Shown here: in pieces, positions 1 through 64,000 of the stretch
How the letters are laid out: every line of letters starts with the position of its first letter
Numbering within the stretch: position 1 is the first letter of the stretch
Source: Marsupella aquatica
Taxonomy: Eukaryota > Plantae > Marchantiophyta
Assembly: GCA_973895155.1 (NCBI GenBank)
Contig: OZ316892.1
Span: 29,456,932 to 29,520,931, forward strand
Direction: 5' to 3'
Length of the DNA: 64,000 bases
Made by a program: the position numbers and the translations under genes
The notes under the pieces: model-generated
Told to the model about the DNA's origin: nothing
The model's database searches: none
Seen by the model: only the letters and a program-made list of their open reading frames with translations

Positions 1-155
1 TATCCGAAGAAATGAAGCTTTCGAAACCTGGATGTTCTTCGGATAGAGGAAGCCCCCTTAGTCCTTCTAGAAGGACCACAAGTAAGCTAGATGATCGATG
101 TGCAAGAAGAATATGGTGATACGATGTGACGGCATTGCGTCTTCGGAAAACCAAC

Positions 156-611
156 CTTGGACCAGTACTGAAATGTATCACCAACGATTGCCGTAGGTCC
201 GCCAGGCACATCCTTCTCCGCGACCAGCTTTTCTCGGAATGACTGGCACTCCTCGAAGCATTTGCGGCTGGTGGTGGCCCCCCGAATTGGGAATTTGGGG
301 TCTTCAGTGTACACAGGAATCTCGCCGAAAGTTTCCTCCAAGCTCAGGTCGAGGCCCTTCAGGTCACCCTTGAGCTGCAGCATCTGCAGGTCTGCGATTC
401 GGTCCTTGTTTGCCCACACAGTCACTGTCAGCCCCGGATGCTTTGCTTCCAGATGATACAACAGCTGCACATTGGGACCGAAGTTACCCGGATATGCTAT
501 AGTCACAAACAGCACATGCGCCTTCTTGTCCTTCTTCTCTCCCCCATTCGAATGCCCGTTCTCCCAACCCATTGTTCCTGTCTCATTCGAATTCCCTTTC
601 CCCGAATCCAT
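156..611 (-). CDS. UDP-glycosyltransferase (GT1 family), first exon; gene continues past the left edge
   Basis: HVLFVTIAYPGNFGPNVQL matches the UGT N-terminal HVL..P.PG.GH..P motif, and PTAIVGDTFQYW matches the P.C.I.D.F..W motif. Donor AAG|GTTGG at 156/155. The usual catalytic His appears replaced (PGNFGP). Confidence 0.75.
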
Positions 612-681
612 TGTTCCTCTCTCTCTCAAGTCCGTATGTCGTACCGATTAGAATGCGGTTCGACCGATGAGCTGGGTCAAA

Positions 682-1020
682 TAGAAATATTGAGCTTCTC
701 TGCCTCTCTCTCGCTCTCTCTTTCTGGATCAGTGGATCTGCTCTAGAGACTTAATGAGTAGAATGCAATCTCGAGATATTCAGAGCTGGATAAAATTGGA
801 GCATTGAGCGTCTCTGCCTCTCTCTCGCTCTCTTTCTGGATCTGCTCTATAGACTTGATGACTAGAATGCGATCTCGAGATATTCAGAGCTGGATGAAAT
901 TGGAGCACTGAGCTCCTCTGCCTCTTTGTCGTTCTCTCTTTCTGGATCTGCTCTAGAGACTTAATGAGTAGAATGCAATCTCGAGATATTCAGAGCTGGA
1001 TGAAATTGAAGCATTGACCT
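682..1020. repeat. Three tandem copies of a ~110-120-bp unit upstream of the UGT
   Basis: TCTGGATCTGCTCTAGAGACTTAATGAGTAGAATGCAATCTCGAGATATTCAGAGCTGGAT recurs at about 735, 835 and 942. Confidence 0.9.
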
Positions 1021-1284
1021 TCACTTCTGCTTTGGGTACTTCTCGATCTACAAATCTTACAGGAGGAATGCGCTGAATTGGGCTGGCGGACAGGCAGTCT
1101 CCTAAACAAAACTACGTACATCCGACATAAGCATGGCAGTAGTCTATCTGGACTGCCTCACTCCCTCATCGAGATCTGCCTCTTGGGGAGTTCGAGGGCC
1201 TGTCCATTTGCGTATCTGGGTCCGGTGACAGTTCAGATGTTCATCTAAGCACGTGCTGCAATAATGATGATGAGAGAGATCGTC

Positions 1285-2090
1285 TTACTAATATTACTAA
1301 TAAAGCGCAATAAAGTGCAATGTGAAGCTAGGTTTCAAGTGCTACCAGTAGACTGAAGCCTCTACTAAAATCACACCTGCCCCTATAAAGGGCTACGGGT
1401 AACGGGTAGCTCTTTAGAAATGTGTTTTGAGCTCCACAAAAGGTGCTGACTACAAAACCTTTTTTGGCAAGTATTTCACAAAAGGTGCTAGGTTTACACC
1501 TTTTATGGTGAGTAGTGAAACATGGAATGAGGCTTTTATAACGCAAAGTGAATTGTGAAGCTACTTTTCAAGTAGACTGAAGCCTCTACTAAAGCGCAAA
1601 GTGAATTGTGAAGCTACTTTTCAAGTGCTACTCAGTAGACTACTAATAGCAATGTGAAGCTACGTTTCAAGTGCTACTCAGTAGACTACTAATAGCAATG
1701 TGAAGCTAAGTTTCAAGTGCCGCTCATTAGACTACTAATAAAGCGCAATGTGAAACTAGGTTTCAAGTGCTATTCATTAGATTGAAGCCTCTAGACGGTG
1801 ACTTAGAGGGGGGCAATGGGGGTGAATTGAATTCAAGGGTGAGGACAATGGGGGCAAAGGGTGAGGGCAAAAAAGGGGGATTGGGGGTGGCATAACTGTG
1901 TGAAAGAGAGTGCTACTCAGTACACTGAAGCCTCTACTAATAAAGCGCAATGTGAAGCTATGTTTCAAGTGCTACTAACTACTAATAGAGCAATATGAAG
2001 CTACGTTTCAAGTGCTACTCAGTAGACTACTAATAAAGAATGTGAATCAAGCTACGTTTCAAGTGCTACTCAGTAGACTGAAGACTCTAG
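1285..2090. repeat. Degenerate minisatellite, ~45-bp unit
   Basis: AATGTGAAGCTACGTTTCAAGTGCTACTCAGTAGACTACTAAT variants, about 9 copies, interrupted by G-rich inserts. Confidence 0.85.
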
Positions 2091-2349
2091 ACCTTGACTT
2101 AGAGGACCGGAATTGAATTCAAGGACGAGGGCAAAAAAAGGGGATGGGGGTGGAGTAAGTATGTGAAAGAGAGTCACTTGCATTAGGCGCAGCCGGTGAG
2201 TGGAGTCGTGGGGGATTAGGCGACCCTGTGAAAAGAGTCATTGCATTAGGGAAGGTGTCTGTGAAGAGATCAGCTGCACTGGTTGAGGGCTGTGGCAAAA
2301 CGGCCAGGTCTTTGCTCTTCTTCACTTCCTGACGAAGCTTTGATCAGCT

Positions 2350-3110
2350 TTTTCAAGTGTGGGCCCAGAATGTGGGTCTCAATCGGAGGCCATAGCCAGT
2401 GAGTTGAGACCATGAGTTGGAGAATTCTGTCATGGATCAGGCCCAATGTATGGCCCACTCTCAACAAGTTCTGCATGGGATTTGCTTTTTTGGTTCTACA
2501 CAGTAGTTGGCTTTTTCATAACAAATTATTTCTTGCTTGATGCTGCATGGCATCAGAACCTTTCATCCAATTTTATTCTTTGCTGCCGCAACAAAAGCGC
2601 TCTCGAAAATGCTCTACTCCAAATAGATCTGGCCTTTGCTTAAAATGAATGATTTGGTATACCTTATACAGCTGCGGCATTTTTATAAGACAGGTCCAGA
2701 TCTAAAGCAAAACTAGAGCGAGAATGGGAACAGTGCAAATATTTGGCCCATAAGAGTACAGCTGACCAGACTAGGCCAAGGCGGTTGCAACCCAAGATTG
2801 GGTGCAAATTGTGTGTCTCAATCAGAGGTCATTCCCGTGGAAGTTGATGTTCAGTTTGAGCTGAGAACATGAGTTTGGAGTATTTAGTCCTGGATCAGGC
2901 CCAAGGTATGCCCCACTCTCTCAACAAGTTCTCCATGGGCTTTGCTTTTTTGTTCTGCACCTTATTTTGGTGCACTATATTTTTGTTTTGCACCTGAGCT
3001 TCCATGGCATTAGAACTTTTCATTCAGTTTTATTCTCTGCTTGATACGCATGCTGCTACAATTAAAGCTCTCTGTTCCAAATAGATCTGGTTCCAAATAG
3101 ATCTGGCTAT
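2350..3110. repeat. Diverged tandem duplication
   Basis: TGGATCAGGCCCAA.GTATG..CCACTCTC..AACAAGTTCT.CATGGG.TTTGCTTTTTT and CCAAATAGATCTGG both recur about 460 bp apart. Confidence 0.75.
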
Positions 3111-4289
3111 TAAATGCTTTTAGTTTTTATTTTAAGAATCATGGAGAGATTCAATTATGGATGATTGAGTAGGAGCTTGAACTGTAGATTTGTAGATACA
3201 TAAGCTCCCATGTTCCAAGTTGGTTTGGCTTCTAAATGCTTTCATCTTTTTTTTACAAAAAACTTTAAAAACCATGATTGGAATTTAATTCACAATGAGC
3301 TTCAGTAAATTTGTCGATACCTAAGCTCACATGTTCAAAGTGGGTTTGGCTTTTCAATACTTTCAGGACGTGCTCATTTCAAAAAGCTTTAAGGAAGGAA
3401 TTCACATTAATAGAAATGTTGGTTCTTTACCAGTTTCTTACTAACGAATCAGTTAGGACTTTACTAGATGACACACTTAGTCAAGCAGTGCGCAAATGTT
3501 TTTCCTTGCAAAAGTACATAGCAGCAACATATTGCTTTAAACAGTCATATTTGGACACACGTAACTGTATCACATATCATGCCATACTCATTGTGTGTGC
3601 ATTTGGGCTCAAAAGATTACTCCTTTCTGCAGACTACTATAGCTTTCTCTATACCATTTGTAACTTGGGGTTACCCTTTTCAATCCTTTGGCCTAACCCT
3701 GGTCAAATATTCTAACTCGGTAATGAGAAGACTAGTGCACATGCATGCTTCCCCTCCTCTACCTCCCATTGGTATAACTAACCTACACTTTCCCAAGAAC
3801 TTGCCCAAGAAACCTGACAATCTAAGTAAGTGATTTATCCTTTACCTCGCAGAAAAACCAACCCCCTTGATTCAAGCACTTCAACTTGAGATTCTACAGG
3901 AGTATCATAGGTGTGATGCATCGCTACACTACATACATTGCATGTCCATTCTACAAGAGTATCATTGTTTGGACATGTACAAATGGATGTACAAAACCCA
4001 CAATAATCTTCAATGAAATCAAATAATGATCGACGCCAACAGTACGTACAGAGTCAATCCCGCCCAATCCAATGACACACAGATGTCAAGCCCAATGCAC
4101 CTTGCACTCAAGGAATCAATGTCACATAGAAGGAACCCTTGGGGGAGCCCTCAGCCACCAAAGCCACAACTCAAGCTCTCCTCTCCAAGGCTCAACATCA
4201 AAAGATAACCTTTCTATGCCTCACAATGGGAGAAGTACTCTCCACACAAACCCAGTTGAACCACATCTGCTCATATAACACACATACAA

Positions 4290-5150
4290 AATGTACAAAC
4301 CTATATAGTATGATATGCTATAATACTACCTAGAATGGTGTGACATAAGTCATTTCTTCGTGTAATGGTCCTTCTTGTGCACATTTGGTCAAACATACAT
4401 GTCATGTATCATGGACACAAACCCACATCTTTTGTAGGCGTGATTCATGTAAATAGCTTTCATGCAATTATGATCATTCCTAGTTTTAATTAAGTTGTCT
4501 TACATTAGGGTAATTCTGCTATCCAAGATTATTGTAGGATGTATTTCATTTGGTTGCGGGTTTGGTTGGCAATATATACACCCAATGCATTACTTTACAC
4601 ATCTCCTTGTTGCAGTTAGTAACTCACAATCACTTCAGTTCACACTCAATTATATTGACACCCAACTGTGAACAACATACCTTATCCAATTCTGAAACGA
4701 TTTGCTTCAGCTTAATCGAAAACATTTCACAAAACTTTGTGACATCTGAGTTGTTTGCTTGTAAGTTGTCTAGGCGACACTTATGTAACACGCAATGTTC
4801 GGCTAGATATGTAAGAATGGCCACATTTAAGTAACCCAATACTCAATAGACCATCCTTCAGGAAACAAATTGTAATCTAGGAAAACTCATGGCAGCCTCA
4901 AAGTATGGAAAAGACCCTGGCATAGAATGTTGTCCAAAATGCTCAATTGGACTTTTGCAGCCTGGATTAAGTGACCAGACATGATTGAAATATGCTCCAA
5001 TTTACTACATTATTAGAGCTTTTCTAGAGTTTGTTTTCTCCCCTTTATTGGGTCTCCTGCCTTTGGGATCTTGTCTGGCCACTTTGCAGTTTTTGTTTGT
5101 TGACAGTGCCTGGGGGCATTATACACTAGGGTTTGTCTAAGTATACACTT
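4290..5150 (+). repeat. ~800-bp diverged direct repeat, copy 1 (copy 2 at ~10190-10970)
   Basis: Collinear shared blocks: TGTACAAACCT, CTTACATTAGGGTA.TTCTGCTA, ACATCTGAGTT.TTTGCTTGT, GGGCATTATACACTA. Confidence 0.8.
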
Positions 5151-5529
5151 ATACCCTACATCTTGTGTGATTAATTCTATTTGTGCGGGAGAAACTCCCG
5201 GAGAAACTTAGATGCTATCATGGAAAAATCCTTATAATATTCCAGAACCCAAAAACCAACCCCCAAACCTTGCCTAAAATAATCTGACTCGCCCTCAAAG
5301 AACTAAGGGGGGCTTTACAAGAATCTGCAAATTGATATATTTTCACAGGAAAACAAGTGGACTTCTTTGAGGGCTGAAAGTGGTTACTTTTCCAGACTTG
5401 AGACAACGGAGGTACCAGAGTTGGAAATGTGCATTCTTCTCCAATAACTACTCAAAAATGCAACAACAAAAAAAACAAATCACAAACTGCGTTGAGAGCT
5501 GCATAGCCTCCTCTAGACAGATTCCACTT

Positions 5530-5865
5530 TGTGACCCTCCTATGTTATTTACTCCGGAGCTCTACCAGGCTTTTCAGTTCTCTGCACAATAGTGTTTTAG
5601 TCTTCCTTGATCCTTCAGGGGCTCTTGGTTTTTGTCATTGTTCGTAGGTCGTGATGGGGGACTCCTTGCCTTGTTCGCCCAATAAGGCCCTTCCCTCTTC
5701 TACCCTCTTCTGTAAGTTTCTTTCCCTTTATGGGGTTGCTTTGGCTTTGGGGCCCTTCCCTCTTCTTCCCTCTTGTGTTTCTTTCCCTTTATTGGGTTGC
5801 TTTGCCTTTGGGGACACTGTCTCTAGGTTTGACATTTTTGCCCTTTGGTACTTTGATATATATAC
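5530..5865 (+). mobile_element. Probable LINE-derived 3' tail fragment (related copy at ~36590-36832)
   Basis: GGAGCTCTACCAGG...CCCTTT(T)ATTGGGTTG...TTTTTGCCCTT.GG.AC..TGATATATAT is shared with 36625-36832. Shorter CCCTTTATTGGGT pieces occur at ~5040, 10880 and 31385. The LINE origin is inferred. Confidence 0.5.
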
Positions 5866-7009
5866 TTTGTGGCAGTGGGATTGCAACTGGAGCTCAAGTG
5901 GAGAAGTCACGAGAAAAGAACGAGGCCCGCACGTATCCTGGGCGGAAGTTTATTAGCCAGAGGCACAGAACGCATATATACATGCTACAGTAGGGGTAAT
6001 TGTAACGTGCAAGCAAATAGTAAAAAATTTCCTTGCACGAGCAAAAACATTCTTGCATGACCCCTATTTTTCTACATCCAACTGTCATGCTATCAACTAC
6101 CTGGTTGGTAACATCCTTTTTGAGTACTCCCTTTTTGCTAGTTAGCTACCAACCCTTTTGAGTACTCCCTTTTTTGCTAGTTAGCTCGCTAGCCATTTGG
6201 AGTCTGTACAAAAAACACCAAAAATATAAAGGCACCAAAAAGCAAATGAAATCTGAACCATTAGTGTCTCGCTCATAACATTCTCCTCCCTATCAAAATC
6301 TCATGTTTGCTCGCAACATAGAATACCTCCTGCAGCATCAGTGCAACATTGTTACTTATTGTTTTAGAGTTAGTGAACGAGAGCTCTTTCTTTCACTCAG
6401 TCTTTTGGAGTGCTCGTTTTGATCGTCAGTTTGTTTTGCAACTTCAGCATAATGAAAGCGTTAAGCTCGGTTCGTGCAGCTACTTTGTCTGTCAGTTTAT
6501 TAGCCCGTTTATTAGTTCTGGCAGGCTTGATCTACATGCTCACAGAAATGGAGCGTCGAGCTGCTGCTGCTGCCTCCGTGAAGCTAGGTGAGGCTGAGTC
6601 CGATACGAGGAAGGAGCGCTGAATCAAAGCTATGCTCGAATGTAGAGCACTCATTCGAGTCTTTCAAGTCAATGGGAAGGAGCTACTGCAGGCTTCATGT
6701 GTTCTCGGGCTCAATTTTGAGGTGGATATGTCCAACGTTTGCTGGCGATACTCATCTAAAGAGATTGGAATTGCATGCTTACTAAACGAGACGCTGTTGA
6801 TACTTCAATTTATATATTCCTTGAAGCGGATGATTCTCGACAATACTCGATGCTGTCAAATATTATGGTATAATTTATAGACTCGTACATACATTTCCGT
6901 CTACAAGTCAGGATTGTTCTCGCCTACATATATGAATTTTCTTTTGAAACGTCGCTCTGGCACGACAACTTATAGTTTTATTACAACTAGCTCAATACCT
7001 GTGTGTTGC

Positions 7010-7520
7010 ACAAAAGATGTTGTGGCAGCCAAGATGTCGTTGAGAACAAAAGAGGTCGTGTCGGCCAAGAGGTTGTTGAGAAGAAAGATGTTGTGTCGGC
7101 CAAGAGGTTGTTGAGAAGAAATATGTCGTGTCGCCCAAGATGTTGTTGAGAACAAAAGATGTCATGTCGATCAAGAGGTCACTGAGAAGGAAGATGTTGG
7201 ATCGGCCAAGAGGTTGTTGAGAAGGAAGATGTAGTGTCAGCCAAGATGCCAGTGATAACAAAAGATGTAGTGTCGGCCAAGTTGTTGAGAACAAAAGATG
7301 TAGTGAAGAAAATACCCCTCTGTTGCACAATAGATGTCATGAAGAAATAGATGTTGTTAAGAAAAACATATGTCATGTCGCCCAAGATGTTATTAAGAAA
7401 AAATATGTCATTAAGAAAAACAGATGTTTTATCGCCCAAGCTGTTGTAATTTAAGAAAAAAGATGTTGTGTCACCCAAGATGCCGTTAAGAAAAAAAGAT
7501 GTGGTGTCGCATACAATGTT
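7010..7520. repeat. Degenerate minisatellite, ~33-36-bp unit
   Basis: AAGATGTTGTGTCGGCCAAGAGGTTGTTGAGAA variants, more than 12 copies, decaying toward the right. Confidence 0.85.
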
Positions 7521-8029
7521 CTTAAAAAAAAACTGTCGCACAAAAAAGGGCACAGAACATGAGTAACAACAACCACAAACTATCACCAGTTAAGAATTAT
7601 TTTTGTCTTTGTCTTTTTCATTTTTTAATTCCTTGTAAACCTTTTAAAATGTGAAGAAACTGCACATGATGAAGCTTTAGTTATTGCCCTCAATGTGTTG
7701 CCATTTCATTCAAAAACATATCCATTTTTTTATAATTGTACTTGTTTTCTTGGAGCAAGTACCAAGTGGAGGGGCAAGTCCAGATTGAGTTCATTATATG
7801 TTCATTGTATAGCACATGCAAATACAGTAAACTCTAGATAAGTGACACTCTCACTATCCAATTGCACTAATTTGTTTTTCCATTCCTTGATAAGTGCACA
7901 TCCCCTAAAATTTTCACTTAGTAATAAATGGCATCTCCACAGGTGAGCAGCCGTGTGACTCATTACACAAAATGTGAATACTTGCCCTAAATTTGATGTC
8001 CATAAGTCCAAATTTTCCTTTACTAAAAA

Positions 8030-10190
8030 AGGGTGATGACACACCCGAACCAATATCCATCTTAGAATGCCAAAACAGACCAGATTGGCCTGAATGACAA
8101 AAAGCTATCAACGGAGAATTAGATTCCCTACTAAGCAGACACACTTTTGGCCCAATTGAGCCAACACTGCAAGACGTACATCTCATTGGCTACAAGTGGA
8201 CCTTCGTCCGCAAAAGAAATGATAAAGGCCAGGTTGTACGCTACAAAGCACGTTTGGTAGGGAAAGGATTTACCCAACAACCGGGAATTCATTACGATGA
8301 AACTTACTCACCGGTTATGGATAGCACAACATTCTGATACCTTATCGGATTTGCCATTTTCCATAAACTACAAATGCGACAACTAGATGTTGCGACCACA
8401 TATCTATATGGAACTTTAGACACTTGTCTATACATGCGATCACCTCCTGAGTTGGAGCAACGTCGCCGAGCTTTAGCTCAAGGCGCTACATTGCATATTC
8501 CATATTTACATAAGATTATAAAACAATTATCTCAAGTTACACCTCATGTGTCATCTACACATGACACTCATCACAATGACACCCCTGTGTCAACCATACG
8601 GAATACTCGCCGTGGACTAGCTATCCGTGTGTTGAAGGCATTATATGGCCTGAAACAAAGTGGCAGAGTATGGTATCAAAGATTCACTAATGAAATGATT
8701 GCCATGGGTTTTCCCCATGATGCAATTACCCCATGTTTATTTATTAAACATATGGATGACGAATATGTCGTCGTTTCTATTTATGTCGATGACTTAAACA
8801 TATTTGGGACACCCCAAATTACAGAAGATACCATTACTCGTCTTAAATCAATATTTGAGATGAAAGACCTTGGACATACAAACTTTTGCTTAGGCTTACA
8901 ACTAGAGATCTTATCTACTGGCATGATGCTCCATCAAACAACACAAACCAAAAAGATCCTAAAACAGTTCAATATAAACCTAGCACACCCATTGACGTCA
9001 CCAATGGTGGTACGTTCATTAGAAAACAATACTAATGTTTTTCGCAAGCGCAAAGAACATGAACCAATATTAGGACCAGAAACTCTGTATCTTTCTGTGA
9101 TAGGAGCATTAATGTATTTTGCAAATCAGACCCGACCAGACATTGCATTTGCAGTTAACCTACTAGCTAGACACAGTGCAACTCCCACAGCCAGACACTG
9201 GAATGAAGTTAAACACGTATTTAGGTATCTGCGTGGCACCACCGATATCGGGTTATTTTACCCATTCTGTGCAAATCACAAACTCATAGGATATGCGGAC
9301 GCCGGATATCTTTCCGACACTGACACCACAAAATCCCAAACCGGATATGTTTTTACTACAGGGGGTACCGCTTTTTCTTGGAAAAGTGTGAAACAGACCC
9401 TAACAGCAACCTCATCGAATCACTCAGAAATCTTAGCTCTACATGAGGCTAGTCGTGAAGCCGTTTGGTTACGATCTTTTATTAATCACATCAACACCAA
9501 ATGCGGCCTACCAACACTAACAAAGCCTACTAACATTTTTGAGGATAACGCAGCATGTATACAGCAGATCGCGAAAGGATTCATCAAAGGCGATCGCGTG
9601 AAGCAGATAGCTCCAAAGTTCTTCTACACCCACGAGTTACATGGAACAGAGATCAACATTTTACAAATTTCAAGTGCAGACAACTATGCGGATCTCTTCA
9701 CCAAATCACTATCGCCAGCCGTTCACCACCGACACTGCCAGGCGATCGGACTATGGAGCGTGCGACGCATGATGTCCGTGGAGGCTGCTCCACATGATGA
9801 TTGATGATGCCGACGACATGATGCTGACGACATGATGCTGATGACCTACTGTTGAGACAGATGTTAAAGCTAGATTTACTATAGCATCTAACTTTATTTA
9901 GTATTAACATTTATTACGACGAGGACTAATAGGTTGCACTCTTTTTCCTTTAGCACTCATATTTTGTCTCTGCTACACTGGTAGAGTTTTTATTTAGCTA
10001 GAGTTGATAAAGGTTTTTTAACGAGGCAGTCTACCTCGCTTGTACTCATATCATGTATTTCCTATGAACATGATATAATAGGTATAGTCTATGTTGTCTA
10101 TATAGTTGTCACTATATATCCAAAGGGGAGTGTTAGACTCTATCTCCTATTGATCGGACGACCGGACCAGCCAGTCATCCGACACTACTA
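8030..10190 (+). mobile_element. 5'-truncated Ty1/copia LTR retrotransposon, Bianca-like lineage
   Basis: RT and RNase H coding region, then a polypurine tract AAAGGGGAG (10122-10130) immediately followed by TGTTAG (LTR start at 10131). No gag, protease or integrase is visible upstream. Confidence 0.88.
8035..9804 (+). pseudogene. copia pol fragment (reverse transcriptase + RNase H) with two premature stops
   Basis: Reads EPISILECQNRPDWPE*QKAI...YKWTFVRKRN...RYKARLV...YSPVMDSTTF*YL, then the 476-aa ORF with LYGLKQSGR, YVDDL, GYADAGYLSD, SQTGYVF, IKGDRVKQIAPKFF and ADLFTK. Confidence 0.9.
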
Positions 10191-10970
10191 CATGTACAAA
10201 CCTTTCCATACTATATGACAGTTATTCACATTCTCATTATCACAAACATGGTATTCTCCTCTCGTGTAGTGCTCCCTTCTTGTGTACATTTTGATCAACC
10301 ATGCCAAGTACCCCCATATGTACCATTGATGCCACCCTTTTTTTGTAGGTGTGGTTTGCTCTGTTCATAGCTTTCATGCAATTCTGATCATTTCTGGTTT
10401 TAATTTGTCTTACATTAGGGTAGTTCTGCTAATTAAGATTACCTTAGGAAAGATTTATTTGGAGGCAATACACCTGATGTACACATCTCTTTTTTCAGTA
10501 ACATATTCACAATCACTTTAGCTGACAGTTACTTCTTTTGGAACCTTCCCAACTGTTCCAATCCTATCCAATTTTGAAATGTTTAGCTTCACTTCTATCC
10601 ACTATGTTTCTCAAAAGTTTGTAACATCTGAGTTTTTTGCTTGTTACAGTTTAGGCGACACTTGTGTAGGGTGCAATGTGCAGCTAGACCAAATGGCCAC
10701 ATTCAAGTCACACTTTACTCATAGGACTTAAGAAAACAAATTATAACTTAGAAAAACTCAGGGCAGCCTTCATGTAAGTTTTGGAAAAGAAGTCCCCATG
10801 GCATTCAATGTTATCAACATTGCTCAAATGGACTTTGCAACCTGGATTGAGTTTTTATTTTTCTAGAGTTTGTTTCTCCCCTTAATTGGGTATCCTGCCT
10901 TTGGGGTCTTGTTTGTCTGTTTGGCACTTTTTGTTTGACTGTTGACACTAAGGGCATTATACACTAATCA
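10190..10970 (+). repeat. ~800-bp diverged direct repeat, copy 2
   Basis: Same collinear blocks as 4290-5150. Confidence 0.8.
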
Positions 10971-11519
10971 ATATATTCATTCAAAGCGAATTATTATATA
11001 ATTTATGAACATCTGGGCAATGTAAAAAGTACATTTGGCTTTCAAAAAGTGTACATTTGGGCAAGCAACAAAAGTGATGGCCATCAGACCTACCACCATG
11101 TTCATCCTTTCTAAATGAACTGGGACTAGACTCCTACTAGTAAATATCCTTTATGAATAGAATAAGCAGCCCAAGGTTCCGAGCAGACTGGGGCTCTAGA
11201 TGGAGAAAAGGACTGTCCATTGTGCCCATGCAGGACACCCTTGCATACCAGCAGGAATCCACCGATATACATGATATAATCATATTTCTCACTTCATGTT
11301 CATGAGCCTTAATTCTCATTGATTAGTGAAAGGGGATATAAAGGCTTAGAAAGTTTGGCTTTGAAGGGTTAGGCTTATTAAAGAGCAACTCTGGGTGACC
11401 ATATCAAGCCTACATAGTTGGTGCTCTTACCCATAAGTGTAAATATAACATCAAAGAGAGGTTTGGCATTTAGTTGATGCCCTTTGTGGTTTTTACCTCT
11501 GTATATTTCAGTGCATTCT

Positions 11520-11925
11520 TGGAGAAGAATGCTCTTGTCAAGATTTTGATCACCTCTCTAGTTTCACTAAATCTAATAAAAATCAAAATCTCAGGCCTTT
11601 AACTGTATAAAGTTCATGTTTCCCAAGCGTTATGGGCAAGAGCCCCTCAAAACTCGAGCTGAAGCTATCATTTGTTGGGGCACTATATTCCACAATGCCT
11701 ATGCTTGTCAGTGTACACTTGAAGAAGAATGTCCCTGTCAAGATTTGGATAACCTCTTTAGGAAGGTTCTCCTCTACTTTTACAAAAATAGTTACAATAG
11801 AATTCTCAGGCCTTCAAGTGTATTAGGTTCCTGTTTCCCCAGCATTCCGGGCAATAATAGCCTCTCAAAACTCAAGCTGAAGCCCCCCTTTTTTTGGGGC
11901 CATTATATTCCACAATGCTCTCCTG
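11520..11925. repeat. ~215-bp tandem duplication upstream of CPN10
   Basis: CTCAGGCCTT...CTCAAAACTC.AGCTGAAGC...TATATTCCACAATGC occurs at ~11590 and ~11805. Confidence 0.75.
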
Positions 11926-12256
11926 AAAGTGCAAGAAAAGTGCAAAATGGTCGGGAAGAGGGGGACGAATAAAATGCTTTGCAATTAGCCAGGGTCTGCA
12001 CTTATGGAGTGTGCACATAGGAAGAGCCGACTGTACTACTGTAGAATGGAAAAACTAAGGGCATAAAACGAAGGGTCTAGATTCTGCAGGGTTTTGGGCT
12101 TTCGGGGATAAATCTGAGAGGCAGAATTCTTAGAGAGAGACAGCGTTCGGAACCTCAGACGCATCTGTACGAGAAAGTTGGAGCAATCTGAACAATTTGA
12201 AGTTCAGGAGCGGGATCAGAAGGAAGAGGAGGAGGAGGAGGAGAGGAGAAGGAGAC

Positions 12257-13568
12257 ATGGCGAGGAGATTGATCCCTCTCTTGGACAGAGTGCTGGTGGA
12301 GAAGGTCGTCCCACCCACGAAAACTGTCGGCGGGATCTTGCTGCCCGAGTCGGCCTCTGCTAAATCGGTTTGCCATCTTTTCTTTTCTCTTCTCTTCTCT
12401 TATGAGTTATGATTTGGGCCATGCTCTCTCGTGAGCTGCGACGAGAATATTGCGGACTCCTCCCTCCTCTTGTGAGTTGCGATGAGGGTCATGCACAGGC
12501 CTTCCCTCATGTTCAATCTTTTATGGGCGTGATTGTTTGCTAGTTTCAAGAGGGCCCTTTGTCTGAAAGCTGTGGTGGTGATCTGTATGCAGGTCAATTC
12601 AGGGGTCGTTATTGCAACTGGTCCCGGGGGTAGGACTAAAGATGGGGGTGTTGTGCCCATTAGCGTTAAGGAAGGAGACACTGTTCTCCTTCCCGAGTAT
12701 GGTGGCAACACTATCAAACTAGGGGAAAAAGAGTAAGTTGCCCTATTGTGAAATCCTTTATTGAATCTTCACGAGCCCAGTCCTCTGAAACGGACCTGTA
12801 CTGTTCCGTCTCTGAGGCTTCCACTTGGTCTGTCCTCCGAGGGGCCATGATAAAGCCGTAGTGTGCCCTTATGTGTAGTTTTGCGTATTTTCAGCATTTC
12901 AATTTTTATGTCGATAGCTCATTCCCCCTGCTCAACCCCTACATAAATACAGACAAATATTTTTCGGTCCTACCCTGAGGGCCTGGGATTTAGGTCTACA
13001 ACATGGTGACGACCAGCAGTTGATTTCGTCTCCAAATTGCGCAATCGGGCATCGGTCGTGCTTAGAAGTGTATGCTTGAGTCTGAAGGGTTCTCCGCATG
13101 GCATTGTCTCGGGGTTACCTTTTGCTCAGATCCCGTCCTCGCGTTCTCCAGCAGCAGAGACATGCTTTGCCTGTGATATCCCTCTTCTACTTGAGGTTTA
13201 GGGTTTACAGTCGACTTCCTGTCCTAAACTGAGGAAGCTAAGATTTGGGTATTTTGAAAGGAGGCCTCTCTGCACTTTGTTTCTGCATGTCTTTTGCAAG
13301 TCTGTGCCACACTGCAAATTTTTCCTTTGTTGTGAAATTCCTGCTCGTGGAGATAATTTCACGAATTTAGCAGTCATAACGTTGTCCACCCATGCGTACG
13401 CTTGGAAACTTCTTTGTTTTGTCCAATTGGATTCAACTTTGAGCTGATGACAGTTATGTAATTGAGGTTGAAGTTAGCTGGCTGACCGCCAACTGTAATT
13501 TTCTGATTGTCCCTCGCAGGTTTGTCCTATACCGGGAGGATGACATCATGGGAATTTTGGAGAACTGA
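12257..13568 (+). CDS. CPN10: 10-kDa chaperonin (GroES/HSP10, mitochondrial type), 99 aa; exons 12257-12367, 12593-12732, 13520-13568
   Basis: Spliced product MARRLIPLLDRVLVEKVVPPTKTVGGILLPES...VNSGVVIATGPG...VKEGDTVLLPEYGG...EFVLYREDDIMGILEN*. Introns are GT-AG and exons total 300 nt. Confidence 0.95.
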
Positions 13569-15834
13569 ATATTTCCATGGGCTTCTGGCCGAAAATTTTG
13601 ATGAGTTGTCCGATACTATAAGGCAAGCAGGTGATAGATATTTAGGCTAGTTATCTCTATTGAGCCCGTTGAGATTACGGGCTGCCTAGAGTCGCTTCTG
13701 AAAGAGGGAGAAGAGCAGAAATCCGAACAGTGACCAGCTGTGTTAAGATATGCCAATTGAGACATTTTTATCCATTTAACATGTTTAGACGACGGGCTTG
13801 ATTTAATATATCTCCACTGGGTTGTCTTCCGCATACTTTGCCATATTCCTGTGGATTCTGATGCTCCCCTGGCTAGTTAGGATTCTTTAGTGTCGAAGGT
13901 GTGAGTATTCCAGTTCTAGAACTTGCTCTCAAAGAGAGGTGCGCATGTTCAGCATTCCTCAAAGCCCGTCTGCCACATATCAGAGTGCTCACCTAAGTCA
14001 GCGAATGTGGAGGGCCCTAGTCGAAAGGTTTTCTTGAATGACTTGGTTGATTCATAGACTTGAGAAGCGAAACTGAGACAGCACCTCTAACAAGCAGATC
14101 CTAAGTAACCTTCACCTCTACAATGGGAGCAGCTTACAATTCGACTGTGTTCTCTGCTTACTTAAAACGGGACAGGTGGAAAGAATATGTGAGGCTGTTT
14201 ACAAATAGAATGTTCCTACGTGCGTATTTCAGATAGCTGTCGAATCTGCAGATTGCCTTTGTTTCCGATAATGAAGTTAGCTATGACTAATGGTTTTCTC
14301 CCAATCTTATGAATGAGCACAACGTTGCGAAATAAAAGTCTTATGTGTCTCGAAGTCTGAGGTTTTAGTCTCTAGTACTGTCCATGGATGAAATCTGGTC
14401 ATACTCCAGACAAGCTTCTGTCGACTAACTGGAGATTTCCCATCCTTAGTCGATGAAGAATTCTTCTCTGAAGTGGCACTGCCTGGCGGGAATTTATAGA
14501 TCTCCTTCAAAGGTGGCAACACATTGCTCTCTTGTCTAGGACAGAGCTGTAGAAAGCAGTCTTCCCTTCCATTGTTAGTACAATTTGAGCAAGCAACCTC
14601 CAACTTATTTGTCTAATTGGACGAAGAAAAGGAGAGCTCAAAAACTACTCGTTTTAGGTCACTTCTCATTCATAACCTGTGGAAGCCGAGGGAGAGGCTA
14701 CGCGTCCAGAAACAAGTCATGATGTACAATTCTGGACCGAGAAATTAAGTTTTGTCACTTGTCTCATACATTTTCTGGAAATACTGACTAATAGAGCAAT
14801 ATGAACTTTCACTATTAGACGAAATTTTATTTTCATTTCTTTAGTAGTACAATAGGAGCTTTGAATCGCATTTATTAGTATGTGCAGCTGATAGCATTTC
14901 TAGAGTACCGCTCGCACTTATTCAAAGTATAGTATTCAAGTGGAAAAACTTGAACTTTAGATGGCCCCTGTCGACGCACTTCAATAACAACAAGAAACTA
15001 GGCAAGAGTTTGGGCAGGCTGCACCTATACTAAATGAAAATCATTATTTCACTGAAAATTGCAAAGAATGTATCTTCCACACAATAGGGCCTCTCACAAA
15101 TTATGGACTACCTAATTCATAGTCCATAACATTTTGCCATAAAAAAAGACTGGCCATATGTCATGACTATTAGTAACTATTAGTGAAAAAAAACCCTTTA
15201 AGAACCCTGTGAAAAACTTATGGCCATTTGCTTATGGCAGGAAGCCATCATCTGTAACTTTGAAGCTTTGAGACGCCCTACTAGTGTAACAAAGTGAAAA
15301 AAGTTCAATGTATCCTACATCATTGACTTAACTAAGTGGGACATAAAAACTTGGTCTAGAATCCCAAGGTATGGTCATCAAGAATATTACAAGCAGATTA
15401 CGGAGCGAGTGACAGCTCTAGACACAATAGTGTTGTCTAGCAATCTGTCCTGTTCAGGGAGTAACCAAGGCGAAATGGCTACGCAACAGGGGAAGCAGCC
15501 TGTGTGTAGGGAGATATAAAGGGTAATAAGGGAAATTGCTAGGTGACACTGGAGTGGCAAAGTGGAGTGAAATGTTACTTAAGAGACCCTAGGGTGGAAG
15601 GCAAAAAATTGCCAGATGATAGGGGAAACTACAGTGTAAATCAAATTGTCCAAACAAAAAAGGACAATTGTACACATTTTGTATCATAAATCACAAATGA
15701 GGGACACTTTTCATTTGGCCTTGTCGAGAACAACATTCTAAAATGGTGAGCTAGCAAGTAGCCCATGGAATCTCTCCAAAGGATGGAGGCACATTTAGAA
15801 TTCGAAGCTATCCTGGACATATATCACACTACCA

Positions 15835-16045
15835 TCTACAACTATAATAAGGGATCCTGCATTTTTTTGTTCTTCGTCCCAATACAAAATATCTCCTGGG
15901 CGGGAAAGATCCACAGCCGTTGAATTCGTTTGACTGTTTTCGCTGACCATTGATGGAGGAAATGGGCACCCCTGGTGTATATGTGCTTCCCCACACTGCC
16001 CCATCAATGCCCCAGCCCGACTCCCTATGAGCTGGCCTTCCTTGT
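15835..16045 (+). repeat. Dispersed ~210-bp repeat (second copy at ~47937-48145)
   Basis: TCTACAA.TATAATAAGGGATCCTG...AAAGATCCACAGCCGTTG.ATTCGTTTGACTGTTT...CACCCCTGGTG...GTGCTTCCCCACA occurs at both places. Confidence 0.85.
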
Positions 16046-16829
16046 GCCCTGCAATGCACTGGCATAGGCTAGTGCATTGGCTCCTAGAACAATAAAAGCC
16101 AAACATGGAGACAAGATCCCAGAACAAGAAACCCAACACACTCAAGAAAACAAAGAGAAATAAAAAGACGGCTTTTATAAGCTTTCAGGCACCTAAAAGT
16201 GTGTTTGGATAGGTTGAATATCGAGATCGATAAATCCCATGGGAGCACCAAAACAAAATGACTATACTATGGGAGTACCAAACTCGTCAAAGCATCCATC
16301 CCAGAATCAACGTTCAGAGCGCTCGTCACAGACACAACTCGAGGTCCACACATTCAGCTCAATGGGATCGACACCAAATTCCACAGGTTTCGTGGATTAC
16401 AGCCTTTGCTTGAGCAGACCCCACACGGCTCCAATTGAGTTCTTCCTACCGCCCCTCAGGACGTGGAGGCACCAATGTGCACTCCCCAACTACATTTTCA
16501 GCGTCCCCTTGTCTAGTCGGATTGTTTCAAGTGGTTCTTTCATGGACTGATTTCGTTGGGTTTATTGTCTCTGAGAAGAGTTGTACCGAGGAAAAATTTG
16601 AAAGAGGGTTGGCCCCAGTTTCTGTTCTTCTTCTGTGGGGGATCGTGATACGAGAGAGAGCTGAGATCAATTGGAGCTTTGACTGTGGATACTCGTGAAT
16701 TGGGTATACTAGCTTACTCGGAAATTGGATGAGATCAGTGGTGTCTGTAGGGTTAGAGTAATCTCTTTCTCGATCAAGTTCTGAGATTGAATCAGTGAGG
16801 AGGGGGAAGGGGACTTCTTCTAGGAAGCC

Positions 16830-19303
16830 ATGACAACTCTCACTTCGTCTTTGACCACATTCTTCTCGAGTAGTGACATGAAATGTGGAGCCCCTTCGGT
16901 TGCCGGATGCAGAGCCGGATGCTTTGTACTATCAGCCCCGGTAGCAGCAGGACGAACAAATTTTCGGGGTTCCAGGAGGGCCAGCAGTAGGGTCTATCAT
17001 CTCCTTTCAGTTGCCGTACAAGCTCATAGGGATCACAGGGAAAACATCATAGCCCATTTCGGCACGAGGGAGTCATCACCGAAGAAGAGCTGGCAATGCC
17101 ATGCTGAGCGGAAGGAAACTGAGTCCGAACCTGCTCCTGAGGATCCTAATTCCTCTTGTTGTGTGAGTGTCAGTTTCACAGATAAAATGCAACTCTCGGT
17201 GGTCTTTGTTCATTGTTAGTCCCATGAGTCCCTGTGGACAATTGGTTCGTTGATTCAACAATTTTAGAATTGCTCAGCATGAGCTACCAATCGAGAATTC
17301 AGTGGGAGAGGAGAAGGTAGCACTGACCGTTTCCGCCTTGGCAATAATCAGAGAACAGACTCAATAGTTTTGATCCTAAATTTGCCCTTTGACCGAACTT
17401 AAGAGACTCAGAGAATGTGTTCGCCAAGTCAAAAAGCCATCAACGTCAATTGCGTGAAATGGAAGATTAAGTCGTCAAAAGATGTGAAGGACTAATTTTT
17501 ACGAGGATTGAGAAAGTTGCAGCGCTTGAAGGGTTTAGGGTTCACTGCGTTCACACTGTAGTAACGCCAGATTCTAGCTGGAGGCCAATTAATGGTTTTC
17601 CTTGCTGATTCCTTGGAATGTTTCCCAATTTCTAAGAGCAATCTAATGTGGAGTCCAGCCGGTGATGCCCTAGATTTGAGTGTTAGCTCACTTTCTTCTC
17701 TGGCGATGCTTTCAGAGTGATTCTGCGGAGCGAGGAGATTCTCCCCCTGCAACTGGTGTCCAAGCAGAGTCAAGTAGCGGTGGCGGGCAGGCGTTTGAGA
17801 CATACGGTCCCGGGAAACGAGGGAATCAGCTGGTTGCATTGGCATCAGTGACTGTAGCTGTAGGTCTTTTCGTTTCCGGCAGGATTGGAGGTGGCGGCCC
17901 GGGCCTACCTGAAATGGCTGCTTCTGCCATATCTTACCAAGAGGTTATTTTCTTTAATCCTTTCAGTATTCCTTCCTCCCTCAAGGTCTTACGAATCTTT
18001 CTTATGTGAGGTTGCAAGTCCTCTGGCTTGCGGTTCCCCTTCTAATAAAAAAAAAGGAAAAAGGTCCTCTGGTAATTAACCTGTCCAGCTTGGGCTATGA
18101 AGGTCCACTGTATAAATAATGGCTACATATATCAAGTTTCAGGCATGTGGACAGGATAGAGTCAGTAGCTGATCGAGGCTCTGTTGCACGCAAGGTTTGG
18201 TAACTATCTGGAATGCAGAAATAGAAAGTTGCTTTTTTCTGTAAACTGGGCAATTCCTCGTGAATATAGCAATTCGGCAATTATTGCATGCTGTGATTGC
18301 GGGTATCAATGAATGAATCAGTTGAACTCTTCCGGGACCAAACCGGGCAATAAGAAAACAGAGAGTCTCATCTTGCCGAATTTCGGTAGAACTTCATTCT
18401 GTTGCTACCTAGCTAGTTCAGGAATGGATTTCATGAGATTTAGGCATGTGAGGACTTCGCCTCACAGATTTGTGGATGCAAGCTCGACTTGAAACCTACT
18501 CGTCAATTAGGAAGATGTACTTACTCTGCGCCACCGGCAAATCTGCAAGACTCACTTGCATGAAAGGGACAGAGTGCCTGATTTTGTGGTTGTGACAGGC
18601 CCTTAATAATGGCAGACCAACAGTGGTAGAATTTTATGCTGATTGGTGCGAAGTTTGTAAAGAAACAGCCCATGATGTCTACGAGATTGAGCAAGAGTAC
18701 AAGTAAGCTTTTCCCTTCATGGTCCTGGAAACTTCTTCAGAGACAAGACTGTAGACTTAACATCCAGATTTGTCAATGTCTTTCATTAGATCTGGCTTGG
18801 CAGTCCTGATGCTGGTGATGCTGTGGTTGTGTCTTAGGATTAATTTCAAACGAAGTCGTTTAATGTGGGCACGTCAGTTTGTTGTTTTATGAACCAGATT
18901 TGCTAGAGAAAGGTTTTGGGACGGTAGTCTGCGGTGCTGAGCTAATCAGAGTTATCGGCGAATGTCCTACTCGCTGACCAGCTGTTCTCTTCGCTTGGCT
19001 TGGAATGACAGGGATAAGATCAATTTTGTGATGCTCAATGTGGACAACTCTAAGTGGGAAGAAGAATTAGACGAGTTTGGTGTGGAAGGAATACCTCACT
19101 TCGCATTTCTGGATAAGCAAGGCAATGAAGAAGGGAATATTGTGGGGAGGTTGCCAAGAAAGATTTTGAAGGAGAACCTTGCTGCCTTGGCTAGAGGAGA
19201 TGCTACCGTACCCCATACAAGAGTCGTAGGTCAATTTTCTAGTGCTGATTCCAAACAGGCGCCACCTGTAGTTGGCCCTCGCAGTCATAGCCAGATGTCA
19301 TGA
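16830..19303 (+). CDS. HCF164: Thylakoid thioredoxin-like protein HCF164; exons ~16830-17162, 17716-17943, 18599-18702, 19012-19303
   Basis: Ser/Arg-rich transit-like N-terminus, hydrophobic helix [14 protein letters not shown], then [20 protein letters not shown] and [31 protein letters not shown]...DPRSH-like end (GPRSH). Phases are consistent across GT-AG introns. Confidence 0.92.
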
Positions 19304-19429
19304 GCTGTTGTAAGACAACGTTGCATTGTAATTCGGAAGTAACTTAAACTGGGTGGCTTCATTCTTTTTCACCTGGCCTTTGCACTCAAGATCAGCTTTG
19401 TCAATTTCTTGAGTGTGATTCTGCAGGTG

Positions 19430-21828
19430 TGCCAATCTGTCTTTCCGCAGTGTTTGGACGACGGATGTAGTAGCCTCCCGAAGCCTCGTGCCAATCTCAC
19501 TACTTCTCAGTGCAGATGTATCTTGACTTGCAACCAATGTTAAGTCGGGGGTGTGGAATTGTAGAATCCGATCTGCATGCTTGAAGTTATTTATTATTGT
19601 GCAAATTATACGATCCCTGATAACTTCATGACATATCGATTTGTCTTTGAGATCCAAGCGCAGCCCACAACCTCGCTTTAAAAGTTTCAATTAACTCATT
19701 AACAATTCCAAAGTTAATATTCAGAAACGACAATTTATATTTCAAGTAAGATTCAAATTCTCTCGGCGAACGTTGATACATAGAAACTTATAGGATCTAA
19801 ACACCATTTTCCCTCAGAAACGAAGCTTCTTCTCTGATGCTCTTTGCACTGCGCACCGACATCCAACTGGAACGGTGGCATTGGCAGTGCAAGCCTCTAA
19901 GGTCCGATACGTGAATCATACAGAAATTTTCCGAATTGTGACTACAGATGCTTGGTGGCACCAGTCCAAAACTATCTCAGGAGATGTAAATCGTAAAACT
20001 ACTTTTGCGAGACAGTGTCACTTGATGCATGCGAAACAGATTCAGAACTCTCCTGCTCCAAGAAACCATCTCAGGAATCAGTTCGAATCGTCGTCACTCA
20101 GGACACCCACCTCCTTCCTGGTGAGCATTACCATTGAAAAACCGAACAACAGCTCGTGCCGTAATGTTCTGGGACTGCATTACACGGATGTGTGGCAGAG
20201 CGGGTCCGTGGTTGGAGTCTCCACTGCTTTGGACAATGGGTTACTCCACCACATTGTACCCCACATTCCCATCCTTTCATTGCCACGGCCTTTCCGTCGA
20301 AAGCTACTGAATCTCGGACATGGTCCTTCTCCAACGCCACGAAGCACTGTGTTCGATCGCAAAGCACAGCAGTCCTCTGGCTGCAGCGACGATTTAGACC
20401 TGAATATGTCACCGCCATACATGGACCTGTCAAAAATGCGCAGACTCCTTGCTCACTATTCCAACTCTATATAACCAACGTCGATCGCCGGCGCCCGACG
20501 TTGGGGACCAAGAGCGAGGTTCGCAAGACGATCCGCATCCTGATTCTGCACTCTGTCCACTCTCCAGAAGCGGACATTAATCCCCAAGCTATCCAAGTAA
20601 CAAATCTTACGGTGCAGCAGCATAATCGATTCCGCGTTGGCCACCGGTGCACCATTAGAAGTCAAGAAACCATTCATCATCCAAGTGTCTATGTACCTAG
20701 TGATCGATTGGAACAGGTAGTCTGAATCCGTAATGAGCACAACGCCGTCCTTCCACACTTGCCAGGTCATATCCCTTAGTATAATGTTCACCGCAATGTG
20801 AGCGGCGAAGATCTCGGCCTTATTGTTTGTCTGGATCGTGCGCCCGGGAAGAAGGCCGCAGCAGTTGAGGGGCGAATCTCGCCCAGAATAGACGCCATAC
20901 GCAGCCCTGGCTCCTGGCTGACCATTTCTGCGGCACGCACCATCGATGAACATGGCAATTCGCCCTCGTGACCCGCCCATACGTGATACTTCATTCATGC
21001 GGTCGTAGAACACAAGTTCGGACGGCACAATGCTTCGGTTCGTGCCTGGTATCACATCCTCGAAGCATCTATTCGTCGTCTGTGCCATTCTGAATCTTAA
21101 GCCAGGTTACAGTCTGTGCGATGTTGCAATTGGAAGAATGCAATGCAGTAAGGAGATACTCAGCGACGTGAGACTCGGAGACAAAGCCAATACTCTGTGA
21201 ACGCGCAGAAGCGATAGCTCCAAAGTTCTGCATCCAAATCAAGCCACATTCAATTCATGAACTTCGGAGCTGAAGTACGATAAGAATCCAGTACATAAAT
21301 TGATCTGATCTAGCACGATGCAGGAATGATTATAAAAAACGTCCTCACCATCAATCTCTCAGGAAAACACGACAAGAACGGGAACAATCCTATGTCCTAC
21401 AATTGCATTACAAAGGCAGTCAGCTGCAATGTGAATCAAGCAGAAAAGTCATAGTCAAAGTCATAGTCGTCGCCTACATTCAGCCTGTAAATATTCAACG
21501 TTCCGATCACTTCTATGGAAGTTATTGACAGTGTGAGTGACTGCTCCAACTCATGAGGGTCACCGATAATTGATGCAAGGAAAAACCTCGCAGCTACTGT
21601 ACATAACTGAACGATTTAGCGGCTACCCATCAGAATTTCCTATCCTGAACTTGACGCTGTGACCAAAATTCAGTGACAGAGCCGTCAAAATGAACAAATT
21701 GTATATTATAGTATTAGATTATATTATATACTAGTCGACTAGTGGACTGGTAGATCATAGGACGACAAACTGTACAGAGGGACTGAAATAAAATGCGGCC
21801 CGTTTTGAGCCCCACGCCCCACAGAGTA
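19430..21828. repeat. Segmental duplication block A (RNase H unit), homologous to ~38720-41165 and partly to ~36845-37570
   Basis: Shared blocks include TTGAGATCCAAGCGCAGCCCACAA, CTCCAAAGTTCTGCATCCAA, GCGGCTACCCATC and GTGACAGAGCCGTCAAAAT. Confidence 0.88.
20456..21088 (-). CDS. Stand-alone intronless ribonuclease HI-like protein, copy 1 (210 aa)
   Basis: All four acidic catalytic positions are present: FIDGAC, NNKAE, ITDSDY, NQDADRLA. It also has a basic-protrusion-like segment WMMNGFLTSNGAPVAN. Confidence 0.88.
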   Translation of the reverse strand: MAQTTNRCFEDVIPGTNRSIVPSELVFYDRMNEVSRMGGSRGRIAMFIDGACRRNGQPGARAAYGVYSGRDSPLNCCGLLPGRTIQTNNKAEIFAAHIAVNIILRDMTWQVWKDGVVLITDSDYLFQSITRYIDTWMMNGFLTSNGAPVANAESIMLLHRKICYLDSLGINVRFWRVDRVQNQDADRLANLALGPQRRAPAIDVGYIELE

Positions 21829-22103
21829 ACCCTGCGTTAAATCTACGCTGCGTTAATGCGCTCCAAGTTTAGCGGCACCCCGTACCCTGCCCGTCACGAA
21901 ATCCAATGCAGCCTGCCCGTTCCCCGACGCGACTTCGGTTTATGTTCTACCATTTTGATTTCGACCGCCACAACTGCCATTCCGTCCGTCGTCCGTCCGT
22001 TTCGAACTCGGGCGGGAGCACGAACCGTCTCCCCTCCCCTCCCCTGCCCCGTCTCGATAGTCGACTACTGTCGAAACCCTGCCAGACCACTCAAGCGCGC
22101 TTC
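21829..22103 (+). repeat. Left TIR (core ~275 bp; gapped similarity extends to ~22225)
   Basis: Reverse complement of 30701-30975, with about 2 mismatches seen by eye. Confidence 0.95.
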
Positions 22104-22484
22104 CGGACACCGCCTGCACACGAGCTCACGGTAGAATGATGGCAGATTCATTTTCACGAGTGCTTCATTCTGAAGTGTCAGGATTGTGATGCCACTACTT
22201 TCAACGTGATCGTCATTGCAAGCAAAGGGTGCGTGTGATTCTGCCATTGCTACCTGATATCATGTTATGCCGCTGTTCATTTCCACCGGTTTCATTTCCC
22301 CCTAAATGTTTCTGGTATTTGTCAGTTCACATGCTCTTTGTCTTTGCGTTCGTGGTACTACTCTGCAAACACGTCGCCGTTTAATTTCAATTGCCCCGAG
22401 TTTTGTACCAGAAATATTTGTCTTCTAGTTTATGTTCTACCAACGCCGTGGCAGGATAATTGTTGGGAGCCTTTGCGTAATCCA

Positions 22485-25400
22485 ATGAGTCATGAAACAT
22501 GGGAGTACGTACAGATTCCACCGGCTGGGAAATTTTCGTCGCTACAGATTGTTTGGAGCCCATATGACCAAGCTCTCATTCCATGGAACCGTCTCACTGA
22601 TTTTAAAGATGGCGAAGGCAGAAAGGATCCAAAATTTGAGAGCTCATTTCATATTAGATCCTCAAGAAAATCTAATTCAAATAACACTGATTGGATAGAA
22701 TATGCCATCTTCTGGTGTTCCTATGGCCCACAAGAGGAAGACATGCGTAGCGTAGCTATTCCTCCACTGCCTGGAACAAAACCAACATCAGGAGTTGGGA
22801 GTAGACCTAGATTACGTAAGAATGCATTCAACAACCATGCCAAGCGAGGATGTCAGTGTCATTTCATTGCGAAGAGGATGAAAGCCAACCCTGATGCTGT
22901 TCAGCTCTCCTACATAAACAGGCAAGGATGCATTCTGTCTAATTATGCATACTCCAAGTCTGTTGCAGGGTCCACGTTCACATGAATTTATGTGCTACAG
23001 TTCAGGTTTTGCCTAATTTTGTGCACATAGTTGTTTTTACTCTCTACCATCACATTTTGTATGCAATGGTTTATGTTCTGTCTGTGTTTCAATTGCAGAA
23101 AGCATTGTAATCAAAGAGGGGACATTGTGCATGGCGATTGGGATCCACAATTGGGGCCACCCTCTTGGGGACCAAAATGCACCATTGCTCCATGGTTGAC
23201 CAGAGATATCCGGAAGCACCTTGAGGACTTATTGAGGGCAGGATGGTCCGTCCTTGATATTTATGACCTCCATTGTCAATCGCAGTTTGAAAGAGATGGT
23301 GATGATCATGGACACAATACCACTGATCCTGGTGTGACACTAACTTTCGATGGGAGAGATGACCTGGTTTCTAAACAAGATCTTCGAAACCTCAAACGAA
23401 AAGTTGACAAGGAGACCTGGCTATGGTCTGATAATGACCAGGCATCGATGCGCAAATGGATGGGGATGTATCCTGAGAGAGTGCTTCTATCACAGGAGGA
23501 CATGGCGGGCCCACCAGAGCAGGAATTCATACTTTCATTGCAGTCACCTTGGCAAAGAGCGCAGATGATCACCCTATCTCATGGATCAGTGTTGGCGTTA
23601 GATAGTACCTTTGCAACTAATAAATATGGGGTATGTAATTAGCATAATTTCATCTCCTCAACATTCGGTGCATTCATGGCATTCCATGTCTTGTAGTTCA
23701 TGTTTTGCCCTCTTCATATGTTTTCTTGTGTCAGTTCCTTCAATTATGGTTCATGTTCTGCCATCACACCTATTTGACCATGCAGTCGACTTCATTTTGT
23801 GTCTTTGTTGAAGTTCATGTTCTGCCATCTTCATATGTTTTGTTGTGTCTATCCCTTCTGTTATAGTTCATGTTCTGCCATGTCACTACACAATGTACTT
23901 GAGTTCATTATTTGTCTTCTAGTTCATGTTCTGCCTTTCTAACCCCAGTGCGGTTGCAGTTCCCTTTCTTCACGCTCGTTGCTTTTGATCAACACCAGAT
24001 GGGATTACCCATAGCATGGTGCATCCAGCAGTCTGAATCAGCTGAGCACATCGCTACTTTTTTGAAGGCAGTAAAGGATACAGCCTTGGCGCACAAACCT
24101 GATTGGAGTCCTAGCTGCTTCATTATTGACTGTGCTCAGGCTGAAGTCAGCGCATTGAAAGTTGTCTTTCCCGATATCCCCATTTATTTTTGCAGTTGGC
24201 ATGTTTGACGGTATGTTCTTCCACATTGAAAACATTTTGTGTTGCAAGTAATGTTACCAATGTTACCACATTTGTAACTCGTCGTATGAAGTTCATGTTC
24301 TACCCAACCCACTTACGTGTTTGTGTATACATAGCTTGGAAGGAGAATTTGATCAAGACTGTACCAAATAGAACCAAGCTTCTGGATATGAACGATGATC
24401 TGGGGGATCTCATGTACGCCAATACTGAGGAAGACATGCAAGTTAAGTGGCGATCCTTCCAAGCAAAGTACCACATGGAACAACGATTCCTAGCTTATTT
24501 TGAAGACACTTGGATGCACAGAACAGGTTCATGTTCTGCCGACCTCCTACTCATTTTTCCTTGCGATGAGTCAAGCATATTTCTTGGCAGTTTTCTCATG
24601 ATTACAACTAATTATTGTTTTTATGCATTTGTGGAATCACAGCAAAGTGGATGAGGGCTGTTCGAGACATGCCTCGAGCAAACCAGAATACAAATGGTGC
24701 AATTGAAGCTTGGCATTTAACATTCAAGAAGATGATCAAGAGGAATATTGGGTCCATTGGAGCTCTGCGTCTAGACAGGGTTGTCACTTCTTTGTTCCAG
24801 GTTATGCTTCCTTTCTTTTGGTACCAGCTTCGGTGCAAAGCAAGGGGGAGAGTCATCAATTACAAAAAGGAAGAGGTTGTTCTCAATAGCCTCCACAAGG
24901 CCATGCATGCCATGAAATTCCACGAAGTCTATTTTCCTTATCCAAGCCTGCCCAACCAGGCAATAGTAAGAAGTGCCAAGCCTGATGGGAAGGAGCATAT
25001 GGTTCGAAATATATTCTCAAACTTTCCTTCCTGTGATTGTAAATGGGCGGATGAGGGAAATATGTGTAAACATCAGATCAAGGCTCTCTTATTTAGAGGC
25101 TTCGATGGAGGTGTTCTAGTACAACAATTAGGGTCCAGGTTTGGTACTCAGATGGGTGGCATTGACCATTTGGAATTGCTTCAACACGAAGAAACAGAGC
25201 TGGAAGGAGGACAAGCAACCGGAGTCCATGAGGACACAGACATCAACCAACAACCTGAACAGGTTCATGTTCTACAAATCTCTCTTTGTTTAAGTTTATA
25301 GAGTTTATTTAAGTTTATGTTCTACACTCATTCACGTTGACGGCGTTTGTTTAAGTTTATGTTCTGCACATGTTCATGTTGACGGCGTTTGTTTAAGTTT

Positions 25401-26158
25401 ATGTTCTGCACATGTTCATGTTGACGGCGTTTGTTTAAGTTTATGTTCTGCACATGTTCACGTTGACGGCGTTTGTTTAAGTTTATGTTCTGCCCATGTT
25501 CACGTTGACACAGGACCACTTTAAGTTTATGTTCTGCACCTTTGTTTAATATGTTCTGCCAATGTTTGTTAGCAACATCTTACTGTAATTTTCTGTGATT
25601 CAGATTTTACAACACTGTATTGTAGCTGTTCAGAATAGAGAGCCAAATATGAGGGCGGACTTAATCCACATCTTTGATCAGCAATTGGCTATTGTTGAAG
25701 GAGATGACTACCTCACAGAACAAGCATTCTTGGCATCACAAGTCACACTCACCAAACTCAAAGCTCAACAACAAATCAAAGTGCTTTCAGGGAAGGCCAA
25801 TATAGGTCCTGCAGATGCATTTGTAAGGCCTATAGGGCTGACATCTAAGCGTCGCTTGGGGGTTATAGATATTTACCATGGGGGCAAGAGAGGGCACCAA
25901 ACTCAGACACCATCTATACAATATGATGAACGCCCGGTGCCATGTGCACTGCCTTCAAAGCGTAAAGTAACTAGGGAATCTAATAGACAACATCTATGTA
26001 GGATAGGATTACAATATCAGGAAGGCAAGCGACGGCGAAGAACTGCTAATTCGCCCTTGCCAGTAGTTCCAAACCGTGTTATTCATCTTGGAGGGGGTGG
26101 TAGAGATATTGACATGAATATCGATCTGAATGTTGTACCTCTGGAAAATGATGAATAA
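22485..26158 (+). pseudogene. MULE DDE transposase with SWIM finger; exons ~22485-22921, 23099-23630, 23960-24210, ~24333-24526, 24643-25262, ~25604-26158; disabled
   Basis: Motifs FWCSYGP, KRGCQCHFIAKR, LALDSTFATNKY (D1), FIIDCA (D2), CSWHV (CxxH), TNGAIEAWH (E) and the SWIM CDC...GNMCKH. In-frame TGA at 24206-24208 and an apparently mutated acceptor (TACAT) at ~24332. Confidence 0.9.
25310..25560 (+). repeat. 42-bp tandem array in the last transposase intron
   Basis: About 4-5 copies of GTTGACGGCGTTTGTTTAAGTTTATGTTCTGCACATGTTCAY; each unit carries the GTTTATGTTCTG motif. Confidence 0.92.
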
Positions 26159-26289
26159 TAATAGAACATACCCCTTCGTTGTAACCCTTGTATATGTGTG
26201 CGGCAAAACATTGACAATGAGTCTTGTGATACAGATTATTGCGAGTGAATGCAAAACATGAATATGACTCGGTCAAAAGTACCCAAAAC

Positions 26290-27062
26290 ACATGACAGAA
26301 CATAAACTCCTATGCCCATAATCCATGCCAGAACATAAACCCAAGTATGTTGATGACGGAACATAGACTACCATGTACATGTCGATGACAGAACATGAAC
26401 TACTATGTACATGTTGATGACAGAACATAAACCCATGACTTCATAAACTACCATGTACATGTTCATGAGAGAACATAAACTAGGTACATGTTGATGACAG
26501 AACATAAACTACTAGATGCATGTTGATGACAGAACATAAACCCAGGACCGAACGTTGATGACAGTTCATAAACCCATGACTTCATAAACTACCATGTACA
26601 TGTTGATGACAGAACATAAACTACTAGATGCATGTTGATGACAGAACATAAACCCAGGACAGAACATAAACACCATGTACATGTTGATGACAGAACATAA
26701 ACTAGATGTATAGAACGTTGATGACAGAACATAAACCCAGGACAGAACATAAACTACCATGTGTTGATGCTCTAACATAAACATGTACATGTTGATGAGA
26801 GAACATACACTAGATGTACAGAACGTTGATGACAGAACATAAACCTAGGACAACGTTGATGACAGAACATAAACCTAGGACAGAACGTTGATGACAGAAC
26901 ATAAACCCAAGTATGTTGATGACAGAACATAGACGGTATGTACATGTTGATGACAGAACATAAACTACGATGTACATGTTGATGACAGAACATAAACCCA
27001 GAAGTATGTTGATGACAGAACATAGACTACCATGTACATGTTGATGACTTGCAAACATAACT
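26290..27062 (-). repeat. Intergenic array of (AT/AC)GTTGATGACAGAACATAAAC units with short variable linkers
   Basis: Roughly 25 copies by eye between the two convergent stop codons. The core is the reverse complement of the motif in the 25310 array. Confidence 0.95.
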
Positions 27063-27276
27063 CAGGATGAAGCTATTGTTCAATATTGGTGAAGGCATGA
27101 CTGTAAGTGCGTGAACACACAATTTTGGCTACCATTCATAACCCATAGCATAAAAAGGGTGTAACACCATTGTGTCAAACTGTGGGAGGGGACAATCAAC
27201 CATTGTAACACCATTATATGGAAAATTCATTGTATTGAGAGTTGCCAAGAGGCAGTTCACTTTACATAGGAAACGC

Positions 27277-30200
27277 TTACACGAAGGCTACCGTGGACAC
27301 AGGATCACATTTCAGGAGAGGGAACTTGCAAACGTCATCTAGAGGCCCAATGCTTGGACAAGTCTGTCCCGAGGCTTTCTGAATTTGAAGATTGATGAGG
27401 GTTTGGCGATTTGCAAGTAGGCAGTCGACATGCCTTGGTAGAATTGGGATGCCATCCGGGCCCACCCACACAAAAAGGTACCCCGGCCATGGATGATCTA
27501 CATGAATAGGTCGAAAAGGCACAACAATTTTCCTGCGCCACAAAACATAAACCATTACACATACGGCTAGGACATATGCAAAACATGAATCAAGTGTTGA
27601 GCAGATTGTTACGAGCGAAGGGTGATTACCTTGTGTGATAAACCCAGTGCCAAATTTGAATGCTGTTGAAGGTCTTGCGCCTCGCAGCATGTAAAGGCAA
27701 CCAAGTGTTCCTACTGTATTTGCCTCCAACATTATAGGTGTCGATGAATGGAATACTAACCCCATCCACAACTAGGTCTGAATAGGGAGGAATAATTTTG
27801 GCCAGGTTGTCAACGTGATGTGTTATGATCTTGCCCAATTCTTGGGTCCATCTCATCTTAGTCCATGATTCGGGACCAGGTAGGGGTGCACTGGTGTGTT
27901 CTTCATTGAGGAAAGACACCTTCTTTGTCTTCTTTGCCTGTTTTTTGTGACCAGGCACCTTTTTCTTGCTAATGTGCTGTTGCTTTTCCCTTCCCTGCAA
28001 GAACATCAGGCATGACAATGAATTAGGGAATATAACAACAGCAAATGGCATAGAACAGGAAAGAACACAGACTGACTTGAGCCTCACCTTAATTTCCGAC
28101 AAGCGTTTCTCATATGCCTTCAGACGAGTTTCATGTGTAGGTTCTCCTCCTTCTCCTTCCTGTTCCTCTGCAAATGTACTCTCTTCTGTGGCTTCTTGGC
28201 TGTCTTGTTGTGAAGATACTTGTTGTGAAGCTTCTTGTTGGGCCCCATCTTCTGAGGGCCCATCTCCTGGGACACCATCATCCTCGGGCCCGTCTTCTGT
28301 GGCCCCATCTTCTTCATCCCCATCATCTTGGGCCCCATCTTCTGTCTCCCCATCTTCTGTGGCAGGATCATCTTCTGTCTCCCCATCTTCTGTGGCAGGA
28401 TCATACTTTGCCTTGTCATCTTGGGCCCCATCATGTTGGGCCCCATCTTCTGTCTCCCCATCAGAATTTTCCTTGTCTTCTGTGGCCCCATCATCATCAT
28501 CCTCTCCAACCTGTTCTTGCGAAGCATGCTCACTAGTGGCATCCTCTGCCCCATCTTCTGTGGCCCCATCAATGTCTTTCCTGTCTCCACCCCTTTCAGC
28601 TTCATCATTTGTGTTGTCATTTGTCTGGAACGCGTGACAAACATCTTCAGCAGAACATAAACCAAAAGCCACAAGTAGAACATAAACCAGAAGCAGAACA
28701 TAAACCAGAAGCAGAACATAAACCAGAAGACATGCCTAGTATGAATGGCATAGGGAAACACATCATACAAAATTGCGATAGGATAGGAGGTCTTGGAATA
28801 AAGGCAAAGACAATGTGAGGTACATGGAGAGTGTTGTTGATGTTTTTGCGCTTTTTCTGAGTTGGTTCATGGCTGTTTGGTACACGCCTTCTCTTCCGTG
28901 TAGACGATCTGTCAGGACCTACAGCTTTTTCCTGCACACAAGTAGAAAGAGTCGCATTCCATAATACAAAGGAAAGAACATGAATTTGCTTGGAACATCA
29001 ATGTCCTTAATAGATAGCATATGAATGTGCCTAACCTGGCTTTCGATGGAGGTGTTCCTTCCCGGTGTGGCCTTGGTCCTAGACCTCAAGCCCTGTCTCT
29101 GTCCTTGTGTTTCAGAATTCTTAGCAGGCTTCTTACATGGGGCCTTAGCCTTAGCCTTACCCTTCGCTCTAGTGTTCGGAGGTGGGTCCTTCTCAACAAG
29201 GACATGCTTCTTAAATACAATGTTGTCAGCGTCCAAATCAGAGCGGGAAAGATCCAGTTGGGGCATCCCATCGTCACTGCTCCATTCGGCCACATCTTCT
29301 GGAAGCATTGCCTATGACAATCATGCATTTCATATGTCAAACATCACTACCGCATTAATATAGCAATACAACATAAAGTAAAATTCACATACCCTTCTCG
29401 ACAAAACATAACTACATTTCACGTACCCAGTACCGACAGAACATAAACTACAATGAATTTACCTCATACCGACAGAACATCAACTACATTGCACATATAT
29501 ACCTGGCACCGACAGAACATAAACTACAATGAACTTACCTCATAGCGACAGAACATGAACTACATATATATTGCACATACCCTAGCTCGCATCTCCTCTG
29601 GATCAATTTGGCGTCTATGATTTTTCCAGAAATCTTCAATGTTTGATTTCACAGCGTTGAGCAAGCTGGTGAAGCGTTTAGATTTCCTCCATGCATTGTA
29701 CCGCTCGATCTGTGGCCTTACTCAGAACCCATGTTGTCTCATCCTCATCCCCTTCATGAGCTAACTTGAGGTTATTCGCCCATCGTAGCAACCACGACAT
29801 TCGCTGTCGCTTGAGTTTCCAAACTCGTGCAAGGTAGGAACCCGAAGTTGACTCTTTGTTGTGAATCGTGGCTGCCGTACTCAGTGGATTCCTTTAGGCA
29901 CACACAAACCAAAGCATTCTCTGAATAGCAAAACATAAACCAGGAGTAATGAAATCAATCCATACCAGAACATGAACTAGTACTCGTGTGTGGATTGAAC
30001 GCAAAATGATCGAACCTCTGCCGTGCTGCCGTTTTGGGACGACCAACCGGACACGGTTCTGGATTCATGCGATGTACTGATCGCATGTGATCCAGAAAAG
30101 CCTGCTTCTTCACGAAGTGTTGACATGAGTCATCCGTCATGATTTTGCAAAGAAAACCTGACCCTAATGTTCTTCTGTGGGTTGGATTTTTAGCTCGCAT

Positions 30201-30308
30201 CCAATGTTCGTTCATCTTGGCTATTGGGAACTTCTCCCATTCTGACTCCGGTGGAACAGGAGGCTTCCCCTTCCTAGGCCCTACAGCACATTGCCGAGAT
30301 GGCGCCAT
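27277..30308 (-). pseudogene. Second MULE gene of unknown function (C2H2-like finger, basic and acidic regions, Trp/Pro-rich C-terminal domain); exons ~30308-30015, ~29891-29581, 29311-29036, 28931-~28823, 28624-28088, 27994-27630, 27532-27277
   Basis: GT-AG junctions join MAPSRQ...CKIMTDDSCQHFVKKQAFLDHMRSVH to RVWKLKRQRMSWLLRW...PQIERYNAWRKSKRF, then KRRR/KKRK tracts, DG(A/E)TED repeats, and WTKMRWTQELGK...IQIWHWVYHTR|KIVVPFRPIHVDHPWPGYLFVWVGPDG. There is an apparent frameshift near 29720. Confidence 0.75.
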
Positions 30309-30700
30309 TCCCTGCATGACAATACCACAACAACGTTGAGTAGAACATAAACTGTGAATTTGAAGCAAGGGTTGGGAGCGACATTGAAACAATCCATTTA
30401 ATTGGTAATACCAGAGACTCAGTACTCATATGACATGCAGCAGCGATCAACTGAATGAGTTGCTTACTTGAGCAGGATGTCCGAGTGAATTGTCGGGCTT
30501 GAGTTTCGAAACCGTGCGAAGGCGAAATGTGATAGAACCTAAACAATGACACAGTATTTGCAAATGAGGAAAAAACCGTTTGTAAAGCCTTAAACCCCCC
30601 ACAATGCAGACGTAGATTGCAAGGTGCTGAAACATCCGATGCTTGCAATGACGATCTCGTTCAAAGCAGTGGAATCACAATCCTGACGTCGTGTGCAGGC

Positions 30701-30975
30701 GAAGCGCGCTTGAGTGGTCTGGCAGGGTTTCGACAGCAGTCGACTATCGAGACGGGGCAGGGGAGGGGAGGGGAGACGGTTCGTGCTCCCGCCCGATTTC
30801 GAAACGGACGGACGACGGACGGAATGGCAGTTGTGGCGGTCGAAATCAAAATGGTAGAACATAAACCGAAGTCGCGTCGGGGAACGGGCAGGCTGCATTG
30901 GATTTCGTGACGGGCAGGGTACGGGGTGCCGCTAAACTTGGAGCGCATTAACGCAGCGTAGATTTAACGCAGGGT
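30701..30975 (-). repeat. Right TIR
   Basis: Reverse complement of the left TIR. Confidence 0.95.
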
Positions 30976-31733
30976 CACAGAGTAGCATCTGGTAAGTACA
31001 AGACTACAAGCTATCTTCGCGTCAGAAAGCTGGTTGAGAAGTGGGACCCTTGACCTCCTTGCAGTGATTTTTTTAGTGGCGAAAATTGGCCAAATTACAC
31101 CTCCCCAAAACAGCTTTCGTCACTTTTGGCCAACATTAGTTAGTATTTTTCTGTCTCATTAGCTAGTGTTACCTAATTACAGGCCCCCATTAGCCAGAAT
31201 CTAAGGGTCATCCTAAATTTAGGGAGATCTAAGGATAAAACAATCAATTAAATAATATTTTGAGCATTTCTCCTTCGCACAGAGGACATTGGCCACTTCG
31301 GTGAAAAAGTACAAACCAAAAAGTATAAAACTTAAAAAAACAGGCTGCCTCTTTGGTCTCATCTGGGTCTCTCCCTTTCCCTGCCCTTTATTGGGTCTTT
31401 TTGCCTGTCCTTTATTGGGTTTTGCCAGTGTGATCCTGTCTATTGCATCTTATGGAAGTCCTGAAAGGCACACAAACCTACCATGAGCTCAACAGGCGCA
31501 CTTGTCTAAATCACGTCCACTTTTTCCTTTCAAAGTAGAGGGGTTCTCTCGTTTAAAATCTCCTCGTTCGTGTACACCAGTTGGTCGTCCATCCGCAGAA
31601 AAATCTTGCCATCAATAATTAGCAGCGTCAGTGAAGACATTTTCAACGTCGCAATGAATCATTTTATCTACTACATAAGAAGCTCAACTGTGTGCTGAGC
31701 ATGAAAGCATGAAACCTTTCTTTGGGAGGCCTG

Positions 31734-32036
31734 TACAACTTCCAATTTCCCAAAATAAGAAGATTCAAATTCAGTGCGATTAATCCTTCAATGGTTCAAT
31801 TTCTGTAGCTATCTTTCGGGATGTGTACAACTTCCAATTTCCCAAAATCAGAACATTCAAATTTGGTGCGATTAATCCTTCAATGGTTCAATTTCTGTGG
31901 CTGTCGTTCGGGATGTTTACATGCAGTAGTGAAGTACAAGGATAAATCTCATCTGAGGTATCGAGAAACAAATTGAAATGAGTTTTGATAACGCAAGGAT
32001 GAACCTCATCTGAAGTATTGAGAAACAGATTGAGAT
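31734..32036. repeat. Two adjacent local tandem duplications (~92 bp x2 and ~57 bp x2)
   Basis: TGTACAACTTCCAATTTCCCAAAAT...CTTCAATGGTTCAATTTCTGT occurs twice; CAAGGAT.AA.CTCATCTGA.GTAT.GAGAAACA.ATTGA.ATGA occurs twice. Confidence 0.85.
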
Positions 32037-32415
32037 GAATTTTGGTAAAGAGACCAGCAGAGTATCGTGGTTCCCGGGGCAGCCCGAGTCATGGAAGAAA
32101 GCAGCAGACTGGAAACACGAGCTGGATGCGAAGAGGAGAGGACCGTCATGGCTCGGAAAGACAGCAGAGGATTTTGCTCAAATGGCCGAAGCCAGACTGG
32201 CTACCAGGCAGGCATCCTGGATCGGGCATAGAGAGAAGACGGCAGAGGATTACGCTGATGAAGCTAAGAAAGCGCTTCTGCAAGAAAAGTGGATTAAGTA
32301 CATAAGGAGAATGAGCAGGAAAAAGTCCTTTGGACTGGGTAAAGATCGGCCGAAGACCTTGGAGGAGATGGCAAGGGAACAGCATGAGAAAAGTATGGTG
32401 CCAGCTAAGATCTAA
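32035..32415 (+). CDS. Hypothetical W/K/E-rich repeat protein fragment
   Basis: Repeats SWLGKTAED, SWIGHREKTAED and FGLGKDRPKTLEE; the same repeat family occurs in the downstream ORF. Confidence 0.45.
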   Translation: MNFGKETSRVSWFPGQPESWKKAADWKHELDAKRRGPSWLGKTAEDFAQMAEARLATRQASWIGHREKTAEDYADEAKKALLQEKWIKYIRRMSRKKSFGLGKDRPKTLEEMAREQHEKSMVPAKI

Positions 32416-33381
32416 TTTTTCCTGTTCTCTGTGGAAACTTCCATAATTTCTTTGCATAGCATTGTAGGTAAGAGATTTATAGTTGACCAGGCTTTTGATT
32501 GTCTGGCGAAAGAACTCAATTTTATGTATGATCCTGGTGTACAATGGAATGTGATTAATTTCCAGTCTGCTATCGATCATTCGTACTTCACATTCCGAGG
32601 ACTGAGGTAGCTAGATATGCAAAGGAAACTTCAGAGAGGAGTTGAAATGTTAACTCGCACAGGGTTAAATGAAGATCGATCATTCATTAAACAACACGAT
32701 ACCTTGTTAAAGCTTGCACTGGCTGACACTGTTCGCAGCTCCAATAGCGGTGGAATTTCAATCAGGACGTTCGCATGTTGGTTAGGTTTTTGTAGATCCT
32801 CTCTAGCATGAATTGTAAGGCCGCTCTTCTGTTGGGCTACTATAGCATTTATCTTTGACAATCGTGAACTCCGAAGAATATCTTCATATGGGACCTTCTC
32901 GACGGCTGTGTGTTTGGTGCAGACCAATGAAGGACAATTTGGGAGGTGACATAGTAGAGGTTCAATGAAGACCAATGTTAGCTTGAGCCGATATACAGGA
33001 AAATTTCATGAAACCAACGTCTGGAACCAACACAAAATCTTTCATCCAGTATCCCAACCAACAATTCTCCTCCCTTTGACGTATTCTTTTACTTTGGGCA
33101 TGAAAATGATTAGGGTTTTCTTTCCCCTGCACTTACTTTTGACAAAGACACTGACAAAGGGCCATGCTGTAGAGCGCGGACATCCAGAGTCTGCATTCGA
33201 AATGCAATTTGAACTAACCTTATCGACACGAAGGGCTCCTGATAATAACAGATTACCCTTTTCCTCACGGAGGTTCATGTGCCTCCTCAAGTTCAACATA
33301 CAAACTAGACTATTTTGTAAGGCCCACAAATTAAGTCTATGGTCTGGGGACCTTGAGCAGGTCTACACGACAACTGGATAG

Positions 33382-34577
33382 TCTGGAAGAGAAGAATTTC
33401 TGCAAAGAGGGAATATGGAGCTAACATCGAGATCAGGGCCAAGACGCCAGAGGAATTGAGGCAGGAAGACAGGGACAAAAAGATGCAGCTGGGATGGATA
33501 AAATGGAAGCGAAGGCTATCAGCTAAGCGTGATTATGGACTGGGCCGGGCCAGGTCTATTACAGAAGATGAGCGGGAAAGGATGCGGATCGCCGGCATTC
33601 AAGAGAAAGGATGGATTCTGCCTTACATGTGTGATGCTCAGAAAAAAGGATGGGTGAGAAGGTACCGCGGGTCTCTCTGGAACTTTGACAAAGAGAAGAG
33701 TGCGTCCAACCTGCACAAAGTAGACCAAGCCATAGAAGCCAACAGAATCAAGCACCTAGAAATGGAATGGGTCAAAAACATCCGGAAGATCCAGTTGCCC
33801 AAGTTTGGGCTTGGCGATACAAAACCTAAGACGGCCGAAGAACTCGCGCAGGAACGAGATTGGAGCGAAATTGAGAATCAATGGGAAAGCCTCACGACGA
33901 AACGGATGAGGAAACGGACGGAATTTGGGTTAGGTCCCAGAAGGTCATTCACAGCTGAAGAGGTGAGAAAAATGGCCACTGACGAGGAGATGGAGGACGG
34001 CTGGGAGAAACACACAACAAAGGAAACGTGGAACGAAGCGGGCAAGCTGGTTTGGGAGCCGAGAATTCCCACTCTGGAGGAATTGGCACTGCTGAAGATT
34101 CAGATGGAGCAAGAGAAAAACTGGAAAAGCGCAATCCAGGAAGAAACTCTGCGTGACATGTTCCCAATCCGGTCTTGGCCATGGGAGCCCAAAATCAAGA
34201 CCGAAGAGCAGCTCAAGGAGGAAAAGAAGTGGCTAAAGCAGGAAACAGAGTGGCTGAAAGGCAGATCCAGCTACGATCAACTCCAGGAGGGATTTCCAAC
34301 GGTGCAAGAGCTAGTCATTGCAGACTTGGAGCAGGTGTGGGCATTGGAGGACATGGAAGCAGAAGTGAGAGAAGAGAGGAAAAAAATGCTGCAGAGCTTT
34401 AGACTACGTTGCCCCCTCGTGATTAGCAAGGAAAGTGTGCAGAAGGTAGGATCGAAAAAGGAGAAGCTCAAGGAGAAAGATAAAAAGGGAGAGGAGGAAG
34501 CAGAGTGGGAGAAGATCATGATGTACATCAACGATAAGATGGACATTGATTTTGAAGACGATGAAGATGAAGAGTAG
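33382..34577 (+). CDS. Hypothetical W/K/E-rich repeat protein (frame stays open upstream of the 33456 call)
   Basis: About 400 open codons with ~7 degenerate ~37-aa units (E.EW.K..RR....FGLG...PKT.EE) and an acidic tail. No initiator ATG is evident. Confidence 0.55.
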
Positions 34578-36589
34578 GAGTTTTTCAGCATAATTTGTGC
34601 CACTAAATTGCTTGGGTTTCTTGTTTCTTCTCTTGGGCATTGCTTCCCCCCTTGGACTGCCTGCCTAGTCCCTCAGAATTTTTATTTATAAAACAATCTT
34701 TCCAGGCAAATAAAATAAAATTGCTCGGACTTTGCTAATCAGTGTTCCTGGGCGGTTGAGGCAGCAATGTCCCAGTTGGAGACTTAGTTACAACACTATA
34801 TGTAGACCAGTAGCTCATCAAGCTATGCAATGGTGGATCTTTATCTCTTACTTTTGTGGTCTTCATTTGGGCTTTCCATTTGCCCTGTCCTTTTGAGTTG
34901 GAATTTTTGTCCTTTCTAGCCCTCTTGAGCTCTTACCCCATTGTACTTTGTTTGGCCCCTTTTAGTAAATTGGTCCTTTCTTCCTTGAGGCATAGTTTCC
35001 AGCCAAAAAAGTTTAAGGTAGAACTCTAGGATCCTTTGGACTAAAAAGAATTATTGGGAGCCATCTTACTTATAAATCTGCAACTACAACCTAGAGTAGG
35101 GCCTAGGCTTCTAGAGTGAAGTCTCCAGACCGTAACTCCATGGCTCATCATGTGGAATGATAAGAAAACTGATGTCTATGATATATGTCATGTCAAATGA
35201 CAATCATGACTACTTTTTGTTATGATTTTTATTTATATTAAAAACTGATCTCTATGGCCCCACCATATCATATGTGCATAAGTGGGATGTAGGATAGAAA
35301 AACTAGGGATGTGCATAGAAAAGAGTATTATGGTATGTTATGTCTGAATATTAAAATGATGATATGCATGATAATTTTTTTATCATTTCATTAACCTTCA
35401 AAATATGTGAATAAGGATATATTTTGGTGACATTTTTATTGTCCTCCCCGCTATTCACATTCAAAGAACGGGTAGTTGGGGCTAGTCCTTCCAACTTCCA
35501 AACAAAAAGCTTATTAAGGCTGGTGGATTGTAGAACTTTAGCATCATTCCTTTCTCCCAAGTTGAAAGGTTTAGTTCCTTCTCATGAGATGAGTAATTGT
35601 TGTTTACTAAAATGATAACGCTCCATCTCAGATTCAAACTGACAACCTGAACCCTCCAGTTAGAGTAAAGCTCATTGGCCAGCAAATGTACGATGTTACC
35701 TCCTATTTCAGGTTAATTGACAGCCGTTAATAGACCACAATGTTTGATGAGATGCTGGGATAGACTGTGAGAACCTACACGGACCACCTTGAAACATTAC
35801 CTTTACTCAGATATCACCTTTCCTTTGTATGAGTACTCCAATGTCTGGGTATTCAAACCTTGTGGTCCATCCAATATCAATTTCTAAAGTAGAGTAAAAT
35901 GGTCAATAATTGTCTCTCAAAGCAGAAACTCACAGAGTAGAGGAAAACTGGTGTTTGCAAAAATTCTGGGGCCAGCCCTCCAAATTTAGTTGCAGAGGTT
36001 GTGACTACTTTTACATTATTTTCATGGTAGTCAGATATAATGTAACCAACTTAGGGGCTGCTCTGATAGGCAGGAAGTTATATGTTGATTTTGTACAATT
36101 TATCCAAGGATATAGTATCTCTTGAAATCCTTGGAGATTATGTGGACTCTCACACTTATTCCCGTACATGCATAAAATATCCACCACGTAGGTACCCATT
36201 CCTACGTACTGAAAACTGTATACAAACTCTACCCAAAAGGTAACTTTCCCACAATGAAGGGGAAACCAATAAAAGGGACCAATAAAAGGGGCATTTGCAT
36301 TATCATTCTGACCAAGGTATAGTAGCCTAAAACACTTGCAAGAGGGAGTTTTGATGTAGGATGGTTAATATCCATGTTCATCTCTCACTTTGGAGCTTTT
36401 GGTGTTCTCCTCCCTACCTTCGACCAGTTCTTGCGGGCCTCTGTTATTTATTGTATTGAGAGGAGATCTTTCCCCCCTTTTTCTGTTCTCACTGCCTTTT
36501 TCGACAACGGGTGTCTGTGGCTCTTCAGCGGGCCCCAAACTTTCACCCTCCTTTGTAGGGCTGAGGCAATTGGTTTTAGGGCCTCCCAT

Positions 36590-36832
36590 CATGTTCAGTT
36601 TCAGGACCCTCCTTTGTGGTTTACTTTGGAGCTCTACCAGGTTTCAATTCTCTGTTATAGGCTCCTTATAGGCTACTTTTCCGTGAGCTTTTGGGTTAGG
36701 ACCCCTTGGCTTGTCTTTTATTGGGGCCCTTTCTCCTCTTTTCCTCCCCTTTATTGGGTTGGGTTGCTTTTGCCTTGGGATCTAGTCTTCCGGTTTGGCC
36801 TTTTTTTGCCCTTGGGCACCGTGATATATATG
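36590..36832 (+). mobile_element. Probable LINE-derived 3' tail abutting duplication block B
   Basis: Similar to 5530-5865. It ends in TGATATATAT just where RNase H upstream homology begins. Confidence 0.5.
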
Positions 36833-36844
36833 AACGATTGGAAG

Positions 36845-38580
36845 AAGAACCTGCCGAGCAATGCAGTAATGAGATGCTCTGTGATCACTAAAAACTCTCC
36901 AAAGTTCTGCATCCAAGCCAGGCCACATTCAATTCATCAACTTCGTAATTGAAGTACAAAAAGAAACTGGTACACAACTTGGTCTTACGACGAAGGACTG
37001 TTTATCAAAAACGTTCTCATCAGCAAAATCTCTCAGACAATCTAGAGTCCTAGTATTGCATCACAAAGACCCTCAATCCTTTGGAGCTGCGCTTCGAATC
37101 AAGCAGGAAAGTCATAGACGTAGCATACATTCAAGAAAAATGGACAGATCAACCTATTGGCAACGCAAATGAGTTCCGCCGTTGCGACGCAGGAGTGATT
37201 GTCAAAATCGATCTTATCATCAATCTCTCAGAAAACTACTACAAGAACGGGAACAATCCTGAGTCTTACTATGCACCACAACGACCGTCAATCGTTTGAA
37301 GCAGAAAAATCATAGAGCGTTCCGACACTTTCTACGAGAATTTATTGGCACTGAGAGGCTGCTCCACCGCAAAAGCTTCCCCGACAAATACAAGGAAAAC
37401 CATTAACAGCTGCACAACGGAGGATTCAGCGGCTACCCATCCGAATGTCCGATCTCGACCGTGAAGCTGTGATGGTGATTGTCAGTCACAGAGCCGTCAA
37501 AATCACTCAAGGATTCCATAGTCCATATCATCTAGTATGACAAACTGCATGTGCAGTAGCTGGAACTGAAACTGGGGCAATGTCAGAGATGGAACCCTCC
37601 ATCAAAGAGAAGAACATACGCGCTCGAACACAAGAGAGACACAACTGCAAAAGGAATCCAATAGCAGAAAAGTATGGAGAGTTCCTCCGTTCCGACCCGG
37701 AAAGAATTATGTCACAAGGCCGGGGTACTACGAAATGAGTTCCTCCTTCCGACGCTTTCTATGACAGTGTGATCTTCCATTGAAGTGGTGCTCAATTTAT
37801 TGCAAAAGTCTTACTGATGAGATGCAAGGAAGCTCTTGTTGCTACACTATATCAAGCCAGCCTACGCATTCAATCTTCAAGATGACGTTGGATCATAATT
37901 GTCAGTTCAAGCGCTGTCAAAATGAATAATTCCGATTATTAGGAGTCGATCGATGCACACCCTTGTAAGGGCCCAAGGCATTTTGCGAGAGAAATCGAGA
38001 AGAACTTACCCAGAACCGGAGGAATAAAAAGAAGATGACAGCACAACAAAACCCAAGGATTGAAATCCGAATCAAGTTGCTCAAATGGAGGCCAACAAGG
38101 GTATACCAGTGACTAGAAGAAAAAAATATTACAGAAACTGTAATTCTCGATGCCAAAGAGGTAGAAGGAAAAAAGAAGAGTTGATGACACCCAAATACCT
38201 CCACGCGAATCTCAACTGTTCTGGAGATAAATTGATACAAAACTCTTCACTTTGCCAAAAGACACTTCTTCCCAAAATTCACATCTGGATATTGAGAATG
38301 TCCGTTATTTATTTTGCTCTAATACAATTTTGCCTTTGAGAGTAGGAATAACATTGTAGTTATGGAACTGGAAGTATTTACAGTAGCAATTCTGCCACAA
38401 ATTCTGTTGATGTTGAAAGTTTTCAAAGAAATTCTCGCGCGAGAATGATTGAAAAAGTGGACATCTGGAAAACTTGGAATGGCATTGGGGCCCATAAGAG
38501 TTATGTTGTTGAAACGAAGACAGTATTCATCACAACATGGACATTTGACTCTCGCCCACATGATCTGGGTGTTCTGGTAG
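36845..38580. repeat. Duplication block B: upstream region of the RNase H unit without the CDS, homologous to ~40320-42345
   Basis: Collinear blocks CACAACTTGGTCTTACGACGAAGGA, GGAAAGAATTATGTCAC, GAAGAACTTACCCAGAACC and TTCATCACAACATGGACA. Confidence 0.88.
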
Positions 38581-39686
38581 ACATACGCCCCAAGGGTTCG
38601 ACGGGATGTTTTGTTTGTGCTAGAAATGCAGCTTTTGATCTACACTACGATCCTTCATTTCGAGTCTTGAGATCGGCTAAGGCACCACTGCTAAATCGAA
38701 AGCGATCTCCTCTCTTATGAGTCTTTCCGAAGTGTTTGGAAGAGGAAGTTATAGTAGCCTCCCGAAGGTCTCGTGCCAATCTGCACTATTGCTTACTATG
38801 TATCTTGTTTTGCAACCAATGTCAAGTCTGGGTCGGGTGTAGAATTGTAAAATCCAATCTGCATGCTTGAAGTAATTCAATACTTCGAAAATTATACGAT
38901 TCATGATAACCTCATGACCGATCGATTTATCTTGAGATCCAAGCGCAGCCCACAAGACCGTTCTAAAGTTTCAGACAATATAATACATGAACACTTCCAA
39001 CGTTTCGAGTCAATACTCAGAAAGGACAATTCATATTTCCAGAATATACAAAGTCTCTCGACAAACATTGATGCATAGAAACTGAAGGAACTTAACACCA
39101 TTTTCCCTGAGAAACAAAGCTTCTCTAATGCCCGCGCGTTGGAGTGTGTGCACCTACGTACGTCCAACTGGCAAATAGCGTTGGCATTGCAAGATTCCAA
39201 GGCCCGAGACGTGAATCCTACAGAAGATTTCCCGAACTGTTATTCCAGATGCTTGTTATAGCAAATCCAAACTCTCCTGGTACAAGAAACTATCTCAGGA
39301 GACGGCAATCATAGACAATTCCAATTCGAAATTCTCGTGCTACAGGAAACTATCTCAGGAGACTCAAATCATACACAGAGCTTTGCGAGACAGTGTCTCC
39401 TAATCCTTGCGGAAGAACTCTCCTGCTTCGAGAAACATCGTAGCAATCAATCCACGTCATCTTCATTCGGGAGCACACCCACCTTCCTATACTCTCGCAG
39501 TCTCACGGCCACTCTCTGGCTACTGGAACTCGGACATCGTGTTCGATCATGCAAAGCAGCAGTCCTCTGGCTACAGCCGCGATTGATGAGCCCCGCATAC
39601 GCCACCGCCAGTGAAAAATGCGGAGACTCCTTGCTCATCATTCCACCGTGATATCACCAATCTCGAATGCCGGCGCCCGACGTTAC

Positions 39687-40280
39687 TTATGTACCAAGAG
39701 CAAGGTTCGCTAGACGATCCGCATCCTGATTGTGCACTCTGGATACTCCCCAGAAGCGGATATTAATCCCGCAGTCGTTCAATTGACGAATCTTATCGTC
39801 CAACTCCACAATCGCATCAGCGTTGGACACCGGTAAACCACTGGCAGTCAAGAAACCATTCATCACCCAAGTGTCTAAGTAGTTAGTCATCGAGCCGAAC
39901 AGATAGTCGGAATCCGTAACGAGCACAACGCCATCCTTCCACGGTTGCCAATTCACATCGTTAGAGATAATGTCTACCGCCTTCTGAGCAGCGAAGATCT
40001 CGGCCTTATTGTTTGTGGGGTTCGTGCTTGATGGAAGAAGGCCATAGGAGTTGCGGGGCGAACCTTGCGCGGAAAAGACGCCATACGAAGCCTTGGCCCA
40101 TGGCTGACCATTTCCCGGGCACGCACCATCGGTGAACATGGCAATTGGCCCTCGTGGCCCGCCGAAGCGTGACACTTCATTGGAGCGGTCATAGAACAGA
40201 ATTTCGGACGGCACAATCTGAGTTCGGGTCGTGCCCAGGTCCGCCTCTGGATAGAAGACTCTTTTGCTCCTCTGTGCCAT
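39687..40280 (-). CDS. Stand-alone intronless ribonuclease HI-like protein, copy 2 (197 aa)
   Basis: FTDGACPGNG, TNNKAE, VTDSDY and NQDADRLANLAL; collinear with copy 1. Confidence 0.88.
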   Translation of the reverse strand: MAQRSKRVFYPEADLGTTRTQIVPSEILFYDRSNEVSRFGGPRGPIAMFTDGACPGNGQPWAKASYGVFSAQGSPRNSYGLLPSSTNPTNNKAEIFAAQKAVDIISNDVNWQPWKDGVVLVTDSDYLFGSMTNYLDTWVMNGFLTASGLPVSNADAIVELDDKIRQLNDCGINIRFWGVSRVHNQDADRLANLALGT

Positions 40281-42269
40281 TCTGATTCTTCAGTCAGGTT
40301 TCAGGCTGTGCAATGTTGCAGAAGAACGTGCGGAGCAATGCAGTAAGGAGATGCTCTGTGATTGCGCAGCAGTGATAGGGGATAGCTCCAAAGTTCTGCA
40401 TCCAAGCCAAGCCACATTCAATTCATGGACTTCGTAGCTGAAGTACAGAACGAAACTGGTACACAACTTGGTCTTACGACGAAGGAATGTTTGTCAAAAA
40501 CGTTCTGATCTCGGTGAAGTCCGACAAGAATAGTAACATTAGAGAGTCCTAATACTATAATATTGCATCACAAAGACCGTCAATTCTTTGCAGCTTCAAA
40601 TCAAGTAGAAAAGTCATACACATAGCATACATTCAAGAAAATGGACATATCAACCTGTTGGCAACGTAAATTAAATGAGTTTCGCCTTCCGATTGTCGAA
40701 TCGTTTGTATCATCAATCAATCAGAAAACTAAGTCAAGAATGGGAACAATCTTGTGTCCTACTCCTGCATCACAAAGACCGTCAATCGTTTGCAGCTGCG
40801 CCGCGAATGAGGCAGGAAAATCATAGAACATTCCGACGGTTTCTACGGGTATTTATTGACAGTGAGAGGCTAGCTGCTCCACCAAAAAAGTTTCACCGAT
40901 AATACAAGGAAATCCTCGCAGCTGCATAACGAACGGCTCAGCAGCTACCCATCCGAATATCCGATCTCGAACGTGAAGCTGTGATCGTGACTGTCAGTGA
41001 CAGAGCCGTCAAAATCAATCAAGGATTCCATGTTACAGTATCACTGAGTATGACAAATTGTCCAGTAGTTGGAACTGAAGGATTCCATGTTACGTATCAC
41101 TGAGTATGACAAATTGTCCAGTAGTTGGAACTGAAACTGCTGCCCATTTCACGCCCCACAGAGTATCAATCCAATGTCAGAAAGGGAAACCTGAATAGGG
41201 GCGCTCCCCTGAATAGAAGAAGATACGCTCTCGAACACAGTTGAGACACAATTCATTGAGAAATGAATCCGACAGCAGAAAATTAAGGACACCCGAGACA
41301 CAATTGCAATATGAACCCAATAGCAGAAAAGGTTCAATAGTTGGTGATTGAATTTAAACATGACTTCGATTATCGGAGTGCCATCTCGATCCGACGCCCA
41401 ATATATAAATAATTATTGAAATTTTGGGCTGACTAACAAATGAGTTCCTCCCTTCGGACCTGGAAAGAATTATGTCACTAGACCTTGGTACTACGAAAAT
41501 GAGTTCCCTCCTTCCGACGCTATCTATGCAAAAGTCTCACTAATTATGAGATTCAAGGAAAATCTCGTTGCAACAGATCTATTCAGCCTGTCCATGGCCA
41601 GCCCATCCATCCAATCTTCAACGTGACGTTATGATCATAATTGTCAGTCGCAGAGCCGTAAAAAATGAACGATTCGAACATTAGAAATTAATCGATGCTC
41701 CCCATTTTGAGGGCCCAAGGAGTATTGCCAGAGACAGGTCGAGAAGAACTTACCCAGAACCTGAGGAATAATAAGGAGAAGAGAGCACAACAAAACCCAA
41801 GGATGGAAACAACAAGGGTATAATACCAGTGACAAAAGGTATGTGTATAAAGTGACAAGAAGGAAAAGTGATACAGAAAAGATAATTCTTGCTGCCGGCA
41901 AAAGGATCAGCAGAGTTGATGACACCCACAAACCTCCACGCAATCTCAGCTGTTCTGGAGATGCATTGATACAAAACTTTTCATCTTGCCAAAAGACATT
42001 TCTTTAATTCCAAAGTCTGGCATTGAGAAATTTCGATCATTTCTTTTGCTCTAACACAATTTTGCCCCTGAAAGTAGGAATGAAATCTTAGTTAGTTACG
42101 GAATTGGAAGTGTGTACCGTAGAACTCTGCAGGCCAAAATTCTGTGGATGTTCAAATTTTCCAACGAAATTCTCCTGCTTGAATGACCGAAAAATTAACC
42201 CATGAAAAACCTGAAATGCCATTGAAGCCCATCTCAATGCTCAAAGCTGAATCGAACCCATCACAGGAA

Positions 42270-43752
42270 TGTGGTTGAAACAAAGACAGTCTTCATCACA
42301 ACATGGACAATTGATCCTCTTCCACACGATCTCGGTGTTCTGGCGACCGAACCTCTGCTTCGTAAAAGAGCTCGTCCCCAGGTTATATTGAAAATGTCAA
42401 TCCAGTCTATAACTAGAAAAGAGCTCATCATCCGTATAAACAGCGGCTACCGTCGGAATTAGAATGCTAGAAGCGACTGGTTTAATTTCAGGAAATGAAC
42501 ATGGTTGAAGAAGGGTCCTTGAATTTTCATCTAATTCAAGGACATATATGGCAGTGGGAGTTATCACATGGATTTTCCTCCTGCTGCGAATGCTGCTCCC
42601 CATATGGGTTCTGTAGGGGGCTCTAACGACCTCCACTCATCCTTAAGTGGATGATAAGCCTCCAACAGAGGTCCTGCCTCTTCGAATGTCATTCCATGAG
42701 AACGTTTATAGACATACCCGCTATGCACAACAAGCTCGTTTCCAACTGTCACAACTCGATGCTGTGAGATTGCAGACATCATGGGCTTAATTCTCGACCA
42801 GGTGTCAGCCTTGAGATCATACATCTCAGATTTGCGAGAACGTGTGTGATTGGCATTACCCCCAAAGCAATCAATCTTGCCGTCAATAGCACGTGACCAT
42901 GATGCAGAGTAATATGCTCTTGGATCGTGCATGCTTGCACATCGTTTCCATTGCCCCTGTCCTACTAGATCCAGCATGTAAACTTTCTTACTACCTCTAC
43001 GCCTGCCTCTATAATAGTTCCGTCCTCCCAAGACATATATTTTGCGAATGAGATCGACACATCGGCAATTCCATGGGAAGCCGTCCGCAAGACCCATGTC
43101 TTTCATCAAGCCTTTCAAGCCGAAGGTTCGTATGATTATACGGGATGGTGTGGAGCGAGCAATGCAAAACCGAGAGTGACGAATGACAGTGGATCTGCTA
43201 TAGACTGGTGACAGCCAGACCTTTTCTTGTGTACCGGTGTGGCTGCACTCTGATAGAGCGCCGAATAGGAAGTAAGCAGTGACAATAGAGATGCGAATCA
43301 CTGATAGCAGACGTCACACGCGGGGTCAGACGTAGATGAGTTTCTCTCCAACTATACAAAATCTAGTGGACAGAGATCAGGCTATCGAGGTGATAGTTCG
43401 TGGTGCGTGCAAACGTACAGGCCCATGCAAAGCAGCGATCTGAACCGCTGCAGTGAACATTGTTTCGGTGGGCTGGCATACTACAGTAGACTGATCTTGA
43501 AGTGAGCATGCAGTACTAGTCGACGAGTGGTGTGTTGCTGTTGCCCTCGTTTTCGCTGCTGCAAGGGGCGAGGCAGTATGTATACTGTGACCAATTGAAA
43601 GCCTTGGCTTGCCACTCGGTCAGTATTTTGGGACAAATCATTGGCAACGTTGTGTCTTCTAGGCCTCTCGGTTGTGAAAGGAGGTTGTCGTCGGGATTCT
43701 CATGAATGAATGTCCTGCGCTTTCCTTTCTGTAATTTTGATGTCAGAGACAT
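42270..43752 (-). pseudogene. F-box/kelch-repeat gene, frameshifted
   Basis: Kelch repeats KIYVLGGR...VYMLD...WKRCASMHDPR and AIDGKIDCFGG...SEMYDLKADTWSRIKPM; continues in other frames (GGKIHVITP). A weak F-box-like segment lies at ~43600-43690. Confidence 0.7.
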
Positions 43753-44780
43753 TCAATTTATGTCCGAGGCATGATGCTGATCATGACAAATTTTTCTTAC
43801 ATTTTCACACACATGTGTTCGCAATCATTGCGCTAATTTAGCTTAGAGTGATCCGCAGAGTGATCTCCGTTTAGCTCTCAGCGCCCTTCAATTGCTGATC
43901 CAAAATTGAATTTGCTTCTCTCGATCCATCCAGACCTTCTCGTTATGCAATTTTGGAGGTTCGAGTGAGTTGTCTTTCTACTGTCACTAATTTGTCCCAT
44001 GTCCTGTATGCTTCAACAACAACTGACAATCGACGAAGACACCAAGTCTGCACCCACAAACAGTCTTGTCCCGATGTACGTTACGTAGCTGATTACTGAC
44101 ATAGTTGGTTCACGGTAGGCATTACCTAGTGGCAGATCAGGAGCTTCCTCAAGCGCAGCAGGATTCTATTTGTTGTAATGTTGATTGGGTCAGGGCTCGG
44201 CTAGTCGGCTCACTCCTCCCTTAGGGCTCTCAGATGAGAGTGAAAGATTTCAACAAAAACATGAACCCCTGTTTCTCATCAATGAACAAGGTCTAGACTC
44301 TCGACAGGATGAATTTGTGAGTGGTTCTTGCCCAATCATGATTCTACGTTTATAATGCTGGCTTTCTCCATTCCGATTACCAACTGACAGAGCTTGTCTT
44401 TTGTCCTTAGCCTTATTATAAATCGGTCCAGGTGGGAGGGGTGGCGACTGGGAGCGGGCATTGTGATGGTTTTGTGATGGTTTCTCCTCTCTCTTCTCTT
44501 TTCTCTGTCTGGGGTGTATTTCCAAGCCTACATTCATGCCATTTTCCTTGCTTAGAAGCAGGATCCCAGGTCTAGCTAGTTCTGCCCTCACTTAGTCCAG
44601 AGGTGCTCTTTGCCTGGTGCCGGCCTCATCCTCCAGGTGTTGCATTGCTCCTCTCACTTTTGGGATGCCCTGTTTTGAAAGGTTCTTGTTGGTATCTCTG
44701 TGATTGCATATCAAAATGTTACAATATAAAAGGTGCTATGTCACTTGGGACCATGATAAACCCAGATATTTTGTTTCAAT

Positions 44781-44931
44781 CAGTGAGACAGTGTTATTCT
44801 AAATAATTAGATGGGTTTCTGATGTTCAATTCACGCGAGGAGATGCCTCAGTAAAGTGAACAAGATGCCTCAGTCATTTGAATTGAACATCAAAAACACA
44901 CATAATTGTTTAGAACAACACTGTCTCACTG
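44781..44931. mobile_element. ~150-bp foldback or MITE-like inverted repeat
   Basis: Arms of about 53 bp: CAGTGAGACAGTGTT.TTCTAAA.AATTA...TGATGTTCAATTCA and TGAATTGAACATCA...TAATT.TTTAGAA.AACACTGTCTCACTG. No clear TSD. Confidence 0.65.
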
Positions 44932-47404
44932 TGATGCCTCTTGTGAATCCAGACTCAAGGGGACTTTGGTACCCGTTGTGCTTAAGTTCTCCAATTCAAG
45001 GACGTGGGAGAATCTAGAGTGAGAGTACCCCACATCACTCAGACCATTTCTCCATCTGAACCCTTCTCTAAATCCAAAGCCCATAAAATTGATATGAGAG
45101 GCTTAAACCCATCCACAACTTAAAAAACAAGCCAACTATGTTAAGGGAATATGCACTTGCTCAAACTTTTTGGGTTTTTGTTTTTTTATCTTGAAAGGAG
45201 CACTTTACTTCATGGGAAAGTAAAACCCAAAAAATCAGGGAGTGAAGCCAGAAGTCAATAAACGATCGCAGGCCAACCGCCAATGAAACACATTTGGTCA
45301 AGTGGACAAGGGCCGACTTGTTTTAGTAAGACCTATCCGGGGCTGAAGTACTTTTAGGGTTCCTGTAGTTTTAGAACAAAATAAATTGTAGAAAGTGATA
45401 ATGTCATCACAATCTACCCTACCGTCATGTTATGAACCCGATCTGAGTACTGATTTTGTAATTCCTTCAAAAGGAGATTCCCCTTAGATTAGACAAATTA
45501 GATTAGATCACACAAAGTCCAAGGACAAGTTGCTCAATGGCGATTTTCCTTTCAAAAAGCTAAAGAAACAGTGCATTGACAATCAAGTGACGTTAATGCA
45601 ATTTGATGCTCCCATAGACCATAATTAGATAGAAACCGCCCAACTCAATTGAACTCTTATATAGCATGTTCATCCTGGAACATGTTTCATTTTTTGTTTT
45701 TTAGTGATATACAGATGTTCTAATTAAATTATAAACAAGACATTGACTAGGGAGACTTAGAGTCTATGATATTGAAACTTGTGCACATAAGTTACAAAAA
45801 TAAAACTATACATGTAAAGAAAAATAATAATGAACAGGAAAGTTTAAATTTATGGTATTGGGATGTGCACATAATGTACATGAGTAGAGATACTTATGTA
45901 CTTACTTTAGATAATGACACTCAAAATAATTAAAACCATAAATTAAGGACACAAAACCATGGGACCATAAATTTAGGACACAAAACCATGAGTAGTACTT
46001 AAAGACATAAGGTGTGCACATTATTTAGATCATTTTTTTTGTACTCATGAGAATAAGGGTTAGAAATTCAACGAGCTTTGTTACAGGGTGGATGATCTTA
46101 AAATATAGCAAAGATCTAAAAATATTAGAGGGGTGCCAGAATAAATTAGAAATCTAAACTATACAAGGGATGCGCCTTGGTAAGACACATTGAAATAAAA
46201 ATGCATAACAAAAGAAGTTTAAATAAGACAAAATACTGAAAGTTGCATTCATCATATAGCAGCTTCAAAAAAATCCTATAACTGATTCAGAATATTATCC
46301 ATGACATTGTGAGTAAAGGTGATATTTATCCATTCAAGTTGCAAAAATATATGGGAACATTTTAGACAAACAGAGGATACACCAAGTTTAAATTTCTTTA
46401 CAAGGCGTTCACACATTTTATTGTACTAAAAATGAGGTACTTAGGGGGCACAAAATCCCAAACCAGTAGAAAAATCACATTTTTTGTTGAATTTTAGTTT
46501 GTTCACTTGTTGTGGTGGGCCCTGAGAATGACCCGTCTTTTACACCCTAGTTTTGGATGTTCTACCTGTTGTGACCAGAAACTTTGGTTAGGGGCCTGGT
46601 ATTTTATTGTAATGTCAATACAATAAGTAGGGGCATAAAGCCGAGAAATAAGATCTAGAAGAGGATACAGCCAAGATCAAACCCAAAACTGACCCAAAAA
46701 TCAAGGCACCAACTTCAGGTCAAATGAGTGAGTGAATGAACTTTTAAGCTCAGGAAAAACAGTCATGAAGGCGAGACCACACTCCTCCCATATCTACAAC
46801 TGGAGGAGTTGAGGCGGAGAAAAAGCCATGACGGTCAGCTTTCGTCCGAATCTAGACACGACAATCCACTCTCCACTCCTTCAAACGAGACAGACAGTGA
46901 GATTCCCACCACGAAAGTATGGAAGTGGAAACTGCACATCACATTCCTTCGTCCTCTCTTCTAGAGCGTCTCTTCTGCAGATTCATCCCATCGTCGGATC
47001 GTCCTCTTCTCTGGAGCAGCATCTCATGACCGTTCTCTCTTCTGCAGCAGCAGGAGCAGCGCCGTCCTGGTCCCGCCCAGCGACATCTAATCTGATCAAC
47101 TCGCTCCGCTTAATTAATTGCCACCACCCACCGCAGCATGGTGATTAATTCACAACCTGCCTGACGACACCCCCTTAACTACTTCTATCAACCAAGCTCA
47201 TGATCGAAAACACACAGTCACCCAACATCATTCTCATCGAATCGAATCCGCAATTTGAGTTGAATCATCATCCCCAGCAGCATCAATCTCGAGATCGGTC
47301 CCCACTTAGAGAGTTAAATCCCTCACACTCAGCACCTCAGAGCACCAAAACGGAGTCGCTCATCAATCAGCCACCTGAGCTGGCCCAGCTGGTGTTGCCT
47401 ACAG

Positions 47405-47675
47405 CAGCTACTGCTACAGACTGTTGACACGCTAGTAACACTGCACACTGCTGTGAAAATGTGGTAGGCCAAGCTGATGTTGCATACAGCTGCTGTTACA
47501 GACAGTTAACACGCTAATAACACTGCTGCAAATATGGTATACACTGTACTCTGTCTAAGTGCAGGGAAACACGCAAGTCTCCTGCTGCTACAGACTGTTA
47601 GCACTCTAATAACACTGCTGTCAAAATACGATATACACTGTACTCTGTCTAAGTGCAGGGAAACACGCAAGTCTG
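47405..47675. repeat. Local tandem duplications
   Basis: CTGCTACAGACTGTT...CTAATAACACTGCTG occurs 3 times; TATACACTGTACTCTGTCTAAGTGCAGGGAAACACGCAAGTCT occurs twice. Confidence 0.85.
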
Positions 47676-47936
47676 CACTAGTCGCAGTATTGTTATATGT
47701 GTATTAAATTAAATTAATAGGACATCATTTATACACTTCTCCTCATCACCTCATGTGCGTGGTTGCACTCCCCAATAAGTGCATGAGAATCATATATTAT
47801 ATAAATCATCTGTGTTACTAGGGAGGATGCATCGACTCTTCATACTTGGAGCTCTCATTCTTAAGGATTCAATTGGATAAGTGCATGAAATTACTCTAGG
47901 TAACTGTCTTGTTGTATGCTCTTAATATCAACAAAA

Positions 47937-48145
47937 TCTACAATTATAATAAGGGATCCTGTATTTTTTCATTCTTCTTCCAAATACAAAAAAGTTCATT
48001 GACAAGAAAGATCCACAGCCGTTGGATTCGTTTGACTGTTTACCCTGACCATTGATAGAAGAAATGGACACCCCTGGTGCATAAGTGCTTCCCCACAATT
48101 CCTCATAAATACCCCGGCCTGATTCCCTATAGACCTGCCCTCCCT
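47937..48145 (+). repeat. Second copy of the dispersed ~210-bp repeat
   Basis: Matches 15835-16045. Confidence 0.85.
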
Positions 48146-51100
48146 ATGGACCAGCCCATTCTTGCTTATTACACGGCTCGCTTATTATAATGCTTCTTAC
48201 ATGTGAGTTGCAATGACTGATATATGCATGTGTACACTGTTTAGGCAGAAATGCACTTAAATGTATTTTTCTTTTAGTAAGCTACAGTCAACCTGCACTT
48301 TATATGCTTGACTTTTTTGGTGCATTCACTAAAGAAATTGTTCTAATCTTACGGGGGTACATCGCCAGCCTGCACTGAACCATGGAAATCAATGCACTTA
48401 TACCGGCTCCACTACACATTGGTCCAGACCTCCCAGAACTTCAATTGAGAGGTCCTACATGGGTCCCCAAAATGCTGATGTGAACTGTGCAGTTTTGTAC
48501 AAAGTTTACACCACCTCTTGGAGGTAGTATTTTGTAAGCCAGGACTTCTAGGTCTCTTCTCATTCTGACCCTAAATTATTAATGGACTGCCTGGCCACCT
48601 CATTTTGTAAAGAGACAATCTAAATGATTGGACATAAATGAGTCTGAATGTTGCAATTGGTCCTCACTGAATGCTTATTAACTTGCACTGAAAAGTGCTC
48701 AAACAGTCACTGTTCTTGGAGGGCCAAGGCTTACTATAATTGGTTGTAGGGCCTCTAGTACACAAAATCCTTTTGGGGATGCTTTGTGGTGTACTGCAAA
48801 TCGTCACCAGGCTTTCCAATTTTCTGCTTAGTAGGGCTCTAGCTCCTTTGCTTTTGTAGAAGCCTCCCTGACATTTTGGTTCTTGGCCACCATTTTTTCT
48901 AGTGGTGAGAAATAGCTGGAACTCAACCCTCTGAAATGTCCTCCCCTCTTTTGACAATAATTTTTCAGGTTATTTGTCTTCCATCAGCCAGTTTCACGCT
49001 TAGCCACAGACCCCTATTGACTAGAATCTACTAGTCTAGGGAGATCTCACCTTCCATAATTGATTAATGAAAATCAGTTGAAGAAGATTCGTGCATCTTC
49101 TTTCATACACAGTGACATGCACCACACTCACGAAAAAACCTTAAAATATATTAAGCCCATAGCCTCTTCCCGGGTGTTTCCCTTGTGTGCCCCCTTTAGT
49201 GGGTCTGGTCTCAGGATTCATGTTTCTCAGTTTGGCGCTTTGTGTGCTACGGCGCTCTGCATAAAATAAAATAATATATGGTACAAGTGCCGGTCAATTT
49301 TTGTACTCGCATTAAGGCCCAGTACATCAGTACATCAATGTGTACCCGCCAGGACGATTTAAGGAATGACATTCGAGGCTGACTAATGAATGAATAGTAC
49401 TGCATTCATAATTTACTAACTGCCATCAGTGATCAGTCTGTCCGATAGACAAAATGGCGTGTGACGAATGATCATCGGCCGCTACTGCGGCTGCTGCTCT
49501 TGCTTCTCTGAGCTTGCCAGTGTAGCTCGGTGGGCGCCTCGGTTGCTTCCCGCTTCCTGAGGTGAGGGGAGCTGATGAGCTGAGGTGAGGGGAGCTGATG
49601 AGCTGAGCTCGTTGAAGCGGTGTGTTCGTTTGCCTCAGGAAAATAGTACGAGGGCAGTTGAAAGCACACGCTGGTGAAGCCTGGACTTGCATTGAGATGT
49701 GAGAGGAGTGGGTCAGTCTCTGAATCTTCCTGTGGCACGCGGCTTGCGGTTCAAGATGGAATGCTGGATAGTTGAGTAGAGTGGATTTTCCCTCTCCCCA
49801 ACCGACCGCGAGGAGGACGACGACTCGCCTTCAGATTCATGAATTTGAAGAGCTTCAAACGCTTGGGTTCTGAGCTACATTCTGGGATGATTGGACTGAT
49901 TGATTAGTTGATTGATTCACTTACAGTTCCAGTCCCTCTCCCTCCCTAGCTCCAAGTAGGTGGCTTTGATGCCTCGCTTTCGAATAAGAGAGGGGCTTGG
50001 ACAATGCGAGCTAGCTTCCGAGGAAAGGAAATAGACTGAGGAGAGAGGGAGAGAGACCGATAGAGACACAGAAGTGGACAAATTGGTCGGCTGGACTGTA
50101 CAGTTCACGTTGCAGACATGACACTTTCCGAGAGTAGCGGTGTCTAGTATTAGCTTGGAATGCGGGCGTCAGAGCCGTCTTGCAGTGATACAGTCCTCTA
50201 GAATTCGAAGGTCACTCAGGTTTAAGGCTACCGAAAGAAAGGAGAGCGAGCGGATGATTGAATGGATGAATTTCTCTAGAGTCCTGCGCCAAAATGCCAA
50301 CGAGTGTCCTTTATGCTATGCTCTACTCTAGAATCCGATGGGCTCCTCGCCGTCAGGTAATTTAACCCTTGACTGTCTAACATCCATAGGACACGGAGCT
50401 TCCGACAGAAAGGAGGAAATGAGTGACGCGATGCTTGCGGCAGTAACGAGAGTGGACGAGAGTGTACCGCACGGTAGTGGTAAGAGAGACAATTCCCGAC
50501 GAGCGAGTCTATGCGATGAAGCGATATTCCGGGGTCCTCAGGGTAGTGGGATGCAACCGATTGAGAGGAAGATCCCTGCTAAATCTTATACCAGGAAGTG
50601 AGTGAGAGGTGCCGGCATTGCTCACAGGCGGGTTCACCTAGTGAGTTGACTCGCGGTTGCTCAGACATTGCATTTGGTTTTGCAAGCAAGGTGATGAGAT
50701 TGAGGTTCCGGCATTCTGAACGGAACGGACAGACCCAGAGTGGTGCCAGTCGGTCTCCCTTCGGCCGCCGAACTTGGAATCGACAAGTATGGCAGAGGTC
50801 GAGGAGATGCAAGATGCTGGTACTGCAAGCGGTACCAGCAGAGGATATATGCTGCAGATTTTTTTCTCACTAGGGTGGCAAAGGGCTTTCCCTCAAAGCA
50901 AGAGAGGTCGAGGAGATGCAAGCGCATGAGAGACAGCTGCCATGTGTAGGTGACCTGAACATAGAAGAATATTTTGTTCCTGGAGGTGCCACCTCGGGTC
51001 GGCACCGTTTGCTGTAGAGTGAAATTCGAGTCCAATAAGTAATAATATTCTTTTCGAGTGCAAGGGATGCGGAAGCTGCAAGCGAGAGAGAAATGCTGCT

Positions 51101-51552
51101 ACGGGAGGGCCGAGCTCCAGTTTGCAATTTTGAACAGGTCTCGAGTCAAGCGGTCGAGTGAAAATCGACGAAGAGACAAGGTTAGGAAAGGTTTAGCATA
51201 TTTTAATGTGAAGGTAAGTGGATCGAATTTGGTGGAAAACTCCCTGAATTCTTCACAAGTTTGTGGACCACTGCATGGTACGGGCTGCTTATAATTGGAA
51301 CATCGATATATCTCCCAGGCTCCCCCAATTTTGATTGTACACATGTTTCCATATACACCAGGAGAGGTACCAGCAGCGGGAGCAGGGGTTTACAACTTAA
51401 GAAATCAATCATTGCAGATTGCTAGCCAGCTCGAATTGTCGACGCTAAGAAAAAGCGTCTGTCATCGACGCTAGCCAGCTCGAATTGTCTGTCATCGACG
51501 CTTTTTCTTAGGAGCTCGATGACAGGCTAGAGCGCGTCCAGGAGAGGTCGAG

Positions 51553-54500
51553 ATGAAGTATCTGACTAGGAGCCCAAGTCGAAAGGAGACGCTATGGGCC
51601 AGAGCAGGACGTCAGATCCTACGTGACAAGGGGGGCGGAGTACCGGGTCTAGCACTCAAAACCCGATCGATTCAGGCACTGTTTGCGGTTATCGTGATTA
51701 TCTTGTTCGCGACTGTCTTGACGGCTGGGTTTGCAATTTGTGAGACTATGTCATTGAACGCTCGCATGGGATTGACCTTCAACAAGCCTTCTCGCTTGCA
51801 AGGGCCGGCCAATTTGCAGCAAGACGTGGTAAGCAATTTAATTCAACTTGACATTGATGCTGAGCGATATCACCCTTCGTCGAATTCGACCACACTTTCA
51901 GTGCAGAATTCTGAAGCTCAGCAGAAGGATCTGAACGAGCGTGCGGAAGCCCGCATTGATGATTCGGATTACACGAATGATCTACTTGAGAACGATTTTA
52001 GTGGAGAAATACAACAACTCGACGACCAAGTGGGCGACGAGACTCATCATCAAACGACCTGGGCGACATCAAGTGCTCATCGCAATGTTAGTAGCCTCTT
52101 CTTACCCTCCCCCCAATTCGTCCTTTGCTTCCAAAATCTATGTTATTGCTCACGATGTGAGCGTTCTCCTTTCCTTACGTCTTCGTCCTTTGTCATCCCC
52201 GTTGATCTATTTCTTCTTTACAAAATTCTCCCCCGTGTCAATTAATTTGCCCTGGTTGGGCTTCATAGAGTCCTCGAACACTCGTTTCATTTTGTAAGTA
52301 TCAGAAGAAGCTGAAAATTGACGGCTCACTGGCTCGACACGGTACGCAGCAGTATTTAAATCCTACGTGATTATGGGGTGAACCTGAACATATTAATGTG
52401 AAGATGGAGTACCTCAGTCGTACTATTTTTTGCATTGAAATTATGTATGAGTGAACTTTACAGAAATAGTAATCAAGGATCAAAGACAACAATGTTTTTT
52501 GTTTTGTGGAGAGACCAAGTTTATCTTTCTTCTCCGTTCTTTTGACGGCAAATATGCAGAAACGAATTGGGTAATTAATAAGCAGGGGAGACTGAAAGTT
52601 GTCAAGATTCTAGATTGGAGCAGGGGTGTTATGGCATGAAAACTGATCAAGTTGAATTGCCTGGAAAGGAATGGAATCTGGAGATCTGAGGTGTCTGTCT
52701 TCCCGGCAGAGTAGAGGCACGTCCAAATAGGCCATGGATGGGCATGTTTGGACATGTGTTATGACGCGTGAAAGAACAGAGTTAAAGGTTCAGTCATCAA
52801 GTATTGATGATCTTGCGCCGTTTGCCAAATCTGGGGTTTTGAATTTATTATTATAATGCTTCCTTCGGGAGTGTGATGGATTTCTCATCACCCACGCCTT
52901 CTTCGTTTACGTGTGGGGAGTTCAAGGGGCATGGGATGAGACATCCCGAGTAGGAAGGATTGCGGCATTGGGGTCATTACACCCTGCTCCATCGTACCTG
53001 AGTCATTCTTTAAGCAACCACCGTAGAGGTTCATATGTCTTGTTCTGTGACGTCTGCCCGGATGTCTGTGTCAAACGTAAAACTCTTATAAGGTACTAGT
53101 GCCACCTTCTTGATTGATGTGGGCTATGAATTTGTCTTAGTCTAAGGTACGGTACTGCTGTAATGTCTTCTTCTCTGAAAGCCCGAGGACACACGAAACA
53201 CAGGTTAATCGAATTCCCCTTTCTTGACGCCGAGTACTAAACTGTATGCTGAGTAAATTGGACGAGGTTGACTGGTAGGCGATCCTGAGTCAACCTTTCC
53301 GTGCTGCTGGTGACTTGGGTTTAAGCTTCCTCGCAATCAGTACTGTAGTTCTGGGTCTCGCAGGCTATTGCGAAACTGTCCGTTCTCGGTTGTCCTCTAT
53401 TTGTAGTCACCGATTCGGACGAGTGGACCATTTTTTGGGATTTCAGACATTGGTTTAATTACGGGGTGATTTCAGGTTTTCACGGTGCAGCAATGTAGTC
53501 TTGTTTTAATTATTAGATTGCATCAGGACTTTCAGACGCGTACCGTCGTCGGGCTTGACAACTGGTTATTGTTTGGTTTTTTCATAATCAATTTTTCTTG
53601 TTCATGGGAAGTAGTGTTTCTCTCCCTAGTCTACACGTACTCTTCGAATATCCTCCTATGACGGGGGTTTGCGCGCATCTACAATCAACCATCCGACGAT
53701 CAGCTGCGTGATTACACCTCCGAAAGCAAGGTTACATCGATTGATATCTGTGGAGATCGGATGTTGTGGAGATCGGATGTTAGTCATGGAACTCCTTGAG
53801 GTCTAGATCTCGTCTCCCGTCGTTATAAGCTCGGACTCAACAATTCTGAATCACCTTCATCCCACTCTCGAAGGTCCTAACTATGGAAGTGCAGCGAAAC
53901 GACATGATCCAAAACCAAGCCCGTTTTCCGCTGCAGGTCAAGTTAGATTCGACACTCATTTGACATTCCATAAATTTCGTCTTTGTGCAACAGGATTCAA
54001 CGGGACTTGCAGATGCGATGTTGCAAAGTCCTAAGCTTACTACAGTCGGCCTAGTTCAAGACAGCTGGGTGCAGTTTCCAGATTTATACGCCAATACCGA
54101 TGAGATTGAGCAGGTCATGCTCGAGCTCGAGCAAAACGGAACGCATCCTTGCCACAAGGTCAGAACCAAAACAGCCTTAGTGTTGGGGCTGCCAGATAAG
54201 GTGGGGAATGAGGCGCATTACTCGGATAACGGACTAATCCAACTTGATGCCGGGCCAGTCTATGAACTGGTGATTGTCTCCATGGGAGATGATGAACAGC
54301 CTCGATGCTACGGAGGAGACTACTATGAGACGGATCTTAGCGGGCCTCGTTGGAAGTCCCGCCCTCCTGTGGTGGATCTCCACAATGGAACATATGCCGT
54401 TCACCTTCAAGTGGACCCTCGTTTTGCCGGCCGTTACACATTCACCGTGGTGTTGCTCTTCGCGAACTTCCATGCGCTGCACTTCCATCCCCAGAAGTAT

Positions 54501-55601
54501 GCTCGAATGGAGGACATAGCGAAGTTCGAGATCGAATTTTCGGTGCCTGATGAAATTCGGATTGGCAGCCCTGCATCTGAAGATGGGTTTAATAGGTCCA
54601 ACTCCGGCACTGCAGCAGCAGCTCCACGTGGTCTAGAGCTCCCGATGTGTAGACGCGAGGATTTTGATAAAAAGCATTGGAGTGGACGGTGGACACGAGA
54701 GAAATTCAATGAGGATTGCGACTATGACAGATATGGGCGGTGGCAGTGCGTTGATGCGGAGCTACAGTGCCAGAAGCCGTGGTGCGAGGGGCCAGTGGGG
54801 AGCTTGGAGAGCAATGGCTGGGTTTACTCGGCTCACTGCGCGTTCAAGATTTTCAGGACAGAGGAAGCGTGGAAGTGTTTGGATGGCAAGTGGCTCTTCT
54901 TCTGGGGGGATTCCAATCACATCGACACGATCCGGAACCTTCTGAATTTCGTCCTCGGGTTCAACCACACAATCACTTTTCTGGATCGGAGAATGGACGT
55001 GACCTACTCTTCACCAGACAACCAATCGTCGGTCCGCATCACCAGTATGTTCAATGGCCACTCGAACGTGTCACTGAACTACGAGGGCCTGCATTCTCTC
55101 CACAACGAAGAATTTGCAGCCCAGCTCCGATCCTACTTCACTGGGGAGACTGCCCCGGACCTAATGATTATGAACTCAGGTCTACATGACGGATTGTACT
55201 GGAGAACCATCGACGCGTATCTAGAACAGGGCATCGAACGTGCAGCTCAGTTCTGGAGCGATACCTGGAACAGCATGACCGCAAGGAGACCCGACCTCTT
55301 CTACAGAACCACGGTTGCCACGGGCGGACATGCTCGCAACATGTCGTTCAATCCTCACAAGATGGAGCTCTTCAACCATATGATGGTAGATAAGTTACTC
55401 AAAATGAAGCTCGAGAGGTTTCAGATCATCGACGGGTTCGATTACACGTTCCCTTGGCACTGGGATCACAAGACCAACGATGGAGTACACTACGGTCGAC
55501 CACCAGCGAAGAGCAAGTGGGCCGGGAGTAATATAGGTCACCGATATTTCGTAGACTTGATGTTGATTCAAATGCTCTTGAATGCAATCTGCGTTCAGTA
55601 A
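51553..55601 (+). CDS. Type II membrane protein with an Ig/filamin-like domain and an SGNH-type PC-esterase domain (NXPE-like); exons 51553-52086 and 53994-55601
   Basis: N-terminal TM helix ALFAVIVIILFATVLTAGFAI; GGDYYETDLSGPRWKSRPPVVDLHNGTY; catalytic-type WGDSNH and DGVHY. Phase-0 junction AAT|GTTAGT...CAACAG|GAT. Confidence 0.85.
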
Positions 55602-57004
55602 GCTCAAGGCACGAGCCCAACTTAGTATCTAGACCCCAGAATTGACGAAATCAATGCTCATCTAATAGACTGCATGGCTAGCAAAGAAAGATTTAAAAAC
55701 TAGGGAGCTCTAAATATACCCTAAAAAGCTCTCAGGATGGATGTAATCAATGTTGCAGGACCTGTCCCAGTCTATTCGGTGAGCAGGATTTGGTGAGAAG
55801 ACCGATTACTGATACGGTATTCACTTGAATTGATCCGAGGCTACAAGAGCTGAAGGTCGACACTTTACATGAGGTACTTTATAAAAACTACTACATTAGG
55901 TGATGGATCCGACAGTGACTGTACATACGCTCGTGCATGCACAAAGCTGAGGTGTTGAAAATGGCTTAGGACTACAATTTGACAGTCATTTGATGCTTAA
56001 AATGATTAATAAACAGCTGGGAATTTGTAGCGTGTAAGCCTTCTCCCTTGTACTCAAGCAACTTGGGCAATGTAGGCATCGTACGATGACTACGATTTGC
56101 CATTACCTTCTAGGCTTGCTTGAAAAGATGCGCTCACTTGGGTCGATCTGCTCGAAACTAGAATGGGTCGAAGTTATTGAAGCAGGCTCAGAGCTGAGAA
56201 TTGACACACACAGGTAGCTCGATCGACCGTGGACTTCGAAAAACATTTCTCTTTGTATATAATAATTGAGACCAAAATTTCCGAGTCAATAATAGTCCCC
56301 TTTAGCAAATCTACGTCTGACAGTTTTCGTGAACTGAGCTCTTGGAGCTCTCCCTTTTGATCCACCGAACCTAACAGACTGGGACAGGTCCTGCAAATCT
56401 GGGAATCTCCCGATAGTATTAATGGTAAAGCACTTTGGGTTCACGTACTAGACGTTGTACAAGATACGAGATTGCAATGAGTCCGCGAAAATTGACCACA
56501 GATTCCCACAATTGCAATTCAATGTATAATCCTTCTTAGGTCTCTGCAACCAGTTTCTGTGCCTCAGACCAGGTTCAAACTTCAAAGCTGACTGCATTTC
56601 ATGGTGACTACTCCATGCTCCCTTCCCGGCCGATCCTTTCACAAATCACAATGGACCAGTTTCCCCTACATTAGACCATCAAATTGCAATTTTCCCAATC
56701 GACATATTTGCCGACGGACCACATATTCAAGTAACGATACATAGTACTTACTGCATTTCCTGGCGAAACCTGTTGATAACCCTAAACGCTCTGTTTAAGA
56801 TGGGAGATGTTATTTGTCGAACGGCAAGCTATTTTACATTGTCCAGCTTCAGGCCCTATTCGAGATGTCCTGTCTGTCTCATTGTGTACCAGTCCAGTGG
56901 GAACACACTGTCCATGCGCGCATTCGAAGTTACTATGTAGCTCACAGCGGAAGCAATGTCCAGGCTCCAATTATGGGCGTTGAACTGGAGCAAATGCCCC
57001 CGGA

Positions 57005-57292
57005 GTAGAAAACAATCAGACAAATGTGGCAGGCTTTAAGAAAGGATAATAATATTGCAGTCGGTTGTTTGCATCGAATGAATTAATTTCTATTGACAGG
57101 AGACAGTTGTATAGGATTCGACATTCCCGGCTACACCAGGATGAATTGGAGAAATTGCCATCGGATTAGAAAACAATCAGAAAAATGTGGCAGACTTTAA
57201 GAAGAGACGACAAAACTGCAATCGGTTGCTTGCATCGAAAGGATTTCTACTGACAAAAGACGGTTGTATCGGATTCGATATTCCCAGCTAAA
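57005..57292. repeat. ~162-bp tandem duplication
   Basis: TAGAAAACAATCAGA.AAATGTGGCAG.CTTTAAGAA...TTGCATCGAA...GGATTCGA.ATTCCC.GCTA occurs twice. Confidence 0.85.
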
Positions 57293-57429
57293 CCGAGAGG
57301 TGCTGACGAGACTCTTGTGATTTCTACGGCATTCCAGTGATGTCTACTTCAACGATTTCACATAATTATAAAGAATTGGCTCTTGAATAATTGGATTAAA
57401 CTCTCACTGAAACAAATTTATTTATTTTG

Positions 57430-58745
57430 CCTCAAAAAAACAAACTGAATTCACATTCAAATAGTCAACATACAAAGAAAGAGGGGAGCCACCCAAAGGG
57501 CCACACCCCAACAGACCTAAGGTGATGTGCTAAAAACCGGTGAAACAGGTGCCAGGGGAGAAGCTGACCCTCGGAAAGAGGCAACTAAACAAGTAAAATA
57601 GATACTACAGCGGGAGCAGAACACTCCTAAGACCAGCCAGTGATCAGGTCCTGGCAAGATTCCATCCAGTGGGTCCGTGAAAGAGGGTAAGTTCTATCAG
57701 TCAATTTGTAGTGTAGCCACACAGTCACCCGTTGTAACCAATACGCTCAGGATGGGGGGGGGGGGCGGGCAGACCGGTGGGATCTGCAAGACCTTTTAAA
57801 GTCCAGCCCAGGTACCATAGTCAAACAAGAAATCATTGTAGGTCTTGCCCAAGACAGATTTCCTTACTCTAATTCTAGTTCGGTATCTAGCCCAATCTCG
57901 CCAAAGGTAGATCCGCAAACAATGTCATGATTTCTGAATAACCCAGTGGGGATTTGGCCCAGTGTGTTCAGTGAAATGTAGGCTTTTGTCCTTCCAGATA
58001 TTCCAGCAGATTATTGCTCTGAGTGTACCACAATTTCACTGGAATGTCTCATTCATCCTGTAATGGCTCTCCTACAAATATGTGAGCTGTATGCAGTTGA
58101 AGCGATTCCGAGGAAAGGCAACATGCTGTAAAAAGAAATGTACCCAATGCCATACCACCTAGCTGAGAGATAGGGCAGCCCCATCTGCAGTGAATGATAT
58201 CTTCTTGTTCATCCAGATTGCATTGGGTGCACCAGGTGTTGGGATCTGACAGGGGTAATGTTGGGGACCCGCCAATGTTGCGTGCAGGAATTCGGTAAAT
58301 TAATTGCCAAAGGTAGCAAATCTCGCTAGCAGCCCTGAAAGGTAACCAGGTGTTCTTCCAAAGCAAATCCAGATCAGGACACCAACCCAGCCGAGCTGCC
58401 CACTTGGGTACTGCTTTGTGTGTATTAGATTGAGGCGGCCCCTGGATACTCCTAAGGTGGGCAGTATTTGTGTCCAAAAAGGACTTCCCATCCTTTCACT
58501 CATACTGCAGTAGTGGGGAAAGCAAGTTCATGGGCCTCCCAATGTGCTGATGGTGAGTCGTTGCAACCCCAGATTCTAACTGCCACCCGACGAAGTAGAG
58601 TGCCGTTGGGTGGGCGGTGTTCTCTGATTTGAGGAGTAGTCCATTGGTTACCTTGAAAGTACTCCTAGGTGTAGAGATGGCGTGAAATTGTTGCCATTGC
58701 GATGTAATCTGATTCCTCTGAATGAGGTACTTCCAGATGCGCATT
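57430..58745 (-). mobile_element. Degenerate L1-type LINE 3' fragment
   Basis: LWKNTW...YLWQLIYRIPA...CTQCNLDEQEDIIHCRWGCP matches the zf-RVT CX2C...H...C motif of plant L1 ORF2. Followed by a frameshifted IICWNIWKDK segment. Confidence 0.8.
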
Positions 58746-60407
58746 CTAACTCTGAAACAAAATTTTGATCAAGGACTTACTAAGGTTGAAGCTTCAAGAT
58801 TGGGTGAGAGAGAATCCAATGAATTTTGGAAGAATGAGTACTTTATAATCAAACCCATCATAAGGAATAAATTACAGTAGTAACATTAATGGGCACTACA
58901 ATAATAAGTATTACATACAACAGTCACTCACTTCTACTAGTAACCTGTTCAGCATTTCAAGGTGTTCTGTAGCTTTTTGGATCTTAGTGAATATTGACCA
59001 GAAACTGCGGTTACTCTCAAGGAATCAAAAATAATAATCGAAGTGTCAATCGAGGTGTCTCAACCCCACTTTTGCAGGATTATGTGTGTTAACTCTGCTT
59101 GAACAAAAAATAATTGTAAGTGTCACTAGAGGCATCTGAAACTCACTTTTGGGGGGATGTGTGTTAAAAACCTATTCACTGAGTTGAGTTTTGAACCAGC
59201 CGCGCCACCTGCATCGCCCCACTCTTGCACTCTACAGCTTGCCCATGGCCTGGAGGACATTGGTAATAGTATTTCTTAGGTATTTATTTTCATTTTTTGT
59301 GCATCTAACCTGCAACCAGTGGCTACCGGCAGCCACTGACTAATGGAGGAAACTCAAGGGACAGCATTTAATGTGACTTCCATGATTTTTAGAAGGAAAT
59401 GAACAGCCCACTATGTACTAAGTTGGAGTAAATTAATATTCATGTTACGTACAATCCAGTACTGTAATAGCAAACAAGACGGCCTTGTTTGGGTAACACT
59501 GAAACACAATAAAATGGTCAGACACTAGTGTATGAAAATTAGATAAGGAATATCCTCACGATCTTTTTGTTTTAAGATGACTTTTACCAATAAAGAAAAA
59601 TCTTAATAATTACCTTTCCCAACCGCAACGAACAGGTTCCATCATAGAAAGCTTCCAGGAATTTGATAGCGCCCATTGGATAGAATAGCATTGATTGTTG
59701 GCGATAAATGTCAGTCTAAAGTTGGATTCACTTAATAATGACCTTTCCACTCCCGCCAAATCGAATGGACAGGTTCCATCATTTCAATGGGATACAAAGC
59801 TTCCACAAATTGATGTGACCCATTGGATGGAGTATGGTCGGTTGTTGGTCCAAAAGTCAGTCCCACTTGGATTGATTTTCTGGTGATTATGAGGTGGCTG
59901 ACTAGGACCCATATCCATCTCAAGGTCTTCACCTACTGTAGTGGGCTGTGGCTGTGTAACGTTCTGCCAGGGGTGCTATGTAATTGTAATTGCACATGAA
60001 AAGGTAGGACAAATAACACCGAAGCACACCTTGACTTTTAAATGGGAGAAGTACTCCTATGATGTTTTCCTTACTATATTTTGGAATAAGTAGTCAAAGC
60101 CATTTGAGATGTTCAGGGGTAATTCCAAAGTCACCAGCTTGCATTCAGCAATGAAGTGAGGGAACTTAAGAGGCAGTGTTTGTTTTTGTGGTGAAAATTT
60201 GCCACTTCCACCCCCAATTCCACCTCCATCCAAAATCTTCACCAGGTTTGGCTAAAAACCACCAACCTTGTTGAGTGTTATTAGCCAGTTTCCCACCAAG
60301 TCCCAGGATCTACTAGTCAAGCTCTGACGGCTCCTCTTCAAACTACAGAGAGCTAAGGGTCTTGGATTAATCTACAAAATATAACTTCACACAGGGGGCC
60401 CCAGCTA

Positions 60408-60578
60408 ATTTATTCAAACACAAGGCCAATATTTCAAACACTTATTCAAACCCTTTTATTGTTTGAACAGGGTTTGAATAGAATATTTCAAACACCTATT
60501 CAAACACACTCTTCAAAATAGCTCCATGGAATAGTGACCAAACACACTCTTCAAAATAGCTCCATGAATAGTGACCAC
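60408..60578. repeat. Micro-repeat cluster
   Basis: TATTCAAAC/TTTCAAAC units in both orientations, plus a ~39-bp duplication AAACACACTCTTCAAAATAGCTCCATG..AATAGTGACCA. Confidence 0.75.
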
Positions 60579-62089
60579 TATTCCAGTTGTGTTTCAGGGA
60601 AGATTGGGGGGAAAACGGTAGTCTAGGAAATATAGATAGGAACATTCCTAAGCTCACAAGAGGGGACACCGACCGAATAATAAAGAGCCTTAAAAATTAC
60701 CCTGTTGCTGTTGGAGTATCGAGTCAAAAGTATTTATGAACGACGATTCGAGCATCCAAGTCAGAGGCAATGGAGAGAATGAATCAGTGTCTCAATTAAT
60801 TTTAAAGTTCCATGGTCTCCAGCGATGCACAAGAGTGAGAACAGCTTCAGCACTCAGCAGAATGATGATGTTCTGCCACCATCCTGGAATACCGTCCTTT
60901 CTCCGCTTTCGTGACATTATTATTGTCGATCTTCCCAAGTGATGATTCAGGTCTAGCACGATGGCAGAGCAGCATCAGCGAGTCCCAGCCCGGTTTTTAG
61001 TAGATCAAGGAGCTGACTTCATGGAAGCCCGAAGGTCCATGAAATCGATAAGATCAGGTATTGGATGAAATCTCGACAGTCATCGATGTCTGCAGTCTTG
61101 GAACTCTCCTACTGTACCTTTGCTGTCCTCTTGCACTGCTGTCTTGTGGGGGATCAAAGATGAGAAGTGGAGATTCTATGGATTTGAAGGTTTTGGTTGT
61201 TGGTGCTCCGAGTTGTGGTGAATGGTCATTAATTACAGCCTGGACATTGTGTATGACTGTAGTGTCTTTAGTAACCTAGTCTGTTAGGAGGACGTCATTG
61301 AATTACTTTTGATCGTCGAAGAAATGATTAAAGAATAGATTGAAGATGTCGTTGACGAATTTCCTTGTACGTTACTAGTACCGAATGTACAGTAATGGGG
61401 CATGATTGCGCTTTCCATCGTTCCTACTTTCTCGTGGCTGCTGACAATCCTCAGCTTGGAGCACAGGATTCATGATGGACTGTGATGGTCCTACGACTTT
61501 TCTGGTAAATACAGTCGTCGATCTGATTGATATCATTCTCTCCATTTATTCTTTGTGCGGTTGAATATCTTAATTAATACAAAGAATGTGAACTGTAGAG
61601 AATTGTTAAATTATCTCAAAATGTTGTGCTTACAGGGATATAAATGAAAAGGTTCTCACGTTCCAAGACTCGAGTGATCGACGACAAGAAGGACCCTTTA
61701 GATCCTCACGGTGGGTGTCTCTGAAACAGGGAACTTTGCTGGCGCTGGTATAGTGTTTTCTGTTTTCGCGCTTTCTTCGCTTTTTGGTTCGAGTAGCAGT
61801 TCGACAGTTGGATCACGTGTCTCTGCACAAGAAACTTTGCTGGCACTAGTAATAGAGTGTTCTCTGTTTCCGCCCATCCGCCGCTTTTAGCTTTAAAGGA
61901 CCACTTCGACAGTTGGATTACGGGCATTCCTATTGGGAAAGTAGGTGATCGAGGTGGAGAAAAGACACGTAACACCTTGCTTGCTGATCTCGAGACGCTC
62001 AGCTGAATGGAAGCATTGGTCATCTCCATCAGGAGATATGCAGAAGGTCATCTCAGAAATCCCCATAGCAAGCGAGATTTCTAACAAGT

Positions 62090-64000
62090 ATGGTAAATGC
62101 AGCAATCGTCCGATCCGGTGTCAGCTCGGATGAAGGGAAGAAGAGTCGCAGGGCTACGAAGAATACCGCAACATCGCTGAACCAAATGAGGAATGCTGCC
62201 ATGCAGCAAAAGATCAGGAAGGCTGATCCCCTCCATAAGTACAGAGTGGCAGTATCGTCCGATGGTCCTGCAAAGAGACACAGTGCTGCTGGCAACAGGA
62301 AGGAAGTTCTCTACCCCAAGTCAAAACAGCCGATCCCGGAACGTTCAAGACTTGAAGATGAGAATGAAGTCACGCTATCCACAGTGAAGAAAATGCAATC
62401 GCGCAGATCACTTCGTGCAGCAGTCAAGGAAATGAGACATCAGGAGGATTTGTGGTCAGCCAAAGATATCACTAATGGCAAGTCTCAACAACCGCAAGCG
62501 GATGTGAGGGTGGCTACAGATATCACAAACAGCCAGTCTCATCAAAATCAAGCAGATCTGAGGGCCGCCGCTCAGGATATCACCGAAAAGCATTATCAAT
62601 TTCAAGCAAATGTTGGGGTAGCCAATGACATTACCGACGTCAAGTCTCATGAATCTCAAACAAACATGAGGGCAGCCAAAGATACTACCGAGAGCAATTC
62701 AAATCAAAGTCATGCACATTTGACGGCAGCGAACGAGAAGATCAACAAGAGCAAGTCTCAAGAACCTCAAGTAGATCTGTGGGCCGCCGAGGAGATCAGC
62801 AAGACAAATCAACCTCAAGCAGACAACTGGCCTGCGGAGGGTGTCACCAGTAGCAGGTCTCAACCTCGTGTACCACCAGGTCCGCAAACCCTGGAGGTCG
62901 TCGTTCCTGTGATTCAGAAGCTAGCGCCCCATACACTGGGACGAGCTAGGAGCACTAAATCTCCAACTAAGACGCTAGTGGCAAAGCCTCAATTAAGCAA
63001 CACATCCAGTCAGCCGCTCAAGCCTTCTTTCACAATTAAGCAAGGCAGCACAGGACTACACCATACATGCTTCGAACCTAGGGTGACCACCTACTCCACT
63101 GCAATCGTCACAGCTGATGCTTCCACATCGACAATCAAGCGCACTCGCCAACCATCATTGCGAGCTGACACTGCGGCCCTGTCGTCGAGAGGCAAACAGT
63201 TGGTGGATGTCAACTTAGAAAGTGCCCCAGGATCTCCCTTCTCCTCAGCAACTACTTCGGAATTTGAGATGTGCAATCCCTGCCCATCTCCATTGCCAGT
63301 GGAGATATTGGTCCTATCTCCTCGACCCGACGGCCCAGTACATGTCAAGCAAGTAAGTGCCACCTGGGCAGCGAGTCAAGAAACTACGAAGAGCAATCCA
63401 TCCCCGGATGAGTTGTTTGAAGGATTCAACATCTTCAGCTCTTCAATCCCAGAAACTAGAACTTGTAGTGTTTCGACGTCTCCTCAGGTGAAGACACCAG
63501 TGCAGGATTCTCATCGACAGTTCCGGTCAAATTCTTCAATTGGTAGTCTCAGGCATCAGTTCGTGATGGAAGCTACGGAGATCAAGGGTCCCAACAAGCC
63601 CTGGCATTTCATGCATAGGTCCGGATCACACAAAGCTGTGTTGTTCTCCAATCCTGCATTCGCTCCAGCATCGCCTGATGGAGCACGGCCTGCATCAGAG
63701 AAACTGCAACGGCCAGTTGCTGCTACTCCGCCGCAGTCACCCTCTCGCTCAATATCAGCAAGTCGAAGCGTCATGGACCGAATTGGACGGTCAATTAGTG
63801 CGGGTCGTCGCTCCATGTCACCTGACATCACAAGACGGCTTAATTGCACTCGACAGAAGTTTGCGTATATATCACCCGTGAAGTCTCTACCATCTCTCAT
63901 CTCAAGGTTGCCCTCAAGAGGGAAGAGGAAGCCATCACCGGTACCGAGAGCGAGCGTACTTAAATCCAATTCTTGTACTAGACCATCTCCCCAATCTAAG
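62090..64000 (+). CDS. Long Ser/Pro/Arg-rich hypothetical protein (at least 637 codons, open at the window edge) with 18-aa repeats
   Basis: Hand translation from the ATG at 62090 (MVNAAIVRSGVSSDEGKK...) meets no stop through 64000. It is missing from the ORF track, presumably because it has no stop in the window. Confidence 0.7.
   Translation, partial: MVNAAIVRSGVSSDEGKKSRRATKNTATSLNQMRNAAMQQKIRKADPLHKYRVAVSSDGPAKRHSAAGNRKEVLYPKSKQPIPERSRLEDENEVTLSTVKKMQSRRSLRAAVKEMRHQEDLWSAKDITNGKSQQPQADVRVATDITNSQSHQNQADLRAAAQDITEKHYQFQANVGVANDITDVKSHESQTNMRAAKDTTESNSNQSHAHLTAANEKINKSKSQEPQVDLWAAEEISKTNQPQADNWPAEGVTSSRSQPRVPPGPQTLEVVVPVIQKLAPHTLGRARSTKSPTKTLVAKPQLSNTSSQPLKPSFTIKQGSTGLHHTCFEPRVTTYSTAIVTADASTSTIKRTRQPSLRADTAALSSRGKQLVDVNLESAPGSPFSSATTSEFEMCNPCPSPLPVEILVLSPRPDGPVHVKQVSATWAASQETTKSNPSPDELFEGFNIFSSSIPETRTCSVSTSPQVKTPVQDSHRQFRSNSSIGSLRHQFVMEATEIKGPNKPWHFMHRSGSHKAVLFSNPAFAPASPDGARPASEKLQRPVAATPPQSPSRSISASRSVMDRIGRSISAGRRSMSPDITRRLNCTRQKFAYISPVKSLPSLISRLPSRGKRKPSPVPRASVLKSNSCTRPSPQSK

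What the first reader, a model, noticed from the sequence alone, without database searches (positions are those of the whole stretch)
21829..30975. Mutator element filled with one strand-polarised ~11-bp motif plus an unknown second gene: candidate VANC-like factor/target-site system
Seen: GTTYATGTTCT(G/A) and close variants occur roughly 60 times by eye. Sites include both TIRs (~21938, ~30856), the transposase 5' region and introns (~22428, 23069, 23749, 23813, 23866, 23922, 24291, 24527, 25263, and the 25310-25560 array), the 26290-27062 array, and the introns or 5' region of the second gene (~27541, 28651-28725, 28975, 29437-29560, 29929, 29966, 30341). The motif is nearly absent from exons and from flanking DNA. 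Known: Arabidopsis VANDAL Mutators encode VANC proteins that bind short motifs amplified as tandem repeats in the element's non-coding DNA and cause sequence-specific hypomethylation; maize Spm TnpA also binds repeated subterminal motifs. Inference: the C2H2/acidic second gene, in which I recognise no VANC similarity, may be an independently evolved factor for this motif.
Basis: partly seen in the sequence, partly recalled or inferred. Interest (0 to 1): 0.9.

Follow-up and report, generated by a model that had tools for sequence, protein, structure and literature searches.

The report
Liverwort transposon tiled with own motif
A recently inserted two-gene Mutator transposon, probably from a liverwort, carries 47 exact copies of one 11-base word, all outside its predicted coding exons and all pointing inward, which likely form docking sites for its unnamed second protein to keep the element expressed, in the manner of the Arabidopsis VANC system but without a recognisable VANC domain.

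Summary
The element (21829-30975) has 275-bp TIRs with 2 mismatches and a 9-bp target duplication; an empty site exists in another run. GTTYATGTTYT occurs 47 times inside (57 with one mismatch) and twice in the other 54.9 kb; shuffles give 0.01. None of the 47 is in a predicted coding exon, and 12 of 13 predicted introns carry a copy (one mismatch allowed). Polarity is two-sided: each copy follows the sense strand of its own gene. Nineteen sites share only the motif, and one old intron has the motif as its splice donor. A distant Mutator family has a different word in a similar layout. Gene 2 (about 712 codons, broken in this copy) has no Pfam match, so it is not a VANC member, but it carries a conserved unnamed C-terminal domain with five homologues. 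Best reading (0.4): gene 2 reads the motif and keeps the element active. Rivals: the transposase binds it (0.22), it acts in RNA (0.15), a host factor binds it (0.1), neutral spread (0.08). Binding and methylation effects are untested. New variant of a known kind.

The parts
21820..21828 (.). Left copy of the 9-bp target-site duplication
   Evidence: Identical to 30976-30984; run X1 holds an empty site with one copy (table 5c)
21829..22103 (+). Left TIR, 275 bp, CpG-rich (o/e 1.42); a 9-bp direct repeat at 4 and 20 bp from the end that occurs only in the TIRs; one motif copy 110 bp from the end (21938)
22229..22454 (+). Predicted 5'-UTR intron of the transposase gene with one motif copy (22428)
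   Evidence: splice signals read from sequence; no RNA support
22485..26158 (+). Mutator transposase gene, 6 coding exons (22485-22921, 23099-23630, 23960-24210, 24333-24526, 24643-25262, 25604-26158), 862 codons; broken in this copy by a stop at codon 406 and a changed acceptor at 24332
   Evidence: Pfam MULE and SWIM; 56% identity over 469 columns to Calypogeia fissa P0001; most other contigs differ at 24332
22922..23098 (+). Predicted GC-AG intron with one exact motif copy (23069)
23631..23959 (+). Intron with five dispersed motif copies 53-69 bp apart
24211..24332 (+). Intron with one motif copy (24291); its donor also resembles the motif core
24527..24642 (+). Old intron whose 5' splice site is the motif itself
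   Evidence: junction matches P0001; same position and phase in the distant family, where L002 has a canonical donor
25263..25603 (+). Intron that starts with the motif and holds a 42-bp tandem array (25303-25509, 4.9 copies); 7 motif copies
26263..27062 (-). Intergenic array of 30-32-bp units with about 20 motif copies in the orientation of gene 2
27277..30308 (-). Gene 2, 7 predicted coding exons (30308-30048, 29920-29581, 29311-29036, 28931-28824, 28624-28088, 27994-27630, 27532-27277), about 712 codons: C2H2-like spacing, W-rich helical part, basic tracts, acidic tandem repeat, conserved C-terminal domain; broken in this copy at 29896-29894 (stop) and 29705-29708 (4-bp insertion); exon 2 frame unresolved
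   Evidence: homologues P0002-P0004, P0006, P0007
27367..27883 (-). Conserved unnamed C-terminal domain of gene 2, split by intron 27629-27533
   Evidence: 45% identity to P0002, 40% over 133 columns to P0007; P0006 and P0007 run across the junction; no Pfam or NCBIfam match
28088..28624 (-). Exon for an acidic tract of short tandem peptide repeats (15-bp period in DNA)
28625..28823 (-). Gene 2 intron with an 18-bp array, 4 motif copies
29312..29580 (-). Gene 2 intron with a 36-40-bp array, 3 exact and 1 one-mismatch motif copies
29921..30047 (-). Predicted gene 2 intron with two motif copies
   Evidence: a diverged contig has insertions between the two copies
30312..30467 (-). Predicted 5'-UTR intron of gene 2 with one motif copy (30352)
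30701..30975 (-). Right TIR with one motif copy (30866)
30976..30984 (.). Right copy of the target-site duplication

Best explanation
This is a broken copy of a recently mobile two-gene Mutator family whose non-coding DNA is tiled with one 11-base word, and that word likely serves as the docking site of the gene 2 protein, which would keep the element transcribed against host silencing. Shown: the element, the motif counts, their non-coding placement and inward polarity, the independence of the sites, a different word in a distant family, and a conserved domain in gene 2. Inferred steps: (1) both genes are transcribed inward from promoters in the TIRs; (2) gene 2 protein enters the nucleus through its basic tracts and binds the word through its C2H2-like/helical part or its C-terminal domain; (3) dense sites, not single ones, give specificity, as for VANC21 and TnpA; (4) the acidic repeat contacts histones or recruits host demethylases or activators, lowering silencing along the whole element; (5) sites are gained by point change and by tandem expansion wherever coding allows, in the T-rich orientation that introns tolerate, which would explain the sense polarity.
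For: 47 exact sites inside against 2 outside and 0.01 in shuffles. 11 of 13 predicted introns hold an exact copy, 12 of 13 with one mismatch. Nineteen sites picked one per array or dispersed locus share only the motif; their flanks are 29-30% identical, so one expanded repeat does not explain them. The intron at 24527 is shared in position and phase with a family at about 25-30% protein identity, where L002 has a canonical donor; here the donor is the motif. The distant family has 0 copies of this word in 15 of 15 loci and its own word, RRGTATTRYA: 12, 6, 9 and 4 copies in the four loci tested against shuffle means of 0.15-0.47, sense-oriented and then flipped after the transposase stop. The TIR tips have a different repeat found nowhere else in the window, a better candidate for transposase end-binding (inference). 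Gene 2 variants among the rows shown are 9 of 16 synonymous against 24% expected (p 0.005; exon 2 left out). Homologues P0002 and P0003 end at the same residue as exon 6, suggesting the same intron. VANC21 sites are non-coding, tandem, dense and same-oriented, and VANC proteins have tandem peptide repeats (PMC5735166).
Against: No binding, expression or methylation data. Gene 2 has no match to DUF1985, DUF287, PMD or any DNA-binding family in Pfam, and the C2H2 spacing is atypical. Its C-terminal domain also occurs in P0007, an apparently unspliced protein with an unrelated N-terminal half and unknown context, so the domain is not tied to this motif or element type. Co-variation of gene 2 with the motif could not be tested: the distant loci show no gene 2 relative (tblastn best E 0.16) and end before the element does. 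Perfect sense polarity is not required for DNA binding. Coding exons are CpG-depleted (o/e 0.43-0.46), so the family has a history of methylation. In gene 2 exon 2 the variants are 2 of 21 and 3 of 14 synonymous in the frame I chose and 12 of 21 in another frame. AtMu1 transposase alone binds and hypomethylates its element ends.
Confidence: 0.4

Rival explanations
1. The transposase binds the word. One copy sits in each TIR and the internal copies load more transposase for self-activation or synapsis; gene 2 is a MURB-type helper for insertion.
For: One copy per TIR at 110 bp. AtMu1c transposase binds its TIRs and activates cognate copies with no accessory gene (bioRxiv 10.64898/2026.08.24.746577). 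MuDR has long TIRs with promoters for two genes, and MURB is needed for insertion (PMC10401008). No second gene was seen in the 1.6 kb of L004 behind that family's array.
Against: AtMu1 binding and hypomethylation were reported at the termini, whereas 45 of 47 sites here are internal. The TIR tips have their own repeat. L004 and L007 end before the element's end is seen, and an earlier unchecked note reports an accessory zinc-finger gene in a family with GTATTGCA arrays.
Confidence: 0.22
2. The word acts in the pre-mRNA. An RNA-binding protein (gene 2 or a host factor) reads it in introns and downstream regions to license splicing or processing of the element's transcripts.
For: 47 of 47 copies follow the sense strand of the nearer gene. 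Two introns begin with the motif and a third with its core. The last copy in several introns lies 9-43 nt from the acceptor. The core fits a loose branch-point pattern (recalled).
Against: The TIR copies lie about 290 bp upstream of the first predicted donor, probably untranscribed (inference). About 20 copies sit in the intergenic array. The word is rare in 54.9 kb of flanks that hold host genes, so it is not a general host intron signal. Intron T-richness (41% T on the sense strand) can explain polarity without an RNA role.
Confidence: 0.15
3. The word is a site for a host transcription factor or chromatin protein that the element has hijacked; gene 2 has another job.
For: No DNA-binding family was found in gene 2. 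Host PMD proteins oppose silencing through short motifs (bioRxiv 10.1101/2024.09.27.615353).
Against: A distant family uses a different word in a similar layout, which fits an element-encoded reader that co-evolves with its site. Only 2 exact copies lie in the flanks.
Confidence: 0.1
4. The copies are neutral products of slippage and small duplications inside the element.
For: More than half of the copies lie in tandem arrays. No helical phasing of spacings (Rayleigh p about 0.6 on 23 distinct spacings).
Against: Arrays with 18-, 32-, 36- and 42-bp units and many single sites share only the motif. Polarity is perfect. An old donor carries the motif. None of the 19 non-coding variant positions shown falls in a motif copy (627 of about 4,450 non-coding bases), though that sample is small and cut.
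Confidence: 0.08

Closest known systems
VANDAL21 (Hiun) with VANC21, Arabidopsis (PMC5735166, PMC10398659)
   Same: Mutator element with an accessory gene; one short motif enriched in introns, intergenic and terminal non-coding DNA; dense, same-oriented, often tandem; differs between families; accessory protein has tandem peptide repeats.
   Different: No DUF1985/DUF287/PMD match in gene 2; long near-perfect TIRs, while VANDALs lack or have degenerate ones (PMC6446971); two genes rather than three; probable liverwort host, while VANC is called dicot-specific (PMC13547354); motif doubles as splice donor; binding and demethylation unshown.
Maize MuDR (mudrA, mudrB) (PMC10401008)
   Same: Long TIRs, 9-bp duplication, two genes; TIRs hold the promoters in MuDR; convergent layout with a repeat-rich intergenic region (recalled for MuDR).
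   Different: Gene 2 is about 712 codons with a different make-up, and no MURB relative came up in the searches; an element-wide intronic motif is not something I found described for MuDR in the passages read.
Spm TnpA and AtMu1 transposase as sequence-specific activators (bioRxiv 10.64898/2026.08.24.746577)
   Same: Element-encoded protein, clustered short motif, family-specific words; motif present in the terminal region.
   Different: Their binding and hypomethylation are at termini; here 45 of 47 sites are internal. Not a CACTA element. Gene 2 shows no similarity to its own transposase (best blastp E 1.6).
Yarrowia Mutyl with mutB (PMC6446971, passage)
   Same: Mutator element with a second ORF credited with DNA binding.
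   Different: Fungal, 22-bp TIRs; no similarity tested.

Membership tests
Mutator-like elements (MULE) | MULE DDE transposase domain, often with SWIM finger | tested here: met
   Pfam MULE E 5.6e-12, SWIM E 7.7e-4
Mutator-like elements (MULE) | TIRs and 8-11-bp target duplication | tested here: met
   275-bp TIRs, 9-bp duplication; empty site in run X1
VANDAL/VANC | Accessory protein with DUF1985 and DUF287 (PMD-like) domains by sequence profile | tested here: not met
   No such Pfam hit at E up to 1 or 10; exons were scanned one by one, so a very distant split match could be lost
VANDAL/VANC | PMD/DUF1985-like fold | tested here: inconclusive
   Models of homologues P0006 and P0007 had mean pLDDT 46.5 and 44.1; gene 2 itself was not folded
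VANDAL/VANC | Short motif dense in non-coding regions, tandem, same orientation | tested here: met
VANDAL/VANC | Motif differs between related families | tested here: met
   One comparison only: the distant family L001-L014 lacks this word and has another
VANDAL/VANC | Absent or short degenerate TIRs | tested here: not met
   275-bp TIRs with 2 mismatches; PMC6446971 notes that some members of the clade have TIRs
VANDAL/VANC | Accessory protein binds the motif and causes sequence-specific hypomethylation | not testable with these tools
   needs EMSA, ChIP and methylome data
MuDR (mudrA/mudrB) | Two genes facing inward from long TIRs | tested here: met
   layout; promoters not tested
MuDR (mudrA/mudrB) | Second gene homologous to MURB and needed for insertion | not tested
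   No MURB sequence was compared; the gene 2 searches returned only unnamed proteins
Spm/TnpA (CACTA) | CACTA ends, 3-bp duplication, TnpD transposase (recalled) | tested here: not met
   9-bp duplication and MULE transposase
AtMu1-type self-activating transposase | Motif confined to TIRs of a single-gene element | tested here: not met
   45 of 47 sites internal; second gene present

The most novel reading that the evidence does not exclude
The element encodes its own reader of nascent RNA: gene 2's unnamed domain recognises the sense-strand word in every intron, including the donors rewritten into the word, so that the element's transcripts are spliced or protected from silencing only when gene 2 is present. 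That would be a transposon-encoded, sequence-specific RNA-level licence, with a portable domain that also turns up in other mobile-element proteins such as P0007.
Probability: 0.1. Interest if true: 0.88.

Novelty: new variant of a known kind. Interest (0 to 1): 0.58.

Why it matters
VANC anti-silencing is described as dicot-specific and PMD-derived. It makes the question directly testable: one 11-base word, two candidate proteins, several genomic copies and an empty-site allele. A new sequence-specific demethylation or activation module would also be of use for epigenome editing. If the word works in RNA instead, it would be a new way for a transposon to control its own transcripts.

Tried and rejected
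No whole genome is held, so full-length copies could not be aligned. No RNA holder was listed among the 5 runs. The gene 2 C-terminal exon found nothing among longer proteins by word search. Structure models of P0006 and P0007 were poor; fold searches gave no clear match (best Z 3.8 and 7.2), which neither excludes VANC21 nor shows a new fold. Solved-structure sequence searches: nothing for alignment A3 and exon 1, one weak frataxin hit at E 0.67 for exon 2. ESM Atlas: no named neighbour for the shared domain (best 0.82); 0.88-0.89 to ATHILA and Transposase_32 clusters for the N-terminal half of P0007, a lead only. NCBIfam: nothing. No relatives of P0007 or P0001 in viral or prokaryotic contigs. 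Paired-motif scans gave 23 and 106 loci with at most 8 copies each and no transposase or gene 2 match: treated as chance. Helical phasing: not found. CpG o/e of introns (0.60-0.65) against exons (0.43-0.46) was judged too thin and is inflated by one array. Gene 2 as an inverted duplicate of the transposase gene: rejected, only the TIRs and a 48-bp stretch match in DNA and nothing in protein. My first reading of exon 2 with an acceptor at 29892 was replaced by one at 29921; neither is proven. A bacterial promoter scan was irrelevant. A paper search with two recalled Arabidopsis gene ids found no paper holding them among the 7 listed. Sasaki et al. 2022 (EMBO J) was not held and Tanaka et al. 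2026 on the VANC21 structure was not read. No complex prediction was run.
Full report
1. The element. Bases 21829-30975 are bounded by 275-bp inverted repeats that differ at 2 positions and by a 9-bp direct repeat. The + strand encodes a Mutator transposase (Pfam MULE E 5.6e-12, SWIM E 7.7e-4): six coding exons, 862 codons, one internal stop at codon 406 and an acceptor at 24332 that most other contigs read differently. Its nearest named relative is a Calypogeia fissa protein (66% identity for one exon; 56% over 469 columns), so the host is probably a liverwort (inference). No genome is held. In contigs of public runs the summed depth inside the element is about 6 (X1) and 8.5 (X3) times that of the flanks; the tool warns that this is no copy number, but it suggests several copies. 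Run X1 has a joint from 21828 to the right flank with a single copy of the duplication, an empty site. The insertion is therefore recent and polymorphic, and this copy is broken.

2. The motif is real. GTTYATGTTYT occurs 47 times in the element and twice in the other 54,853 bases; with one mismatch 57 and 8. Shuffles of the element's non-coding bases give 0.01 and 0.78. None of the 47 lies in a predicted coding exon, although these make up 51% of the element; 11 of 13 predicted introns hold an exact copy and 12 of 13 a copy with at most one mismatch. The exon models come from open frames, splice signals and homology, not RNA, and I drew them knowing where the motif lay. Polarity is two-sided: 17 of 17 exact copies left of 26200 are on +, 30 of 30 to the right on -, so each copy follows the sense strand of the nearer gene and points away from the nearer end.

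3. It is more than one expanded repeat. Arrays have unrelated units of 18, 30-32, 36-40 and 42 bp. Nineteen sites, one per array plus the dispersed ones, share R-GTTYATGTTYT-RC and little else (flank identity 29-30%; the sites were picked by the motif, so only the flanks are informative). Two introns begin with the motif (24527, 25263). The one at 24527 has the same position and phase in a distant family, where L002 has a canonical donor; the simplest reading is that the donor here was rewritten into the motif (inference; direction not rooted). Spacings show no helical phasing.

4. A distant family has another word. Fifteen metagenome loci encode a transposase 27-38% identical to the query exon; 14 are copies or fragments of one family, and L015 is a short match set aside. 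None of the 15 has this motif. The family carries RRGTATTRYA: 12 copies in L007 6000-12292, 6 in L004, 9 in L009, 4 in L002, against shuffle means of 0.15-0.47 (4 of the 15 loci were tested; the pattern was derived from these loci). The copies lie upstream of the coding region in sense orientation and behind the stop codon, first sense, then flipped. They are fewer and not in the coding-region introns. No second gene was seen, but the loci end too early. Earlier AI notes report an accessory zinc-finger gene in a family with GTATTGCA arrays; I could not check that.

5. Gene 2. On the - strand, seven predicted exons give about 712 codons with a stop at codon 96 and a 4-bp insertion at 29705-29708. 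Most contig depth lacks the insertion (387 of 550 in X1, 814 of 887 in X2, 117 of 140 in X3, 72 of 72 in X4), and 25-100% reads a sense codon at the stop, so open versions likely exist. Among variant rows shown that fall in four exons with a secure frame, 9 of 16 are synonymous against 24% expected (p 0.005); those rows were the best 40 of 1,034. Exon 2 was left out of that count and goes against my model: 2 of 21 and 3 of 14 synonymous in the chosen frames, 12 of 21 in another frame that holds 5 stops. The protein has C2H2-like spacing near the N-terminus, a W-rich part, basic tracts, an acidic tandem repeat and a C-terminal domain. Pfam and NCBIfam know none of it. A full HMMER search with the C-terminal exon gave 5 hits: P0002 (45%), P0003, P0004, P0006, and P0005, a choline-binding repeat protein that I treat as chance. 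P0002 and P0003 end at the same residue as this exon; P0006 continues and matches the next exon (35%, E 2e-10), which supports the splice. A profile search added P0007 (607 aa), which shares only this domain and has an N-terminal half with weak Atlas resemblance to ATHILA and Transposase_32 clusters (lead only). The genomic context of these proteins is unknown. Folds were too poor to use.

6. Mechanism. A family-specific word, placed at high density wherever coding allows, reads best as a protein docking site under selection. The TIR tips have a separate 9-bp repeat found only there, which could serve the transposase and leaves the internal word to another reader. Gene 2 is the obvious candidate, and its basic and acidic parts suit a chromatin protein (inference). 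I put 0.4 on gene 2 reading the word to keep the element active, 0.22 on the transposase as reader with gene 2 as an insertion helper, 0.15 on an RNA-level role, 0.1 on a host reader and 0.08 on neutral spread. The sense polarity can follow from intron composition (41% T on the sense strand) or from an RNA role; nothing here separates the two.

7. Comparison with what is known. PMC5735166 (parts 1-2 of 6 and passages): VANC21 binds a 9-base motif in non-coding regions, arrayed in one orientation at high density, often tandem; VANC has DUF1985 and DUF287 and tandem peptide repeats. PMC10398659 (passages) agrees. PMC13547354 (passages) calls VANC dicot-specific and MAIN/PMD-derived; bioRxiv 10.1101/2024.09.27.615353 (passages) links PMD-C to DUF1985. 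bioRxiv 10.64898/2026.08.24.746577 (abstract, section 3 part 1, section 7, section 9 part 1) shows TnpA and AtMu1 transposase acting through clustered terminal motifs. PMC10401008 and PMC6446971 (passages) cover MuDR, MURB, Mutyl and the TIR state of VANDALs. The element works like VANDAL in its cis-layout but fails VANC membership on domains and TIRs. I found no paper on such a system in a bryophyte; the library lacks most subscription papers, Sasaki et al. 2022 was not held, and no supplements were read, so a survey there could bear on novelty.

8. Verdict. Observation confirmed; interpretation partly supported; new variant of a known kind; interest 0.58. Earlier notes of this scan describe similar motif-plus-accessory-gene layouts in other plant and fungal elements; they are unchecked and lower the surprise of the pattern while leaving this word, this domain and the motif-donors as the new parts.

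Noticed in passing
L007:8043-8345 and 11184-11665; L004:1595-2156: The distant family's word RRGTATTRYA shares the core GTATT with the VANC21 motif YAGTATTAY (PMC5735166), and its flipped copies are followed by a telobox-like TTTAGGG; may be chance.
   Followed up: partly
L004:2670-2783 and 3680-3797 against L007:7081-7320: Sequence behind that family's transposase repeats, in direct orientation, pieces of the region upstream of it: a second promoter-like region, a tandem copy or the start of an accessory gene.
   Followed up: partly
P0007 (residues 85-290 and 448-573): An unnamed 607-aa protein joins a helical half with weak ATHILA/Transposase_32 resemblance to the same C-terminal domain as gene 2; the domain may move between classes of mobile elements.
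   Followed up: partly
window 31067-31240: Many contigs of all four runs have loose ends at 31067-31069, 31110 and 31163: another, more abundant repeat begins about 90 bp right of the element.
   Followed up: no
window 26341-30885: One X1 contig joins these two places (21 letters on the short side, weak): a possible deletion derivative that lacks gene 2.
   Followed up: no
window 22177-22231 and 30633-30687: A 55-bp, 87% complementary extension of the TIRs in the two 5' leaders, suggesting once longer TIRs.
   Followed up: partly
window 20456-21106 (-) and 39687-40289 (-): Two similar stand-alone RNase H ORFs (Pfam RNase_H E 1.9e-18 for the first); the element sits about 720 bp upstream of one.
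   Followed up: partly
window 8338-9804 (+): A 488-codon ORF that looks like the reverse transcriptase and RNase H of a copia-type element (recalled resemblance), with tandem repeats at 7010-7530.
   Followed up: no
window 32014-32415 and 33357-34577 (+): W/K/E-rich repetitive ORFs without a significant Pfam match (the longer one was scanned).
   Followed up: partly
window 87-647 (-), 42564-43313 (-), 53964-55601 (+): Host-like ORFs: a glycosyltransferase-like start (recalled resemblance, no Pfam hit), a Kelch-repeat protein (E 1e-16) and a protein with a weak NXPE4_C match (E 0.13).
   Followed up: partly
window 22922-23098: A predicted GC-AG intron in the transposase gene; three transposase exons end in the same five bases before their donors.
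   Followed up: no
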